64,000 nucleotides of DNA from an uncultured Eubacteriales bacterium (GTDB taxonomy: Bacteria > Bacillota > Clostridia > Oscillospirales > Oscillospiraceae): assembly GCA_900546485.1 (NCBI GenBank), contig URDK01000004.1:4589-68588 (forward strand). Direction: 5' to 3'. How positions within the stretch are numbered: position 1 is the stretch's first letter; each line of letters begins with the position of its first letter. The position numbers were made by a program, and so were the translations under genes. The notes under the pieces were generated by a model, which searched no databases, was not told the DNA's origin, and saw only the letters and a list, made by a program, of their open reading frames with translations. Shown here piece after piece: positions 1-64,000 of this stretch.

Positions 1-294
1 ATGAGCATGAGCGTAGTGATCGTAGGCGGCAACGAATGCATGGCGGGACAGTACGAGAGTATCTGCCGCGAGCACGGCTGCAAAGCTAAGGTATACACAA
101 AGCAGAACGGTTCGCTTAAGAAAAAAGTTGGAACACCGGATCTGCTGATACTTTTCATAAGTACGGTGTCGCACAAGATGGCCCTGAGTGTCATTCAGGA
201 GGCGAAAAAGAACAGCGTGCCCGTAGCACGGGTGCTCACAAGCAGTGGGACGGCCCTGCGCGCAGCTCTTGCCGAGCACGTTGCAACGGTCTGA
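1..294 (+). CDS. Small hypothetical protein, possibly DUF2325-like. It is complete only if the ATG at position 1 is the true start.
   Basis: ORF at the window edge with a compact alpha/beta-like composition (VVIVGGNE...LLILFISTVSH). The family assignment is from memory only. Confidence 0.4.
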   Translation: MSMSVVIVGGNECMAGQYESICREHGCKAKVYTKQNGSLKKKVGTPDLLILFISTVSHKMALSVIQEAKKNSVPVARVLTSSGTALRAALAEHVATV

Positions 295-302
295 GGGGCA
301 CC

Positions 303-860
303 ATGGCACCGCTGGAAAAGTACATGATAGAGCAGGGGGCTCCCACGCTTGCAAGCCTCAAGACCGGCACGCTCTTTTGCGTGGACACGGTGGAGACAGG
401 CGAACTGCTCCGGCAGATAGGCAGATGGGACAGAAACCTTGCAGATAAGGGCATTTCAATAACACTGCTGCGCTACAACGGTCACAGGGCTTTGGTGTAT
501 ATGTATCGCCGCACGCAGCTGCAGCGCGACCTAATGGCCGTGGGGGCTGCGGAGCTGCTGAAGCAGTGCGGCTATGTGTCGATTGAGTCGGAACATGCTA
601 TTTCAAAGCTGCGCGAGCGCTTCTGTGAGGGCGGCGAGTTCCCGCATGAGATCGGCCTGTTTTTGGGCTATCCATTGTGCGATGTGCTGGGCTATATCAA
701 GAACCGGGGCAGGAACAGCAAGCTCACCGGATGGTGGCAGGTGTATGGAGACGAACAGAGCGCTGCCCGTCAGTTCGAGCGCTTCCGCAGGTGTCGTGAT
801 ATCTACTCAAGGCTCTGGAGTGAGGGTAAAACGGTGCAGCAGCTTACTGTATGCGCCTGA
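303..860 (+). CDS. Hypothetical protein (DUF3793-like)
   Basis: 185-aa ORF, tightly spaced after the previous gene and in the same orientation as the flavodoxin gene. Confidence 0.4.
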   Translation: MAPLEKYMIEQGAPTLASLKTGTLFCVDTVETGELLRQIGRWDRNLADKGISITLLRYNGHRALVYMYRRTQLQRDLMAVGAAELLKQCGYVSIESEHAISKLRERFCEGGEFPHEIGLFLGYPLCDVLGYIKNRGRNSKLTGWWQVYGDEQSAARQFERFRRCRDIYSRLWSEGKTVQQLTVCA

Positions 861-889
861 GCAAAATTAATTGAAAAGAGGTAATAGTA

Positions 890-1312
890 ATGAGCAAGAT
901 CGCGGTCGTATATTGGAGCGGCACGGGCAACACTGAGGCCATGGCCAGAAGCGTTGCGGAGGGAGCACACTCCGCTGGTGCGGAGGTAGAGGTGCTTACA
1001 GCCGCTGAATTCGGTCCGGACAAGCTGGCGGCTTATGACGCCGCTGCCTTCGGTTGCCCGGCAATGGGGGCAGAACAGCTCGAGGAGGATGAGTTCGAAC
1101 CTATGTTCTCAGACTGCAAGGCTGCGCTGAAAGGCAAGAAGATAGCACTCTTCGGCTCCTACGGTTGGGGCGACGGAGAGTGGATGCGCTCCTGGGAGGC
1201 CACCGCAAAGTCTTATGGCGCCCTCCTCGCCTGCGACAGCGTCATATGCGCCGATGCGCCTGACGCCGCGGCTAAGTCCGCCTGCGAGGCGCTGGGCAAG
1301 GTGCTGGCATAG
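890..1312 (+). CDS. Flavodoxin (short-chain)
   Basis: MSKIAVVYWSGTGNTE FMN-binding N-terminal motif, 140 aa. An RBS-like aaaagaggtaa lies upstream. Confidence 0.8.
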   Translation: MSKIAVVYWSGTGNTEAMARSVAEGAHSAGAEVEVLTAAEFGPDKLAAYDAAAFGCPAMGAEQLEEDEFEPMFSDCKAALKGKKIALFGSYGWGDGEWMRSWEATAKSYGALLACDSVICADAPDAAAKSACEALGKVLA

Positions 1313-1350
1313 TTCGGCTGGCGCTGTGATGGCTTGCAGTAAAACAAAAA

Positions 1351-1377
1351 AGAGAGGGGAGACCCTCTCTTTTTTTA
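1351..1377. terminator. Bidirectional rho-independent terminator
   Basis: agagagggg-aga-cccctctct hairpin flanked by an A-run and a T-run. It sits between the convergent flavodoxin and DtxR-family genes. Confidence 0.7.
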
Positions 1378-1384
1378 TTTTCTA

Positions 1385-1762
1385 TCAATCGTTTTTTAGG
1401 CCGGAGGACACGTGGGCCTTGAGGGCCTCAAAGGTCTCGGCGCTGATGACGTGCTCGATACGGCAGGCGTCCTCGGCTGCTACCTCCGGGCTGACGCCCA
1501 TGGTTGTAAGCCAGTCTGTTATGAGTGTATGACGCTCGTATATCTTTTCGGCAATCTCCCGGCCCTTGTCGAGCAAGGTGATAAAGCCGTCCTTGTCGAC
1601 CTCGATATAGCCGTTTGTTCTGAGGTTTTTCATCGCCACGCTGACGCTCGGCTTGGAGAAGGAGAGCTCGTTCGCGATGTCTATGGAACGGACGTTTCCC
1701 TGTCTGTTGTGGAGTACCAGGATGGCCTCAAGGTAGTTTTCTGCTGACTCCTGAATCTTCAA
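1385..1762 (-). CDS. DtxR/MntR-family metal-dependent transcriptional repressor
   Basis: N-terminal HTH (ENYLEAILVL...SIDIANELSFSKPSVSVAMKNL) and a dimerisation/metal-binding region. 125 aa. Confidence 0.8.
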   Translation of the reverse strand: MKIQESAENYLEAILVLHNRQGNVRSIDIANELSFSKPSVSVAMKNLRTNGYIEVDKDGFITLLDKGREIAEKIYERHTLITDWLTTMGVSPEVAAEDACRIEHVISAETFEALKAHVSSGLKND

Positions 1763-1845
1763 GACGATTACACCCCATTGTGTGCCTTAATTTTTCTTAA
1801 TATAATACCACATTTCGTCCGTGCATATCAAGAGCCAAAACGCGG

Positions 1846-1874
1846 TTGACAATCGGTCTGCGCCGGGATAATAT
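1846..1874 (+). promoter_or_regulatory. Sigma-A-type promoter of tgt
   Basis: TTGACA - 17 nt - TAATAT, about 35 nt upstream of the tgt start. Confidence 0.55.
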
Positions 1875-1909
1875 TCAATGAGTGAATTAGTCATAACAGG
1901 GGGAAACAA

Positions 1910-3040
1910 ATGTTCAAGGTAATAAAGACAGAAGGCCGGGCTCGGCGTGGCGAATTCACCTGTCCGCACGGCACGGTCCAGACGCCGGTGTTCATGAATG
2001 TGGGCACTCAGGGCGCGATAAAGGGCGCGCTTTCGGCGAAGGACTTGAGCGAGATCGGATGCCAGATAGAGCTTTCGAACACTTACCATCTCCATGTCCG
2101 TCCGGGGGACGAGCTAATAAAGTCGCTTGGCGGGCTGCATAAGTTCATGACCTGGGACGGGCCCATCCTCACGGACAGCGGCGGGTTTCAGATATTCTCC
2201 CTTGCTCAGCTGCGCAAAATAGGGGAGGACGGCGTGCGCTTCAATTGCCATGTCGACGGCCGCCACATCTTCATGGGTCCCGAGGAGAGCATGAGAATAC
2301 AGTCCAATCTCGGCTCCGACATCGCCATGGCCTTTGATGAGTGCATCAAGATCCCCTCTCCATACGAGTACGTCAGACAGAGCTGTGACCGCACCGTTCG
2401 CTGGCTTGAGCGCTGCAAAAAGGCGCTTAATGAGTATAACTCCGAGTCTGATGCCGTGAACCCCGGTCAGGTGATCTTCGGAATCAACCAGGGCGCGGTA
2501 TTCCACGACATACGCATAGACCACATGAAGCGTATTGCAGACCTGGATCTGCCTGGGTATGCCATAGGCGGTCTCGCCGTGGGAGAGACAGCGGAGGAGA
2601 TGTACGACACCATAGAAGCCGTCGAGGAGCACATGCCAAAGGATCGCCCTCGCTATCTCATGGGCGTCGGCACCCCTGGAAACATCATTGAGTCCGTGTG
2701 GCGCGGCGTGGACTTCTTCGACTGCGTCATGCCCGCGCGTAACGGCAGACACGGCCATCTCTTCACCTGGGAGGGCATAATAAACATCAAAAACGCCAAA
2801 TACGAGCGTGATGAGGGCCCAATAGCCCCCGGCTGCGACTGCCCTGTGTGCCGCAGGTACTCCCGCGCTTACGTGAGGCATCTTTTCAAAGCGGAGGAGA
2901 TGCTGGCTATGCGCTTTGCCGTCACTCACAACCTCTGGTTCTATAACGACCTCATGCGCCGAATACGCACAGCGCTCGACGAGGGCCGCTTTGCGGAGTT
3001 CCGCGGCAGATACTCAAAGATTTTGGATACAAGGATATAA
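1910..3040 (+). CDS. tgt: Queuine tRNA-ribosyltransferase (tRNA-guanine transglycosylase)
   Basis: MFKVIKTEGRARRGEF...TPVFMNVGTQ and a C-terminal zinc site CDCPVCRRYSRAY. 376 aa. Confidence 0.9.
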   Translation: MFKVIKTEGRARRGEFTCPHGTVQTPVFMNVGTQGAIKGALSAKDLSEIGCQIELSNTYHLHVRPGDELIKSLGGLHKFMTWDGPILTDSGGFQIFSLAQLRKIGEDGVRFNCHVDGRHIFMGPEESMRIQSNLGSDIAMAFDECIKIPSPYEYVRQSCDRTVRWLERCKKALNEYNSESDAVNPGQVIFGINQGAVFHDIRIDHMKRIADLDLPGYAIGGLAVGETAEEMYDTIEAVEEHMPKDRPRYLMGVGTPGNIIESVWRGVDFFDCVMPARNGRHGHLFTWEGIINIKNAKYERDEGPIAPGCDCPVCRRYSRAYVRHLFKAEEMLAMRFAVTHNLWFYNDLMRRIRTALDEGRFAEFRGRYSKILDTRI

Positions 3041-3045
3041 TTTTC

Positions 3046-3074
3046 TTGCATTTAGGAGAATATGAGGTTATAAT
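3046..3074 (+). promoter_or_regulatory. Sigma-A-type promoter of yajC
   Basis: TTGCAT - 17 nt - TATAAT. Confidence 0.5.
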
Positions 3075-3112
3075 TGACACGCTGTACATTTTCTCAGGTT
3101 GGAGGTTATTAA

Positions 3113-3535
3113 ATGTTCTACAATGTCCTTACAGCAGACGCAGCTGCGACCGGCGGCCTCGGCGGAATGTCGTCGCTCCTGTTCCTGGTCATCATCTTCG
3201 TCGTCTTCTACTTCTTCCTCATTCGTCCGGAGAACAAGAGGAAAAAGAAACTCACCGAGATGCGCAACAACATCAGCATCGGCGATGAGATTGTTACCAT
3301 CGGCGGCATAATGGGTAAAGTCGTACAGGTCACCGAGGATACCATCACCTTCGAGACCGGTGAGGACCGCGTCCGCATGCAGGTCACCAAGTGGGCCATC
3401 TCCTCCAACGTCCGCGAGGAGAAGCAGCGCGCTGCGCAGGAGGCTGCCGCCAGGGCCGCCAAGAGCAAGGGCAAGAAGAACGCTGCCAAGACCTCCGGCG
3501 AGGAAAACAAAATAGACGAGGGCAAGGGCGAATAA
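3113..3535 (+). CDS. yajC: Preprotein translocase subunit YajC
   Basis: Single TM followed by IRPENKRKK...GDEIVTIGGIMGKV. It lies immediately after tgt, as in many Firmicutes. Confidence 0.85.
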   Translation: MFYNVLTADAAATGGLGGMSSLLFLVIIFVVFYFFLIRPENKRKKKLTEMRNNISIGDEIVTIGGIMGKVVQVTEDTITFETGEDRVRMQVTKWAISSNVREEKQRAAQEAAARAAKSKGKKNAAKTSGEENKIDEGKGE

Positions 3536-3557
3536 GTCTGGGCCAAGTCATTAAATT

Positions 3558-3600
3558 CCCCCCGACGCAATAGGATGTACAAAACATCCGCGTCGGGGGG
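3558..3600 (+). terminator. Rho-independent terminator after yajC
   Basis: ccccccgacgc...gcgtcgggggg hairpin. Confidence 0.6.
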
Positions 3601-3608
3601 AATTTTAT

Positions 3609-4037
3609 ATGCAGACAAGTGTTGAAAGGAAAGGGAAGAAGAGGTCACGGCTGAGATGGTACATATTCGGTCCTGTGCTTGGCGCTGTGGTCACGATCCT
3701 GCTGCTGTATCTTACGGCGATGCTGCTAGAAAGGCAGATACTGCCTTATTCGCTTGCGCGTGAGTTTGTCATAGCCTGCCTGTTCCTGGGCTCGGCGGCT
3801 GGCGGAGCGGCGGCGGCCAAGAGACGCGGCTCTGCGGCTCTACCGTCGGGCCTTGCTGCAGGTGCGGCAATCGCGGCGGCTGTGGTCATCCTCTCACTGA
3901 TGGTGCAGGGGGAGAGAGCCGTATCAGCAAACTGCCTTCGCAACGTGATCGCCGCGGTTGCGGGCGGCGCCTTTGGAGGAGCCCTTTGCCTTGACCGCGG
4001 GCGAGGGAAACGTAAAAAGCACGCACGCAAAAGATAG
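3609..4037 (+). CDS. Small membrane protein (TIGR04086-like), function unknown
   Basis: Basic N-terminus followed by 3-4 hydrophobic Gly/Ala-rich helices. Confidence 0.5.
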   Translation: MQTSVERKGKKRSRLRWYIFGPVLGAVVTILLLYLTAMLLERQILPYSLAREFVIACLFLGSAAGGAAAAKRRGSAALPSGLAAGAAIAAAVVILSLMVQGERAVSANCLRNVIAAVAGGAFGGALCLDRGRGKRKKHARKR

Positions 4038-4341
4038 GAATATAACAGATAGTAATATTTTGCTCAGGTAGACATAATTGCAAAATGATTACCAACATGT
4101 TGTTATCATGCAGAAAGAAGCTCACCAAATATTGTGATTATGCCAGTGCTTTCAAGCATTTTTCCGATGAGTGGTAGCGGTAGTTGACATAATACAGTTA
4201 ACATAATACATAGGCATAATTCACAAAAATGCACTTATTTTGACAAAGGACTTGATTACTGATGGAATTTGTATTATATTGTGCCTACTTGAATTATGTA
4301 AATTGCGGCATTATCCCCCTGCGCTGCCGGGGTGAGCTTCG

Positions 4342-4938
4342 GTGAAGCCGGGGCGCCGTCTTCCACATATTGATACGGCCCGCTTGATGCGTCAGGGCGG
4401 TGAGGCGTTTGTCCTGCTCATCATAGCCGCGGCCTTTATAGCCGGTGCCGTCGGCGGTTCATTGCTAGGCTCCGGGGAGCTTTCCGCAGCTGAGGGCGTT
4501 TTGCCCGGAGACGGAAGTGTATACGGCTTCGATTCCTATTTTTCCCTGCTTTTTTCCTGCGCGAAGTATCATCTAATCGTATTGCTTTTTTCCACCTCGC
4601 TTGCCGGGGTGCTGCTTATACCGGCGACGCTTGCCTTCAGGGGCTTTGCCCTTTCATGCACGGCAGCCTGCGTTGTTTCTGCCTATCCAGAACAGGGCAC
4701 GGCGCTTGTTCTGGTCGTGCTGGGGTTGCCTGCGCTCCTGACAGTGCCAAGCCTGTTTATTGTCGCTTTCAGCGGCGAGCTGTTTTCGGCGCGGCTCGTT
4801 TCGCACTTTGTCCGCCGGCCTTTGCCGCCGCGCTATCGCCGCGGTGAGGACAGGGCTCTGGCCGTTGCCGTTATGCTTTTGGCTGCGGCGGCGATAGAGT
4901 GTTTTGCCGTACCGCCGCTCGTGCGGCTGCTTATTTAG
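4342..4938 (+). CDS. spoIIM: Stage II sporulation protein M
   Basis: Polytopic membrane protein of about 200 aa directly upstream of xerD, which is the conserved spoIIM-xerD arrangement. The start is uncertain (GTG at 4342, or the ATG at 4387). Confidence 0.6.
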   Translation: MKPGRRLPHIDTARLMRQGGEAFVLLIIAAAFIAGAVGGSLLGSGELSAAEGVLPGDGSVYGFDSYFSLLFSCAKYHLIVLLFSTSLAGVLLIPATLAFRGFALSCTAACVVSAYPEQGTALVLVVLGLPALLTVPSLFIVAFSGELFSARLVSHFVRRPLPPRYRRGEDRALAVAVMLLAAAAIECFAVPPLVRLLI

Positions 4939-4966
4939 AGATTGGGGAAAAGGGGGGAGACGTGTT

Positions 4967-5857
4967 TTGCAGGATGTCGTCTGTCTTGAGAAATTTGAAA
5001 AATACCTGACAGATGTTAAGAAGGCATCGGCCAACACGCTCGCCTCCTACATGCGTGACGTCAGGCAGCTGAGCGACTATGTTGCCGCGCACGACCTGCC
5101 GGAGCTTGATGAGCTGGATGACGATGAGCTCACTGCCTATATTTCCTGGCTCAGACACAACGGCAAGTCTCCCGCCACCGTCAGCCGCTGCATAGCCTCG
5201 CTCAAGAGCTTCTATTCGCTGCTGCTCACGCAGGGCATTGTCGATCACAACCCGGCTGCTGGACTGGTTCCGGAGAAGGCGGTGCAGAAGCTGCCGCAGA
5301 TACTGACCAGCAAAGAGGTCGAGCTCCTGCTCGAGCAGCCGGAGTGCACCGATATGAAGGGCTACCGGGACCGCGCAATGCTGGAGCTGCTGTACGCCAC
5401 CGGCATAAGGGTCAGCGAACTCATCTCGCTTGATATAACGGATGTGAATATACCCGCGGGCTTCATCCGCTGCAGAAGCAAAGACAAGGAAAGGATGATA
5501 CCACTTTATCCCGCTGCAATCAAGGCCCTTTCGGAATATGTCGAATTTATTCGCCCGCAGATGATAGCCTCTCCGGATGAGCCGTCGCTTTTTGTGAACA
5601 TCAGCGGAGAGCGCATGAGCCGCCAGGGATTCTGGAAGATAATCAAGACCTATCAGAAAAAAGCGGGCATCGAGAAGGACATCACTCCTCACACCCTGCG
5701 CCACAGCTTTGCGGCGCACCTGCTGGAAAACGGCGCGGATCTGCGCTCCATCCAGGAGATGCTGGGACATGCGGACATCTCCTCTACGCAGGTCTACTCA
5801 CACATCGTAAAAAAGCAGCTCAAGGATGTCTACAACAAGGCGCACCCGAGGGCATAA
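4967..5857 (+). CDS. xerD: Site-specific tyrosine recombinase XerD
   Basis: ARGTPTEL-type N-terminus (NTLASYMRDV) and C-terminal R..HxxR..Y (HTLRHSFAAHLL...TQVYSH). TTG start with an AAAGGGGGGA RBS. Confidence 0.85.
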   Translation: MQDVVCLEKFEKYLTDVKKASANTLASYMRDVRQLSDYVAAHDLPELDELDDDELTAYISWLRHNGKSPATVSRCIASLKSFYSLLLTQGIVDHNPAAGLVPEKAVQKLPQILTSKEVELLLEQPECTDMKGYRDRAMLELLYATGIRVSELISLDITDVNIPAGFIRCRSKDKERMIPLYPAAIKALSEYVEFIRPQMIASPDEPSLFVNISGERMSRQGFWKIIKTYQKKAGIEKDITPHTLRHSFAAHLLENGADLRSIQEMLGHADISSTQVYSHIVKKQLKDVYNKAHPRA

Positions 5858-5960
5858 GAGAGAGGAATTCCAAACAAAACCGGCGCGGTCTCCGCGCCGG
5901 TTTTGCGTTGCGCATATGACGGCGCCATGGTAAAATAGGCACACGGAAGGTGGCGGCAAT

Positions 5961-6692
5961 ATGAGAAAGCCCAAGATGATGATATTCGACTACGGCCACA
6001 CGCTCTGCTATGAGCCGGAGCAGGATTACGAGCGCGGTTGGTGCGCCGCCATGGAGCACGCAGTGCGCAACCCCCGTGGCATAAGTGCACATGAACTGCA
6101 TGAGTACAGCCGCGGCATATACGCTGACCTCTTTGGAAAAATGCGGCCTCTGGAGCTCGAGACGGACGGATTGAAGCTCGATGAGAGCATCTTTGACGCG
6201 CTGGGTCTTGAGTTCGACGTGTCAATGCAGGAGCTTGAGTACATCCGCTGGTGCGCCACGGAGCCGATCTTCCCCATGGAGGGAATTGAGGAGTTCCTGG
6301 CCCTCTGCCGCGAGCTGGGCATCCGCACGGGCGTCATAAGCAATCTCTCGTTTTCCGGAGCCACGCTGATACGGCGCATAAACGAGTGCCTGCCCTTCCA
6401 CAGCTTTGAATTCATCGTTGCCTCCAGCGAGTGCGTGTTTAGAAAGCCCTCGGAGCACATTTTCCGCCGTGCGCTTGGACTTGCCGGACTGGAACCCACG
6501 GACTGCTGGTTCGCCGGAGACGACGTGGAGTGCGACGTGGAGGGCGCCGCGCGTTCGGGACTGTACCCCATCTGGTTCAAGTGTCCGCTAAAGTGCACAT
6601 ATAAGCTCGAATGCCCGCATCCGCCCAGGTGCGAGCACCTTAAAGTCAGCTCATGGGCCGAGCTGAGAGAGCTGCTGTGCGGCTGCGAGTGA
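5961..6692 (+). CDS. HAD-superfamily hydrolase
   Basis: Motif I FDYGHTL, motif III K, and motif IV GDDVECD. It has an unusual Cys-rich C-terminal tail (CPLKCTYKLECPHPPRCEH...CGCE). Confidence 0.7.
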   Translation: MRKPKMMIFDYGHTLCYEPEQDYERGWCAAMEHAVRNPRGISAHELHEYSRGIYADLFGKMRPLELETDGLKLDESIFDALGLEFDVSMQELEYIRWCATEPIFPMEGIEEFLALCRELGIRTGVISNLSFSGATLIRRINECLPFHSFEFIVASSECVFRKPSEHIFRRALGLAGLEPTDCWFAGDDVECDVEGAARSGLYPIWFKCPLKCTYKLECPHPPRCEHLKVSSWAELRELLCGCE

Positions 6693-6747
6693 GCTTGCGA
6701 AAGCCGACGCGCTGTGGTACAATATCAGGATGAAAGCGGGGCGGCAA

Positions 6748-7263
6748 ATGCGCATTTTAGGGATAGACCCCGGCATAGCCATAGTGGGCTTCGGCGTCAT
6801 AGATTCAGACCGGGGAAAGCAGAGCTATGTCCGCTGCGGAGTGATAACAACGCCGGCGGGGACGAGCCTCTCAAGCCGGCTCGACCGCATCTACGCGGAC
6901 ATGGGCGAGGTCATACGCACCTTCAAGCCCGACGTAGCGGCAATAGAAGAGCTCTTTTTCAACACCAATATAACTACCGGCATCTCCGTCGCGCAGGGCA
7001 GGGGAGTCATACTGCTCGCCTGCTACCACGCGGGACTGCCGGTGTACGAGTATACGCCCCTCCAGGTTAAGCAGGCTGTCGTCGGCTATGGCCGGGCGGA
7101 AAAGCGTCAGGTCATCGACATGGTAAAGCGCATACTCTCTCTCAAATCGGCCCCGAAGCCGGACGATGCGGCGGATGCGGTGGCCATAGCGCTCTGCCAT
7201 GCGCGCAGCTCCACCTCGCTCATGGCTGACAAAACAGGAGGCAGCGTATGTTCTACCATCTAG
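6748..7263 (+). CDS. ruvC: Holliday junction resolvase RuvC
   Basis: MRILGIDPG start. The catalytic Asp/Glu context is conserved. Confidence 0.85.
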   Translation: MRILGIDPGIAIVGFGVIDSDRGKQSYVRCGVITTPAGTSLSSRLDRIYADMGEVIRTFKPDVAAIEELFFNTNITTGISVAQGRGVILLACYHAGLPVYEYTPLQVKQAVVGYGRAEKRQVIDMVKRILSLKSAPKPDDAADAVAIALCHARSSTSLMADKTGGSVCSTI

Positions 7264-7847
7264 ACGGAAAAGTCGCCGAGCTCGGCCAGGGGATGGCCGT
7301 CATTGACTGCAACGGCGTTGGATACCTTGTGAACGTGAGCCTGAACACCTTGGCGCAGCTGCGCAGCGGAGAACGGGCCAAGCTCTTTATATCGGAAAGC
7401 GTGAGGGAAGACGCCTTTGAGCTCTTCGGCTTTGCCTCAAAGAGCGAGAAGCGCAGCTTTGACCTGCTCATCGGCGTATCGGGCGTAGGCCCCAAGGCGG
7501 CGCTCTCTATACTCTCGGCGCACACGCCGGAGGCGCTGTCCATGGCAATCCTCTCGGGCGATGAGAAGGCCTTGACCGTCGCCCCTGGAATAGGTAAAAA
7601 GATCGCCCAGCGTGTCATCCTCGAGCTCAAGGACAAGCTTGCCAAGGAGAGCGCGGGCTTTGAGCTTCCGGTGAGGCCCGGAGTGTCCGTTCCTGTTGGA
7701 GAGGGCAAGCTGGCCGACGCGTCCTCCGCGCTCGGCGTCCTAGGCTACGGCCCTGCTGAGATATCCCAGGCCCTCAAGGGCGTGGATGTCTCCGTGCTTA
7801 GCACTGAGGAGATAATCAAGGCGGCACTTAAGAACATGATGAAGTGA
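7248..7847 (+). CDS. ruvA: Holliday junction branch migration protein RuvA
   Basis: MFYHLDGKV...GVGY; HhH motifs (GIGKKIAQRV). Confidence 0.85.
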   Translation: MFYHLDGKVAELGQGMAVIDCNGVGYLVNVSLNTLAQLRSGERAKLFISESVREDAFELFGFASKSEKRSFDLLIGVSGVGPKAALSILSAHTPEALSMAILSGDEKALTVAPGIGKKIAQRVILELKDKLAKESAGFELPVRPGVSVPVGEGKLADASSALGVLGYGPAEISQALKGVDVSVLSTEEIIKAALKNMMK

Positions 7848-7858
7848 GGTGAACACGC

Positions 7859-8905
7859 TTGAGTATCAGCTTTTCCGATGAGAATGAGGAGAGATTCATA
7901 ACCTCCACGACCATTCTGCCCGAGGATACGGCAGAGGTATCCCTCCGCCCAAGAACGCTCAGGGAATACATAGGTCAGCAGAAGGTTAAGGAGAACCTCA
8001 GCGTGTTCATCAAGGCCGCAAAGATGCGCGGCGAGCCGCTCGACCACGTGCTGCTGCACGGTCCCCCGGGACTTGGCAAGACAACTCTTGCCGAGGTCAT
8101 TGCAAACGAGATGGGCGTCAATATGCGCATGACCTCCGGCCCGTCAATAGCCAAAGCCGGAGACCTGGCCGCGCTACTGACCAACCTCCAGGAGAACGAC
8201 ATCCTCTTCGTGGACGAGATACACCGCCTTGACCGCGCGGTTGAGGAGATACTGTACCCTGCGATGGAGGACTACGCCATCGATATCATCATTGGCAAGG
8301 GCCCCTCGGCCAACTCCATAAGGCTCGACCTTCCGCGCTTCACGCTCATTGGCGCAACCACGCGCTCGGGCCAGCTCACCGCGCCTCTGCGTGACCGCTT
8401 CGGCGTTACGCTCAGGCTGGAGCTCTATACGATAGATGAGCTGCGCAGCATAATAACTCGAAGCGCCGGGATACTCGGCGTCGAGATAGAGCCTGACGGC
8501 GCGGACGAGATAGCCTCGCGCTCCCGCGGCACGCCGCGAATAGCCAACCGGATGCTCCGCCGCGTGCGGGATTTTGCGCAGGTCAACGCCGGCGGCGTCA
8601 TAACCCGCGAAGTGGCCAATGACGCTCTGCTGCGCCTCGAGGTCGACAAGGACGGCCTCGATTCCCTCGACCGACGCATGCTCCGCAGCATAATCGAGCT
8701 CTACGGCGGCGGGCCGGTCGGCCTCGATACTCTGGCTGCCACAATTAATGAGGAGACTGTCACAATAGAGGACGTCTATGAGCCGTATCTGCTCCAGCAG
8801 GGCTATCTCACGCGCACACCGCGCGGCCGCTGTGCCACCCGCCGCGCCTATGAGCACCTCGGTCTGGACTTCCCGGCACAGGAGCAGGAGCAGCTCTCGC
8901 TGTGA
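7859..8905 (+). CDS. ruvB: Holliday junction DNA helicase RuvB
   Basis: Walker [10 protein letters not shown], Walker [11 protein letters not shown] and a sensor region. 348 aa. Confidence 0.9.
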
Positions 8906-8961
8906 AATGAATCAACCTATAAAAAATTCTCGAAAATCGAGCATAAAAACGACATTTTGTC

Positions 8962-8989
8962 TTGACTTTCCAGAACTTTGTAATATAAT
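8962..8989 (+). promoter_or_regulatory. Strong sigma-A-type promoter of the sigma-factor gene
   Basis: TTGACT - 16 nt - TATAAT. Confidence 0.55.
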
Positions 8990-9007
8990 CATAAAGCAGA
9001 TTGTAAT

Positions 9008-9631
9008 ATGACAGATTATTTTGTACTAACAGACACAGAGCTGTGGCGTCTTGCTTCCAAAGGAGACGCTGGCGCGGAGGAGGAGCTCATAGAGCGATAC
9101 GCCCGTACCGTCCGCATTTGTGCCCGCCCGTACTTCCTTGCGGGAGGGGACAGCGAGGACCTCATTCAGGAGGGCATGCTCGGTTTGCTTTCCGCCATCC
9201 GCTGCTATGACGAAGCCTCTGGAGCGTCGTTCAAGACATTTGCAGAGACCTGCATACGCAATCGCGTGCTCGAGGCCGTGAAGGCCGCGTCGCGTAAGAA
9301 ACATGGCCCGCTGAATGACGGCGTGTCATTGGAATATATCATCCTCTCAGAAGAATCCCAAGTCGGCCCAGCGACCCAGCCGGAAATTTTCAGGCGTACC
9401 CCTGAGGAACAGGTTCTTGCCAGAGAGAGCGAAAAAGAGTTTTATTCCAACTTTTCACGGTGTTTGTCCGTGTTCGAGACAGAGGTTCTTTTCCACTTCC
9501 TCGACGGGCTTTCCTACCGTCAGATAGCCGAAGCCGTGGGGCGCACGGAAAAGGCTGTTGACAACGCCGTGCAGCGTATCCGCCGCAAACTGGCGAGACA
9601 ACCATTCCTAGGCGATATCAGCAGGAGCTGA
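9008..9631 (+). CDS. sigH: RNA polymerase sigma factor, SigH-like (sigma-70 family, regions 2 and 4)
   Basis: Close colinear similarity to Bacillus SigH in region 2 (YFLAGGDSEDLIQEGMLGL / FKTFAETCIRNRVLEAVKAA..KHGPLN) and region 4 (LDGLSYRQIAEAVGRTEKAVDNAVQRIRRKL). Confidence 0.65.
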   Translation: MTDYFVLTDTELWRLASKGDAGAEEELIERYARTVRICARPYFLAGGDSEDLIQEGMLGLLSAIRCYDEASGASFKTFAETCIRNRVLEAVKAASRKKHGPLNDGVSLEYIILSEESQVGPATQPEIFRRTPEEQVLARESEKEFYSNFSRCLSVFETEVLFHFLDGLSYRQIAEAVGRTEKAVDNAVQRIRRKLARQPFLGDISRS

Positions 9632-9678
9632 GCGCAATAAAGCCGAAAGGCGAGTATCATCAAAAGAGAGGGTAAAAA

Positions 9679-9966
9679 ATGTTCGAAGACAAAGTCTTGG
9701 TATGCAAAGAGTGCGGTCAGGAGTTCGTGTTCTCCGCCGGTGAGCAGGAGTTCTACGCTGAGCGTGGATTCCAGAACGAGCCCCAGCGCTGCAAGCCCTG
9801 CCGCGACGCCCGCAAGAACGCGGCCCGCGGTCCCCGCGAGTTCTTCACCGCTGTCTGCGCCATGTGCGGCGGCGAGGCGAAGGTTCCCTTCGAGCCCAAG
9901 TCCGACCGTCCCGTGTACTGCAGCGAGTGCTTTGCTAAGATTCGCGAGCAGCAGGACAACGCCTGA
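9679..9966 (+). CDS. Zinc-ribbon protein (zf-trcl-like, two CxxC...CxxC units)
   Basis: CKECG...CKPC and CAMCG...CSEC. Confidence 0.6.
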   Translation: MFEDKVLVCKECGQEFVFSAGEQEFYAERGFQNEPQRCKPCRDARKNAARGPREFFTAVCAMCGGEAKVPFEPKSDRPVYCSECFAKIREQQDNA

Positions 9967-9985
9967 ATAAGCGTACTGCCGTAGA

Positions 9986-10024
9986 AACGATTGGGTCGCC
10001 TTCAGGCGCCCAATCGTTTTAATT
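9986..10024 (+). terminator. Rho-independent terminator
   Basis: aacgattgggcgcc-ttcag-gcgcccaatcgtttt. Confidence 0.65.
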
Positions 10025-10050
10025 TTTAACATCTTTACGGAGGGAATACG

Positions 10051-10254
10051 ATGTTTGAGATCACCAAGAACACGATGATTTCCGAGATACTCGAGAACGC
10101 TCCCCAGGCCATGCCTGCGTTCCAGAGCATCGGGATGCACTGCATGGGCTGCGCCCTCTCCAGCGGTGAGACGCTCGAGCAGGCCTGCTACGCGCACGAG
10201 GTGGACCCCGATCAGTTCCTCGCCGACCTCAAGGCGTATCTCGCAATGTGCTGA
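10051..10254 (+). CDS. DUF1858-like small redox/disulfide protein
   Basis: 67 aa with CMGCAL...C spacing typical of hybrid-cluster-associated small proteins. Confidence 0.5.
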   Translation: MFEITKNTMISEILENAPQAMPAFQSIGMHCMGCALSSGETLEQACYAHEVDPDQFLADLKAYLAMC

Positions 10255-10260
10255 AAGGAA

Positions 10261-10286
10261 AAGCCGGCTGAGGCCGGCTTTTTTAA
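10261..10286 (+). terminator. Rho-independent terminator
   Basis: aagccggc-tgag-gccggcttttttaat. Confidence 0.7.
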
Positions 10287-10292
10287 TATATA

Positions 10293-10967
10293 ATGGACAA
10301 GGTAAAACTCACACCAAGACTGCTTGCGGCCGCCCGGCTTGTCGGGGAGAGCCGCTTTACCGTGGACGTCGGCACGGACCATGGCCATCTGGCCGTCTGG
10401 CTGCTCCAGAATGAAAAGGCCGCGCGCGTAGCCGCGACGGATATACGCCCAGGCCCGCTCTCCAGCGCCAGGGCCACGGCCGCAGAATACGGCCTGGAGG
10501 ACGCGATACGCTTTGAGCTTTGCGACGGGCTGGATTTTCCCGGAGCGGAGGAGGCGGACACCGTTGTCATAGCAGGCATGGGCGGAGAGACCATTGAGGG
10601 CATACTCAGGAGAGCGCCCTGGACGCTCTCCGGCACGCATCTCGTGCTCCAACCGCAGACGAAGGTAGACGAGCTGTGCGTCTGGCTGCGCGTGACGGGC
10701 TACGCGATAGATAACGCCGTCCTCGCCGCCGAGGGTGAACGGCTGTATGTGATAATCTCCGCCCGCGCCGGGAACAAGGGCGCGCTTTTTGCGGAGGACG
10801 CGCTTGCAGCCGCGAGCGACCCGCTGCTACAGCGCTGGCTGGACGCCAGGATAGCAAGCGTGCAGCGTGCCATCGACGGTATAGAGAGCTCGGGAAAAAA
10901 GCGGCGCGATACCTTTGAGCTGCGCCAGACTCTCAAACGCCTGCTTGAGCTGAGAAAGGAGCCGTAA
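10293..10967 (+). CDS. trmK: tRNA (adenine22-N1)-methyltransferase TrmK
   Basis: VDVGTDHGHLAVWL and AGMGGETI motifs. Confidence 0.75.
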   Translation: MDKVKLTPRLLAAARLVGESRFTVDVGTDHGHLAVWLLQNEKAARVAATDIRPGPLSSARATAAEYGLEDAIRFELCDGLDFPGAEEADTVVIAGMGGETIEGILRRAPWTLSGTHLVLQPQTKVDELCVWLRVTGYAIDNAVLAAEGERLYVIISARAGNKGALFAEDALAAASDPLLQRWLDARIASVQRAIDGIESSGKKRRDTFELRQTLKRLLELRKEP

Positions 10968-11741
10968 ATGGCGAAAGTAAGTGAAATATTTGAAAAGCTG
11001 GCCCTCCGCGCTCCTGTGGAGCTTAAGATGGGCTTTGATAACGTCGGCCACCTCGCCGGACGCGCCGACAGGGAAGTGAGCCGCGTCCTCGTCGCGCTTG
11101 ATATCACCGACGAGGTCATAGCGGAGGCAAAGGACATCGGCGCCGAGCTCATAGTCTCGCACCACCCGCTGACCTTTGAGGGCCTCAAGTCCGTGACGGA
11201 CGGCGACCCCACTGCGCGCAAGTTCGTGGCCATCATAGAGGGCGGCATGTCCGCTATCTGTATGCATACGAATCTTGACGCGGCCCAGGGCGGCGTGAAC
11301 GACGCACTCGCGGCGGCGCTCGGCGGCCGGGTCATCGGCATACTCAACACGGACGACGGCATAAGCCGCCTCTGCGAGCTGCCGGAGACGATGGACTTTG
11401 CTGATTTCCTGCGCCATGTCAAGGACAGCCTCGGCGCAAACGGTTTGCGCTATGCGGGGCCGGGAAGGCCCGTGCGCCGCTTCGGTATCTGCGGCGGCTC
11501 AGGCGCGGGTGACCTGCCGCTGGCCCTCGCCCAGGGCTGTGACACCTTCGTCACCGCCGACGTCAAGCACCACCAGTTCATACAGGCCAATGAGGAGCAC
11601 ATAAACCTCATAGATGCCGGACACTTCTCCACTGAGAACGTGGTCGTCCCTGTACTGAAAGCGTGGCTCTACGAGGACTTCCCCGAGCTAGACGTGCGCA
11701 TCTCCGAAAGGCATTGCCAGCCGGAAAAATTCTATGTATAA
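10968..11741 (+). CDS. Nif3-family dinuclear-metal-centre protein (YqfO-like)
   Basis: ELIVSHHP...MHTNLD...HF motifs. It pairs with trmK as in Bacillus. Confidence 0.75.
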   Translation: MAKVSEIFEKLALRAPVELKMGFDNVGHLAGRADREVSRVLVALDITDEVIAEAKDIGAELIVSHHPLTFEGLKSVTDGDPTARKFVAIIEGGMSAICMHTNLDAAQGGVNDALAAALGGRVIGILNTDDGISRLCELPETMDFADFLRHVKDSLGANGLRYAGPGRPVRRFGICGGSGAGDLPLALAQGCDTFVTADVKHHQFIQANEEHINLIDAGHFSTENVVVPVLKAWLYEDFPELDVRISERHCQPEKFYV

Positions 11742-11848
11742 TCAGGAGGGCCCGCCGTTGAAGCGGGCTTTCTTAATGAGAATTTAAAGAATTGCCCACT
11801 TTTATCTTAAATCGGCCCCGGGTTACAATAATGGCGTGAGGTGAGGAC

Positions 11849-12550
11849 ATGGCAAACATACTTATCTGTGACGACGACGTCGATATCGTCTCAGCGCTGA
11901 AGATCTACCTGTCGAACGAGGACTACAAGATATATACCGCGTTCACAGGCAAGCAGGCACTTGACTGCGTGAGGGAGCACGATATTGACCTGGTGCTCAT
12001 GGACGTCATGATGCCCGAGATGGACGGTATCGCGGCCACGGCGAAGCTGCGGGAGGAATACAACATCCCCGTCATCCTTCTCACGGCCAAGAGCGAGAGC
12101 TCCGACAAGGTGCTCGGCCTCAACGTGGGTGCGGACGACTATGTGACAAAGCCCTTCGACCCCATCGAGGTGCAGGCCCGCGTGCGGAGCCAGCTGCGGC
12201 GCTATACACGTCTCGGGGGACAGCAGAAGCGCGAGCCTCCGAAGGATACGATCACCATCGGCGGCGTGGAGCTCAACGACGCCGAAAAATCCGTCACCGT
12301 GGACGGCGAGCCCGTGCAGCTCACGCCCATCGAGTACAACATCCTCCACCTGCTGATGCGAAACCCGAACCGCGTCTTTTCGTCCACGCAGATCTATGAG
12401 CTCGTTTGGAACGAGAACGCCTACGGCTCGGAGAGCGCCGTCGCAGTCCATATCCGCCACCTCAGGGAGAAGATCGAGATTAACCCCAGCGAGCCGCGCT
12501 ACATAAAGGTCGTCTGGGGCCAGGGCTACAAGATGGAGGGCAAAAAGTAA
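11849..12550 (+). CDS. OmpR-family response regulator
   Basis: Receiver domain DDD...MDVMMP...LTAK and a winged-helix C-terminus. Confidence 0.85.
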   Translation: MANILICDDDVDIVSALKIYLSNEDYKIYTAFTGKQALDCVREHDIDLVLMDVMMPEMDGIAATAKLREEYNIPVILLTAKSESSDKVLGLNVGADDYVTKPFDPIEVQARVRSQLRRYTRLGGQQKREPPKDTITIGGVELNDAEKSVTVDGEPVQLTPIEYNILHLLMRNPNRVFSSTQIYELVWNENAYGSESAVAVHIRHLREKIEINPSEPRYIKVVWGQGYKMEGKK

Positions 12551-14232
12551 TGGACGACGAACTCATACCCGTTGAAACCGAAGAACCGCCGAAGGAGCGC
12601 GTGAAGCTCACGCACAACATCTGGGCCAAGGTCGGCGCCATAGTGCTGCTGTATGTGTTCGCGCTGTGCTTTTTAGCCTGCGCCGCCTGCTTTCTCTTAG
12701 GCGCCTATGGGGGCATATTAGAGGGCAACAACCTGAGCGGTACGCTTGAAAGCATCGACGTTGACCTCCCCGGCGGGCAGTTTGTGTATGACCTCGTACT
12801 GTTCTCGGCGAGCTTCAACTCTGCCTGTGTGCCGGTGGGCATAGTGTTAATCGCACTGGTGCTGGCATGCCTCATCTTCCTCTTTTGCGCCGCCGGGCAT
12901 CGCAAGGGCGAGACCGAGCCGCGGCTGAATCCGGTGGACCGTATCCCGCTCGACATCTACGCCGCCGCCGTGGTCATTGCCTGCATATTCATTGTTGCAT
13001 TCTGCACGGAATATTTGTTTTATACTAATGTATTCAACTATTCGATAGGCATCCAGCTCGTGCTGCTGGCGCTTGCGCTTGGCGGTTTGGCCTTCGGCCT
13101 CGTCCTCGCGCTGCTGCTGAGCTTTGCCACGCGCGTCAAGTGCGGCAAGTGGTGGAGGAACACCATCATATACCGCGTACTGCGCTTCTGCTGGCGCGTC
13201 GTCAAGGCTGTCTGGCACTGGTTTGGCCGCGTGGGCCGCATGATACCCATCGTCTGGCGCACGGCGCTCATAATGGCGGGACTGTTCTTTATTGCGTTCA
13301 TACTATTTTTACTGATGTATGACCAGAGTGGAGGCTGGCTGCTCGTAGGGCTCCTTTTTGCCATCGTCATCTACGCCGCCGCCATTTTCGGAGCCTGGCA
13401 GATGAAGGGCATCAAAAAGGCCGGGCAGCAGCTGGCCGAGGGCAATTTCAACGAGAAGATAGACACCACACACATGTACTGGGAGTTCAAGTCCCACGCC
13501 GAGAACCTCAACAGCATCGGCGATGGCCTCGCGAAGGAGGTCGCCCAGCGCATGAAGTCCGAGCGGCTCAAGACCGAGCTCATAACCAACGTCTCGCACG
13601 ACATCAAGACACCGCTCACGTCAATAATAAACTATGTCGACCTCCTGCAGAAGGCCAAGACGGAAGAAGAGCGCGCCGAGTATCTCGCGGTGCTCGACCG
13701 CCAGTCCCACCGCCTCAAGAAGCTGACTGAGGACCTCGTCGAGGCGTCCAAGGCCTCCACCGGCAACATGAATGTAAACCTTGAGCCGACGAACACGCAG
13801 GAGATAATCAACCAGTCCTTTGGTGAGTACAGCGCCAAGCTCGAGGCCGGACGGCTCAACACCGTCATCAGCATCCCCGAGCACGTACCCGTGGTAATGG
13901 CAGACGGGCGGCTGCTGTGGAGGGTCATAGATAACCTCTTCAACAACGTCGTCAAGTACGCCCTGCCCGAGACCCGCGTATACGTCGACGTGCGCGTCGA
14001 GGGTAGCGATGCGGTCATCTCGATGAAGAACATCTCCCGAGCGGCGCTCAACGTCAGCGTGGATGAGCTCCTGGAGCGCTTCGTCCGAGGCGACGCCTCC
14101 CGGACCACCGAGGGCAGCGGACTGGGCCTGAACATAGCCAAGAGCCTTACGGAGCTCCAGCACGGCACGTTCAGCATCAGCACCGATGGCGACCTGTTCA
14201 AAGCCGAGATAAGACTTCCACTGGCACAATAA
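12550..14232 (+). CDS. Sensor histidine kinase with a large polytopic membrane N-terminus
   Basis: H-box HDIKTPLTSI and an N/G1/G2 ATPase region. Its start overlaps the response-regulator stop. Confidence 0.8.
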   Translation: MDDELIPVETEEPPKERVKLTHNIWAKVGAIVLLYVFALCFLACAACFLLGAYGGILEGNNLSGTLESIDVDLPGGQFVYDLVLFSASFNSACVPVGIVLIALVLACLIFLFCAAGHRKGETEPRLNPVDRIPLDIYAAAVVIACIFIVAFCTEYLFYTNVFNYSIGIQLVLLALALGGLAFGLVLALLLSFATRVKCGKWWRNTIIYRVLRFCWRVVKAVWHWFGRVGRMIPIVWRTALIMAGLFFIAFILFLLMYDQSGGWLLVGLLFAIVIYAAAIFGAWQMKGIKKAGQQLAEGNFNEKIDTTHMYWEFKSHAENLNSIGDGLAKEVAQRMKSERLKTELITNVSHDIKTPLTSIINYVDLLQKAKTEEERAEYLAVLDRQSHRLKKLTEDLVEASKASTGNMNVNLEPTNTQEIINQSFGEYSAKLEAGRLNTVISIPEHVPVVMADGRLLWRVIDNLFNNVVKYALPETRVYVDVRVEGSDAVISMKNISRAALNVSVDELLERFVRGDASRTTEGSGLGLNIAKSLTELQHGTFSISTDGDLFKAEIRLPLAQ

Positions 14233-14237
14233 ACTCA

Positions 14238-14270
14238 AACGGCGCCGCTTGACATGCGGCGCCGTTCTGT
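14238..14270 (+). terminator. Hairpin after the HK gene
   Basis: aacggcgccgc-ttgacat-gcggcgccgtt, followed by a weak T tract. Confidence 0.45.
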
Positions 14271-14522
14271 TATACTGAAATAAATATTGTTCCCTTTCTT
14301 CGGAAACGAGAGTATTCTCTACTGGCGGTGAAAGCCCGCGAGCGAAAGCTAACCCGGTCATATCCCGGGGCCAACAGTTCAGGTCTGGATGGGAGAAGAA
14401 AGCCGCCAATGGTACCAAGCGGCGCTCCCCGGACTGTGGAAAAGGGAGACGTCGCAGTCGGTATTGTCATGCCGGCTGTTTTTTCATGCCCGGCGGCGCA
14501 GGGAGTCGGAAGGAGAAGCTGT

Positions 14523-15899
14523 ATGGAGGAGAGAACAAAAACCGCAAACCCGCTCGAGACCGAGCCTATATTCAGGCTGCTGCTCAAATACTCGGTGCCT
14601 ACGGCGCTGACTCTGATGGTCAACTACCTCTACAATATCGTTGACCAGATATTTGTCGGCCAGGGCGTGGGCATATCCGGCATGACCGCCACGAACGTGG
14701 CCTTCCCGCTGATGATTCTCGTGAACTCTATTGCTCTTCTGCTGGGCGATGGCTGCGCGGCCAACATGAGCCTCTGTCTGGGCCGCCGCCAGCAGGAGGA
14801 TGCGGACGCCACGGCGTCGCACGCGCTGACTCTGATAATCAGCAGCGGTCTGATATGCGCCCTAGGCTGCGGCATTTTTGCGCCTAGGCTGGTCGTGCTC
14901 TGCGGAACCACGGATACGGCCTACGACCAGGCCATTGCCTATCTGCGCGCGGTGGCCTGGGGCATACCGTTTCAGCTCATGTGTCCGGCCTTCACAGCTA
15001 TAATCCGTGCAGACGGCGCGCCGCAGTACACGATGAAGTGCATGATACTTGGCGCAGTCATAAACCTCATCCTGGACCCTGTATTCATCTTCATCTTCAA
15101 GATGGGCGTCGTCGGCGCCGGCATAGCAACGGCCATTGGCCAGTGTGCCGCCGGCTGCATGTGTCTCATGTATCTCAGGAACATGCGCACCGTAAAAATA
15201 CGCCGTCGTCACCTCAGGCCCACGCTCCGCATCACCTGGCGCATACTCAGCCTCGGCTTTCCAAGCCTTCTGACTCAGGCCATGACCGCGCTGGTGCAGA
15301 TAACGCTCAACAACCTCATGCGCAAGTACGGCGCTATGAGTATCTACGGCAGCGACATCGCCCTGTCGGTCTACGGCATGATGGTCAAGGTCTATCAGAT
15401 AGCACATTCGTTGTTCGTGGGCGTGTCCTCGGCGGTGCAGCCGATAAACGGCTTCAACTTCGGCGCGAAGCACTACGAGCGCGTACACAGCACGTACAGC
15501 CTCGCCATACGCGTCTCGCTGGGCATTTCGGTGGTGTGCTTTCTCGTGTTCATGCTGCTGCCCAGGCAGATAGGCTCGCTCTTTGTCTCCGACAGTGAGC
15601 TATACCTCGTCTGTTCAGCGCACGTGTTTCGTATATATATGATGGCCTTTTTTATCTACGGCTTCCACATGACCACAGCGTCCTTCTTCCAGGGCATAGG
15701 CAAGCCGGTGCGCTCTCTGCTCATCCCGCTGGTGAGGCAGGGCGTGTTTCTGATCCCGCTTGCGCTGCTGCTCTCCGGCCGCTATGGGCTCGACGGCGCG
15801 CTATACGCCGTGCCGATAGCCGATGTGCTGGTTTTCCTGCTGAGCGCCGTACTGGTCATCTTAGAATTTCGCGCCTGGCGGCGAGCCGGTTGGCTGTAA
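14523..15899 (+). CDS. MATE-family efflux transporter
   Basis: 12-TM profile and an N-terminal LLKYSVPTALTLMVNYLYNIVDQIFVGQGVG signature. The start was moved to an internal ATG with a GGAAGGAG RBS. Confidence 0.8.
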   Translation: MEERTKTANPLETEPIFRLLLKYSVPTALTLMVNYLYNIVDQIFVGQGVGISGMTATNVAFPLMILVNSIALLLGDGCAANMSLCLGRRQQEDADATASHALTLIISSGLICALGCGIFAPRLVVLCGTTDTAYDQAIAYLRAVAWGIPFQLMCPAFTAIIRADGAPQYTMKCMILGAVINLILDPVFIFIFKMGVVGAGIATAIGQCAAGCMCLMYLRNMRTVKIRRRHLRPTLRITWRILSLGFPSLLTQAMTALVQITLNNLMRKYGAMSIYGSDIALSVYGMMVKVYQIAHSLFVGVSSAVQPINGFNFGAKHYERVHSTYSLAIRVSLGISVVCFLVFMLLPRQIGSLFVSDSELYLVCSAHVFRIYMMAFFIYGFHMTTASFFQGIGKPVRSLLIPLVRQGVFLIPLALLLSGRYGLDGALYAVPIADVLVFLLSAVLVILEFRAWRRAGWL

Positions 15900-15975
15900 T
15901 ATTGTCGCGGAAGTCATATCCGGACGCCCGTCCTCATAGTCTCTAACAAGAGTTCACGGGAAAAGAGGGCGGAAC

Positions 15976-17454
15976 ATGACAAACACTTCCATTTATCAGG
16001 ACATAGCCCAGCGGACCGGCGGGGACATATATCTCGGGCTGGTCGGCCCGGTGCGGACTGGTAAGTCCACGTTCATCCGGCGGTTCATGGAGACGCTGGT
16101 AATACCCAACATAGAGGACGTGTACGCCCGGGAGCGGGCGAAGGATGAGCTGCCGCAGTCCGGCTCGGGCCGGACGATAATGACGGCGGAGCCGAAATTT
16201 GTGCCGGAGGACGCAGTAAACGTGACGCTCGAGGGCGGCGTATCGTTCTCTGTGCGCATGGTGGACTGCGTGGGTTACATGGTCGAGGGGGCATCCGGCC
16301 AGTTCGAGGACGGCGAGGAGCGCATGGTCGCCACGCCGTGGTTCGACGAGGAGGTCAGCATGAGCCGAGCCGCCGAGGAGGGGACCCGCCGCGTCATAGC
16401 CGAGCATTCGACCATCGGTATAGTCATGACGACGGACGGCAGCATCTGCGGCATACCGCGCGAGGGCTATGTCCCCGCCGAGGAACGCGTCGTGGCGGAG
16501 CTCAAGTCAATAGGGAAGCCATTTGTGCTCATCTTGAACAGCGCTGAGCCCTATTCCGAGAGCGCGCAGTCGCTCAGGAGCGAGCTGGCCGAAAAATACG
16601 GCGTCACCTGCGTTTGTGTGAACTGCCTCGACCTCTCCGGCGAGGACATCGAAGAGATATTGAAGTTTGCGCTCTACGAGTTCCCGATAGCGGAGCTCGG
16701 CATATATCTTCCGTCCTGGCTGGACGCCCTGCCCGCGGACGCGCCGCTCAAGGCTGGCATTTTCGAGGGCATCGCTGAGGCGGTGCAGAACATGAGCCGA
16801 GTGCGGGACGCCTTCGGCATAATGGACGCCCTAGGCTCGCGTGAGGACGTGAGCGCGGCGGGCGTAAAGAAGGTGGATATGGGCACCGGCAAGGTCACGG
16901 CGGAGCTGGAGCTTCCGCGCAGCCTCTACTATGATACGATCAGTGAACAGTCCGGCTTTGATATACGCGACGACGGCGACCTCATGACGCTGCTGACGCA
17001 TATCAAGGACATCAAGGCGGATTACGACCACGTCAGCGAGGCATTGCGTGACGTGCGCGAGAAGGGCTACGGCGTAGTCATGCCGCTTCCGGGCGAGCTT
17101 AGGCTTGAGGAGCCGCAGATCGTGCGCAGCGGAGGCCGGTACAGCGTGCGGCTCAAGGCCAGCGCGCCGAGCATACACATGATGATGACGAACATCGAGA
17201 CTGAGGTCACGCCCGCACTCGGCGGCGAGAAGGCCTCCGAGGAGATAATGGGTTTCCTGCTCCAGGGCTTCGACGGCGATGTGAGCCGCATTTGGGAGTC
17301 CAACATCTTCGGCAAGTCGCTCTACGACATCGCGGAGGAGGGACTAGAGGCCAAGATCAAGCGCATGCCTCCCAGTGTCCAGAATAAGCTGCGCAACACC
17401 ATGCAGCGCATAGTCAACGAGGGCAGCGGCGGACTCATATGCATAATCCTTTAA
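15976..17454 (+). CDS. spoIVA: Stage IV sporulation protein A (spore coat morphogenetic ATPase)
   Basis: N-terminal Walker A GPVRTGKST, 492 aa, colinear with SpoIVA. Confidence 0.9.
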   Translation: MTNTSIYQDIAQRTGGDIYLGLVGPVRTGKSTFIRRFMETLVIPNIEDVYARERAKDELPQSGSGRTIMTAEPKFVPEDAVNVTLEGGVSFSVRMVDCVGYMVEGASGQFEDGEERMVATPWFDEEVSMSRAAEEGTRRVIAEHSTIGIVMTTDGSICGIPREGYVPAEERVVAELKSIGKPFVLILNSAEPYSESAQSLRSELAEKYGVTCVCVNCLDLSGEDIEEILKFALYEFPIAELGIYLPSWLDALPADAPLKAGIFEGIAEAVQNMSRVRDAFGIMDALGSREDVSAAGVKKVDMGTGKVTAELELPRSLYYDTISEQSGFDIRDDGDLMTLLTHIKDIKADYDHVSEALRDVREKGYGVVMPLPGELRLEEPQIVRSGGRYSVRLKASAPSIHMMMTNIETEVTPALGGEKASEEIMGFLLQGFDGDVSRIWESNIFGKSLYDIAEEGLEAKIKRMPPSVQNKLRNTMQRIVNEGSGGLICIIL

Positions 17455-17461
17455 AAAAACA

Positions 17462-17496
17462 GGCTCCGTGGAGACCCACGGAGCCTGTTTTACTAT
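17462..17496. terminator. Bidirectional terminator
   Basis: aaacaggctccgtgg-agac-ccacggagcctgttt. Confidence 0.7.
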
Positions 17497-17499
17497 CAT

Positions 17500-17784
17500 T
17501 TATCGCTCAGTTTCGCGTATCCCGTCGTTTTTAAGGAGTTGCAGAGCTCCAAAAAGAAAAATCAGGGCGTAGCCAATGACGGGGAGGTAGAACTGCAAAA
17601 GCTTCATATCAGCGTCAGGACCGCCGCTGATCCTGTACATATAGACCAGCAAGCCGGCACTCACGCCGGAGAACAGCGAGGTAAGACCACCGCATATAGT
17701 CCTGAGCAGAAAGTGCTTTCCTGTAAAAGATGCAGCGAGACATATTAGCATCAGGACATTTGCTGCTATGAACAGCTCCGTCAT
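17500..17784 (-). CDS. Small two/three-TM membrane protein, unknown function
   Basis: 94 aa from the ATG that has a GGAGG RBS. Hydrophobic helices. Confidence 0.4.
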   Translation of the reverse strand: MTELFIAANVLMLICLAASFTGKHFLLRTICGGLTSLFSGVSAGLLVYMYRISGGPDADMKLLQFYLPVIGYALIFLFGALQLLKNDGIRETER

Positions 17785-17851
17785 GGCCAAACCTCCAGAT
17801 AACAAAGTCACAAGGCGCATATTACCACAGAAAGTTTGGCCAGTCAACAGA

Positions 17852-19933
17852 TTAGAGCCAAATCCTCGGCAGCCGTTTGCCGAGACGGCTGAGGATCTCA
17901 TTTGAAATGGTTCCGCAGTGCGCGGCGAGCTCCTCACAGGGCAGACCGGGACCTATCAGCACAACCGTGTCGCCGGGTTTTACGTCTCCGCAGTCCGTGA
18001 CGTCTACAAAGAGCTGGTCCATGCACACGCGGCCTATCACCGGTGCGCGATGCCCGTTAACCAGCGCCTCAGCGCCTTCGCACTCGCGCGGAAAGCCGTC
18101 GCCGTAGCCTATGGGCAGCACTGCCACGCAGCTCGGGCGGGCCGTGGTGTAGGCGAGACCGTAGCCGAGCCCGGCGCCCGCGTGCAGGGAGCGTACCTGC
18201 TCGACGCGAGCCTTCAGACTGAGCGCCGGGACCAGGTCCGGCCAGATGCCGGTGTCGTCCATGGCGGAGCTCTTGACGCCGTAGAGGGCTATGCCGACCC
18301 TCGCGTAGGCGCAGCGCGCGTCGGGGTAGTTCAGCAGGCCGTAGCTGCTCTGCGTGTGGAGTTTTCCCGGGTCATAGCCGTCCCGCCTTAGCGTGTCGGC
18401 CAGCGCAAAGAAACGCTCGACCTGCCCTTCGGTGAAGCTGCGGCTCTCATCCGAGAGACTGTCCGAGACGCAGAGGTGCGTGAACATGCCCGTCACACGC
18501 AGGTGGGGGAGGGAGAATATCTCTTCGATGCCTTTGATATCGCCCGGGTCGGTTCCGAGGCGGTGCATGCCGGTATCTATCTTGATGTGCACGTCGATGT
18601 TCCGCCCAAAGGCAGATAGGGAACGAGCGTAGTCCGGCTCGGTGACCGTCTGCGTGAGATGATAGCGCGCAAGGCACTCAAAGCTCTCGGGTGCGGTCCA
18701 GCCGAGGATGAGTATCACGCCCTTGACCCCGGCTCTCCGGAGCTGAACACCCTCTGCCGCGCAGGCCACGGCAAAGGCGCGCACGCCGCAGCTGTTCAAG
18801 AGCCTTGCAGCCTTCACCGCACCGTGCCCGTAGGCCTCGCACTTGAGGACGGCCATCAGCTCGCAGCCGCCAGGGAGAATGGAGCGCAGATTCTCAGCGT
18901 TCTGACGGAGCGTATCCGCGTCGACCTCGACCCAGGCACGACTCCTGTCATCGGGCTTGGCAGGTCTTATTCTGTGCCAGACAAGCAAAGTGACTGCTGC
19001 TGCCGCTGCGGAGCCGAGGCAAACTGCTATATAATGCCCCACGCTGTTTTCAACAAGCAGTTCCCAAAGACCGACCACGCGAGCGGCCCCGCGCACTATC
19101 ACTATCACCCAGGGGTGCAAAATATAGACAAGCAGCGAAAACGGAGAAAGCCAGCCGGACGCCTTTCCTTTTGGAATGAGCAGCAGCGCAAAGAGAAAAT
19201 ACATGACGGCGGGCAGGAAAACGTACATGCTGTCGTGTCTCTGCCAGTCGAGATGCCGCAAAATGAGTGCCTCCGCAAGCATGAGCGCAAAGGATGAGGC
19301 AAGCCCTGCGGCCGAAGCGCCCTTAGCGGGCAGCTTTACACTGCGCATCGACGCTCCCAGCAGCAGAAAGAGCGGAGCAAAGAACAGCCCGTTGCGTGTG
19401 TAGCCTGCGACACAGAAGATGACGCCGTAGACATCGGAAACCACCGGCACGCCGCTCACGAGGCCCCAGTAGCTGTCGCCGAGCAGCCCTAGCAGATACA
19501 GCGTTCCCGCAATGCCGAGTCCCGCCCTTGAGCGAGCCAGCAGCGAGGCTACAAGCACGCCCAGCAGCGCAGCTGGCAGGTACCAGAGGTGGTAAAAGGT
19601 TCCCTCGAAGAGCAACTGCGTTACAGCTGACGCGGGCGTAAGGCCCTTTAAGTTGCCTGCGTAAAGGTTGAGCGGCAGATAGAGCAAAATGCTTGCCAAA
19701 TATATGATGCCGGTCTTTTTGAGGAAATTTCTCGTCTTTTCCGGCTTACCAACGACGAAATAGCCTGTGACCATGAAGAAAAACGGTACCGCAACCCGCG
19801 CGAGCACACGAGTGAAGATGAAGTCCGCCGTCTCGCTGTAAGTCAGCAGGGGAGAGCAGTGTATGGCCACCACCAAAAACGCCGCGGCTACGCGGAAATA
19901 TTCGATGCCGACGAGTTTTCTTGCTGTTTTCAT
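17852..19933 (-). CDS. vanT: VanT-type membrane-bound serine/alanine racemase (acyltransferase-3 membrane domain fused to a PLP racemase)
   Basis: N-terminal ~330 aa of 10-TM acyltransferase-3 type (FRVAAAFLVVAIHC). The C-terminus has racemase motifs (AVLKCEAYGHG; ...MDQ). Its ATG overlaps the vanXY stop (ATGA). Confidence 0.8.
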   Translation of the reverse strand: MKTARKLVGIEYFRVAAAFLVVAIHCSPLLTYSETADFIFTRVLARVAVPFFFMVTGYFVVGKPEKTRNFLKKTGIIYLASILLYLPLNLYAGNLKGLTPASAVTQLLFEGTFYHLWYLPAALLGVLVASLLARSRAGLGIAGTLYLLGLLGDSYWGLVSGVPVVSDVYGVIFCVAGYTRNGLFFAPLFLLLGASMRSVKLPAKGASAAGLASSFALMLAEALILRHLDWQRHDSMYVFLPAVMYFLFALLLIPKGKASGWLSPFSLLVYILHPWVIVIVRGAARVVGLWELLVENSVGHYIAVCLGSAAAAAVTLLVWHRIRPAKPDDRSRAWVEVDADTLRQNAENLRSILPGGCELMAVLKCEAYGHGAVKAARLLNSCGVRAFAVACAAEGVQLRRAGVKGVILILGWTAPESFECLARYHLTQTVTEPDYARSLSAFGRNIDVHIKIDTGMHRLGTDPGDIKGIEEIFSLPHLRVTGMFTHLCVSDSLSDESRSFTEGQVERFFALADTLRRDGYDPGKLHTQSSYGLLNYPDARCAYARVGIALYGVKSSAMDDTGIWPDLVPALSLKARVEQVRSLHAGAGLGYGLAYTTARPSCVAVLPIGYGDGFPRECEGAEALVNGHRAPVIGRVCMDQLFVDVTDCGDVKPGDTVVLIGPGLPCEELAAHCGTISNEILSRLGKRLPRIWL

Positions 19934-20655
19934 GCCGGTTTTCTCCAAAGAGTATAGATGTAGCCGTCGACGTTATTTCCTGATACCTGATAAGGCGCGT
20001 CGGGCAGCCCTAGCGCGTCGCGCGCTCCGGCGAAGCCGACCTCTGCCTCGTATATCTCACCACGGACCTCAAGGAGCCGCTCGGGGTAGGGGTAGGAGCG
20101 CAGATATTCGACGTATTCCTCCAGGCAAAGCCCCATATCGCACATTATCCGAGCGTGTGGGCGACCGACATAGCGGAAGTGCCAGGGCTCGGCGGCGATA
20201 CCTGTGATATCCTCTTTGCCGCTCTGATAGCGCTCGACGAAGCCGTAGTCCGCTGCGAGGGCGCGGAAACGGCCGCAGATGCCGTCATAGGGAAACTCGG
20301 GGCGGATGAAGTCAATGCTGTCCGCACGGAGCGCAAGGTCGATGGCAAGACCTGTCTGGTGTTCGCTGCAGCCAGGGAGGGCGACGTATTTGCGCGTGAA
20401 CTCCGCTCCGTTTTCGCGCATGGAGCCGTCCCAAATCTCCTGCTGCTCCTCTGCGGAGCGCCATCCGCTTACCGGGACTATCTCGCCAGCGGCCCCAAGC
20501 CGGGAAATGAGCCCGGAGAGCATCGCTGCCGCTCTGGTGTCGAGCAGTATGTCGCTGCCCGGGACCGCCGGGGCGAGGACAGGGCGCTCCATGTGCTGTA
20601 TCGGGTGCTCGGAATTCACGAGGATGAGCAGTCCGCTGTGTATCCCACCACGCAT
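19930..20655 (-). CDS. vanXY: VanXY-type D,D-dipeptidase/D,D-carboxypeptidase
   Basis: Zn motifs SEHQTGLAIDL and EPWHFRYVG. Colinear with VanXYc/VanXYG. 241 aa. Confidence 0.8.
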   Translation of the reverse strand: MRGGIHSGLLILVNSEHPIQHMERPVLAPAVPGSDILLDTRAAAMLSGLISRLGAAGEIVPVSGWRSAEEQQEIWDGSMRENGAEFTRKYVALPGCSEHQTGLAIDLALRADSIDFIRPEFPYDGICGRFRALAADYGFVERYQSGKEDITGIAAEPWHFRYVGRPHARIMCDMGLCLEEYVEYLRSYPYPERLLEVRGEIYEAEVGFAGARDALGLPDAPYQVSGNNVDGYIYTLWRKPA

Positions 20656-20658
20656 GGC

Positions 20659-21714
20659 TCAGCCCTCCATGCCGTAGGCTACAAGCTCGTCCAGCAGGGT
20701 GGGGAAGTCGTAGCCAATGCCGCGCATCATGTTGGGAAAACGGCTGTGCGACGTGAAACCGGGTATGGTGTTGACCTCGTTGAACACCAGCCGCCCGGAA
20801 GGCTCAAGGAACATGTCAACGCGTGCAAATCCCCGGCAGCCGAGGGCGCGGTAAATGCGCTTGGCCGTCTCCTGGATGCGCCGCTCCGTCTCCGCATCTA
20901 CGCGCGCGGGCATGTGGATCTTGGAGGTTATGAGGTTGTACTTTTCAACGTAGTCAAAGAGGTCTCCCTGTATCTCTATCTCGTCCGCACGGCCCGCGGT
21001 CAGCTTTTGATTCCCCATGACGGCGCAGCCGACCTCAAAGCCTGTAATGGCCTCCTCTATTATGACGTCGCGGTCAAACTTGAGCGCCTCTTTAACAGCG
21101 GAGCGGAGACTTGCGGCGTTTTCAACGCGCGTTATGCCGAAGGACGAACCTGCACGCACGGGCTTTACAAAGACCGGCATGGGCAGCTCCGATGTGAGCT
21201 TCTCGAGCTCGTCGGGTGAGGGCATGCCTGTGAAGGTAACGGACTTCGGGACGTCGACACCGGCCAGAGAAGCCAGCTTGTGCGCGCGGTCCTTGTCCAT
21301 GCAGAGTGCTGAGGCAAGAGTGCCGCAGCCAATGACGGGAATGCCCGCCAGCTCGCAGAGTCCCTGAACGGTGCCATCCTCACCAAAACGCCCGTGCAGC
21401 ACGGGGAAGGCGGCGTCGAGCCGTGTGGTGCGCACTCCGTTCATGCGAAACTCAACTATGCCGTGCAGGTCACGGTCTGGCGAAATGACGGCTGGGACAC
21501 ACTTGGAGCGGTCGGTGCTCCAGCTGTCATCCTCAAGCGCCTCGGCGCCGCCGTAGAAGCGGAACCACTCGCCGCCTTTGGTGATGCCGAGCAGTATGAG
21601 CTCGTATTTGTCACGGTCCAGATTTGCGATGACTGAGTGCGCAGACTCCAGCGAAACCGGGTACTCAGGCGAGCAGCCGCCGAAAATTACCGCGATTTTA
21701 AGTTTCCTGTCCAT
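20659..21714 (-). CDS. vanG: D-alanine--D-serine ligase (VanG/VanC type)
   Basis: ATP-grasp Ddl fold. The DKDRAHKLASLAGVDVPKSVTF segment is near-identical to VanG. 351 aa. Confidence 0.8.
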   Translation of the reverse strand: MDRKLKIAVIFGGCSPEYPVSLESAHSVIANLDRDKYELILLGITKGGEWFRFYGGAEALEDDSWSTDRSKCVPAVISPDRDLHGIVEFRMNGVRTTRLDAAFPVLHGRFGEDGTVQGLCELAGIPVIGCGTLASALCMDKDRAHKLASLAGVDVPKSVTFTGMPSPDELEKLTSELPMPVFVKPVRAGSSFGITRVENAASLRSAVKEALKFDRDVIIEEAITGFEVGCAVMGNQKLTAGRADEIEIQGDLFDYVEKYNLITSKIHMPARVDAETERRIQETAKRIYRALGCRGFARVDMFLEPSGRLVFNEVNTIPGFTSHSRFPNMMRGIGYDFPTLLDELVAYGMEG

Positions 21715-21730
21715 ATATTAAGCCTCCTTG

Positions 21731-21783
21731 GTAAATAAAAAGCTCCGGGTTCTGACAGGTCATATCCTAGCAGAACCCGGAGC
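21731..21783 (-). terminator. Terminator/attenuator hairpin between vanS and the ligase gene
   Basis: Perfect 13-bp inverted repeat GCTCCGGGTTCTG...CAGAACCCGGAGC followed on the minus strand by TTTTTATTTACC. Confidence 0.55.
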
Positions 21784-21835
21784 GGAGTTTATCCGCAGGG
21801 GCTTTTGAAAAGCATGTGATTTTCAAATGAAATTC

Positions 21836-22945
21836 TTACGATTTTCTGACGTCGCCCAGGGGCAGGGTCACGCTGAATATGATCCTGTTGTCCACGCTCT
21901 GGGCGCTGATGCTGCCGCCGTGGAGCTCTACAATTTCCTTGGCGATGGCCAGTCCGAGCCCAGAGCCGCCGGTGCGGCTCCTTCGCGCGGAGTCCAGGCG
22001 GTAGAATTGCTCAAAGAGCCTGTCAAGCTGCGCGGCGGGAATGGTGTCACCGTGATTTATAACGGTGATATTGGCGTGGTCGCCCTCAATCGCAAGACTT
22101 ATACGTATTTCAGTGTTCTCATAGCTGTAATTGATGGCGTTGCGCAGGAGGTTGTCAAAGACTCGCTGGAGCTTGTCCGGGTCGCAGCTTATCATGGTCC
22201 CTGCGGGAGCGTTCACCGTGCAGGAGAGGCCGCGCTCGCGCAGCATGGGCGCAAATTCGTCGGCTATCTGCTCAAGCATCAGACTGAGGTTCACACTGCG
22301 GCGGTCGAGTGTCACGCTGGTGAGAGAAAAGCGCGTGATGTCAAAGAATTCGTTGATGAGGTCTTCCAGCCGCTCTGCCTTATCGAGTGCAATGCCGGTA
22401 TACTTGGCACGCTGGGCCTCAGGCAGGTCCTGTTCGTCCTGCAAAAGGCTGAGGTAGCCGATGACGGAGGCCAGAGGCGTCTTGAGGTCGTGAGCGAGGT
22501 ATACGACGAGGTCGTTTTTGCGCTTTTCCGCGTCCTCGGCTGCCCGGCGGGAGGCGAGCATGTCGCTCTTTATCTGGTTCATCTGGTTTTCAATGTCGTG
22601 CAGCGCGGCGGGGAGGACCACAGGGCCGTCACCGCCCTTGTATATCTGTTCAGTAGCGCGCACCACATCGCCGAGATAGCCCAGCGTCTTGCCCCAGTAT
22701 ATAAGGAAGATCACGATATAGCCGCAAACCAGGAAAATGGTCATGAAAAAGACCACGTTGTCGCGCACCATGATGAGCAGTTCGTATATGAGCCCGCCGT
22801 TCCACGGTATGGCATAGCAGACGAACATGCCGACGAAGAGCGCGACGATGCTGCCGATCGTGAACAGCACGCAGGCGACGACAAAGCGCGTCAGCACGCC
22901 GAGCGTCAGCGTTCTGCGGTACGCAGCTTTCTTTTCCTTATTCAA
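21836..22945 (-). CDS. vanS: VanS-type sensor histidine kinase
   Basis: Two TM helices, then HAMP, an H-box HDLKTPLASV and an ATPase domain. It overlaps vanR by 8 nt. Confidence 0.8.
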   Translation of the reverse strand: MNKEKKAAYRRTLTLGVLTRFVVACVLFTIGSIVALFVGMFVCYAIPWNGGLIYELLIMVRDNVVFFMTIFLVCGYIVIFLIYWGKTLGYLGDVVRATEQIYKGGDGPVVLPAALHDIENQMNQIKSDMLASRRAAEDAEKRKNDLVVYLAHDLKTPLASVIGYLSLLQDEQDLPEAQRAKYTGIALDKAERLEDLINEFFDITRFSLTSVTLDRRSVNLSLMLEQIADEFAPMLRERGLSCTVNAPAGTMISCDPDKLQRVFDNLLRNAINYSYENTEIRISLAIEGDHANITVINHGDTIPAAQLDRLFEQFYRLDSARRSRTGGSGLGLAIAKEIVELHGGSISAQSVDNRIIFSVTLPLGDVRKS

Positions 22946-23639
22946 CCTGATACCCCACTCCCCAGATGGTCTTTATGAAGCGCGGCTTGCGCGGCGGCTC
23001 GCCCAGCTTCTCGCGCAGACGGCCGATGTGCGCCATGACGGTGTTGTTATTGTCCAGAAACTTCTCGCCCCAGACGGCCTCAAAGAGCTCCTCCGAGGAC
23101 ACGACCTTGCCCTGATTCTCGCAGAGGTACCAGAGTATCGAGAATTCGATGGGCGTGAGCTGTACGGCCTTGCCGTAGAGCGTGCATTTGTGCGTCTCGC
23201 GGTTTATGACGAGGCCGCGGATGTCACGTTCAGCCTCGGTCGGCTTCTGATTCGCGGCATCGGCCTGGTTGTAGCGCGTGTAGCGCCGGAGCTGGGTCTT
23301 TACGCGGGCCGTGAGCTCCAGCGGGTTGAAGGGCTTGGTGATGTAGTCGTCCGCGCCGATCGTAAGGCCCATTATCTTGTCTATGTCCTCGACCTTGGCC
23401 GTGAGCATGATGATGGGCCAGAAATGCTCCTCGCGTATCCTTGCGCAGAGCGTGAAGCCGTCTATATCCGGAAGCATGACGTCAAGTATCGCGAGGTCAA
23501 GCTCCTCAGTGTTCACGCAGCCCAGGGCATCGCGTCCGTTATAGAACTTGCGGACTGCAAATCCCTCGTTTTTAAGGTATAGCTCCACGAGGTCAGCAAT
23601 TTCAACCTCGTCGTCGACCACCAGCACGGTTTGTCCCAT
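22938..23639 (-). CDS. vanR: VanR-type OmpR-family response regulator
   Basis: VLVVDDEVEIADLVELYL receiver domain and a winged helix. Start at the ATG with a GGAGG RBS. Confidence 0.8.
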   Translation of the reverse strand: MGQTVLVVDDEVEIADLVELYLKNEGFAVRKFYNGRDALGCVNTEELDLAILDVMLPDIDGFTLCARIREEHFWPIIMLTAKVEDIDKIMGLTIGADDYITKPFNPLELTARVKTQLRRYTRYNQADAANQKPTEAERDIRGLVINRETHKCTLYGKAVQLTPIEFSILWYLCENQGKVVSSEELFEAVWGEKFLDNNNTVMAHIGRLREKLGEPPRKPRFIKTIWGVGYQVE

Positions 23640-23709
23640 AAGTGCCTCCGTAATAAGCTGTTTAAGACAGTTTAGCACAAGGCGGAGCGCGTTTCAACGC
23701 CATTTGTGG

Positions 23710-23738
23710 TTGCAAGGGGCGGGTATAGGTATTATAAT
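23710..23738 (+). promoter_or_regulatory. Sigma-A-type promoter of the aminotransferase gene, in the region divergent from vanR
   Basis: TTGCAA - 17 nt - TATAAT. Confidence 0.5.
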
Positions 23739-23771
23739 GTAGTATATTTTTTAGGGAAGGTACGTCGTGAG

Positions 23772-24962
23772 ATGAAAGAGCTTTCAAAACTTGCAAAAAA
23801 TGTGAACCCTTCGACGACACTGGCCATTGATGCCATGGCAAAGCAGATGCGCGCCGATGGCCTCGACGTTATCGGCTTCGGCGCCGGCGAGCCGGATTTT
23901 GAAACTCCGGTCAATATCCAGGACGTGGGCGTAGATGCGATAAGAAAGGGCAAAACCAAATACACCCCCGCCGCCGGCATCGTGGAGCTGCGCAAGGCTG
24001 CCGCCGCACGTCTCAAGGCGGATTGCGGGCTTGACTATGACTACACTCAGATAGTTGTGGCCAGTGGAGCCAAACACAACGTTTACATCGCCCTCGCCGT
24101 GCTGATAAATCCCGGGGACGAGGTCATTGTTCCCGCTCCGTACTGGGTCAGCTACTGTGAGATGATCTCCATGCTGGGCGGCACCCCGGTTCCCGTGCTC
24201 GCGGAGGAGAGCCAGCACTTTAAGATCACCCCGGCCCAGCTCGAGGCCGCCATTACAGACAAGACCAAGGCCATCATGCTCAACAACCCCTCCAACCCGA
24301 CCGGCATGTTCTACACCAGGCCTGAGCTTGAGGCGCTGGCTGAGGTCTGCGTGAAACACGATCTCTACATCATAGCTGATGAGATATACTACAAGCTCCT
24401 CTACGATGGACTGGAGTTTACCAGCATTGCCTCACTCAGCGATGAGGTCAAGGAGCACACCATACTCATAAACGGCGTGTCCAAGTCCTACGCCATGACC
24501 GGCTGGAGAATAGGCTACGCCGCGGCGAACAAGGAGCTCGCCAAGGTCATGTCCAACTACCTGAGCCACTCCACCGGCGCCCCCTCCACCATCAGCCAGT
24601 GGGCAGCGGTCGAAGCGCTGAGCGGCCCGCAGGACACCATTGAGGACATGCGCAAGGTGTTTGAGGAGCGCCGCAACTACCTGGTCTCGCGGCTCAACAG
24701 CATACCCGGCGTGAGCTGCATCACGCCCAACGGCGCGTTCTACGTCATGATGAACATAGAGAAGCTCATTGGCCGAACCCTTGGCGGCAAGCTCATCGAA
24801 AACGACGATGACTTTGGCGTGGCCTTCCTCGAAAAGGGCCTTGTCGCCGTCGTGCCCTGCTCCGGCTTCGGCATAAAGAATTTCGTCCGTTGGACCTATG
24901 CCACTTCGATGGAGAATATCAAAGAGGGTCTCGACAGACTGGAAAAGTTCCTGGCCGAGTAG
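23772..24962 (+). CDS. Class I pyridoxal-phosphate aminotransferase (aspartate aminotransferase-like)
   Basis: PLP-lysine context SKSYAMTGWRIGY. 396 aa. Confidence 0.8.
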   Translation: MKELSKLAKNVNPSTTLAIDAMAKQMRADGLDVIGFGAGEPDFETPVNIQDVGVDAIRKGKTKYTPAAGIVELRKAAAARLKADCGLDYDYTQIVVASGAKHNVYIALAVLINPGDEVIVPAPYWVSYCEMISMLGGTPVPVLAEESQHFKITPAQLEAAITDKTKAIMLNNPSNPTGMFYTRPELEALAEVCVKHDLYIIADEIYYKLLYDGLEFTSIASLSDEVKEHTILINGVSKSYAMTGWRIGYAAANKELAKVMSNYLSHSTGAPSTISQWAAVEALSGPQDTIEDMRKVFEERRNYLVSRLNSIPGVSCITPNGAFYVMMNIEKLIGRTLGGKLIENDDDFGVAFLEKGLVAVVPCSGFGIKNFVRWTYATSMENIKEGLDRLEKFLAE

Positions 24963-25009
24963 TTAAAAGAGCCCGTCCCGCATAGAGTTTGAGGGAGGGG
25001 TGATGAGCA

Positions 25010-25741
25010 ATGGCGATTTCTATAAGGCTGAAGGACGTGCTTCCGCTGCTTCTGGCTCTGGTGTTGGTGGTGCTCTGCTTTGCACTGCCGCCCATCTACG
25101 CCGATGAGACGGAGCCGGTCACGGCTGAAGCGGAGACGACCCGTGTACTGATAATCGACGCAGGCCACGGCGGGGAGGACGGCGGAGCGACAACGGCCGA
25201 GGGCGTGCCGGAGAGCGGCATAAACCTTGCCATTGCGCAAAAGCTGGAGGCCCTCGCCGGCCTCTGCGGCGTTGAGAGCGTGATGACGCGGGAAAGCCAG
25301 GAGATCGACTATCCCGACAGCGCCTCCACGACCGCCCAGCGCAAGCAATCCGATCAGAAGGCGCGCATTGAGCTCATCAATTCTCAAAGCGACGCGGTGC
25401 TCATAAGCATTCACCAGAATTTCTTCCCGAATGCCAAACCATCCGGCTGTCAGGTGCTTTACGGCAAGCCGGACGGCAGCCGGGAGCTGGGCGAACTGAC
25501 ACACAGAAACCTCACAGAGGCGCTGTGCCCCACGAGCCGCCGCGTTGCCGCGCCGATTTCGGAGGACATATACCTCATGCGCTCGGCCAAGTGTACGTCC
25601 ATACTCGTCGAGTGCGGCTTTCTCTCCAACCCGAGCGAAGCGGCACTGCTGCAAACCGAGAGCTATCAGCTGAAAATATCGGCCCTGCTTATGGCGTCCT
25701 ATCTGCAATATGAGGCGGGGTCAGACGGAATGGTGTTATGA
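25010..25741 (+). CDS. cwlD: N-acetylmuramoyl-L-alanine amidase, CwlD-like (germination-specific, amidase_3)
   Basis: Signal/TM anchor, then IDAGHGGEDGGA and later zinc ligands. 243 aa. Confidence 0.7.
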   Translation: MAISIRLKDVLPLLLALVLVVLCFALPPIYADETEPVTAEAETTRVLIIDAGHGGEDGGATTAEGVPESGINLAIAQKLEALAGLCGVESVMTRESQEIDYPDSASTTAQRKQSDQKARIELINSQSDAVLISIHQNFFPNAKPSGCQVLYGKPDGSRELGELTHRNLTEALCPTSRRVAAPISEDIYLMRSAKCTSILVECGFLSNPSEAALLQTESYQLKISALLMASYLQYEAGSDGMVL

Positions 25742-27099
25742 AACAAAAGACAGTATTCTACTGCACAGAGTGCGGCAATGAGACGGCAAAGTGGTCGGGT
25801 CAGTGCCCCGCCTGCGGAGCCTGGAACACGCTGACCGAGGCACCGGTGCAGACCAAGTCCGGCAAGGCCGCCTCAGCGGCCTCGAGGCACAGCAGCGGCA
25901 AGCCCAAGCTGCTCTCGGAGCTGGATACGCAGGAGGAGATAAGGTTCACCACCGGTGTCGGCGAGCTGGACCGCGTGCTCGGCGGCGGAGCCGTCCGCGG
26001 CTCCGTTGTGCTTGTAGGCGGCGCGCCGGGCGTCGGTAAGTCCACGCTGCTCTTGCAGCTATGCGGCCTCATTGGAAAGAGCGAGCGCGTGCTCTATGTC
26101 ACAGGCGAGGAGAGCCGCCGCCAGCTCAAGATGCGTGCCCAGCGCCTCGGCGTCTCGGAGGGCGAGATCTACGTCCTCGCAGAGACGCAGCTCGCGGAGA
26201 TAGAGTCCCAGATTGAGGACTTACAGCCCACCGTGGTCATCGTGGACTCCATTCAGACCATGTTTGACACCGAGATTGCCGCCGCGCCCGGCAGCATCAG
26301 CCAGGTGCGCGAGTGCACGATGTCCATCATGCGCCTCGCCAAGGCCGACGGCTTCACGGCGTTTGTCGTCGGCCACATCAATAAGGAGGGCAACATCGCG
26401 GGACCCAAGGTGCTCGAGCACATGGTCGACTGCGTCCTCTACTTCGAGGGCGAGCAGAGTCTGAGCTATCGCATCCTCCGCGCGGCGAAGAACCGCTTCG
26501 GCTCTACTAACGAGATAGGCGTCTTTGAGATGGCCGATACCGGGCTTCGCGAGGTACCAAACCCCTCGGAGACTATGCTTTCCGGCCGTCCGCTGGACAC
26601 GCCGGGCACCTGCGTGACCTGCGTGATGGAGGGCACGCGCCCCATACTGGCCGAGATACAGGCCCTCGTGGCCCAGTCCGGCTACGGCAATCCCCGCCGC
26701 AACTCAAACGGCATCGACTATAATCGCGCGATGCTGCTGCTGGCCGTGCTGGAAAAGCGCGGCGGAATGAGTGTTGCGGGTTGTGACGCGTATATAAACG
26801 TCGTCGGCGGCCTGCAATTGGACGAGACCGCTGCGGACCTTGCCACGCTGTTGGCTGTGGCATCAAGTTGGAAGGACGTGGCCATAGGCTCCGACCTTGC
26901 CGCTGTGGGCGAAGTTGGACTTTCAGGCGAGGTTCGTTCTGTGACCCAGCTGGGCCACCGTCTCTCCGAGATCGCCCGCCTCGGCTTCAAGCGCTGCATT
27001 ATCCCCGCCCACGTCAAGGGCGAGTTGCCGAAGCCGAAGGGGCTCGAGCTTATAAGCGTCAAAAACGTCCGCGAGGCCATCCGGGAGGCGCTCGGATGA
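25738..27099 (+). CDS. radA: DNA repair protein RadA/Sms
   Basis: N-terminal C4 zinc finger (CTECG...CPACG), Walker A GAPGVGKST, a KNRFG motif and a Lon-like C-terminus. Confidence 0.9.
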   Translation: MKQKTVFYCTECGNETAKWSGQCPACGAWNTLTEAPVQTKSGKAASAASRHSSGKPKLLSELDTQEEIRFTTGVGELDRVLGGGAVRGSVVLVGGAPGVGKSTLLLQLCGLIGKSERVLYVTGEESRRQLKMRAQRLGVSEGEIYVLAETQLAEIESQIEDLQPTVVIVDSIQTMFDTEIAAAPGSISQVRECTMSIMRLAKADGFTAFVVGHINKEGNIAGPKVLEHMVDCVLYFEGEQSLSYRILRAAKNRFGSTNEIGVFEMADTGLREVPNPSETMLSGRPLDTPGTCVTCVMEGTRPILAEIQALVAQSGYGNPRRNSNGIDYNRAMLLLAVLEKRGGMSVAGCDAYINVVGGLQLDETAADLATLLAVASSWKDVAIGSDLAAVGEVGLSGEVRSVTQLGHRLSEIARLGFKRCIIPAHVKGELPKPKGLELISVKNVREAIREALG

Positions 27100-27845
27100 G
27101 CGCACGGCTGATAAAAACGCCCCACCTGCCGCAAGGCAAGGTGGGGCTGGCCGCGTTCGGGGCAAAGTACCGCGAAAGCCTCGAAGAGCCGCTGCAAAAC
27201 CTTGGCATAACCCCGCTCTGGCTGCCGGATAACGAGGCCGTCGACCCGCGCCTTTCAGGCCATGCTGATTTGATGCTGCTGCACCTAGGCGGCAACCGCG
27301 TCGTGACAAGCTGCGGCGGCGAGATACCGCAGGTGCTTAGCGCCCTCGGCTTTGAGGTCATCCGCGCGGCGGAGCAGGGGAGGGAATACCCAGCCGATGC
27401 CCGGCTCTGCGCCTGCGTGGTCGGTGTGCGCTGCATCCACAACTTCAAAATCAGCGACCCTGCCATCTCAGGTTTCGAGCGAGTGGACGTACGCCAGGGT
27501 TACGCCAAATGCTGTACCTGCGTCGTGGATGAGGGCTCGATCATCACATCCGACGCCGGAATAGCAAAGGCCGCAGCCCGGCACGGTATGGACGTGCTCG
27601 GGATACGGCCCGGATTTATTGAGCTCGAGGGCTTTGACACCGGATTCATAGGCGGAGCGGCGTTCAGGATATCGGAGCGCGCTCTCGCCTTCACCGGACA
27701 GCTGGACAACCACCCCGACAAAGCGAAAATTGAGGCTTACCTCCGCTCACGCGGCATAGAACCCGTATATCTGACGGAGCGACCGGCTTTTGATATTGGC
27801 TCGGCCGTGCTGCTCACCGAGGCGGAAGCGATATCTTCCCCATGA
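27096..27845 (+). CDS. Hypothetical protein translationally coupled to radA (ATGA overlap), function unknown
   Basis: 249 aa, with conserved-looking GHADLMLLHLGG and a Cys pair (KCCTC). It is not DisA. Confidence 0.5.
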   Translation: MSARLIKTPHLPQGKVGLAAFGAKYRESLEEPLQNLGITPLWLPDNEAVDPRLSGHADLMLLHLGGNRVVTSCGGEIPQVLSALGFEVIRAAEQGREYPADARLCACVVGVRCIHNFKISDPAISGFERVDVRQGYAKCCTCVVDEGSIITSDAGIAKAAARHGMDVLGIRPGFIELEGFDTGFIGGAAFRISERALAFTGQLDNHPDKAKIEAYLRSRGIEPVYLTERPAFDIGSAVLLTEAEAISSP

Positions 27846-29013
27846 CCGAAGCGTTTGTCGCCCCTGTGACACCCGGCAGGCTGTTCGGAAGCCCCGCAAG
27901 GCAGCGGTCTCCTAGTATGGCAAAGGCCACGGCCTCTTTTGCGTCGCTGCTGAATCCCAGATCCTCCTGAGTTTTGACCTCAACACCGAAGCGCTCAAAG
28001 CGCGCGGCGAGGCGGCCCAGGAGGGTTTTGTTATAACTGCCACCGCCGCCGACAAGCAGCTCGGAGGCTTTGTATTTCGGCAGTACATAGCGCTCGTAAG
28101 CGTCGGCTATCGACCAGGCCGTCAGCTCCGTGGCAGTAGCGGCGAGGTCCTCCCAGCTGAGTCCGTGCTCACGCCCCCAGGAGAAGATGCGCTCTGCGTA
28201 CTGTGTCCCAAAAAGCTCGCGGCCCGTAGACTTGGGCAGGGGGAGAGTGTAATAGGACTCCGCGCGGAGCTGAGCCAGCAGCCGCTCGTCAACGTGGCCG
28301 CGCGCGGCCATGGCCCCGCCCCTGTCATAGCGCTCGCGTCCCTCGGTGGCTGCGGAGACAACGGCGTCAATGAGCATATTTCCCGGCCCGGTGTCGAAGG
28401 CGTAAACATCCTCCGGCGCACAGCCGGCGGGCAGGACGGTCATGTTGCCGATGCCGCCTATATTCTGCAAAAGCCGCGTGCGCTCTGTGCTTCTATATAA
28501 CAGATACTCCGTAAACGGCACCAACGGCGCGCCCTGACCACCTGCCGCGAGGTCAGCGACACGGAAATCCGAGACCGTCACCAGCCCGGTCCGCTGTGCT
28601 ATGACTGCGCCCTCACCGATCTGTACCGTGCAGCGGGCGCTCTGGCCGCAGAACTGAACCTCATCAGGAGAATGCCAGATCGTCTGGCCGTGTGAGGCCA
28701 CAGCGTCAACCTCGGACGGGCTGAGCCCAGCTGCTCTGATGACAGAGAGCGCCGCTTCGGCATACAGTTCGCCAAGAACATAAGACATCCGTCCAAGTTT
28801 GTCGACCGTTGCTTTTACCGGGTCAAAGAGCTCAAAGATACCGGAACGCACGGCATCCGGGAAAGGGCGGTCCTCAAAGGCCAGCAGCCGCACCGAAGGA
28901 GCATCCTGCTCGCCGGAGAGCTCCACAAGAGCTGCGTCAATACCATCCACCGAGGTGCCGGACATCAAACCAACGATGCGGCGCACCGGTTTTTCTGCAA
29001 TATCTCTCAGCAT
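27814..29013 (-). CDS. anmK: Anhydro-N-acetylmuramic acid kinase
   Basis: VGLMSGTSVDGIDAALV N-terminus, an ASKHD-fold kinase. Start at the ATG with a GAGGTG RBS. Confidence 0.85.
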   Translation of the reverse strand: MLRDIAEKPVRRIVGLMSGTSVDGIDAALVELSGEQDAPSVRLLAFEDRPFPDAVRSGIFELFDPVKATVDKLGRMSYVLGELYAEAALSVIRAAGLSPSEVDAVASHGQTIWHSPDEVQFCGQSARCTVQIGEGAVIAQRTGLVTVSDFRVADLAAGGQGAPLVPFTEYLLYRSTERTRLLQNIGGIGNMTVLPAGCAPEDVYAFDTGPGNMLIDAVVSAATEGRERYDRGGAMAARGHVDERLLAQLRAESYYTLPLPKSTGRELFGTQYAERIFSWGREHGLSWEDLAATATELTAWSIADAYERYVLPKYKASELLVGGGGSYNKTLLGRLAARFERFGVEVKTQEDLGFSSDAKEAVAFAILGDRCLAGLPNSLPGVTGATNASVMGKISLPPR

Positions 29014-29163
29014 TTTTCTCACCTCTTGCCGTAGTGTCCAAAAAACATGCCCAATTAATTACACTTATGCACAGTTGCGCGGAAAAACAAGGCGTGATAT
29101 AATGTTACCAAATCAGCCGAAACAATGATACAATATTTCTTACCAAAAGAAAAGGGGTATTTT

Positions 29164-30159
29164 ATGCTTGCCGCAGAAAAGCTGCTGCTGCGCGGTGTGG
29201 AGGACGGGGTGTTCCCATATGCGGAGTGGGCAGTCTTTGGACCGGACGGTATTGTGCGTACGGGCGCCACGGAGGGCGGGGGAGGACGCTGGTTTGACCT
29301 CGCGTCTCTGACCAAGACTTTCACTGCAACCGCGCTGCTCGGCATGGTGAAGGCTGGAAAGCTGTATCTTGCACAGAGCGTTGGCGAGCTGCTTGAACCT
29401 GAATCTGCAAAACTGCGGCAATATCTCGATGGAATCAGCCTGTTTTCGCTCATGACACACACCTCCGGGCTTCCTGCCTGGTATCCGTTCTATGCGGACG
29501 GACGGCCGTTTTTCGAGGCACTGGAGGAATTCCTGGACTGTCGTGGGCTCGGAAGCGGGATGGTCTATAGTGACCTTGGCTATATGCTGCTGGGTTTGGT
29601 GCTGAGCAGCAAGGCCGGGGCACTGCTTGAGGAAGTAATTGACCCCATGGGCTTTGGTGTCCGGTACAGGCCGCCCCGCGACCTTGACTTTGCCCCGTCC
29701 TGCCGCGACAACGCAGTGGAGGAGGGGATGTGCGCAGAACTCGGTATGTGCTTTAGCGGCTTCAGGCTGCATCGTACGGACGTGGTCGGCGAGCCGAACG
29801 ACGGCAACGCGCACTATTTCTGGAACGATGTCAGCGGCCATGCTGGACTTTTCGGCACCGTTCAGGCCCTTGCAGGACTCGGCAGGTTTTACCTCACGAC
29901 AAACGACCCCGTGTACCTTGGCGGCGTGACCCCGCAGCCGGGCTGCGAGGGGCGCTGCCTCGTGTTCCACACAGGCGGGGCCTTCCCCACGGGCTGCGGA
30001 CACACCGGCTTTACCGGAACCAGCCTTTGGGTGGACCGCGAACACGGACTAGGCCTTGTGCTGCTGACAAATCGACTTTGCTATGACCATCTGCCGCAGG
30101 CAGATATGAACGCCTTCCGGCGCTCCGTGCACACGGCGCTGCTGGAGGAGCTTACTTGA
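29164..30159 (+). CDS. Serine hydrolase of the beta-lactamase/PBP (class C-like) family
   Basis: SxxK motif SLTK near the N-terminus. 331 aa. Confidence 0.65.
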   Translation: MLAAEKLLLRGVEDGVFPYAEWAVFGPDGIVRTGATEGGGGRWFDLASLTKTFTATALLGMVKAGKLYLAQSVGELLEPESAKLRQYLDGISLFSLMTHTSGLPAWYPFYADGRPFFEALEEFLDCRGLGSGMVYSDLGYMLLGLVLSSKAGALLEEVIDPMGFGVRYRPPRDLDFAPSCRDNAVEEGMCAELGMCFSGFRLHRTDVVGEPNDGNAHYFWNDVSGHAGLFGTVQALAGLGRFYLTTNDPVYLGGVTPQPGCEGRCLVFHTGGAFPTGCGHTGFTGTSLWVDREHGLGLVLLTNRLCYDHLPQADMNAFRRSVHTALLEELT

Positions 30160-30179
30160 GAGAAAGCGAGTAGAATCTG

Positions 30180-31082
30180 ATGATACAGCTCGACCAGCTC
30201 CCAACTGAACAGAGGAACCCCAACACTTCCCAAATAGACCGGCTTTCAACGCTGGAGATGGTACGCAGGATAAATGACGAGGACAAAAAAGTCGCCTTTG
30301 CAGTGGAAAAGGAGCTAGACAGCATTGCAGCGGCCGTGGACGCGATTTACGAGGCACTCAAGAGCGGCGGCAGGCTCATTTACTGCGGCTGCGGCACCTC
30401 AGGCAGACTTGGTATACTCGACGCTGTAGAGTGCCCGCCGACCTTCTCCACGGACCCTGAGATGGTACAGGGCGTGATAGCTGGAGGCGAGCCGGCCCTG
30501 TTCCGAGCCGTTGAGGGCGCTGAGGACAACGCGGACGGCGGCCGTGAGGACATGGTGAAGCTGAACCTGGAAAGCCGCGATATTCTCGTCGGCATAGCCG
30601 CCAGCGGAAGGACGCCCTATGTGCTGGGCGCCATGGCCTATGCCAAGGAGATAGGAGCCGTGACCGTAGCTGTGACCTGCAACAAACACTCACAGATGAA
30701 CGCACTGGCTGACATTTCCATAGGGGTGGAACCCGGTCCGGAGGTCATTACCGGCTCTACGCGGCTCAAATCCGGAACAGCGCAGAAAATGGTGCTGAAC
30801 ATGCTTTCCACCGGCGCAATGATACGCCTGGGTAAAGTATACGGCAACCTGATGGTGGATGTAAAGCCGACGAACGAGAAGCTCGTACGTCGAGCGATAA
30901 GCATAGTCGCAACGGCGGCAAAGGTAGACGAGGACGAGGCTCGCGAGGCCCTGGAGCAGTGCGGATATTCGGCTAAGACGGCCATCGTCATGCTGGTTAA
31001 GCGCCTACCGGCGGCGGAGGCCGAGCGCAGGTTGGCCGAGACGGGCGGGGTCGTCGCCCGCGCCCTTGACGAGGAGGAATGA
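30180..31082 (+). CDS. murQ: N-acetylmuramic acid 6-phosphate etherase
   Basis: SIS domain [16 protein letters not shown] and ...[12 protein letters not shown]. Confidence 0.85.
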
Positions 31083-32635
31083 CCGTGGACATCAAAATCG
31101 CCGCCGGCCAGCGCCTCATGGCAGGACTGCCCGGCACCGAACTTGACCCCGGATTCATCGCGCTCGTACGCGAGTGCAAGGTAGGCAACGTCATACTTTT
31201 TCGCCGCAACGTAAAGAGTGCAGCCCAGCTCGAGAGGCTGTGCACCTCGCTCCGCCGGCTCATTGTATCCGAGACCGGCATCGAGCCCTTTACAGCCATC
31301 GACCAGGAAGGCGGCGTTGTATCACGCTTTTCGCCCGACATGGCGATAACTCCCGGGGCTATGGCCCTTGCGGCAGTCGGAGGAGACGCTCCGTATAAGG
31401 CGGCCAAGATTACGGCCGAGCAGCTTCGAGCCGCGGGCGTAAACTTCGACCTTGCCCCTGTGCTGGACGTAAACTCTAACCCGCTCAACCCGGTCATTGG
31501 TGTTCGCAGCTTCGGCGACGTGCCCGAGAGGGCCGCTGAACGTGCGCTGGGCTTCATGCGGGGACTGCTTGATGGAGGAATAATGGCTTGCGGCAAGCAT
31601 TTCCCCGGACATGGCGACACCGATACCGATTCGCACATAGGTCTGCCAAAGGTCGAAAAGAGCCGCGAGGAACTGGAAAAGTGCGAACTTCTGCCGTTTC
31701 GTCGCGCAATCGAAGCGGGTATTCCCGCCATAATGACAAGTCACGTGCTTTTCCCGGCGATAGAGCCTGAAAAGCTGCCCGCTACTATGTCACGGCGCAT
31801 ACTGACAGGTCTGCTCAGACAGGAGCTGGGATTCGACGGAGTTATAATAAGCGACTGCATGGAGATGGATGCCGTGGCAAAGTATTACGGCACCGTGCAC
31901 GCTGCTACAACGGCCCTCGACGCAGGTGCCGACATAGTCTGTATTTCTCACACCGCGGCACTGGCGCGTGAGACAGCTGAAAAGCTCTGGCAGAGCTATG
32001 CCGCCGCCGAAGGAGAATATGCAGCCGAACTAGAGAGGGCAGGGGAGAGAATAGCTGCCGCAAAACAGCGTTTTACCGGCCTGCCCCAGACCGAGACGCG
32101 GATATTCAAGCTGCGCGAAGCAGCCAGAGAGCTGCTTGAGGAGAGCTTTGTGCTTCTCAACGGTCCACTGCCCGAGCTGGGCGAGCGCCCGTTCTTTACG
32201 GGATGCGCGGGAATACGGGCGAATCTTGCTTCCAGTGCAATGACAGGAACACCCTCTTTTCCCATGGTCATGGCCAGACGCTTCGGCGGCAGCTTTGCAA
32301 TCTGCTCTGATGACCCGGACTCTGAGGAGATAGCTGCTATCGTCAGAAAGGCGCGAGACGCCAGCTGCATAGTGCTCAACACCAGCAGTGCTCTGAGGAA
32401 CAGCGGACAGCTCATCTTGATGCTCGCCCTCGGAAAGCTAAAAAAGCCTATGCTGGTGGTGGCAATGCGCGAGCCATATGAGCTGCGCTATCTGCCAAAG
32501 CACGCGGCAGGCATTGCCGCCTGGGAATACAGCACCCGTTCCACCTCGGCGCTTGCGCACTGTCTGACCGGGCAGCTCCACTGCACTGGGAAGATGCCGC
32601 TTGAGTATTTCCCACTAGAAAGAATTAATCCATAA
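31079..32635 (+). CDS. nagZ: Beta-N-acetylhexosaminidase (GH3, NagZ-like)
   Basis: GH3 motifs [14 protein letters not shown] and CMEMD. 518 aa. ATGA-coupled to murQ. Confidence 0.8.
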
Positions 32636-32661
32636 TTTTTGTTAAAAAGAACTTTTATTTC

Positions 32662-32690
32662 TTTACATAAGAGAAAGCCCATGGTATAAT
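32662..32690 (+). promoter_or_regulatory. Sigma-A-type promoter of the ABC importer operon
   Basis: TTTACA - 17 nt - TATAAT. Confidence 0.5.
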
Positions 32691-32758
32691 GTGCCCAATA
32701 GGGCAGTTCGGGAGGAAGAACCGGACTGTGAGTGATAAATAAATTTAAGGAGGACGAC

Positions 32759-34057
32759 ATGAAGAAACTACTTGCGCTTATCCTTGTCGCTGCGCTCTGC
32801 GTGGCCCTGCTTGCCGGCTGCGGCACGACTGAGACCACCACCAGCGAGCCCCCCGCGGACGACGCGGCTGAGAGCCCGGCCGGCGGCGATACCGCTGCAA
32901 CTGAGCTGAAGCTCTGGCTGCCCGTCTATCAGTTTGGCGACGGCATCTCCGACGAGGAGTTCTGGAACGAAAAGCTCGATGCGTTCGAGGCCGAGAACAA
33001 CTGCACCGTCACCGTTGAGATCCAGGGCTGGACCGACTATGCTACCAACATCTACACCGGTCTGCTCTCCAACGAGGGTCCGGATGTTGTCTACGTCACC
33101 GAGACCTATGACATCATCAGCTCCGACCTCATTATCCCCCTCGACCCCTACCTGACTCAGGAGGACTATGACCTCTATATGTATCTCGAGCAGGGTGCCT
33201 ACAACTCTAACGGCGAGCTGTGCACCTTCCCGATGATGCCGGGCAACCCCTGCGTCATGTACTTCAACATGGATATGCTTGAGGCTGCCGGCATAACCGA
33301 GCTCCCCACGACCTGGGATGAGTTCTACGATGTCTGCGTTGCCCTCAAGGAGGCCAATCCCGACGTAATGCCCTTCACCTCCTCCTGGGGTGCCTCCAAC
33401 GGCGTTTCCGCGCTTCTGACCAGCTTCTGGCCCTTCTTCTTCCAGGCCGGCGGCACTGTCCTGACCGAGACCGGCGAGCTGAACATGGACAGCGAGGCCA
33501 CCCTCGAGGCCCTGAACTTCATCAAGAAGCTCCGTGACGCTGATATACTCGATGAGAGCGCCGTCTCCATGGATGATCCCGGCGGAAAGTTTGCCAACGG
33601 TGAGGCCGCTATAGTCATCGTCGGCACCGGCACCAGCGGCAGCTTCACCGAGGCCGGCATCAACTGGGAGTGCATCTTCGCTCTCGAGGGCCCCGGCGGC
33701 ACCGCCACCAACTTCTCCGTTGACTCCCTTGCCATCAGCAAGTACTGCGAGAACCCCGAGCTCGCTGCCAAGCTCATCAAGTACATAACCAGCGCCGAGT
33801 GCATGGATGACTTCCACACCCAGATCTACGGCATGCCTTCCATCACCACTGACGCCACCTACACTGAGCCCGAACCGTTCCAGAGCATGTACACTGACTA
33901 CGCTGACGCCATGTACGCCGTTCCCTCCTTCGAGGGCAGCGCCTCCTTCATGGACACCTTCCAGCAGAACGTCCAGGGCATGCTCATGGGCCAGCTCACT
34001 CCTGAGCAGGTCATCAGCGAGACCATGACTTACTACAACGAGCAGATAAAGCAGTAA
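32759..34057 (+). CDS. Sugar ABC transporter substrate-binding lipoprotein (family 1 SBP)
   Basis: Lipobox LLAGCG. 432 aa. Confidence 0.8.
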   Translation: MKKLLALILVAALCVALLAGCGTTETTTSEPPADDAAESPAGGDTAATELKLWLPVYQFGDGISDEEFWNEKLDAFEAENNCTVTVEIQGWTDYATNIYTGLLSNEGPDVVYVTETYDIISSDLIIPLDPYLTQEDYDLYMYLEQGAYNSNGELCTFPMMPGNPCVMYFNMDMLEAAGITELPTTWDEFYDVCVALKEANPDVMPFTSSWGASNGVSALLTSFWPFFFQAGGTVLTETGELNMDSEATLEALNFIKKLRDADILDESAVSMDDPGGKFANGEAAIVIVGTGTSGSFTEAGINWECIFALEGPGGTATNFSVDSLAISKYCENPELAAKLIKYITSAECMDDFHTQIYGMPSITTDATYTEPEPFQSMYTDYADAMYAVPSFEGSASFMDTFQQNVQGMLMGQLTPEQVISETMTYYNEQIKQ

Positions 34058-34073
34058 CCCAGTAACCTCTTGG

Positions 34074-34120
34074 AAACCGGGCATGGCCGGAGAACGACGA
34101 TGCCCGGTTTCTCCTATTTT
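34074..34120 (+). terminator. Intra-operon hairpin (partial terminator/attenuator) between the SBP and permease genes
   Basis: aaaccgggcat...atgcccggttt followed by a T-rich tract. Confidence 0.45.
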
Positions 34121-34141
34121 AAGCAAGGTGTGGTGAACGGT

Positions 34142-35038
34142 ATGAACAAAGCGAGGCGGCGCTCTCCTCTGATGCGCCGGCAGGCGGCCTACGGCATTGC
34201 CTATATAACACCTGGCATGCTGATTGTTATGGCCTTCTGCATCGTGCCCATCTTTATGACGCTGTATTACAGCTTCACTAGCTACAATCTGGCGCAGGAC
34301 CCGACTTTTATTGCGCTGGAAAACTATGAAAAGCTGTTTACAAACACGCAGCTGCGCAAGGCACTGTGGAACACGGTCATTTATGTCATCATAACTGTGC
34401 CGCTGCAGACGCTGCTGGCTATGTTTGTGGCTAACTTCCTGGCAGAGTATCTCAATAACCGCTATGGCCGCTTTCTGCGCAGCGTCATCTTCATTCCAAC
34501 GCTTGTGAGCTATGTGGCCGCGGCTACGGTGTGGAAGATAATACTCGCCGACAAAGGCGGACTTTTGAACGAGTTTCTCGCTCTGTTTGGTATCCAGGGA
34601 ATGAACTGGCTGGGTGACCAGAAAACGGCACTGATCTGTGTATCGTTGGTTGCCGTATGGAAGAGCGTTGGCTACTTCACTATCATCTTCTACGCCGGCA
34701 TAATGAACATATCCGTCGACGTCCGCGAGGCGTCGATCATAGACGGCGCAACGCCAAGGCAGAGATTCTGGCGCATAACGGCGCCGCTGCTCAAGCCCAT
34801 CACCTATATGAACGCTACACTGGGCATAATCTGGTCCTTCCAGGCCTTTGACATCGTATACAAGCTGACCGGCGGCGGGCCGTTTAACTCCACGTCGACG
34901 ATCGCCTACATTATATACGCCTACGGCTTCCAGGATTATCGTATAGGCTATGCCTGCGCGATAGCCATAATGCTGCTGATAGTTATCCTTATAATACATC
35001 TGATTCAGCAGCATTTCTTCGACGAAAAGGAGGAGTAA
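34142..35038 (+). CDS. Sugar ABC transporter permease (MalF/UgpA-like)
   Basis: 6 TM and an EAA loop. The start is uncertain (34100 or 34142). Confidence 0.75.
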   Translation: MNKARRRSPLMRRQAAYGIAYITPGMLIVMAFCIVPIFMTLYYSFTSYNLAQDPTFIALENYEKLFTNTQLRKALWNTVIYVIITVPLQTLLAMFVANFLAEYLNNRYGRFLRSVIFIPTLVSYVAAATVWKIILADKGGLLNEFLALFGIQGMNWLGDQKTALICVSLVAVWKSVGYFTIIFYAGIMNISVDVREASIIDGATPRQRFWRITAPLLKPITYMNATLGIIWSFQAFDIVYKLTGGGPFNSTSTIAYIIYAYGFQDYRIGYACAIAIMLLIVILIIHLIQQHFFDEKEE

Positions 35039-35040
35039 GC

Positions 35041-35865
35041 ATGGTAAAGTCGGATAGAAAACGCCCGAGCTTCTATATCGGTGTCGTACTCGTCACGCTC
35101 TTTGCAATGCTGTGCGTGATACCGCTCATATACATGGTTTGCGTCTCATTTGCGCATACCTCGACTATGTATATCAAGCTGGATGACATTGACTTCACCG
35201 ATTTTTCGAACTACATCTATCTTTTCGTCAACAAGGATTTCGGACGTCCGCTGCTCAACAGCATTATCGTTGTTATTGCAAGTGTGATTATCGTCGACAT
35301 AGTGTCCTGCTCCATGGCATATGGCTTCGAAAAAAAGCCTGTTCCGGGCAAAAAACCGCTGTTCAACATGGTGTTGGCGACTATGATGATACCCACTCAG
35401 GTCGTGTTCATCTCGCTCTATGTCATGATGCGCAAGGCCAACATGCTCAACACCTATGTCGCGCTTGTCATTCCGCTCATCGGAGCCTTCGGCGTTTTCA
35501 TGATGCGTCAGTTCATCAGGGGAGTGCCCAATGACTTCATCGAGGCTGCGCAGATAGACGGCTGTTCCGAGTTGCGTATATATTTCCGAGTGGTACTGCC
35601 CATGGTCAGGCCCGCGAGGATAACCCTTGCCGTGTTCACCTTCAACTCGGCCTGGAATATGTTCCTCTGGCCTCTGATCGCCACGACCAAGAACGAGATG
35701 CAGACACTTACGCTTGCCACGTCCTCGCTGACGAGCCACCTTGCCACAAACTACGGCTATCCCATGGCGGCGGCAACCATCTCGTTTATAGTTCCGTTTG
35801 TGCTCTACTGCCTGATGCAGAAGCAGTTCGTTGAAGGCATTGCCCTTGGAGGTGTCAAGGGCTGA
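35041..35865 (+). CDS. Sugar ABC transporter permease (MalG/UgpE-like)
   Basis: EAA-loop region IEAAQIDGCSELRIYFRVVLP. Confidence 0.8.
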   Translation: MVKSDRKRPSFYIGVVLVTLFAMLCVIPLIYMVCVSFAHTSTMYIKLDDIDFTDFSNYIYLFVNKDFGRPLLNSIIVVIASVIIVDIVSCSMAYGFEKKPVPGKKPLFNMVLATMMIPTQVVFISLYVMMRKANMLNTYVALVIPLIGAFGVFMMRQFIRGVPNDFIEAAQIDGCSELRIYFRVVLPMVRPARITLAVFTFNSAWNMFLWPLIATTKNEMQTLTLATSSLTSHLATNYGYPMAAATISFIVPFVLYCLMQKQFVEGIALGGVKG

Positions 35866-36692
35866 TGTACGGGCCGGACGTAAGAAGAATACTCTCACGC
35901 TGGCCATATCCTGATGCGGCGGTCGCGGCCTATTCCACGGCCATGACCGCCGCTTTCGGCAATTCCGAGGCCCGCTGCGAGATTGAGACAGCCGCTGCTG
36001 ATTATGAAGCAGGGAAGGAGATAGACGCGCGTGCTCTTCTCGCACGTATGGAGGAGCTGGCGCTGGACTGCGGCGTTTCTGCGTACACGATGAGGATGCT
36101 CCCGCTTATCGCTCTGCTCGACACAGCGGAGAAAAAATACAGCGAACGCGGGCTTTCCGAGGAAATGTTCCGCAATTCCTTCGCGGACCTGCTTTGGAAA
36201 ACGCTTGAGTGCGAGCGGTTTCACGGAATCTGGGGCTCAACAGCCGCACTGTGGACCTGGCGCTTTTTTGAGTTCCGTATCTTCGGGCTGGGCAGACTCC
36301 AATTTGAGCCCGTAGAGTTTGGAGGAAAGGCGGCGCTGAGCGTTCACATACCCTCGTCCGGACCGCTGATTTACGCTGACTGCCAGGACTCTTATGCGAG
36401 GGCTGCGGAGTTCTTCGGCTTTAGCCGCTTTTTCTGCGACTCATGGCTGCTGCACCCGGTTTGCCGGGGGCTGCCCGAAAACTCGGGCATTCGCCGCTTT
36501 GCCTCGGACTATGAGCTCCAGTTCGTGACCGATGACCCCAAATTTCTGGACGTTTGGAACATCTTTGGAACCGCTTGGACAGGCGACGCATCTGCCTTGC
36601 CAGCGGATACGAGCCTGCGGCGTCTCTGGCGTGAGCATCTGCTTTCAGGCGGCCTTCCAGGGCGTGGCAGCGGGCTGTATGAAAGTTTCTGA
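35865..36692 (+). CDS. Hypothetical protein, possibly an acyltransferase-like domain protein (DUF5596-like)
   Basis: 275 aa, no TM, ATGA-coupled to the permease gene. Confidence 0.45.
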   Translation: MYGPDVRRILSRWPYPDAAVAAYSTAMTAAFGNSEARCEIETAAADYEAGKEIDARALLARMEELALDCGVSAYTMRMLPLIALLDTAEKKYSERGLSEEMFRNSFADLLWKTLECERFHGIWGSTAALWTWRFFEFRIFGLGRLQFEPVEFGGKAALSVHIPSSGPLIYADCQDSYARAAEFFGFSRFFCDSWLLHPVCRGLPENSGIRRFASDYELQFVTDDPKFLDVWNIFGTAWTGDASALPADTSLRRLWREHLLSGGLPGRGSGLYESF

Positions 36693-36759
36693 GAAAGAAA
36701 GTTTCATTGCTGAGGTAATTGTGTTATACTGAGCTTAACAAGGCGTCAGGAGGCATGAC

Positions 36760-37620
36760 ATGACCGACATAGAAATTAAAACACGGAGCATATATGATCA
36801 GCTGAGCCCCGCGGAACAAAAGGTTGCCTGGTACTTCTTACAGAACCTCGGTTCTGTCTTTGACGACCCGATAGCCGTTCTGGCTGAGAAAAGCGGCGTA
36901 AGTCAGGTCATGTGGGTGCGTTTCTGCAAGGCGCTGGGCTTTTCCGGGCTGAAAGACATGAAGAAAAATCTTTTCTTCCAGCTCAGCCAGCAGCGTGCTG
37001 AGGCCTCAGCGCCAAGCATGGATTTCCTAGATACGCGCACATATTCAAGCGTTGAGGGCATCATCAGCGGCGTGGAGGCCGGAGCCCTGGAAGCAGTGCG
37101 CAGCACGGCCCAGATACAGGACGCAGCCCTGATAGAGACTGTGGCCGCCAAAATTGCCGAGGCCGACACCGTTCGCCTTTTTGGCGTAGGCGCTTCTGGA
37201 CTTGTGGCCAGCGATCTGTACTACAAGCTGCTGCGTGTGAATGTGAACGCCGTGTTCTGTACCGACCTGCATGTTCAGCTCACTTATATCACCGGCGCAA
37301 AGCCGGGAGATGTGACCATTTTCTTCTCGAACTCCGGCAACACCACTGAGATACTCGAGCTTGCACGAGCCGCGCGCGAGCGCGGCGCCTGCGTAGTTGC
37401 CGTGACCAAGTATGGACCGAATCAGCTTTCAGAGCTGGCCGACTACGTCCTGCCAACTTCGTCGCCGGAGCTTCAGTTCCGCAGCGGGGCAACGAGCAGC
37501 CGCCTGGCCGCGCTCTTTGTTGTGGACGTGCTTTTTACCACGCTGTGCAACAAGAACTATTCGACCGTGGCAAAGCCGCTGGCGGAGAGCTATTCCCAGT
37601 GCAGCAGGCACCACGCCTGA
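36760..37620 (+). CDS. murR: MurR/RpiR-family transcriptional regulator (HTH plus SIS)
   Basis: N-terminal HTH_6 (LSPAEQKVAWYFL) and a C-terminal SIS domain. Confidence 0.8.
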   Translation: MTDIEIKTRSIYDQLSPAEQKVAWYFLQNLGSVFDDPIAVLAEKSGVSQVMWVRFCKALGFSGLKDMKKNLFFQLSQQRAEASAPSMDFLDTRTYSSVEGIISGVEAGALEAVRSTAQIQDAALIETVAAKIAEADTVRLFGVGASGLVASDLYYKLLRVNVNAVFCTDLHVQLTYITGAKPGDVTIFFSNSGNTTEILELARAARERGACVVAVTKYGPNQLSELADYVLPTSSPELQFRSGATSSRLAALFVVDVLFTTLCNKNYSTVAKPLAESYSQCSRHHA

Positions 37621-37639
37621 TAAAAGAGAGGAGAGGCGC

Positions 37640-38728
37640 ATGAAGATAACAGGTTTTCGTATCGGCCTCGTATCTGCCAAGCTCCGGGTGCCGTTCAAGA
37701 CGGCGCTCAGGACTGTAAACAGCCTTGAGGACGTGATAGTCGAGCTTGAGACCTCAACAGGCCAAATCGGAAGGGGGGAGGCTCCTCCCACCGTGGCCAT
37801 AACAGGGGAAACGCTCGATTCGATCATCGCCGCGCTGAGGGACTGCATCTGTCCCAGACTTGTGGGGCGCGATATCTCAGATTTTGAGGCGCTCCAAAAC
37901 GCCGTGGAGACAGCAATAGTTGGTAACAGCAGCGCAAAAGCCGCTGCTGATATAGCGCTTTGGGATTTGTATGCTCAGGACTGCCGTCTGCCCTTGTACC
38001 GGTTGCTCGGAGGCGGGGCTCCGCGTCTGGAAACCGACCTCACGATAAGCGTAAATAGTCCTGATATTATGGCTAAAGACGCGGAATACGGCGTGAACAA
38101 TGGATATAATGTTCTGAAAATCAAGGTTGGCATAGACCCGGAGCTGGATTTTGCTCGACTCCGCTCCGTACGTGATGCGGCAAAAAACGCCAAAATCCGT
38201 ATAGATGCCAACCAGGCCTGGACTCCAAAGCAGGCTGTGCGGCTCCTTGACCGCATGCAGGACGCGGGACTCGATATAGAGCTGGTTGAGCAGCCTGTGA
38301 AGGCGCGCGACTTGGAAGGCCTCAAGTTTGTAACTGCTAACTCGCCGGTTCCTGTGCTGGCAGATGAGAGCGTATTTTCGCCACGCGACGCGCTGCACAT
38401 AATGCAGGAGCGTGCCGCCGATATGATAAATATCAAGCTGATGAAGTGCGGCGGTATAACCAACGCACTGAGGATAGCGTCTGCAGCTGAGGTATACGGC
38501 GTCGAGTGTATGATGGGCTGTATGCTGGAGGCCAAGGTCAGCGTAACTGCGGCGGCGCATCTGGCGTGTGCGAGAAACATTGTGACACGCATAGACCTGG
38601 ACGGTCCGGCGCTGTGTGTCGAGGACCCGGTCATTGGCGGAGCGCGGTTTAATGGACCGGAGATAAGTCTGACAGATACATACGGACTTGGAATAAGCGG
38701 CATAGAAGCTTTGCGTTACATTGTATAG
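37640..38728 (+). CDS. L-Ala-D/L-Glu dipeptide epimerase (enolase superfamily)
   Basis: MR/MLE fold with KxK (VLKIKVG) and metal ligands IDANQAW...ELVEQP...LADES. 362 aa. Confidence 0.75.
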   Translation: MKITGFRIGLVSAKLRVPFKTALRTVNSLEDVIVELETSTGQIGRGEAPPTVAITGETLDSIIAALRDCICPRLVGRDISDFEALQNAVETAIVGNSSAKAAADIALWDLYAQDCRLPLYRLLGGGAPRLETDLTISVNSPDIMAKDAEYGVNNGYNVLKIKVGIDPELDFARLRSVRDAAKNAKIRIDANQAWTPKQAVRLLDRMQDAGLDIELVEQPVKARDLEGLKFVTANSPVPVLADESVFSPRDALHIMQERAADMINIKLMKCGGITNALRIASAAEVYGVECMMGCMLEAKVSVTAAAHLACARNIVTRIDLDGPALCVEDPVIGGARFNGPEISLTDTYGLGISGIEALRYIV

Positions 38729-38794
38729 TAAGAGTATAGTAAAGGCGGCCCCGGAAGTTAAAAACAGCTTTTGGGGCCGTTTGGGCCTCCTCCA

Positions 38795-38824
38795 AATTAA
38801 ACAAAATTTTTATTTTGTTTAATT
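38795..38824. repeat. Perfect 13-bp AT-rich inverted repeat (AATTAAACAAAAT-tttt-ATTTTGTTTAATT)
   Basis: Read directly. It is a likely bidirectional terminator, or a protein-binding site, upstream of the xerC-like gene. Confidence 0.5.
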
Positions 38825-38841
38825 ATTTGTGCATTTCCAGG

Positions 38842-38870
38842 TTTACAATTTGCTCCCCTTGCCTTACAAT
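38842..38870 (+). promoter_or_regulatory. Sigma-A-type promoter of the xerC-like gene
   Basis: TTTACA - 17 nt - TACAAT. Confidence 0.45.
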
Positions 38871-38893
38871 ATAATAGCTGGAGGTGAATCAGT

Positions 38894-39910
38894 TTGGACT
38901 ACCGCAACGAGGCGCCGCCCGTACTCAGGGACTTCCTGAGCTACCACGAAACCATCAAGGGCCACTCACGCGCCACGGTTGATGAGTACTTCCTCGACTT
39001 GAGGAATTTCTTTAGATATCTTAAAATCGAACGCGGCCTCGTGCCGCGCTCTGCGGAGCTTGACGAGATATCCATCAAGGATGTGGACCTGGATCTTATA
39101 GCCTCCGTCACGCTGAACGACGTCTACGACTATATGGCCTTTCTATCACGGGACAAGGTAAAAAACGAGCGCAGCCGTGAGCCCGAGTACGGTCTCATGG
39201 CGTCGTCCCGAGCCAGAAAAATCGCCACGATCCGCAGTTTTTATAAGTATTTGACCGTAAAGACAAAGCAGCTGGAGGTTAACCCGGTCGAGGGGCTGGA
39301 TACGCCAAAAACCACCAAGTCTCTCCCCCGCTATCTGTCGCTTGACGAGTCCAGACGTTTGCTGGATGCCGTTGACGGAGTCAACAGCGAGCGCGATTAT
39401 TGCATAATTTGCCTTTTTCTTAACTGCGGGCTGCGCATATCCGAGATAGTCGGTCTGAATGTCGGGGACGTGCGCGAGGATTCCCTTCGCATACTCGGCA
39501 AGGGCAATAAAGAGCGCATTGTCTATCTGAACGAAGCCTGCCAAGCGGCCATTGAGGCTTATAAGCCGGTACGCTCACAGATGGCCGGAAGTTCGGTCAG
39601 CGCGTTTTTTGTCTCGAATCGACGAAAGCGCATGAGTCGTGAGACAGTTCACGCCATGGTTAAGAAAACTCTGCTGAAGGCCGGCCTGGACCCGGACAAG
39701 TACTCGTCTCACAAGCTGCGGCACACAGCGGCTACGCTCATGCTGCAAAACGGGGTCGACGTGCGCACATTACAGGAGGTGCTCGGGCACGAGCACTTGA
39801 ACACGACGCAGATATACACTCACGTAGATAACTCAGAGCTGCGCCTGGCTGCACAGGCCAATCCGCTGGCCGATTATATTTCGGAAAAAAGCGACGCTGA
39901 GGACAAATGA
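38894..39910 (+). CDS. xerC: Tyrosine recombinase XerC-like
   Basis: SAM-like N-domain and catalytic R...HKLRHTAATLMLQNG...TQIYTH. TTG start with a GGAGGTGA RBS. Confidence 0.75.
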   Translation: MDYRNEAPPVLRDFLSYHETIKGHSRATVDEYFLDLRNFFRYLKIERGLVPRSAELDEISIKDVDLDLIASVTLNDVYDYMAFLSRDKVKNERSREPEYGLMASSRARKIATIRSFYKYLTVKTKQLEVNPVEGLDTPKTTKSLPRYLSLDESRRLLDAVDGVNSERDYCIICLFLNCGLRISEIVGLNVGDVREDSLRILGKGNKERIVYLNEACQAAIEAYKPVRSQMAGSSVSAFFVSNRRKRMSRETVHAMVKKTLLKAGLDPDKYSSHKLRHTAATLMLQNGVDVRTLQEVLGHEHLNTTQIYTHVDNSELRLAAQANPLADYISEKSDAEDK

Positions 39911-40012
39911 TTTGCCCTTTTGTACAAATATTTCAGGCGATTTTTGAGAACATTTCCGACTCATTTTCGTCTTTTTGCATTGCGTGACCAATTCTAAAAC
40001 ATAGGAGAGAAA

Positions 40013-40735
40013 ATGATGAAGCTTACCCGACGCATAACCGCCCTTGCACTTGCGCTGCTGATGCTCACGGCTCTTGCGGCCTGCGGAAGTAGCTCCGACG
40101 ATCCCGCCTCCCCCAGTGACGAGGTCATAGGCGACGTCGCCTCCAGCGCGGCGCCAAGCGAAAGCCCCGAGGCGTCCGAGGAGCCTGAGGAGAGCGCCGA
40201 ACCCACTCCTACCCCGACGCCTGTTCCCACGCCCACTCCTACGCCTGTTCCGACACCGACTCCCGTTCCGTCTGTGCAGCCAACTGAGCAGCCTGTGGAT
40301 CCCAGTGAGACTCCCGGTGCTCAGCCCAGCGAAAATCCGGACGGCGAGAGCGTTGACCTCAGCGCGTTTTACGATACGGTGACGTCAAGCTATGAGTTTG
40401 CTTCCCTTTCTGACCTCGACAGCACTATGCTTGACACTTATTACCCGGGGCTTACCGCAGTTTCCACCCTCCAGCTTATTGCAAAAATGCCCATGATCAG
40501 TGCCAGCGGGCATGAGATAGTGCTCATTCAGTGCGAGAATTCCGACGACGTGGCGACTGTTCAGGCCATACTTGAGGCACGCAAGCAGACTCAGGTCGAT
40601 GGCGGTGCCTGGTATCCTGAGACAACGGCCATCTGGGAGGCCGCCCAGATCTGTGTCTCCGGCAATTATCTGATGCTCATCTCGCACGAGAACGCCGCCG
40701 ACATAGCCGACAGCTTTTACGCACTCTTTGCCTGA
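40013..40735 (+). CDS. DUF4358-domain lipoprotein with a Pro/Thr-rich linker
   Basis: Lipobox LAACGSS, a (TPTPVP)n linker and a C-terminal domain (...ICVSGNYLMLISHEN). Confidence 0.7.
   Translation: MMKLTRRITALALALLMLTALAACGSSSDDPASPSDEVIGDVASSAAPSESPEASEEPEESAEPTPTPTPVPTPTPTPVPTPTPVPSVQPTEQPVDPSETPGAQPSENPDGESVDLSAFYDTVTSSYEFASLSDLDSTMLDTYYPGLTAVSTLQLIAKMPMISASGHEIVLIQCENSDDVATVQAILEARKQTQVDGGAWYPETTAIWEAAQICVSGNYLMLISHENAADIADSFYALFA
40198..40272 (+). repeat. Imperfect tandem hexanucleotide-level repeat encoding the PT-rich linker (PTPTPVPTPTPTPVPTPTPVP)
   Basis: Read directly. Confidence 0.6.
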
Positions 40736-40765
40736 TAATTCTGACAGCCCGGAGGGACGCCGCAG

Positions 40766-42163
40766 ATGGTCTTTTCCAGCATACTGTTCATGTTCATATA
40801 TCTGCCCGTGGTGCTGTTTCTCTACTACATCTCCCCGGTCAGATGGCGCAATCCCATACTTTTTGTTGCAAACCTTGTGTTCTACGGCTGGGGCGAGCCT
40901 GTTTTCATCGTCCTCATGCTGTTTTCCATCACGATAAACTATATAAACGGCATGCTCATAGGCCGCTGGAGGCTTGAAAAGCAGAAAAAAGCCAAGACTG
41001 TCCTCGTGATAAACGTGGTCATAAACCTGGCCTTGCTGGGCTTTTTCAAGTACTACGATCTCATTGCCGAGACGCTCAGCCTCCTGCCGTTTATTGATAT
41101 CAAGCCCCTGGGCATCGCGCTGCCGATAGGTATCTCCTTCTACACCTTCCAGACGATGTCCTACCCGATTGACGTCTATCGCGGTGACGCAGACGTGCAG
41201 AGAAACTACGTCAGCTTCGGCACCTTTGTGGCGCTGTTTCCGCAGCTCATTGCGGGCCCCATCGTTCGCTACAAGGATGTGGCGGACCAGCTTAATTTCC
41301 GCGCGAGCAGCATCGACCAGTTCTCCTCCGGCGTCGAGCGCTTTATGGTAGGCGTTGCGAAAAAGGTGCTCATTGCAAACAGCCTCGGCAAGCTCTGGGA
41401 CTATTATGCCGCGGTGCCGGCGGGAGAGCTCACCTTCCTGGGTTCCTGGCTGGGCATAATAGCGTTCACGCTGCAGATATACTTTGATTTCTCCGGCTAC
41501 TCCGACATGGCCATAGGACTTGGCCGTATGATAGGCTTTGAGTTCGAGGAGAACTTCAACTACCCCTACATCTCAAAGAGCGTGACCGAATTCTGGCGTC
41601 GCTGGCACATGTCCCTCGGTACATGGTTCCGCGACTACCTGTATATTCCCCTTGGAGGCAACCGCTGCGGCAGAGCCAGACAGCTTTTGAATATCACCAT
41701 TGTATGGGCGGCCACCGGCATTTGGCATGGTGCGAATTGGACCTTCCTTCTCTGGGGACTGTACTACGCGGTGTTTTTGATGATTGAGAAGCTCTTCCTG
41801 CTAAAAAGGTTGGAAAAGCTGCCGGTATTGGGCCACATTTATACTATTATTGTGGTCATGTTTGGCTGGGTCATGTTCCAGCTCGACAGCCTTACCGCGA
41901 TCGGCAATTACACCAGCGCCATGCTCGGGTTCGGCGCGTCCAGCCTGGCGGAGTCGGCGGACCTGTACTATCTGAGCAGCTATGCGCTGACGTTTGTGAT
42001 AGCCATACTCGCCTCCTTGCCCCTGGGCAGCCGGCTGTTCGGCAAGCTGCCGGATAAAGTCAAGCGAGTTGCGGCTCCGACGCTCATCGTGCTGGCGCTG
42101 ATCCTGTCTACAGCCTATCTTGTGGACGCGACCTACAATCCGTTCATTTACTTCAATTTCTAA
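40766..42163 (+). CDS. MBOAT-family membrane O-acyltransferase (AlgI/DltB/PatA-like)
   Basis: Conserved His in WRRWHMSLGTWFRDYLYIPLGG. 465 aa, polytopic. Confidence 0.85.
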   Translation: MVFSSILFMFIYLPVVLFLYYISPVRWRNPILFVANLVFYGWGEPVFIVLMLFSITINYINGMLIGRWRLEKQKKAKTVLVINVVINLALLGFFKYYDLIAETLSLLPFIDIKPLGIALPIGISFYTFQTMSYPIDVYRGDADVQRNYVSFGTFVALFPQLIAGPIVRYKDVADQLNFRASSIDQFSSGVERFMVGVAKKVLIANSLGKLWDYYAAVPAGELTFLGSWLGIIAFTLQIYFDFSGYSDMAIGLGRMIGFEFEENFNYPYISKSVTEFWRRWHMSLGTWFRDYLYIPLGGNRCGRARQLLNITIVWAATGIWHGANWTFLLWGLYYAVFLMIEKLFLLKRLEKLPVLGHIYTIIVVMFGWVMFQLDSLTAIGNYTSAMLGFGASSLAESADLYYLSSYALTFVIAILASLPLGSRLFGKLPDKVKRVAAPTLIVLALILSTAYLVDATYNPFIYFNF

Positions 42164-42175
42164 GGAGGGCCCGGT

Positions 42176-43300
42176 ATGAACAAAAAAGCACTATGGGCCG
42201 AGGCCCTCATCTTTCTGGCGTTTATAGGAGTGTTTTTCATCCTGAATCTTGTACTGCCTGACCGGCAGTTTTCTGAGCAGGAGAATCGCTACCTGCAGCA
42301 GCGACCGGAGTTCAGTTTCAAGAGCCTGTTCAGCGGAGACTATACCTCCAAATTTGAGACCTATACCACAGACCAGTTTACCTTCCGGGACGAGTGGATA
42401 ACCCTCAAGGCTGCGAGCGAGCTTGCGCTTGGCAAGCAGGAGAACAATGACGTCCATCTCTGCGAGGGCGGCACACTGATAAAGGGCTTTGAGCGTCCCG
42501 ATGACTCGACTCTGGACTCAAATATGTCCGCGCTGAACGCGCTGGTTGAGAACACCGACGCTGATGTGTATTTTGCACTTATTCCCGACAAGTCCGACCT
42601 CTACGCCTCGCTTTTGCCTAATAATGCTCCTAATGACAGCGAAAAAGAAGTAATTGACTATTGCTATGATAAGTCCGGCGCCATAAACGTGGACATGTAT
42701 TCAGCGCTCAGCTCACACACTGACGAATATATCTTCTATCGCACCGACCACCACTGGACCAGCCTCGGCGCATACTATGGCCTTTCGGCCCTCGCCGAAA
42801 GCATGGGCCTCCCCTGCCCTGCGCTTGATTCCTACACTGACAGACATGTGGTCTCCGAGGAATTCTACGGTACAACCTGGTCGTCCTCCGGCTTCTCCTG
42901 GGTTGATCCGGATACTATGGAGATCTTTGTTGATGAGCCTGAAGGCCTGAAGGTCACCAGCTACCCCGAGGGCAGCCCGGTAGAGGGCAAGCTCTATGAT
43001 TTCAGCTTCCTTGAGAAGAAGGACAAGTACTCCATGTTCATGGGCGGCAACTGCCCGATGCACGTCATAGAGACCGGTGCTGAGGACAAGCCGAGTCTGC
43101 TCATTCTTCGTGACTCCTATACGGACAGTCTTATTCCCTTCCTTCTCGATGACTTCTCTGAGATACATGTACTCGACCTGCGCTATTACCGCGCCAGCCT
43201 CAAGGCATATATGGAGCAGAATGACTTTGATAACGTACTCGTTTGTTACAGTGCCTCGAACTTCTGCACTGACTCAAACATCTTCCTATTGGGTATGTGA
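42176..43300 (+). CDS. DHHW-family protein (AlgX/AlgJ/PatB-like extracytoplasmic O-acyltransferase partner)
   Basis: N-terminal TM, then the YRTDHHWT motif. 374 aa. Confidence 0.8.
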   Translation: MNKKALWAEALIFLAFIGVFFILNLVLPDRQFSEQENRYLQQRPEFSFKSLFSGDYTSKFETYTTDQFTFRDEWITLKAASELALGKQENNDVHLCEGGTLIKGFERPDDSTLDSNMSALNALVENTDADVYFALIPDKSDLYASLLPNNAPNDSEKEVIDYCYDKSGAINVDMYSALSSHTDEYIFYRTDHHWTSLGAYYGLSALAESMGLPCPALDSYTDRHVVSEEFYGTTWSSSGFSWVDPDTMEIFVDEPEGLKVTSYPEGSPVEGKLYDFSFLEKKDKYSMFMGGNCPMHVIETGAEDKPSLLILRDSYTDSLIPFLLDDFSEIHVLDLRYYRASLKAYMEQNDFDNVLVCYSASNFCTDSNIFLLGM

Positions 43301-43390
43301 GAAGATATGAATACTCACTGTCAGTGAAGGTAAACGCACTAAAAAAGCAGCCGTCCATTAGGACGGCTGCTTTGCTTTGGGTCCGTTTTT

Positions 43391-45373
43391 TTATCGTGCC
43401 TCGTGTTTGCCCTTGGGTACCCGAAGCTCGCCGTTGAAGGCGAGAATGGAAACAAGCGCAGCACCGACGATGGCTATGGAATCGATAAATACCGAGAACC
43501 ACAGCGTGGAGAGGCCGAAGCCCGCAAGCAGCATGAGCACCAGCTTCACGATGGCAGACGCGCCGATGACAGCCGTAGAGAGCATCTTGGCATAGCGCGA
43601 AACTGCAATGGCGAGGGATATCTTGTCCACACTGCCGCCAAAGACGGTGATGTCAGTGCCTACAGGCATTGTCAGCGCCTCGACGCCGGTCATCGCGATA
43701 TCTATGTCAGCCGCAGTGTGCGAGCCTCCAAAGGATTCGCCGCTGCCTACAAAGGTCAGCCCGCGTCCGGGGACGCAGCCGCCCTTGACTTCGGCAAGAG
43801 TTGCGCGCATCTTTTCGCGGTCGCACTCGGAATAGTACTCGGGAATGCTGAGCGCCGAGGCGGCTCGAGCCGCGGAATCACGGCTCTCATCCGTGAACAT
43901 GATGACGCTGTCTATACCGCAGGCTTTGAGCTCGGCGACACCCTCTGCGGCATCGGCACGCAGCTGGTCGGTCATCACGATGCGGCCCGCGTATTCGTCG
44001 CCGATTGAGATATAATATGAGAAGTCGTCTGAGATGTCCGCGTCGGGTACCGACACGCCCTTTATCATCATGAGGTCACGGCTGCCCACGCAGATGCGTA
44101 TGCCGTCAACCTTTACCTCCACCCCGCTGCCAGGTATCTCTACAAAGTTCTCTATGAGGTCAATGTAGATCGTGTCGCCGTAGCAGGCAATGACGGAACG
44201 GGCCTGCGGAGTGTTAGAGTATGCAAGGGCGTGTGCCGCTATCTTGAGCAGCACGTTGGACTCCATACGTTCTGACTTGATGGCAACGACCTTGGGACTG
44301 CCTTCGCTGAGAGTTCCCGCCTTGTCGAAGGCCACAGTGCCGGTGTTGGCAACGCTGTCCATGGCGTTGCAGCCGTCAAAGAGCACGCCGCTCTTGGCCG
44401 CGCCGCACATGGCGCACAGCCGGATAAGCGGAACGGCAACATTGAGTGCGCAGGGGCTTGCCAAAACGAGCAGCATGGCTGCACGACGTACGGATTCCTG
44501 AATCGTGATGTCGAAAATCAGCGGCAGCAGCACGAGCACGAGGATAGCCGCTACGGTCACGATGGGGGTAAGGTAAGTCTGTATCCAGCCGAAGGATTTG
44601 GGAACCACCTCTCCCCTCTTTGCGCCGTTTTCAACAGCGGCAAAGAGCGCGGCAGCAGCGGAATCCGAGGAAAGCGAAGTAACTTCGCAGCGGAGCTGGC
44701 CGTTCTGATTGAGGCATCCGGAAAGTATCTCGTCGCCTTCCTTTACCAAAACAGCGCCGGAGTAGTCGCCAAGAGCCGAGCGGTCAAGGCTGGACGTACC
44801 CTCAAGCACAATGCAGTCACAGGGTACGCGCTCACCGGGATAGATGACTATGGTGTCCCCGACCTCGATGGTGTCGGCCGGTACAGTCTCCTCCTCCCCG
44901 TCGCGCACTACGTGCGCGTCATCCGGTTCGCAGTAGATCTGGTCGAGCACGGAGCGGTAAGTGCGTATGTAAGCATACTCGACAAACAGGCAGCCTATCT
45001 GATAGAGCAGCACAAGCGCCGTGCCCTCGATAGCAAAGCCGAATATGAGCGCGAGAATGACGGAAAGCGTTATAAGCACCGTCTTGTCCAGATACCGGCC
45101 GCGCATAACGCTCAGCACCGCGCCAGCTGCGATATCCCAGCCGGCAATGAGAACCGAGACAATCAGCAGCACTGTCGGCCAGGGTGCAGGTATGGAACGT
45201 ACGAGCAAGGACACCGCAAACGCGGCGCAGGAAACGATGAGCCTTACTATGAAGACGATGTCAAGTCCAAGCTCGTCTGAGCCGCCCGGGCCGGAGCCGG
45301 CCGCTCCGGAGCAGTCTCCGGAGCAGCTGAACCGTCTCCCGACGGACTTTTCGAGGATTTCGGTAAAGTTCAT
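43391..45373 (-). CDS. P1B-type (heavy-metal) ATPase homologue with degenerate catalytic motifs, a putative pseudo-ATPase
   Basis: 8-TM P1B architecture with an SPC TM6 motif, colinear with CopA/CzcP. DKTGT is DKAGT, TGES is absent, TGDN is TDES, and GDGxND is GSGESF. Confidence 0.7.
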   Translation of the reverse strand: MNFTEILEKSVGRRFSCSGDCSGAAGSGPGGSDELGLDIVFIVRLIVSCAAFAVSLLVRSIPAPWPTVLLIVSVLIAGWDIAAGAVLSVMRGRYLDKTVLITLSVILALIFGFAIEGTALVLLYQIGCLFVEYAYIRTYRSVLDQIYCEPDDAHVVRDGEEETVPADTIEVGDTIVIYPGERVPCDCIVLEGTSSLDRSALGDYSGAVLVKEGDEILSGCLNQNGQLRCEVTSLSSDSAAAALFAAVENGAKRGEVVPKSFGWIQTYLTPIVTVAAILVLVLLPLIFDITIQESVRRAAMLLVLASPCALNVAVPLIRLCAMCGAAKSGVLFDGCNAMDSVANTGTVAFDKAGTLSEGSPKVVAIKSERMESNVLLKIAAHALAYSNTPQARSVIACYGDTIYIDLIENFVEIPGSGVEVKVDGIRICVGSRDLMMIKGVSVPDADISDDFSYYISIGDEYAGRIVMTDQLRADAAEGVAELKACGIDSVIMFTDESRDSAARAASALSIPEYYSECDREKMRATLAEVKGGCVPGRGLTFVGSGESFGGSHTAADIDIAMTGVEALTMPVGTDITVFGGSVDKISLAIAVSRYAKMLSTAVIGASAIVKLVLMLLAGFGLSTLWFSVFIDSIAIVGAALVSILAFNGELRVPKGKHEAR

Positions 45374-45415
45374 CGAACCCCCTCCTTAAAACTTGGGATA
45401 TGCGCCGGGAAGGTC

Positions 45416-46354
45416 TCAGTCGGCCTTGCCGTCGCAGCCGAGCACGTCAACTATCTTGTGCGCGACCATGGCCTTGATAGCGGCACGGGCGGGCTTGAGA
45501 TACTGACGGGGGTCAAAGTCGGCGGGATGCTCGGCGAAATACTTGCGGATGGAAGCGGTCATGGCAAGACGCAGGTCGGAGTCAATATTTATCTTGCAGA
45601 CAGCGCTGCGGGCAGCCTGACGAAGCTGATCCTCGGGCACGCCGATGGCGCCGGGCATGTTGCCGCCGTACTTGTTGATCTCAGCAACGAACTCCTGAGG
45701 CACGGAAGATGCGCCGTGCAGGACTATCGGGAAACCAGGCAGGTTCTTCTCGACGGCCTCGAGCACGTCGAAGCGCAGCTGCGGCTTCGTGCCGGGCTTG
45801 AACTTGTAGGCACCGTGGCTGGTGCCGATGGCGATGGCCAGGGAGTCGCAGCCAGTGCGCTCTACAAACTCCTGGACCTCCTCCGGACGGGTGTAGGAGG
45901 CGTGACCTTCCTCGACCTTGACCTCGTCCTCAATGCCGGCGAGGGTGCCCAGCTCGGCCTCGACGACAACACCGTGATCGTGAGCATACTCAACGACCTG
46001 CTTGGTGATGGCGATGTTCTCCTCGAAGGGCTTGGAGCTGGCGTCTATCATAACAGAGGTGAAGCCGCCGTCGATGCAGCTCTTGCACAGCTCAAAGCTG
46101 TCGCCGTGGTCAAGGTGCAGGCAGATGGGCAGGCCGGTCTCGATAACAGCGGCCTCGACGAGCTTCATGAGGTAAGTATGATTCGCGTAGGCGCGAGCGC
46201 CCTTGGAGACCTGGAGGATGAGCGGAGCGCGCAGCTCAGCGGCGGCTTCGGTGATGCCCTGGACGATCTCCATGTTATTCACGTTGAACGCGCCAATGGC
46301 GTACCCACCGTCGTAGGCTTTGCGGAACATTTCCTTGGATGTTACGAGGCTCAT
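45416..46354 (-). CDS. fba: Class II fructose-1,6-bisphosphate aldolase
   Basis: Zn/His motifs LHLDHG and HGASS. 312 aa. Confidence 0.9.
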   Translation of the reverse strand: MSLVTSKEMFRKAYDGGYAIGAFNVNNMEIVQGITEAAAELRAPLILQVSKGARAYANHTYLMKLVEAAVIETGLPICLHLDHGDSFELCKSCIDGGFTSVMIDASSKPFEENIAITKQVVEYAHDHGVVVEAELGTLAGIEDEVKVEEGHASYTRPEEVQEFVERTGCDSLAIAIGTSHGAYKFKPGTKPQLRFDVLEAVEKNLPGFPIVLHGASSVPQEFVAEINKYGGNMPGAIGVPEDQLRQAARSAVCKINIDSDLRLAMTASIRKYFAEHPADFDPRQYLKPARAAIKAMVAHKIVDVLGCDGKAD

Positions 46355-46462
46355 AAAAATTATCTCCTTTGCAAGCGGTAAATTTATGCTATTGCTTATT
46401 TATTATATCCCAAACGTGTGATATAATCAATAACACCTTTTTAAGAATTTGGAGGTAACAAT

Positions 46463-47704
46463 ATGGAAAAAACGCTCAGGGGAGCCTGCATCATAGGCCA
46501 GTCCGGAGGCCCGACCTCCGTCATCAACGCCAGCGCATACGGCGTTATCAGGACCGCGCTTGACACGGACTGCATCACCAAGGTCTACGGTGCGGCCCAC
46601 GGCATCAAGGGCGTGCTTGACGACAAGCTCTACGACATGGGCGAGGAGGACGCCTACGAGCTCAGCCTGCTTATGAATACACCCTCCTCCGAACTCGGCT
46701 CCTGCCGCTATAAGATGGCTGATCCCGAGAAGGACGACACCGACTATAAGCGTATCCTTGAGATCTTCAAGAAATACGACGTTCGCTACTTCTTCTATAA
46801 CGGCGGCAACGACTCCATGGACACCTGCGACAAGATCAGCCGCTACATGGAGAAGAGCGGCTATGAGTGCCGTGTCATGGGCGTGCCCAAGACCATCGAT
46901 AACGACCTCTACAATACTGACCACTGCCCCGGCTTCGGCAGCGCGGCGAAGTACATCGCCACCTCCTGCGCCGAGGTTTACAAGGACGCTCATGTCTACG
47001 ACACCGGCATGATCGTCATCATCGAGATCATGGGACGTCACGCCGGCTGGCTCGCGGCCAGCTCCGCCCTCGCTGGTCTCGTCGGCTGCGGTCCGGACCT
47101 CATCTACCTGCCTGAGACCGATTTCGATATGGACAAGTTCCTTGCCGATGCTACCCGTATTTATAAGGAAAAGGGCAACTGCATCGTAGCCGTCTCCGAG
47201 GGCATCCACTATGCCGACGGCAGCTTCGTTTCCGAGGCCAAGACCAGCGCGACCGACGGCTTCGGTCATGCTCAGCTCGGCGGCCTCGCCTCCCTGCTTG
47301 CCTCCGTCGTCAAGGAGAAGACCGGCGCCAAGGTCCGCGGCATAGAGCTCTCCCTGCTCCAGCGCTGCGGCGCCCACATCGCCTCCAAGGCGGACGTGAG
47401 CGAGGCTTTCATGGCCGGCGAAGTTGCGGTTCTCTCCGCAGTCGGTGGCGAGACCGGCAAGATGGTCGCCTTTGCGCGCGAGTATGTCGACGGCAAGTAT
47501 AACTGCGTGCCCAAGCTCGTGCCTCTTACCAGCGTTGCCAACTTTGAGAAGAAGGTTCCCGCCGAGTGGATACTGCCCGACGGCAAGGGCGTTACTCAGG
47601 ACTTCATTGATTATGCTCTGCCCCTCATCCAGGGAGAGCCCGAGCGCGCGACTGAGAACTCCCTGCCCCGCTACGCAAGGCTCAAGAAGGTCCTTGCGAA
47701 GTAA
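46463..47704 (+). CDS. pfkA: 6-phosphofructokinase (long-form, group III; possibly PPi-dependent)
   Basis: GGPTSVINAS and GGNDS...PKTIDND motifs. 413 aa. Confidence 0.8.
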   Translation: MEKTLRGACIIGQSGGPTSVINASAYGVIRTALDTDCITKVYGAAHGIKGVLDDKLYDMGEEDAYELSLLMNTPSSELGSCRYKMADPEKDDTDYKRILEIFKKYDVRYFFYNGGNDSMDTCDKISRYMEKSGYECRVMGVPKTIDNDLYNTDHCPGFGSAAKYIATSCAEVYKDAHVYDTGMIVIIEIMGRHAGWLAASSALAGLVGCGPDLIYLPETDFDMDKFLADATRIYKEKGNCIVAVSEGIHYADGSFVSEAKTSATDGFGHAQLGGLASLLASVVKEKTGAKVRGIELSLLQRCGAHIASKADVSEAFMAGEVAVLSAVGGETGKMVAFAREYVDGKYNCVPKLVPLTSVANFEKKVPAEWILPDGKGVTQDFIDYALPLIQGEPERATENSLPRYARLKKVLAK

Positions 47705-47724
47705 ATTCCATATACTTTAATGAT

Positions 47725-47758
47725 AGCGCAGCGCCGCCCTTTTGGGCGGCGCTGTTTT
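47725..47758 (+). terminator. Rho-independent terminator after pfk
   Basis: agcgcagcgccgccc-tttt-gggcggcgctgttttg. Confidence 0.7.
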
Positions 47759-47840
47759 GCATTTCACGGCCTGGTGGGCTTATGCATAACATGGGTTGAG
47801 GGCCTCCGCCCTCGCTACGACATTTAGGAGGCAACGAAAA

Positions 47841-48293
47841 TTGGAAAAAACCGATACACAGGGCACCTGCACCTATAAGCAGGGCAGCCTGCCTGAGTGC
47901 GCGCCGCTCGCGCTTGCTCAGATACCGGCGCAGCAGAGCAGCGAACCGGCATATAAGAGCGGCGAGGCGCTCACGCGCGGCACGCTTTTCCCGGGACTTG
48001 ATCTTCCCTTCAAGAACATCGTCAACCAGATGCCTGCCGAGACCACGGAGCTGCGTGAGCTCATGGCGCTTGACTTCGTTACGGATGAGCTGAACCTGTA
48101 TCTCGATACTCACTCCGAGGATACTCAGGCCTTCGAGACATTTAAAACCTTCCTCAAGCTCTACGACGAGGGCCGCAAGGAGTATGTGTCACGCTTTGGA
48201 CCTCTCAGTCTCTCCGACCTGGCCTCTGCAAAGAGCTATACCTGGCTGAACGACCCCTGGCCCTGGGAATATGTGAGCAGCAAGGAGGGCTGA
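47841..48293 (+). CDS. cotJB: Spore-coat-associated CotJA-CotJB fusion protein
   Basis: The N-terminal part matches CotJA (...EALTRGTLFPGLDLPF) and the C-terminal part matches CotJB (LMALDFVTDELNLYLDTH...NDPWPWEY), in one frame with no stop. TTG start with an AGGAGG RBS. Confidence 0.65.
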   Translation: MEKTDTQGTCTYKQGSLPECAPLALAQIPAQQSSEPAYKSGEALTRGTLFPGLDLPFKNIVNQMPAETTELRELMALDFVTDELNLYLDTHSEDTQAFETFKTFLKLYDEGRKEYVSRFGPLSLSDLASAKSYTWLNDPWPWEYVSSKEG

Positions 48294-48295
48294 AC

Positions 48296-48412
48296 ATGTT
48301 TGTATATGAGAAAAAGCTGCAGTATCCCGTAAAAATCAAGAACACTAACCCCGCCCTTGCCAAGTTCATAATCAGCCAATACGGCGGGCCTTATTGCAGT
48401 ATGCTGCAATAA
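48296..48412 (+). pseudogene. cotJC: Truncated cotJC (Mn-catalase-family spore coat protein). Only the first ~33 codons are present.
   Basis: MFVYEKKLQYPVKIKNTNPALAKFIISQYGGP matches the CotJC N-terminus. The frame then runs into a palindrome and stops. The expected ~150 further codons are absent from the window. Confidence 0.7.
48391..48412. repeat. Perfect 22-bp palindrome TTATTGCAG-TATG-CTGCAATAA at the cotJC truncation point, a candidate recombination (att) site
   Basis: Read directly. A GC-rich hairpin follows it (gccgcgg...ccgcggc, 48416-48446). Confidence 0.6.
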
Positions 48413-48451
48413 TCATGCCGCGGCTCACTAACTGTAAACCGCGGCAAATAA

Positions 48452-48700
48452 TTACTCTGACGTATAAAACCTTGCTCTTCCCTCAAAAAGCTTGTTGAGC
48501 AGCTCGGCTTTGAGCCATGTAGCCAGGCGAAGCTGCTGCTCTGGGCTCAGCTCCTTTGTGTCGGTCAGTTTACCGTTCACGCGAACAAAGGATACAGAGT
48601 TGATCGACAATTGCTTTTTCAAGCAAATCACCACCCAGTATCTATGATATTGTTCGCATATACTGTAAATGACCAGGCAGTCAACTTTTGCAGCCCGCAA
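48452..48700 (-). CDS. Small hypothetical protein overlapping the 3' end of the upstream gene
   Basis: 82-aa ORF with coding-like composition. No recognisable family. Confidence 0.3.
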   Translation of the reverse strand: MRAAKVDCLVIYSICEQYHRYWVVICLKKQLSINSVSFVRVNGKLTDTKELSPEQQLRLATWLKAELLNKLFEGRARFYTSE

Positions 48701-49928
48701 TAAGCCGCTCCATGCGGCAAAGGGTAAGTCGGTTTCTTATGGCAGCTGATATGGACAGCACTTCCCTGCCCATTCCGCCGTCAATGCCCAGTTCTTCAAG
48801 GCTGTGCTTTGCGCCTATGGCTTTGAAAAGCGCCTCAAGCTCAGCAGCTGGCGGTATTTCATCGATGATCTGCCGGATTTCCGGCCATTTATCCCGAATG
48901 TTTTCCGGCGGGAATGTGCCCAGCACATCATTTTTGTTTTCTTCAAGCACACCGTCGGCAAGCTCTCCAAAGATATATCGTACCCAATTATCATCGAGCG
49001 GCTCGAAAGGAAGAATTTCTATACTTTCTTTTTCAGCTAATGCGTGGTACTCCTTCGCACATATCAGTGTACCTACGCCGACGCACTCACCGTGAATACC
49101 TTTGGCATTCTCAAAGCCCCGAGGTTTCATTTCAACAAGGTGTGCAATCAGATGCTCTGCCCCTGAAGCTGCCCGGCTGTGCGAAAGCATCTGCATGGTA
49201 AGGCCGGAAAGCATTTGTGCATATGCCATTGCCTCATAATCCGGCTCACAGCCATCGGCAAGCTCCTTTGCACAGCGTGTCATGAGGTCCAGCGATTCCT
49301 GCGCCATATCGCACACGCGCTCACAGAAGTATTCCCCGGACACGAGATTAGCGATTTTCCAGTCAGCAATGGAGATGTGCTTTGCCAAGATATCCTGCAC
49401 GCCGGCCAGTGTAAGAAAGCGCGGAGCACCGGAGACAACGTTGAGGTCACATACAACGGCATCAGGGGCCTGCATTGGTATTGAGCGCTTCTGGCCGTCA
49501 ATGATTATGGAGCATATATTGGCTGTGAAGCCATCAGCAGAAACGAGCGTTGGTACTGCAACAAAAGGAATTCCCAGTTTGTATGCTGAATACCGACCAA
49601 AATCCATCAGCGTCCCGCTGCCTACAACAACTATGTAGTCCGGAGTTCGTTCAAAGAGCTTCATCATATCTTCGATCATGCCCTTTTCACTGTGGAGGCC
49701 CTCAGCCTTCAGCACGATCTCCTGACCAGCACATATGTGCTTGACAGAGGGTAATGCATAAGTGTTCGTGTCGTATATGACAGTCCTGAAACCGGACAGG
49801 CCGCAGTCCGACATGTAGCTGTCGAAACTATCCATGGCTCCATACTCACAGACGACCAGCTTTGTCCTGAGTTCGTGGACACGACCGCAGGAGCAAGGGC
49901 CTGCGTATTTGGAAGTGTCAAGAATCAT
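48681..49928 (-). CDS. Iron-containing ADH / sn-glycerol-1-phosphate dehydrogenase (AraM/EgsA)-like NAD(P) dehydrogenase
   Basis: VVVGSGTLMDFGRYSA...PFVAVPTLVSADGF nucleotide/metal motifs of the DHQS-like superfamily. Confidence 0.6.
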   Translation of the reverse strand: MILDTSKYAGPCSCGRVHELRTKLVVCEYGAMDSFDSYMSDCGLSGFRTVIYDTNTYALPSVKHICAGQEIVLKAEGLHSEKGMIEDMMKLFERTPDYIVVVGSGTLMDFGRYSAYKLGIPFVAVPTLVSADGFTANICSIIIDGQKRSIPMQAPDAVVCDLNVVSGAPRFLTLAGVQDILAKHISIADWKIANLVSGEYFCERVCDMAQESLDLMTRCAKELADGCEPDYEAMAYAQMLSGLTMQMLSHSRAASGAEHLIAHLVEMKPRGFENAKGIHGECVGVGTLICAKEYHALAEKESIEILPFEPLDDNWVRYIFGELADGVLEENKNDVLGTFPPENIRDKWPEIRQIIDEIPPAAELEALFKAIGAKHSLEELGIDGGMGREVLSISAAIRNRLTLCRMERLIAGCKS

Positions 49929-49957
49929 TTTATGCTCTCCATTCGATGGAGGCGTGG

Positions 49958-50245
49958 TCATACGATGGGGTCTTCGTACCTCTGGGCCACGGCCTTACCT
50001 TCGTAGTATTTTTTGAGCGCCTTAAAATCCACAGCATAGTGCGGATATTCTAAGTGTTTTGCTGCAGCTTCACTGTCGCGGAAGGTTTCAAACAGAGTAA
50101 GCTCACGTTCTTCAGCATTCCAGAAGGCGGTGTATTCCAGACAGCCAGGTTCTTTTCTGGTTGCAAGTATACAGGGCTTTATGTCATTGAGGTACGCCTC
50201 TTCCATGCCTGCAAGTATTTTAAATTTTACAACGATTTTGACCAT
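49958..50245 (-). CDS. ABM-domain (antibiotic biosynthesis monooxygenase-like) protein
   Basis: 95 aa, ferredoxin-like ABM fold (FKALKKYYEG...). Confidence 0.55.
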   Translation of the reverse strand: MVKIVVKFKILAGMEEAYLNDIKPCILATRKEPGCLEYTAFWNAEERELTLFETFRDSEAAAKHLEYPHYAVDFKALKKYYEGKAVAQRYEDPIV

Positions 50246-50262
50246 ATTCCCTCCATCAGACG

Positions 50263-51615
50263 TCAGTCTTTCTCAAGACCGTTTCTGCGTATCACATCGG
50301 CATACCATTTTCCACTGTCTTTCATGATGCGGCGCTGGTCTTTATAATCTACATACACAAGGCCAAAGCGCTTTTTATAGCCCAGCGCCCATTCAAAGTT
50401 GTCAAACGATGACCAAACCATATATCCACGGACATCAGCTCCGTCGGATATAGCCCTGTGCAACGCGGATAGGTGGCTCTCAAGATAACGGATCCGTTTT
50501 TCGTCTCTTACCAGCTCGTTCCGAATTACCTCGTCATCAAAAGCAGCTCCGTTTTCTGTTACTATTATCGGCTTGCCATAGTCTTTCCAGCAACGCATCA
50601 CGGTATCATAAAAGCCGTCAGGACAAATCGGCCAATTCATGGCGGTGTATTGCAGATTTGTGGGTTTTATGGACTTGACCATGAGCGGCCAACGATCATC
50701 GCCGGCGCCTATGAAGTAGCTGTAATAGTAATTCAAGCCGAAGAAATCAGTGGGGGTAGATATAAGCTCCATGTCACCGGGCGCTATGTCCGGAAGAACT
50801 ACACCGTGATTTTTGTACCAGTCCTGCATATCCGACGGATAGCATCCCTTGTATACGGCATCCAGAAACCAGCGATTCCAGCATCCATCCCAGCGCCTGC
50901 AGGCTTTAACGTCCTCGGGATCTGCCGATATGGCATAATGATGCGGCAAATAGTTGGTTATTCCTATCTGGCCGGATGAACCAGAGGCGCGGAAGGCTCT
51001 GACCATCTTGCCGTGAGCCAACAGTAGATTGTGAGCAGACAGCAAGGCGGATGAGAAATCGTGGATACCTGGCGCATGCTTTCCATCCCAAAAACCGTGA
51101 TAGGAAATGATTTGAGGCTCGAGGATAGTTCCCCAATACGGTACTTCTTTCGGAAACGCCGCAAACACACGCTCGGCTAGTTCAGCCAGCCGGTCAGAGG
51201 TATCGCGGTTGAGCCATCCGCCCCTCTCCTGCAGCTTCTGAGGCAGGTCCCAGTGATAGAGCATTATGAACGGGGCCACACCGTTTTCCAGCATTGAATC
51301 GACAACGCGCCTGTAAAAATCCAGACCCTTTTGATTGAATTTGCCGTCACCGTCGGGAATTATCCTGGGCCATGAAATGGAGATACGTTGGGTATGAAGC
51401 CCCAACTCCCCCATTATCTTGGCATCCTCAGCATACCGGTGGTAGAAATCGCAGGCTACATCACCGGTATCTCCATTTTCAATGTTCCCCGGAGTGCGGC
51501 AGAATCTGTCCCATATGCTCTCGCCTTTTCCGTCCTCGTTCCAAGCTCCCTCCGACTGGTACGACGACGCAGATGCTCCCCACATAAAGTTTTCTGGAAA
51601 TATCAGTTTCGCCAT
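50263..51615 (-). CDS. GH1 beta-glucosidase / 6-phospho-beta-glucosidase
   Basis: FMWGASASSYQSEG, the catalytic TENG acid/base (IIVTENGAA) and nucleophile regions. 450 aa. Confidence 0.85.
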   Translation of the reverse strand: MAKLIFPENFMWGASASSYQSEGAWNEDGKGESIWDRFCRTPGNIENGDTGDVACDFYHRYAEDAKIMGELGLHTQRISISWPRIIPDGDGKFNQKGLDFYRRVVDSMLENGVAPFIMLYHWDLPQKLQERGGWLNRDTSDRLAELAERVFAAFPKEVPYWGTILEPQIISYHGFWDGKHAPGIHDFSSALLSAHNLLLAHGKMVRAFRASGSSGQIGITNYLPHHYAISADPEDVKACRRWDGCWNRWFLDAVYKGCYPSDMQDWYKNHGVVLPDIAPGDMELISTPTDFFGLNYYYSYFIGAGDDRWPLMVKSIKPTNLQYTAMNWPICPDGFYDTVMRCWKDYGKPIIVTENGAAFDDEVIRNELVRDEKRIRYLESHLSALHRAISDGADVRGYMVWSSFDNFEWALGYKKRFGLVYVDYKDQRRIMKDSGKWYADVIRRNGLEKD

Positions 51616-51631
51616 GCACGCCTCTCCTTCT

Positions 51632-52690
51632 TCAAAGGCTTATAGCGGTGCCAAGCCTGTCAGAATCGTATATAGCATTCAGCATACGCTGGACAGTCAG
51701 GCCGTCCTCTGCAGGTGAAATAGGTCTTTTACCCTCGAGAATGCAGTTTACAAAGTGAGCAGTTTCTCTTTCAAATGCGGGCTGCCAGCTGTCTTCCGGG
51801 ACGAGCACCGGCACAGTATCCGTGAGAAAGCCGTCTTCCTCCCCATACAGCTCCAGCGGGCGGAAACAAGCTCCGCCCTTGGTCCCGTAAATCTTGGAAA
51901 ACATTTTTTCCTCGCGACCGTTTATTGCCCAGCTTATGTCCACGCTCATCGAAGCACCGTTTTCAAAGCGAATAAGTGCAGATGCCGCTTCCTCATTGTC
52001 GAACACGCCATTCTTGGCGCCGGCCGCGGCCCAACCCTTTACGCTTCTTGTTTCATAGCTTCCTATATGTCTGTGCGTGACACCCGTAACCAAAACCGGC
52101 TTTGGGCGGCCCATTAGGTACCAAGTTAGGTCAATGACGTGAACCCCAATGTCAAGAACTGCGCCGCCTCCAGACTTGGACTTATCCGTGAACCATCCGC
52201 TCGGTGTGCCTCGGCGTCTTATCCAACCGCAGCGCGCATGATAAATATCGCCGAAACGTCCAGCTTCTCTCAGTTCGGAGAGCATAATGCTTTCCTGCCT
52301 GAAGCGGTTTACAAAGGCCATCATAAACGTTACGCCGTTCTCGTCGGCGGCTCGCTTCATGTTTTCGGCCTCCTGGACACTAATGGCCATAGGCTTTTCG
52401 CAAAGTATGTGTTTACCTGCCTTAGCTGCGGCCACTGCAAGGCTTTCGTGCGACACATTGCCTGTACATATGCTTATGCAGTCAATGTCAGCATCGCTGA
52501 GCACATCCTCGTATTTATCATACGCCTTAGGTATACCGAACCTGGTGCACAGGGCCTGAGCACGATCCAGGTGCCTGTCGAACACAGCGGCCACCTGAGC
52601 GTTTTCGCATTTCAGGAAGGCCGGAATCTGATTGTCTCTGGCCACTGTTCCAGCCCCGATTATGGCAACTCTTACCTTATTTTCTGTCAT
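51632..52690 (-). CDS. Gfo/Idh/MocA-family NAD(P)-dependent oxidoreductase (1 of 3)
   Basis: VRVAIIGAGTVA Rossmann fold and EKP motif. Confidence 0.8.
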   Translation of the reverse strand: MTENKVRVAIIGAGTVARDNQIPAFLKCENAQVAAVFDRHLDRAQALCTRFGIPKAYDKYEDVLSDADIDCISICTGNVSHESLAVAAAKAGKHILCEKPMAISVQEAENMKRAADENGVTFMMAFVNRFRQESIMLSELREAGRFGDIYHARCGWIRRRGTPSGWFTDKSKSGGGAVLDIGVHVIDLTWYLMGRPKPVLVTGVTHRHIGSYETRSVKGWAAAGAKNGVFDNEEAASALIRFENGASMSVDISWAINGREEKMFSKIYGTKGGACFRPLELYGEEDGFLTDTVPVLVPEDSWQPAFERETAHFVNCILEGKRPISPAEDGLTVQRMLNAIYDSDRLGTAISL

Positions 52691-52701
52691 TAGTGCCTCC
52701 A

Positions 52702-53727
52702 TCAGAGCACTTCGCTCATTTCAACTGGCCTGTCCTCTGCAATGGACTTGAGCGCGGCAAAGCTTACCGCGAGGCTGTTTAGATTATCAAATACAGTAGG
52801 AACGCAGCCTTCCTCACCAGACAGCTGACCTTTTATATCATGAAGCACACCGGCTCTGTCCTTCCCGGGGAAGGCAAAATCTTCGCACAGAGCGCCGTCA
52901 ACGCCTACGGACATGTCGAGGCGGTTCGGCTCGTCATTCTCCCACTTGACAGCGCCTTTGTCGGTCTGAAGTATCCAGTCACACTGATATCCGGTCGGGA
53001 AACCTATGGATTTCTCGGCAACGGAGTAGCTTGCCTTGAAGCCGTTTTCAAACTCTATAAGTGCAAAAGCGGCGCCCAGACCGTTTATATCACTCCACTC
53101 CGGATTCCAGCCTCTTGCGTATATGGATTTGACATTGGAACCGCTTATAAAGCGGAGCATATCAAAGTGATGAATAGCGACCTCCAGCATGAGGAGGCTG
53201 GTCTGCTCACGGCGCCAGTCCTTTCTCTGCCACGCAGTCTTTTCGCTGTTCTTTTCATTGGATATACCATGACGGAAAACAACATTAGCCCACGCCGGCT
53301 CGCCAATGCCGGTTTCTCCAAACGAGGCCTTCATCTGCCACAACTGGGGGCGGAAACGATAGTTTTGGCTTACCCACGCCCTTTCAGAACGTCCCTCCAT
53401 AAAGCCGCAGAACTCTTTTGCCTCCTCCAGATTGTCGCAGAGAGGCTTTTCAATAAGAACGTTCTTCCCCGCCAGGACGGCCTTTTTTGCATATTCCACA
53501 TGGAATTTGTGAGGAAGCGCAACAATGACCAGATCAGCTTCACATTTTAGCGCCTCATCATAGTCTGTGTAGCAAATCTCGTCCCGGATACCCCACTTTT
53601 CTTTTGCAGCTGCGAGACTTGCTCCACCTCGGCTGACAAGGGCAACAAGCTCACAGTCGGGCTCGTTGTGTATGTATTCCAGCCAACCTGCGGCCCAGCC
53701 GCTGCTTCCAACCTGAATTACTTTCAT
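52702..53727 (-). CDS. Gfo/Idh/MocA-family oxidoreductase (2 of 3)
   Basis: MKVIQVGSSGWAAGW and EKPL motifs. Confidence 0.75.
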   Translation of the reverse strand: MKVIQVGSSGWAAGWLEYIHNEPDCELVALVSRGGASLAAAKEKWGIRDEICYTDYDEALKCEADLVIVALPHKFHVEYAKKAVLAGKNVLIEKPLCDNLEEAKEFCGFMEGRSERAWVSQNYRFRPQLWQMKASFGETGIGEPAWANVVFRHGISNEKNSEKTAWQRKDWRREQTSLLMLEVAIHHFDMLRFISGSNVKSIYARGWNPEWSDINGLGAAFALIEFENGFKASYSVAEKSIGFPTGYQCDWILQTDKGAVKWENDEPNRLDMSVGVDGALCEDFAFPGKDRAGVLHDIKGQLSGEEGCVPTVFDNLNSLAVSFAALKSIAEDRPVEMSEVL

Positions 53728-53750
53728 ATGACTCTCCTTAACGCAGTTGC

Positions 53751-54866
53751 TCAATCCTCAAGCTGATCTAGGCCAATCGGAGTAAAGCTTGTCTTGAGCT
53801 CGATAGTCTTGCCTGTACGCATAGACTCAAAGCCCGCCTCAATTATTTCAATGACGTGGCAGGCCTGTTCCGCGGTGCCAAGCGGTGCCTTGTCTTCGCG
53901 TACATAGTCGATTAGCTCCATGACATCCCGGTAAACGAAGGGCTCGTGCATTTTGAGGTGTACCGGAGGAATGCTCTTTGCGGCCATGCCCATTATGGGA
54001 TTTTCAAAGAGTTGCTGGTCGTTGAATTTTCCCTTTTCTATTTTACCTTCAGTACCGTAGATTGAAGGAGACATCATATTCTCTCCGCCGGCAAGTGCTG
54101 AATAAAACATGCCGTAAACGTTGTCGCCGAAGTCGAGGAGAAAAGCAAAGTTATCTTCAACTTCACTTTCTATTATCTGCTCACCAAACTTGAACTCCTT
54201 CATAATCTGGCCGCCCATGCAAGACACGCGCTTTACAGGGCCAAGTATGCCGGTCATAGAAGTGAGACCATATACTGCGTGGTCGTACTGAGGTCCGCCG
54301 TCTGGCTTCTTGTAATACCAGGTGGGGACGAGCGGCTCCGAGCCATAGTTTTCCTGACGGTATCCTTCGCGGAGATGATACAGCAGAACTCCACGAACGC
54401 CACCGATGGCATAAGTCAGTCTGCCGAGCTTGTTTTCGAGAACCATGCGCCTGGAAATGCGGTTGATGGGCATGGCCATCATACCGGGCGAGGCCGTGAT
54501 CTTAACATTCATGCGCTTGGCTTCTTCTATAAGTTCGGCTGCCTCGGCGCTGGTCATGGACATGGTTTTGTTAAAGTGTACATGCTTTCCTGCGCGGATC
54601 GCCTTCATGCCCTGCTCATAGTGAAATCTGATGGGTGAGCAGATAGAAACCGCGTCGACATTGGGGTCGGCGAGCAGCTCGTCGTCGGTCATATACCAAT
54701 TCTTTATCCCGTACTGCTTTGCCATGGCCTCAGCTCGTCCGGGAACGGGGTCGCATACAGCGGCAAGATAGACCTTATCCGTGGAGTCCCCAAGTTCAAG
54801 GTGCTTGAATATAGAATTTATTGCTATTTCGCCCGAGCCTATGGCTCCAAGTCCCAACGGTTTCAC
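53751..54866 (-). CDS. Gfo/Idh/MocA-family oxidoreductase (3 of 3)
   Basis: GLGAIGSGEIA...AVCDP...HVHFNKTMSMT. Confidence 0.75.
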   Translation of the reverse strand: MKPLGLGAIGSGEIAINSIFKHLELGDSTDKVYLAAVCDPVPGRAEAMAKQYGIKNWYMTDDELLADPNVDAVSICSPIRFHYEQGMKAIRAGKHVHFNKTMSMTSAEAAELIEEAKRMNVKITASPGMMAMPINRISRRMVLENKLGRLTYAIGGVRGVLLYHLREGYRQENYGSEPLVPTWYYKKPDGGPQYDHAVYGLTSMTGILGPVKRVSCMGGQIMKEFKFGEQIIESEVEDNFAFLLDFGDNVYGMFYSALAGGENMMSPSIYGTEGKIEKGKFNDQQLFENPIMGMAAKSIPPVHLKMHEPFVYRDVMELIDYVREDKAPLGTAEQACHVIEIIEAGFESMRTGKTIELKTSFTPIGLDQLED

Positions 54867-54892
54867 AACTGCATCCTCCTATCTTTCTCTTG

Positions 54893-55888
54893 TCAAAAGC
54901 CCTCTACAATTTCCAGCATTTTGGCCACATACTGCCGTGAAATCTTCCTGTTGTATTCCACGCGGTCATCACGTTCCGCGTCATTGGTAGGCAGCTTGAA
55001 CGCCGGTTCCGCCAGCAGCGGCATTCCATGAGGAGTCGGAGCTTTCTCGATGATCGTTCTTAGTATACGTTCAAAATCGATGTATCCATCGCCCAGATAG
55101 CACCCAGTAGTCACCATTGGCATGTCCGGGTACAACTTGGTTCGCAGCGGATTGTCAACGACGGCAAAGTCCTTGAAATGAGCCGCAACAGCATATGGAG
55201 CTAGATACTCCAGATCCTCCATGGGGTCACAGCAAGCGACAGCACCGTTTCCAAAGTCATAAAGAGCCCGTATATTTTTAGAGCCAATGTCTTCGATTAT
55301 TGAGGCAATTTCTCGCCCATTGAAGTCACAGTGGTTTTCGTAAGCAAATACGAGTCCTGTTCCCTCAAGCATTTCCGCCATTATCTTTAGGTTTGCTGTT
55401 ATGAACTTTCTCTGCTCAGAAAATGGAAACGCCTTATTATAACGGCTGGTTGCCACATTGTTGTGACCGTAGCCTCCACACAAAAAACGGCTGTTAAGTG
55501 CAAGGGCCATTTTTATAGTCCTTTCCACACCTTTCGCAGCCACGGAGCTGTCCGGTGCGTCATCCGGCGCTGAAACTCCCATTGCAGCTCCCGCAGCTCC
55601 CCAGGAATCAACTCGCAGAGGGAGCCCGGCGAGGCCCCATACTGTGAACGGATATAGAAGCAGCTCAACATCGCGTTCTCTGGCTATTCCGGCCATCTCG
55701 CTTAATGTATCCGAGCTCAGCTCCTTTGGTATCATGTGCGGGAACAGTGAAACGGCGCGCGCTCCAAGTCTGGAGCATTCCTCCAGAGTCCATATATATG
55801 ACTCCATGCCGGCAGGAGTGCCGGCAGGAGGCATTAGGTTAAATGGTTGAAAACCGACTCTGAAATCATATGTATTTCCCATCGGCAC
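54893..55888 (-). CDS. Sugar phosphate isomerase/epimerase (xylose-isomerase-like TIM barrel)
   Basis: 331 aa TIM-barrel protein with the metal-ligand pattern typical of IolE/DgpB-like enzymes. Confidence 0.65.
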   Translation of the reverse strand: MPMGNTYDFRVGFQPFNLMPPAGTPAGMESYIWTLEECSRLGARAVSLFPHMIPKELSSDTLSEMAGIARERDVELLLYPFTVWGLAGLPLRVDSWGAAGAAMGVSAPDDAPDSSVAAKGVERTIKMALALNSRFLCGGYGHNNVATSRYNKAFPFSEQRKFITANLKIMAEMLEGTGLVFAYENHCDFNGREIASIIEDIGSKNIRALYDFGNGAVACCDPMEDLEYLAPYAVAAHFKDFAVVDNPLRTKLYPDMPMVTTGCYLGDGYIDFERILRTIIEKAPTPHGMPLLAEPAFKLPTNDAERDDRVEYNRKISRQYVAKMLEIVEGF

Positions 55889-55903
55889 ACCCCTTACCCT
55901 ATA

Positions 55904-56611
55904 TTACTTAAGGCCAAGGACTATCGGCGTGGATTTGAATCCGATACCCATTCTGTCAATGCCCATATCAATGAGCTTAAGGAATTTTTCTCTGTCGCGT
56001 ATTCCGCCGGCTCCCTTGATCTTGCAGCGGCCGTCGGCTGCCTCCATCATGGCCTCGATGACCTCGTAGGTGGCACCCTCATTCTTGCCGCCGGTAAAGA
56101 AGCCGGTGGAGGTTTTTACGAAGTCCGCGCCGGCCGCTATAGCAACTTCAGTGGCCTTCTTGACTTCATCAATAGTGAGCGCATCTACCTCGAAGATGAC
56201 CTTCACATTGGTGCCGTACTTGTGGCAGACATCGCAAACCGCCTTTATATCAGCCTGTACGTCATCCCACTTTCCGCTGCGAATCCAACCATAGTTGGCG
56301 ACAATGTCCAGATCCTCAATGTCGCCATCACGGCAAATGATTTCAGCCTGCATGACCTTTGATTCTGTGCTGGAAAGTCCAAAGGGGAAGTCACAGACCA
56401 CGCATATTCCGGTGTCGGTGCCCTTGGTCAGCTCTCTGGCAATTGGAAGCGACGCAGGATTGATGCACACCGTGGCGCAATGATAATCGATACCCTCCTG
56501 GATGTACTTCCTGATGTCGTCCTGAGTAAACTCAGGCTTGAGCACGGACTGGTCTATATACCTTCCGAGCTCTTCAACACTCATCTCACAGGCTTTTTTA
56601 GTAGGTTTCAT
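55904..56611 (-). CDS. DeoC/LacD-family class I aldolase (deoxyribose-phosphate aldolase-like)
   Basis: Schiff-base lysine context ADFVKTSTGF. The start could instead be 56647. Confidence 0.7.
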   Translation of the reverse strand: MKPTKKACEMSVEELGRYIDQSVLKPEFTQDDIRKYIQEGIDYHCATVCINPASLPIARELTKGTDTGICVVCDFPFGLSSTESKVMQAEIICRDGDIEDLDIVANYGWIRSGKWDDVQADIKAVCDVCHKYGTNVKVIFEVDALTIDEVKKATEVAIAAGADFVKTSTGFFTGGKNEGATYEVIEAMMEAADGRCKIKGAGGIRDREKFLKLIDMGIDRMGIGFKSTPIVLGLK

Positions 56612-56676
56612 ACTGAATCTCGGCGCTTTGCGCCTGGCTCCTTTCACAAAAGAAATATCGGTTAAGTTAAAGATGA

Positions 56677-57657
56677 TTATTTGTTGCCCTTTTTGCTCCT
56701 AACAACGTCGATATAAACCGCGATGAGGAGCAGCGCACCTTTGACAAGAGACTGAGCGTAGGTGTTCATGCTAAGGAGGTTCATGCCGTTGGCAAGTACG
56801 GAGAAGAACAGCATGCCGAGCAGAGTGCCGACAATGTTGCCTTTGCCGCCTGCGACGGAGAGACCACCTATGATGACGGCTGCGATAGCGTCCATATCAG
56901 CGCCGGAGCCCTGGTTCGGAACGGCGACATAGCCCTGAGCTATGTAGAGAATGGTTGCCAGACCGGCGCAGCCGCCGGAGATCATAAAGGCTACTGCCCT
57001 GGTCTTCTTAACATTGATACCGGACAGATACGCCGCTTCTTCGCTGCCGCCAACAGAAATAACGTTCCGTCCGAAGCGCGTATATTTCAATACAATACCT
57101 ATGACCACATAGACTATCGCCGCAATCACTATCATAGTGGGTATGCCAAGAATGTCGCCACGGCCTATCCATTTGATGAAGTCGTCGCTTATCTGGATCA
57201 TGTTGCCGTCCGAAACTATGTACGCAAGCGCGCGGAACACAAGCTGCGTGCCCAGCGTAGTGATGATTGGCGAGATGTGCATGTAGTTCATTACGAGGCC
57301 GTTGCAGATACCGCAGGCCACGCCAACGGCGACAGCGACCAGCAGGAGCACGGGCCCGGATACGCCGGCGTTGTAAGCCACACCGACGACCATGCCGCTG
57401 AAAGCCATTATTGACATCTGTGACAGGTCAAGTCCACCAAGCAGCATGGATACCGTCACGCCGGCCGCGATGATGCCGGATGCGGACATGTATACGCCAA
57501 TATTTTTTATGTTCGACGCCGACAGGAAGTAGGGCGACGCAAAAGACCAAACAATTGACAGAGCAATTACTGCTATCAGCACGCTGCCATATGAGTTGAA
57601 TGCGTTCTTGCCCGCTCCCTTAAGACGGGCGCCGAATCCATTTCCGGTGTTTTCCAT
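56677..57657 (-). CDS. Ribose-type (RbsC-like) ABC transporter permease
   Basis: 10-TM profile, family-2 monosaccharide permease. Confidence 0.8.
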   Translation of the reverse strand: MENTGNGFGARLKGAGKNAFNSYGSVLIAVIALSIVWSFASPYFLSASNIKNIGVYMSASGIIAAGVTVSMLLGGLDLSQMSIMAFSGMVVGVAYNAGVSGPVLLLVAVAVGVACGICNGLVMNYMHISPIITTLGTQLVFRALAYIVSDGNMIQISDDFIKWIGRGDILGIPTMIVIAAIVYVVIGIVLKYTRFGRNVISVGGSEEAAYLSGINVKKTRAVAFMISGGCAGLATILYIAQGYVAVPNQGSGADMDAIAAVIIGGLSVAGGKGNIVGTLLGMLFFSVLANGMNLLSMNTYAQSLVKGALLLIAVYIDVVRSKKGNK

Positions 57658-57660
57658 CTG

Positions 57661-59145
57661 TTACTCTCCTATTGCGCTCTTTACTATATTCACCTGGGTA
57701 ATCTCATCGCCCTCATATTCAGCGACCAGTTTGCCCTCGTGCACAACATATACTCTGTCAGCTATGCCGAGCAGCTCCGGCAGCTCCGCTGCCACATACA
57801 GCACCCCGCACCCAGCCTTGCACAGCGCTTCGATGTCCTTGTAGATCTCAACTTTTGCGCCTACGTCAATGCCTTTTGTCGGATCATTGAGCATAAATAC
57901 CTTGGGCCTTGTGGCAACCCATTTCGAGATGACAATCTTCTGCTGGTTTCCGCCGGAAAGCGAGGATGCCGGAGTATAGGGCGAAGGGGTTTTTATCCGG
58001 TAGTTACTTATCCATTTCAGCGCTGTTTCCCTTTCGCGCTTCAGGTCAATAAACAGGCCTCTTACAAAGTCCTTAAGAGTCACAATGGTCAGGTTGCTGA
58101 GCACCGAGTGACCGAGCATCAGACCTTCGCGTTTTCTCTCCGCGGGAACATAGGCCAGTCCGGCCTTTTTGGCGTCCATTGGCTGGTGGATTTCTGTTTT
58201 CTGTCCCTGTACGTAGAACTCACCTTTACGGTATTTACGGACGCCGAACGCACACTGGATTATCTCCGAGCAACCAGAGCCCATAAGTCCGTACAATCCA
58301 ACAATCTCATGGCGGCGAACGTTCAGAGAAATATCGTGCAGGAAACCGTCATCCAGACCTTTGATCTCAAACACGACGTCGCCGAGCTCACGTTTGGACA
58401 CTGGATACATATCCTTCAACTCGCGCCCACACATGCTGTTGATTATGGCATCTTTAGTTGTGTCCTTTATTCCACCTTCGTAGACACTTTCGCCATTTCG
58501 CAGGACCTGTACGCGGTCAGCTATGGCAAACACCTCATCAAGCTTGTGTGAGATATAGATGATACCCTTGCCCTCGGACTTTAGCTTGCGGATTATATCC
58601 ATGAGCTTGTCCGTTTCTTCCTGGTTAAGAGCGGATGTGGGCTCATCCATTATGATAACTTTAAGTTCCTTGGAGTAGGCTCTGCCTATCTCAACAAGCT
58701 GCTGCTCTGCGGTAGACAGCTGACCCAACAAGGTGGAGGGGCGAAGATGCCCCAATCCAACCTGTTCCTGAATGTTCATGCTGTCGGCGTACAGCTTCTT
58801 GTAATCTATCAATCCACCGTGAGTTGGCTGAGAACCGAGAAATATATTTTCGGCAATTGAAAGCCCTTTAACATTGGTCAACTCTTGGTATATTGCCGTT
58901 ATACCCAGAGCCAGAGCCCTTGAGGGAATCATTTTGCCTTCATCTTTTTCTTCAAAAAGTATCTGGCCCTCGTCCTGCTGATAAGCACCGGACATTATCT
59001 TGATAAGCGTGGACTTACCTGCCCCGTTCTCTCCAACTACGGCAAGAACTTCGCCACTGTTCACTTTCAAGCTGACGTTGTTCAGTGCTATAACACCAGG
59101 GAACCGCTTGGTAATTCCCTTCATTTCAAGCAGGGTATTGCTCAA
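57661..59145 (-). CDS. Sugar ABC transporter ATP-binding protein with duplicated ATPase domains (RbsA-like)
   Basis: Two Walker A motifs (GENGAGKST and a degenerate second one) plus LSGGNQQK. Confidence 0.85.
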   Translation of the reverse strand: MSNTLLEMKGITKRFPGVIALNNVSLKVNSGEVLAVVGENGAGKSTLIKIMSGAYQQDEGQILFEEKDEGKMIPSRALALGITAIYQELTNVKGLSIAENIFLGSQPTHGGLIDYKKLYADSMNIQEQVGLGHLRPSTLLGQLSTAEQQLVEIGRAYSKELKVIIMDEPTSALNQEETDKLMDIIRKLKSEGKGIIYISHKLDEVFAIADRVQVLRNGESVYEGGIKDTTKDAIINSMCGRELKDMYPVSKRELGDVVFEIKGLDDGFLHDISLNVRRHEIVGLYGLMGSGCSEIIQCAFGVRKYRKGEFYVQGQKTEIHQPMDAKKAGLAYVPAERKREGLMLGHSVLSNLTIVTLKDFVRGLFIDLKRERETALKWISNYRIKTPSPYTPASSLSGGNQQKIVISKWVATRPKVFMLNDPTKGIDVGAKVEIYKDIEALCKAGCGVLYVAAELPELLGIADRVYVVHEGKLVAEYEGDEITQVNIVKSAIGE

Positions 59146-59207
59146 TTTTGCAACACCTCCAAATTCGCTGTTACCTGCATGGAAAAGTTGGTACTCCTTA
59201 TACCTTG

Positions 59208-60236
59208 TTATTCGGCGGGGTAGTAATCATACACGTTGGCAGCGGTAACCATAACGCCGCTGTGCTCCGTGAAGGCTTCAGGGTTTTCACCGTTCATGAT
59301 GGCGTTAACCTTATCAAGCAGCTTGTAGCCGTAAGTGGAAGTCTGAAGGTCAATAGAGCCGTACCAAGTGCTGTACTCACCGGAGTCTGCATACTGCTTG
59401 ATGTGATTGAGGAAGGTCTCAGTGCAGTCGCAGGAGAGCAGCATGACGTTCTCAGAAGCTCCAGCGTCAGCGACAGCATTGACTATTACAGGGGCAAAGG
59501 TGTCGGTGCAAGTGATGTAAAGAATGTTCTTAGCGTCGGGATGAGAGGTAAGGACACTGGCGGTATTGGCTCCGATGGTGCTGGTGTCAAGGCCGGTGTC
59601 AATCTTGACCCACTCAACGTCTGCAAGATACTCATATCCGGGAGTAGCCATAAGCGTTTCAACAGCCTTGTCGGTGCGAGAGGCCATTGCGGGGACAGCA
59701 TTGTAAGCGTTGGCAGTGATGATAAGATCAATCTTGCCGCCCCACTCCTCGGTAACGGCCTCAGCTGCAAAGTTTCCAAAGAACTCACCGAGACCGTCAT
59801 TAGAAGTGCCGTAGCTGTATGCACCCTCAACCGGGCAATTAAAGGCAACCGCCATAAAGGGCATGCCGGATTCAACAGCTTCCTCAGCATACGCATTGGC
59901 CACTTCTTCAATGGAATAGCCGTCAACGATGATATCTACGTCCTGAGCTATGAGAGAATCATAGGCGGAGCGCATACCGGCGCTATCCTTAGCAATCTGA
60001 TAGACCATTTCAACGCCCTGCTCCTCACAAGCAGCAGTAAAGCTCTCAAGGACCTCTTTCCAGAAGCCGTCGGAAGGATCGGAAGTTATGTATCCAATTT
60101 TGTAGCTCGAGGTGTTCTCGCCGTCAGTTGCGGGGGCGTCGCTTGCCTGTGCATCTGCGGGCTCTGAACCACAGCCGGACAATACTAGGCAAAAGAGCAT
60201 AACGATAGCCAGCAGCATAGACAGTTTCTTTTTCAT
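59208..60236 (-). CDS. Sugar ABC transporter substrate-binding lipoprotein (RbsB-like, PBP type I)
   Basis: Lipobox LSGCGS. 342 aa. Confidence 0.8.
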   Translation of the reverse strand: MKKKLSMLLAIVMLFCLVLSGCGSEPADAQASDAPATDGENTSSYKIGYITSDPSDGFWKEVLESFTAACEEQGVEMVYQIAKDSAGMRSAYDSLIAQDVDIIVDGYSIEEVANAYAEEAVESGMPFMAVAFNCPVEGAYSYGTSNDGLGEFFGNFAAEAVTEEWGGKIDLIITANAYNAVPAMASRTDKAVETLMATPGYEYLADVEWVKIDTGLDTSTIGANTASVLTSHPDAKNILYITCTDTFAPVIVNAVADAGASENVMLLSCDCTETFLNHIKQYADSGEYSTWYGSIDLQTSTYGYKLLDKVNAIMNGENPEAFTEHSGVMVTAANVYDYYPAE

Positions 60237-60510
60237 TTGTTTCTCCTCCTGTTTAAATTAATTCTTCTACTCATTTAAATTTAATGAGCTTATGCGACAC
60301 ATTAATAGCTTTCACAATTTTGCAATTTGCATCAATATCGATTACTTACTGATGACATGATAACCGAGAATTTTGCAATTATCAACATTATTTTGCGTTT
60401 TCTTGCGCTTACTTTGCAATTTTGTGACTTTAAACAGATTTAGGTTCAAATTTTCTCCCTAAAGAAACAGATAACTGTTAATTATTGTTATTTCAAAGTG
60501 AAGATTAATT

Positions 60511-60544
60511 AAAAAAGCAGGCCGTGAACAAGCACGGCCTGCTT
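60511..60544 (-). terminator. Rho-independent terminator after the DeoR gene
   Basis: agcaggccgtg-aacaagc-acggcctgct preceded on the plus strand by an A6 tract. Confidence 0.7.
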
Positions 60545-60565
60545 TCAGATAAGCTGTATACAAAT

Positions 60566-61324
60566 TTATACTACGTCAAAATTGTCAGGGACATTGACCA
60601 ACTTCGGGCACTTATCACAAATTACCCGTTCAAAATTGTTTAGCGTATCCAACTTACAGAAACTACGGCGATTTAACTTTCCGGAGTCTAAAAGAAGGTA
60701 ACAATGATCTCCATTTTGCCTGGCCAAATTTTTAATGGCAAGCGTATCAAGTTCATTTGTGTATGCCAAGCCCTCATTAAGATCGGCACAAGTACAACTA
60801 ATAAATACCCGATCGAAGTGAAACTGTTCCAACATCTGCTGAGTAAGAGTACCCACGCTCATGGCATAATGCGTGAGGTATGTGCCCCCTATCAGAACAA
60901 TGTCAGCTACAGGATTGTTCATCGATCGAACAAACAGCTCACTGTGTGTGACAATCTTCACATTACGCTTTTCCAGGAACTTTGCCAGCGCGGCAGCGCT
61001 GGTACCGCCGTCAACAAATATACATTCTCCATCTTGAATATACTCATTGGCTTTTTGGGCCACGCGGAGTTTTCCCTCAAAATTGAGAGACTTTTTGGCG
61101 CGCATGGTCAGCTCTGCGTCATTACTGGATTCGTCGGCTTTTTCGTTCAACTTGGCCCCGCCGGTAACTCTTTTGAGCTTGCCTTCATTTTCAAGCTTTT
61201 CAAAATCTCTTCTGACTGTTGCCTCGGAGATGCCAAGTTCTTTTGCGACGTCCTTTAGGTTAATTATACCTTTCTCATTGAGTTGAGAAATAATATATCT
61301 TGTTCTTTCTGAAGCAAGCACCAT
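60566..61324 (-). CDS. DeoR/GlpR-family transcriptional regulator
   Basis: N-terminal HTH (INLKDVAKELGISEATVRRD) and a C-terminal sugar-phosphate-sensor domain. Confidence 0.85.
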   Translation of the reverse strand: MVLASERTRYIISQLNEKGIINLKDVAKELGISEATVRRDFEKLENEGKLKRVTGGAKLNEKADESSNDAELTMRAKKSLNFEGKLRVAQKANEYIQDGECIFVDGGTSAAALAKFLEKRNVKIVTHSELFVRSMNNPVADIVLIGGTYLTHYAMSVGTLTQQMLEQFHFDRVFISCTCADLNEGLAYTNELDTLAIKNLARQNGDHCYLLLDSGKLNRRSFCKLDTLNNFERVICDKCPKLVNVPDNFDVV

Positions 61325-61400
61325 GTGCTCCCCCTCACATTTTGAGTACTTCTATAATTTAGATACTACTACGTATTTTGCCAAATGTCCACAGAAAATG

Positions 61401-62249
61401 TCAAGTTTTAATTGGATTAAGCGCAAAATACTCATAAAACAGCTTCAGCAGAGCGGGCTTGTTGCAGTCCCACTCAATGTTGAAGCGCGAAGCAGGTACA
61501 ACGACCATCCAACCGCCGCAAGCGGCACGAAGATCATCCACACTCATGTCGCAGAGCTTGGCGTACTCGCTCTCATAAGCTCTAACAAAACGCTTAATAC
61601 TGCCGCGAGCGCTTTGCATTCTTTCCGCACGCTCGGGATCGACCTTCCCCGGCTCGATATTTCCTCCGAAGTCAAACATTTGGATTGTGCGCGCAACGTC
61701 AGCAAATGGATCTCCCGCGCTGGCATCACTCCAGTCAATGGTGAAAATACCGCGTTCATTATAAATCAGATTGCCAGGATGATAGTCGTTGTGGCAGAGA
61801 CTGTTTCCGTCCGGAAGTTTTTCAAGAAGACGCAGCATCCTGTTGGTGAGATCTGAGCCAAGGTTGTATTCTGAAAGCCGCAGCAGCCGCTCATACCTCA
61901 CTTTGCTGTCCTCAAGTCCATCCACTGGACAGCTATGCATATCAAAGTGAACCTTTGCAAATCCCACAGCCAGCTCTTCAGGAGAAGCTTCACCTGTAAC
62001 GAGAAGCTTCATCATGCTCTCTCCTTTTATGTATTCCTGGAGCATGGCACGTTTACCTTCATGGTTGTTCAGATATCCCCTGTATTCAGGCACAAGAATA
62101 CCACAGCTCTGAACGGTCTGGGTGCAGAGGATTTCTCTTTCTATATCTGCCTGAGGTACATAGTCTCTGTATATCTTGATGATGTTATCGGCGCCATATA
62201 ACTCTACATCAGCCGTGAACCCTGTTGTGTTGCGCTCATTATTTTCCAT
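61401..62249 (-). CDS. APH-fold small-molecule phosphotransferase (aminoglycoside/sugar-kinase family)
   Basis: Brenner motif CHNDYHPGNLI and IDWSDASAGDP. The second ATG was chosen as the start. Confidence 0.65.
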   Translation of the reverse strand: MENNERNTTGFTADVELYGADNIIKIYRDYVPQADIEREILCTQTVQSCGILVPEYRGYLNNHEGKRAMLQEYIKGESMMKLLVTGEASPEELAVGFAKVHFDMHSCPVDGLEDSKVRYERLLRLSEYNLGSDLTNRMLRLLEKLPDGNSLCHNDYHPGNLIYNERGIFTIDWSDASAGDPFADVARTIQMFDFGGNIEPGKVDPERAERMQSARGSIKRFVRAYESEYAKLCDMSVDDLRAACGGWMVVVPASRFNIEWDCNKPALLKLFYEYFALNPIKT

Positions 62250-62267
62250 GTGCACATCCCTTTCAGT

Positions 62268-62290
62268 ATATTGCAACATTCTGCAAATAT
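62268..62290. repeat. Near-palindromic motif ATATTGCAACATTCTGCAAATAT next to the recombinase gene, related to the cotJC palindrome
   Basis: Read directly. It shares TATTGCA...CTGCAA(A)TA with the 48391-48412 site. Confidence 0.4.
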
Positions 62291-64000
62291 TCTATATCAA
62301 TTTTGAAAATCCGTCAAGTATTTGCACGTGAGCAAACTAATTTTGCTGACGAAAATTGAATACAATTAAGTAAGACTATTGTTGGGGGGATGAGCTTGCA
62401 AAAACGTATGGCCGCTGCGTACATAAGAGTATCGACTGAGGAGCAGGCCGAACTTTCACCTGAAAGCCAAATAGAAGAAATACGACGTTATGCGGAGCGC
62501 GAAAACATTGAACTTCTTGATGAGTATATCTATATAGACTCAGGGATATCTGGGAAAAAAGCCGGCAATCGGCCGGAATTTATGCGCATGATATCAGTTG
62601 CCAAGAGCGCTGGCTGTCCATTTTCAGTGATACTATTATGGAAGTATTCGCGATTTGCGCGCAATCAAGAAGAGAGTGTGTTCTACAAATCTATACTTCG
62701 TTCAAGATGCAGCATAGATGTCATAAGTGTTACTGAACCGCTCATAGACGGTCCTTTTGGAAGCCTGATTGAGCGGATAATTGAATGGATGGATGAGTTC
62801 TACTCAATTCGCCTTAGTCAGGAAGTTAAACGCAGCATGAAGGTTAATGCTGAGCGCGGCAAGCTTCAATGCCCGGCCGCATATGGGTATAAAGCCATTA
62901 ATGGAGAACTGATTCCAAATGAACTTGAGGCTGAATTTGTGAGGCTAATTTTCAGCAGGTTTAACTCTGGAAAGGGCACATATAACATCGCACGGGAACT
63001 TAATGCTGCCGGGGCAAGGACGCATAGAGGAAATCGATTTGAAAGCCGTACTGTTGAGTACATATTGAGAAACCCGGTTTATATCGGCCGCCTTCGCTGG
63101 AATCCATACGGACATACGGGTAGAGATTTTTCAAAGCCGGGCTTAATAATCTCAGAATCCGGTCATGAGCCTATCATAAGCATAGCAGACTTTGATGCGG
63201 CTCAAGTGCGGTTAAATAGTAAAGATTCATCAGGCCCTCACTCTTTGAGTCAAAAAGGTGAATTAAAGAGTTGGGCATCAGGACTAATACGATGCGCAAG
63301 CTGTGGAGCTAGGCTGGTATTCTCCAAGCCCGACTATTTCAGATGCAGCAATTACATAAGGGGTCGTTGTCCAAGCTCTCAGCATATCAGAGCCAATCTA
63401 TTGGAAGGAGCGCTTTTATCTCTGCTTATGTCCGATTCCAGCGGCTCGGCTCCCCTGCTGTTCAATCTGGTTGAGCGCAAGGAACATATGGGAGAAGAAC
63501 AGTCCCTGCTTGAGGCCTCCCTGCGAGCTGCAACCTCAAGGCGACGGCGTCTGCGCGACATATACCTGGAAGGAGAAATAGAAATTGAAGAGTTTTCCCG
63601 GCTTAATCGTCAGTTTGATACCGAGATTAAACAGACGCTTGCTAAGATGAATGCACTTCGTTCACAAAAAAGAGAGCCTGATTGGCAGAATTACCTGCAG
63701 AAGTTGGCTTTATCCACTCAATTAAGCTTTGAGCCAGACTTGTATGACATTAAGACACTTAATCAAGCCGTTCAAGCGGTTATTGAGGAATGTGTTTTTG
63801 ACAAAAAGGATATGACTTTGGTGATTATGTATCGTCTTGACTTATAGCCTACAATTGCAACCTTATGCCATAAGGCGGACCGGATGGTGAGCTGGGAGCA
63901 TCTATTCGGTATTTGAGCCAGAGGTATGCTATGCCCAGCCCCGAGCTCAAGGGGCTTCTGACGGATATCGGTACCGAGGAACTGGGACACCTCGAGATGA
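62280..64000 (+). mobile_element. Left end of an integrated or intervening element (low-GC, serine-recombinase-bearing) that continues beyond the window
   Basis: Marked drop in GC by eye from about 61.9 kb onward. A recombinase gene lies at the boundary. Confidence 0.5.
62390..63847 (+). CDS. Large serine recombinase (resolvase/invertase N-domain, recombinase domain and zinc ribbon)
   Basis: YIRVSTEEQ catalytic serine region and a C-terminal CASCGARL...C ribbon. 485 aa. Confidence 0.85.
   Translation: MSLQKRMAAAYIRVSTEEQAELSPESQIEEIRRYAERENIELLDEYIYIDSGISGKKAGNRPEFMRMISVAKSAGCPFSVILLWKYSRFARNQEESVFYKSILRSRCSIDVISVTEPLIDGPFGSLIERIIEWMDEFYSIRLSQEVKRSMKVNAERGKLQCPAAYGYKAINGELIPNELEAEFVRLIFSRFNSGKGTYNIARELNAAGARTHRGNRFESRTVEYILRNPVYIGRLRWNPYGHTGRDFSKPGLIISESGHEPIISIADFDAAQVRLNSKDSSGPHSLSQKGELKSWASGLIRCASCGARLVFSKPDYFRCSNYIRGRCPSSQHIRANLLEGALLSLLMSDSSGSAPLLFNLVERKEHMGEEQSLLEASLRAATSRRRRLRDIYLEGEIEIEEFSRLNRQFDTEIKQTLAKMNALRSQKREPDWQNYLQKLALSTQLSFEPDLYDIKTLNQAVQAVIEECVFDKKDMTLVIMYRLDL

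What the first reader, a model, noticed from the sequence alone, without database searches (positions are those of the whole stretch)
49958..62249. Oxidative sugar/glycoside catabolic island: three Gfo/Idh/MocA oxidoreductases, a TIM-barrel isomerase, a DeoC-type aldolase, a GH1 glycosidase, an APH-fold kinase, a G1PDH-like dehydrogenase, an ABC importer and a DeoR regulator
The gene set is not a textbook pathway. GH1 beta-glucosidases without a PTS point to a beta-glycoside substrate. Multiple Gfo/Idh/MocA dehydrogenases with a xylose-isomerase-fold enzyme form the recurring module for inositol catabolism (IolG/IolE) and for the 3-keto-glycoside route of O-/C-glycoside cleavage in gut bacteria (DgpA/DgpBC-like). 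An APH-fold kinase and a DeoC aldolase would funnel the product into glycolysis. All genes are co-directional behind a DeoR repressor and a dedicated RbsBAC-like importer. The substrate is unknown.
Basis: inference. Interest (0 to 1): 0.55.

Follow-up and report, generated by a model that had tools for sequence, protein, structure and literature searches.

The report
Gut-bacterial glycoside operon, possible 2-deoxy route
A mobile 13-gene sugar operon from a gut Clostridia bacterium carries an unstudied five-enzyme module that probably removes the 2-hydroxyl from an imported glucoside's sugar, then frees, phosphorylates and splits that sugar; this would be a new way to break down sugars.

Summary
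All the named genes are real, co-directional on the minus strand and tightly packed (48681-62279).

It is neither an iol operon nor a DgpABC-type C-glycoside system.

- **Conserved core.** DERA-like aldolase, a new xylose-isomerase-fold TIM barrel and three mutually distant Gfo/Idh/MocA enzymes, followed by a glycosidase. It occurs in 18 species genomes of uncultured gut Clostridia, in a GH1/CUT2 version (this window) and a GH13/CUT1 version.
- **First enzyme.** GfoC resembles the glucoside 3-dehydrogenases YcjS and DgpA.
- **Both glycosidases are altered at a glycone-contact residue.** GH1 has LEP in place of NEP. GH13 has NQD in place of NHD.
- **The aldolase is a separate DERA subfamily.** It carries a 4-residue insertion. 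In other genomes this subfamily sits beside a glycyl-radical diol dehydratase and a sugar kinase.

My best reading, at about 0.4: 3-oxidation, IolE-like dehydration and two reductions give a 2-deoxyglycoside. This is then hydrolysed, phosphorylated and cleaved to acetaldehyde plus a sugar phosphate. No step has been tested biochemically.

The G1PDH-like gene is not a conserved part of the operon. The operon rides on a serine-recombinase element. The scan had already noted the GH13 version in two other genomes.

The parts
61401..62279 (-). APH-fold (PF01636) kinase. The likely true start is the ATG at 62249 (282 aa). Proposed kinase for the released deoxy sugar.
   Evidence: Pfam E 1.2e-21. An HxDxxxxN motif (HNDYHPGN) and a DFG motif are present. 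It is present at 55-79% identity beside DeoR in L001, L004 and L006. L007 has a PfkB 'Khk' kinase instead.
60566..61324 (-). DeoR-family regulator (HTH_DeoR + DeoRC), followed by a hairpin with a T-run.
   Evidence: Pfam. The hairpin can be read. The gene is conserved in L001, L004, L006 and L007.
60237..60565 (-). Control region. It holds a promoter-like TTGATA-17-TATCAT (60385-60357) and three ATTGCAAA repeats (60319-60420), which are candidate DeoR operators.
   Evidence: 3 of the window's 9 ATTGCAAA matches fall within about 100 nt, against 2.3 expected in 64 kb. TGCAAA-type repeats also lie upstream of the binding-protein gene in L001, L002 and L004.
59208..60236 (-). Substrate-binding lipoprotein of a CUT2 (monosaccharide-type) ABC importer.
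   Evidence: Peripla_BP_4 E 4e-23. The N-terminus has a lipobox, LSGC. The only PDB relative is an L-arabinose-binding protein, 4kzk, E 5e-7.
57661..59145 (-). ABC ATPase with two nucleotide-binding domains.
   Evidence: Two ABC_tran domains. It is closest to XylG, AraG and RbsA but below their cut-offs.
56677..57657 (-). ABC permease (BPD_transp_2).
   Evidence: It is closest to AraH at 218 bits, against a cut-off of 378.
55904..56647 (-). DERA-like class I aldolase of a separate subfamily.
   Evidence: TIGR00126 scores 188 bits, above the cut-off of 117. D102, K167 and K201 are conserved. A 4-residue insertion follows the K-T-S-T-G-F motif and is shared only with the DeoCs of module and glycyl-radical-enzyme loci. 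The clade has 100/100 support on a stem of 0.95. The genome also has a housekeeping deoC on another contig.
54893..55888 (-). Xylose-isomerase-fold TIM barrel of a new family. Proposed keto-sugar dehydratase.
   Evidence: PF01261 E 2.4e-18. The model has pLDDT 91.9. PDB matches are all tied at Z 20-23. Profile hits are weak only: Art22, 4ovx, IolE and AsbF. E184, D211, H237 and E294 are invariant in 29 sequences.
53751..54866 (-). GfoA, a Gfo/Idh/MocA oxidoreductase. It has N-K-T in place of the family's E-K-P motif and D-x-x-x-Y in place of the D-x-x-x-H seen in YcjS and GfoC. Proposed ketoreductase.
52702..53754 (-). GfoB, a Gfo/Idh/MocA oxidoreductase with the EKP motif. Proposed ketoreductase.
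51632..52702 (-). GfoC, a Gfo/Idh/MocA oxidoreductase. Proposed glucoside 3-dehydrogenase.
   Evidence: PDB DgpA1 9m3d E 2e-52 and DgpA 7xr9 E 1e-50. It is 30% identical over its full length to E. coli YcjS, E 3e-52. The EKP and DIGVH motifs are present.
50263..51615 (-). Cytoplasmic GH1 glycosidase with an altered -1 subsite (I-L-E-P-Q in place of the N-E-P motif).
   Evidence: TIGR03356 scores 553 bits, above the cut-off of 478. The nucleophile motif TENG and the acid/base Glu are present. Leu replaces Asn in all 6 orthologues. None of the 150 nearest cluster representatives has Leu there.
49958..50245 (-). ABM-fold protein of 95 aa. Its role is unknown; it may be a mutarotase or a diketone isomerase.
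   Evidence: PF03992 E 1.5e-10. It is conserved after GH1 in L002, L003, L004, L006 and L007. The model has pLDDT 88.6. Fold hits are tied and include LsrG.
48681..49961 (-). G1PDH-like Fe-ADH_2 dehydrogenase. It overlaps the ABM stop codon by 4 nt. It is a local addition, not part of the conserved operon.
   Evidence: PF13685. NF002022 scores 157 bits, against a cut-off of 413. It is absent from L001-L007, where a hexokinase or Khk sits at this position. The family occurs in 54 of 399 genomes of the class, and a 64% paralogue lies elsewhere in this genome.
62390..63847 (+). Large serine recombinase at the edge of the island (context).
   Evidence: Resolvase, Recombinase and Zn_ribbon_recom domains. 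A 58%-identical recombinase lies beside the kinase gene in L001.

Best explanation
This is a DeoR-controlled catabolic operon carried on a serine-recombinase element. It imports a small beta-glucoside through a CUT2 ABC importer and degrades its sugar by a redox-assisted 2-deoxygenation.

Proposed steps:
1. GfoC, which is YcjS/DgpA-like, oxidises C3 of the glucosyl residue.
2. The new TIM-barrel enzyme removes water through an enediolate, as IolE does with 2-keto-inositol. The product is a 2-deoxy-3,4-diketo-glycoside.
3. GfoA and GfoB reduce the two ketones, giving a 2-deoxyglycoside.
4. The GH1, whose 2-OH-binding Asn is replaced by Leu, hydrolyses the 2-deoxyglycoside.
5. The freed 2-deoxy sugar is phosphorylated. 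Here the kinase is APH-fold. In relatives a PfkB 'Khk' or a hexokinase-family enzyme is present, and in L004 and L006 both an APH kinase and a hexokinase-family gene are present.
6. The DERA-like aldolase cleaves the phosphate into acetaldehyde plus an aldose phosphate.

Shown here: the gene set, its conservation, the sequence signatures and the family memberships. Inferred: every chemical step, the order of the steps and the substrate.
For: 1. **Conserved module.** DeoC, TIM, GfoA, GfoB, GfoC and then a glycosidase recur in 18 loci. There are two versions, with different importers, regulators and glycosidase families. Between the versions the enzymes are 40-52% identical and DeoC 71-88%.
2. 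**First step.** GfoC matches glucoside 3-dehydrogenases over its full length.
3. **Enzyme count.** One oxidation, one dehydration and two reductions fit three Gfo enzymes plus one TIM barrel. The TIM family keeps the Glu-Asp-His-Glu metal site. Its weak profile hits (Art22, 4ovx, IolE, AsbF) include the dehydratases IolE and AsbF.
4. **Two altered glycosidases.** The glycosidase directly after GfoC is altered at a glycone-contact residue in both versions.
   - GH1 has Asn to Leu in all 6 orthologues, and in none of the 150 nearest representatives.
   - GH13 has region IV His to Gln in all 22 orthologues at 60% identity or more, and in none of the 98 next relatives.
   - The accessory GH2 keeps its Asn-Glu pair.
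5. **Aldolase.** It scores as DERA and keeps the catalytic Asp and both Lys residues. It is a second copy in this genome. Its clade is marked by a long stem and a 4-residue insertion next to the Schiff-base lysine.
6. **Link to a dehydratase.** The same aldolase clade sits in other genomes beside a glycyl-radical enzyme nearest to glycerol and propanediol dehydratases, together with a PfkB kinase, an activase and a CUT2 importer. This is a different way to make a deoxy sugar phosphate. The published YbiW/PflD-plus-aldolase route is a precedent (PMC13450708).
7. **A kinase is usually at hand.** Different loci carry different kinase families, and Khk overlaps DeoC by 4 nt in L018.
Against: - No enzyme has been assayed and no substrate is known.
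- At 30% identity, the position that GfoC oxidises cannot be read from its sequence.
- The TIM barrel is no closer to dehydratases than to epimerases, isomerases, lyases or hydratases by fold.
- The roles I give to the GH1 Asn and the GH13 His come from my knowledge of solved GH1 and GH13 complexes and were not checked here. The GH13 His may contact O3 as much as O2. About 10% of related GH1 proteins also lack the Asn, though none has Leu.
- A CUT2 importer usually carries monosaccharides, which fits a glycoside poorly.
- Five GH13-type loci (L009/L010, L012, L013, L014, L017) show no kinase nearby.
- It is unclear why a cell would deoxygenate glucose rather than use glycolysis.
- If the aldolase still needs deoxyribose 5-phosphate, a hexoside substrate does not fit.
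Confidence: 0.4

Rival explanations
1. Eliminative (non-Koshland) deglycosylation, as in the Bacteroides BT2156-2160 and Alistipes AL clusters, DgpA-BC, or the levoglucosan Lgd enzymes. GfoC makes the 3-keto-glucoside. The TIM barrel acts as a 1,2-lyase, and perhaps as a hydratase, and releases the aglycone. GfoA and GfoB reduce 3-keto-glucose to glucose. The aldolase and kinase serve something else.
For: - GfoC is DgpA/YcjS-like.
- TIM-barrel lyases of this superfamily do exactly this. A Gram-positive cluster of two oxidoreductases and two such 'isomerases' is described in 10.1101/2024.03.25.586180.
- AtHYD, DgpBC, DfgAB and CGD are among the tied fold matches.
Against: - Scores against the curated BT_2158, BT_2159 and levoglucosan dehydrogenase models are far below the cut-offs: 43 vs 750, 31 vs 650 and 147 vs 650.
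- The operon has no DUF1080 partner and no DgpB-like small subunit.
- A lyase route makes the conserved Koshland-type glycosidase redundant. It does not explain that enzyme's altered glycone site in two unrelated families.
- It leaves the tightly linked DERA subfamily and the kinases unexplained.
Confidence: 0.2
2. Glycoside epimerisation, as in E. coli ycjQRS. A rare-sugar glycoside is oxidised, epimerised at a neighbouring carbon by the TIM barrel and reduced again to a glucoside. The GH1 then hydrolyses the glucoside.
For: - GfoC is 30% identical to YcjS, E 3e-52.
- YcjR and ketose 3-epimerases are among the tied fold matches.
- A glycosidase follows the redox genes, as phosphorylases do in the ycj cluster.
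Against: - The TIM barrel has no sequence similarity to YcjR; the best BLASTP E-value is 0.41.
- Three oxidoreductases are more than this scheme needs.
- If the product were an ordinary glucoside, the glycosidases should keep their canonical glycone-binding residues. They do not.
- The aldolase link is unexplained.
Confidence: 0.12
3. A 1-deoxy or anhydro-sugar route, an NAD-dependent counterpart of 'anhydroglycolysis' or of AI-2 (Lsr) processing. A monosaccharide-sized compound such as 1,5-anhydroglucitol is oxidised and ring-opened by beta-elimination to a 1-deoxy-diketose. That product is reduced or isomerised, phosphorylated and cleaved by the class I aldolase.
For: - The importer is of the monosaccharide (CUT2) type, nearest to pentose importers.
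- 1,5-anhydrofructose reductases are among the PDB relatives of GfoA and GfoC.
- YbiW/PflD plus an aldolase is a published precedent (PMC13450708).
- The ABM protein superposes on LsrG at TM 0.89, and Lsr also combines a CUT2 importer, a kinase and a DeoC/LacD-family enzyme.
- Several loci carry a 'ketohexokinase'-type PfkB kinase.
Against: - It gives no role to the conserved GH1 or GH13, nor to GH2 or GH35 plus galactokinase in the other version.
- The LsrG match is tied with many other ABM proteins at 17% identity.
- The aldolase is DERA-type, not FSA-type or LsrF-type.
Confidence: 0.12
4. An ordinary inositol (iol) operon, or a mosaic of unrelated sugar genes brought together on a mobile element.
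For: - There are weak hits to IolG (84-127 bits) and IolE (26 bits).
- The island is mobile and its last gene varies between loci.
Against: - The IolG and IolE cut-offs (355 and 290 bits) are far from met, and the operon has no IolB, IolC, IolD or IolJ families.
- Gene order and content are conserved across 7 loci, and the core across 18 loci down to 40% identity. That argues against a chance mosaic.
Confidence: 0.05

Closest known systems
E. coli ycjQRS (YcjS D-glucoside 3-dehydrogenase, YcjR 3-keto-glycoside 4-epimerase, YcjQ) within the ycjM-V cluster
   Same: - A Gfo/Idh/MocA enzyme of the same subgroup as GfoC (30% identity, E 3e-52).
- It works with a xylose-isomerase-fold TIM barrel and a second reductase on intact glycosides.
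- The genes sit in an ABC-importer operon with enzymes that split glycosides.
   Different: - The TIM barrel is unrelated to YcjR in sequence.
- This operon has three Gfo enzymes and no zinc dehydrogenase.
- A DERA-like aldolase and a kinase are linked to it.
- Its glycosidase is a modified Koshland enzyme, not a phosphorylase.
3-keto eliminative glycoside cleavage: BT2156-2160 and AL1-5 (10.1101/2024.03.25.586180), DgpA/DgpBC, and Agrobacterium OGE/AtHYD
   Same: - The likely first step is NAD-dependent C3 oxidation by a DgpA-like enzyme.
- That enzyme is partnered with a metal-dependent TIM barrel of the same superfamily.
   Different: - No orthology to the curated families.
- No DUF1080 protein and no DgpB subunit.
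- All enzymes here are cytoplasmic.
- A conserved GH1 or GH13 with an altered glycone site and a dedicated aldolase are present.
IolG/IolE steps of myo-inositol catabolism
   Same: The proposed chemistry is the same. A Gfo/Idh/MocA dehydrogenase makes an alpha-hydroxyketone, and a TIM-barrel enzyme dehydrates it to a deoxy-diketone. IolE is one of the few sequence-level relatives of the TIM barrel.
   Different: Scores are far below the family cut-offs. No IolB, IolC, IolD or IolJ is present. The likely substrate is a glycoside, not a cyclitol.
YbiW/PflD 'anhydroglycolysis' (glycyl-radical C-O lyase plus FSA aldolase; PMC13450708), and the uncharacterised glycyl-radical-enzyme/PfkB/DeoC loci found here
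   Same: The logic is to make a deoxy sugar phosphate and split it with a class I aldolase. The same DERA subfamily serves both the glycyl-radical-enzyme loci and this module.
   Different: This operon has no radical enzyme. The deoxygenation would be driven by NAD and a metal-dependent TIM barrel. The aldolase is DERA-type, not transaldolase-type.
NDP-2-deoxysugar biosynthesis (2,3-dehydratase plus Gfo/Idh/MocA 3-ketoreductase such as KijD10)
   Same: The 2-OH is removed next to a keto group and a Gfo/Idh/MocA enzyme then reduces the ketone. KijD10-type 'sugar 3-ketoreductase' entries are among GfoC's PDB relatives.
   Different: That route is biosynthetic, acts on nucleotide sugars and uses a Nudix-type dehydratase. 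This one is catabolic and acts on free glycosides. The resemblance is in logic only; it comes from my own knowledge and was not tested.

Membership tests
Gfo/Idh/MocA oxidoreductases | N-terminal Rossmann domain (PF01408) plus the C-terminal alpha/beta domain | tested here: met
   All three proteins match both domains. GfoB and GfoC have the EKP motif. GfoA has N-K-T, so the Lys is kept.
Glucoside 3-dehydrogenase (YcjS/DgpA type), for GfoC | Full-length similarity to characterised members; activity on C3 of glucosides | tested here: inconclusive
   DgpA1 E 2e-52 and YcjS 30% identity, E 3e-52. There is no curated model for this family. Activity cannot be tested here.
DgpBC/CarBC/DfgAB C-glycoside deglycosidase | A TIM-barrel catalytic subunit orthologous to DgpC or CarB, plus a small partner subunit gene | tested here: not met
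   The match is at fold level only (Z about 20, 14-18% identity), tied with epimerases and others. There is no sequence hit. No small-subunit gene lies among the operon ORFs.
myo-inositol iol operon | IolG and IolE above the curated cut-offs, plus IolD, IolB, IolC and IolJ | tested here: not met
   TIGR04380 scores 70-127 bits against 355. TIGR04379 scores 26 bits against 290. No other iol family is present in the operon.
Levoglucosan (Lgd) and BT2156-2160 pathways | Scores above the NCBIfam cut-offs for LevoglcsnDh, BT_2158 and BT_2159; a DUF1080 or second TIM partner | tested here: not met
   147 bits against 650, 43 against 750 and 31 against 650. There is only one TIM barrel and no DUF1080 protein.
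Deoxyribose-phosphate aldolase (DERA, TIGR00126) | Score above the cut-off; Schiff-base Lys167, Lys201 and Asp102 (E. coli numbering) | tested here: met
   188 bits against 117. All three residues are invariant. It forms a separate clade with a 4-residue insertion after the K-T-S-T-G-F motif and a changed C-terminal Gly-x-Ser-Ser region. Substrate identity is therefore open.
GH1 beta-glucosidase (TIGR03356) | Score above the cut-off; the nucleophile motif (T-E-N-G) and the acid/base motif (N-E-P) | tested here: inconclusive
   553 bits against 478. Both catalytic Glu residues are present. The Asn of N-E-P is Leu in all orthologues. It is a family member by score, but with a non-canonical glycone site.
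CUT2 sugar ABC importer (RbsBAC-like) | Peripla_BP_4 binding protein, fused double ATPase and BPD_transp_2 permease | tested here: met
   No equivalog cut-off is reached for any known sugar.
sn-Glycerol-1-phosphate dehydrogenase (G1PDH/AraM) | Score above the NF002022 cut-off | tested here: not met
   157 bits against 413. The best PDB relatives are G1PDHs at E 1e-36. It is a superfamily member only.
Aminoglycoside/choline-type APH-fold kinases | PF01636 domain with the catalytic HxDxxxxN motif and a metal-binding Asp | tested here: met
   78 bits against 23. The motifs are present. It matches no specific subfamily: the PDB, NCBIfam and Atlas results are all generic.

The most novel reading that the evidence does not exclude
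Uncultured gut Clostridia have a previously undescribed, oxygen- and radical-independent catabolic pathway. It deoxygenates the sugar of an intact glycoside at C2 by 3-oxidation, TIM-barrel dehydration and double reduction. Koshland glycosidases then release the 2-deoxy sugar; these have been re-tooled twice, in GH1 and in GH13, for a glycone without a 2-OH. A specialised DERA cleaves the sugar's phosphate. In other genomes a glycyl-radical dehydratase pathway feeds the same aldolase.
Probability: 0.4. Interest if true: 0.8.

Novelty: new variant of a known kind. Interest (0 to 1): 0.62.

Why it matters
- **A new pathway, if the reading holds.** It would add a new way to break down sugars, glycoside 2-deoxygenation followed by DERA cleavage, to the few known alternatives to plain hydrolysis plus glycolysis.
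- **Functions for unassigned families.** It would give a function to a new TIM-barrel family, to two orphan Gfo/Idh/MocA families and to a distinct DERA subfamily.
- **Parallel changes in two glycosidase families.** They would be a rare natural case of Koshland enzymes adapted to 2-deoxy glycones, which is of interest for glycosidase mechanism and engineering.
- **Practical tools.** The enzymes could make 2-deoxy sugars and 2-deoxyglycosides.
- **Ecology.** The pathway consumes NADH and yields acetaldehyde, so it could serve as an electron sink in gut fermenters. It also travels on a recombinase element.
- **If the mechanism is wrong.** The module is still a conserved, uncharacterised sugar system of abundant uncultured gut bacteria.

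Tried and rejected
I could not inspect the contigs of the closest protein hits and used genome-contig loci instead.
- **Literature.** Ten searches found no paper on this gene combination or on the glycyl-radical-enzyme-plus-DeoC loci. 'Art22' and 'prokaryotic ketohexokinase' returned nothing useful. One query was poorly chosen.
- **Fold search for the TIM barrel.** It gave only tied matches, so it cannot assign a reaction.
- **ESM Atlas for the kinase.** It gave only generic APH clusters.
- **ABM protein.** Folding it did not separate a mutarotase, an LsrG-like isomerase or a monooxygenase.
- **G1PDH-like gene.** The neighbourhood of its paralogue was uninformative.
- **Remote TIM homologues** (about 30% identity) lack the Gfo and DeoC partners, so they say nothing about this module.
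- **Deoxynucleoside or deoxyribose salvage.** Considered and set aside. No phosphorylase or mutase is present, and the glycosidases point to O-glycosides.
- **Sulfoquinovose pathways.** Considered and set aside. GfoB has only a remote hit to the Gfo/Idh/MocA entries 8qc2 and 8qc3, and the aldolase is not YihT-like.

Full report
**1. What is there**

Thirteen minus-strand genes fill 48681-62279. Pfam and NCBIfam identify them as follows:

| Gene | Coordinates |
|---|---|
| APH-fold kinase | 61401-62279 |
| DeoR regulator | 60566-61324 |
| Peripla_BP_4 binding protein | 59208-60236 |
| Double ABC ATPase | 57661-59145 |
| BPD_transp_2 permease | 56677-57657 |
| DeoC aldolase | 55904-56647 |
| AP_endonuc_2 TIM barrel | 54893-55888 |
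| GfoA (Gfo/Idh/MocA) | 53751-54866 |
| GfoB (Gfo/Idh/MocA) | 52702-53754 |
| GfoC (Gfo/Idh/MocA) | 51632-52702 |
| GH1 | 50263-51615 |
| G1PDH-like Fe-ADH_2 protein | 48681-49961 |

- The homologues of the kinase are 280-288 aa long.
- From the binding-protein gene onward the genes are 62 nt or less apart, or overlap.
- The DeoR gene ends in a hairpin with a T-run.
- The 329-nt spacer before the binding-protein gene holds a promoter-like site. It also holds three ATTGCAAA repeats within about 100 nt. These are 3 of the 9 copies in the window, where 2.3 are expected.
- TGCAAA-type repeats recur upstream of the binding-protein gene in related loci.
- The binding protein has a lipobox. The enzymes have no signal peptides.

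**2. Setting**

- G+C falls from about 0.58 to about 0.50 across the block.
- A large serine recombinase abuts it at 62390-63847.
- The TIM-barrel protein was found in none of 120 other genomes of the same family at E 1e-30 or better.
- Locus L001, from a MAG titled Anaerotignum, carries the same genes at 81% DNA identity over 6.2 kb. A 58%-identical recombinase lies beside its kinase gene.
- The operon is therefore cargo of a mobile element. Earlier notes of this scan describe that element as splitting cotJC. I did not re-test that claim.

**3. Comparative anatomy**

A degenerate-pattern scan of one genome per species found 54 loci with TIM relatives. In 18 of them the TIM gene is accompanied by the other module genes.

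*GH1 type (L001-L007).* These repeat the window's order: kinase, DeoR, CUT2 importer, DeoC, TIM, GfoA, GfoB, GfoC, GH1, ABM. Identity to the window is 57-98%.
- The G1PDH-like gene is never there.
- Its place is taken by a hexokinase-family gene in L002, L004 and L006, or by a PfkB 'Khk' (PF25270) kinase in L007.

*GH13 type (L008-L018).* These share only the enzyme core.
- TIM is 40-43% identical, the Gfo proteins 43-52% and DeoC 71-88%.
- The core sits in a different frame: a GntR regulator, a CUT1 importer and a GH13 directly after GfoC.
- Accessory genes vary and include GH2, or a GH35-like gene with galactokinase.
- In four loci a Khk kinase overlaps DeoC by 4 nt.

The unit under selection is therefore DeoC + TIM + three Gfo enzymes + a glycosidase, usually with a kinase of one family or another.

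More remote TIM relatives (about 30% identity) lack all these partners.

**4. The enzymes**

*The three Gfo proteins.* They are only 20-25% identical to each other.
- GfoC matches DgpA1 (9m3d, E 2e-52) and DgpA (7xr9). It is 30% identical over its full length to E. coli YcjS, the D-glucoside 3-dehydrogenase, with E 3e-52. It has the EKP and D-x-x-x-H motifs.
- GfoA and GfoB have only distant, uncharacterised relatives.
- GfoA has N-K-T for EKP and Tyr for the His.

*The TIM barrel.*
- It has no close solved relative. A profile finds only Art22, 4ovx, IolE and AsbF, at E 2e-7 to 5e-3.
- A confident model (pLDDT 91.9) gives the xylose-isomerase-like fold.
- Art22, AtHYD, IolI, ketose epimerases, AsbF, DfgAB, IolE, CGD and DgpBC are all tied at Z 20-23.
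- It shows no similarity to YcjR.
- The Glu184-Asp211-His237-Glu294 metal site, and also His186, Cys187, Asp188, Lys239 and Asp240, are invariant across 29 sequences.
- It is a metal-dependent enzyme of a new family. Its reaction cannot be read from the fold.

**5. The aldolase**

- It passes the DERA model (188 bits against a cut-off of 117) and keeps Asp102, Lys167 and Lys201.
- The genome has a separate, more canonical deoC on another contig (252 bits). That copy is only 34% identical.
- In a maximum-likelihood tree the module aldolases form a clade with 100/100 support on a stem of 0.95 substitutions per site.
- A class-wide search found the same subfamily, at 71-75% identity, in three genomes that lack the TIM/Gfo module.
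- In two of these genomes it sits beside all of the following:
  - a GntR regulator and a CUT2 importer;
  - an 805-aa glycyl-radical enzyme;
  - a PfkB kinase;
  - a radical-SAM activase;
  - one Gfo/Idh/MocA gene.

  One of the two (L094) also shows a PHP-domain gene.
- In the third genome (L077) only the glycyl-radical enzyme and a PHP-domain gene were identified near it.
- These aldolases fall inside the module clade.
- They share its 4-residue insertion directly after the K-T-S-T-G-F Schiff-base motif. Housekeeping DERAs lack that insertion.
- The radical enzyme is nearest to B12-independent glycerol dehydratase (1r8w, E 1e-203) and to propanediol dehydratase.
- A radical enzyme that makes a deoxy sugar phosphate for a class I aldolase has a published precedent in YbiW/PflD (PMC13450708).
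- This subfamily therefore appears to be the common end-point of two different ways of removing a hydroxyl from a sugar.

**6. The glycosidases**

*GH1.*
- It passes the beta-glucosidase model (553 bits against 478) and has both catalytic Glu residues.
- Its acid/base motif reads I-L-E-P-Q rather than N-E-P. All six orthologues share this.
- Among the 150 nearest cluster representatives from 1.8 billion proteins, about 90% have Asn there and none has Leu.
- In solved GH1 complexes this Asn hydrogen-bonds the glycone 2-OH. This is my own knowledge and was not checked here.

*GH13.*
- In the GH13 version, region IV reads N-Q-D instead of N-H-D.
- All 22 orthologues at 60% identity or more have Gln. 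All 98 next-nearest relatives, at 55% or less and mostly named oligo-1,6-glucosidase by the databases, have His.
- That His contacts O2/O3 of the -1 glucose. This too is my own knowledge.

*GH2.* The accessory GH2 keeps its Asn-Glu pair.

Two unrelated glycosidase families occupy the same place in the operon, and both have changed a residue that reads the C2 side of the glycone. This is the strongest internal clue that the sugar reaching them is modified there.

**7. Model**

The proposed steps are:
1. Import of a small beta-glucoside.
2. C3 oxidation by GfoC.
3. Enediolate-driven loss of the 2-OH on the TIM barrel. The chemistry is that of IolE on 2-keto-inositol, and the product is a 2-deoxy-3,4-diketone.
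4. Two ketoreductions by GfoA and GfoB.
5. Hydrolysis of the 2-deoxyglycoside by the modified GH1.
6. Phosphorylation.
7. DERA-type cleavage to acetaldehyde plus an aldose phosphate.

The model uses every conserved gene and explains the count of three reductases and one TIM barrel. It consumes one net NADH.

It remains inference. The weak points are these:
- The position that GfoC oxidises is unknown.
- The TIM reaction is unknown.
- The importer is of the monosaccharide type.
- Five loci lack a nearby kinase.
- The physiological benefit is unclear.

I rate the model at 0.4.

**8. Rivals**

| Rival | Rating | Main objection |
|---|---|---|
| 3-keto lyase route (10.1101/2024.03.25.586180) | 0.20 | Makes the glycosidase redundant and ignores the aldolase |
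| ycjQRS-type epimerisation | 0.12 | Does not explain the altered glycosidases |
| 1-deoxy/anhydro-sugar or Lsr-like route | 0.12 | Gives the glycosidases no role |
| iol operon or chance mosaic | 0.05 | Fails the family cut-offs; order and content are conserved |

The third rival is supported by the importer type and by the tied LsrG fold match of the ABM protein.

**9. Peripheral genes**

- The ABM protein is conserved only in the GH1 version, and its role is open.
- The G1PDH-like protein belongs to a family found in 54 of 399 genomes of the class.
- A 64% paralogue of it lies elsewhere in this genome, in an uninformative context.
- It is translationally coupled here, but it is a local addition.

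**10. Novelty**

- No curated family, solved structure or paper in the held library describes this module.
- The scan had already noted the GH13 version in two other genomes, with a similar '2-deoxy' reading. Those notes were AI leads.
- New here are:
  - the GH1 signature;
  - the sharp GH13 clade boundary;
  - the aldolase clade, its insertion and its link to glycyl-radical-enzyme loci;
  - the differing kinase families between loci;
  - the mobile GH1/CUT2 version.

Noticed in passing
L076 (G350:C56), L078 + L094 (G499:C5), L077 (G328:C10): An uncharacterised operon in other Clostridia. It carries the same DERA subfamily, a GntR regulator, a CUT2 importer and a glycyl-radical enzyme nearest to glycerol and propanediol dehydratases. 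It also has a PfkB kinase, a radical-SAM activase, one Gfo/Idh/MocA gene and a PHP-domain protein. It looks like a radical route to a deoxy sugar phosphate. No paper on it was found.
   Followed up: partly
L019, L020, L022, L027 (also L024, L025, L036, L054): Remote homologues of the TIM barrel (about 30% identity) occur as tandem arrays of 2 to 6 paralogous genes in Oscillospiraceae MAGs, with no Gfo/Idh/MocA or DeoC partners.
   Followed up: no
L010:14274-15971 and orthologues (L011-L018): The GH13 that follows GfoC in the second version of the module has region IV N-Q-D instead of N-H-D. The boundary is sharp: all 22 orthologues have Gln and all 98 next relatives have His.
   Followed up: yes
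L002:10915-12132, L004:16097-17320, L006:15965-17206: Hexokinase-family genes (PF00349/PF03727) close the operon in three relatives. In my experience this family is uncommon in bacteria. L007, L008, L015, L016 and L018 carry a PfkB 'prokaryotic ketohexokinase' (PF25270) instead.
   Followed up: partly
G000:C134:2069-2680 (L055:1444-2913, minus strand): The genome's housekeeping deoC lies at the C-terminal end of a 489-aa open frame. It may be fused to, or run in frame with, an upstream gene that I did not identify.
   Followed up: no
window 62390-63847 and L001:2051-3691: Related large serine recombinases (58% identity) flank the kinase end of the island in two different genomes. The island's TIM gene was not found in 120 other genomes of the window's family. 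This fits horizontal spread of the operon as element cargo.
   Followed up: partly
L059 (E. coli K-12, 4615000-4622000): In E. coli K-12, deoC lies next to yjjI (a DUF3029 protein) and yjjW (a putative glycyl-radical-enzyme activase). This is another DERA beside glycyl-radical-related genes. It may be coincidence.
   Followed up: no
window 48416-48446: A 13-bp-stem hairpin or palindrome lies just past the last operon gene, at the edge of the low-GC block. It could be a terminator or part of the element's recombination site.
   Followed up: no
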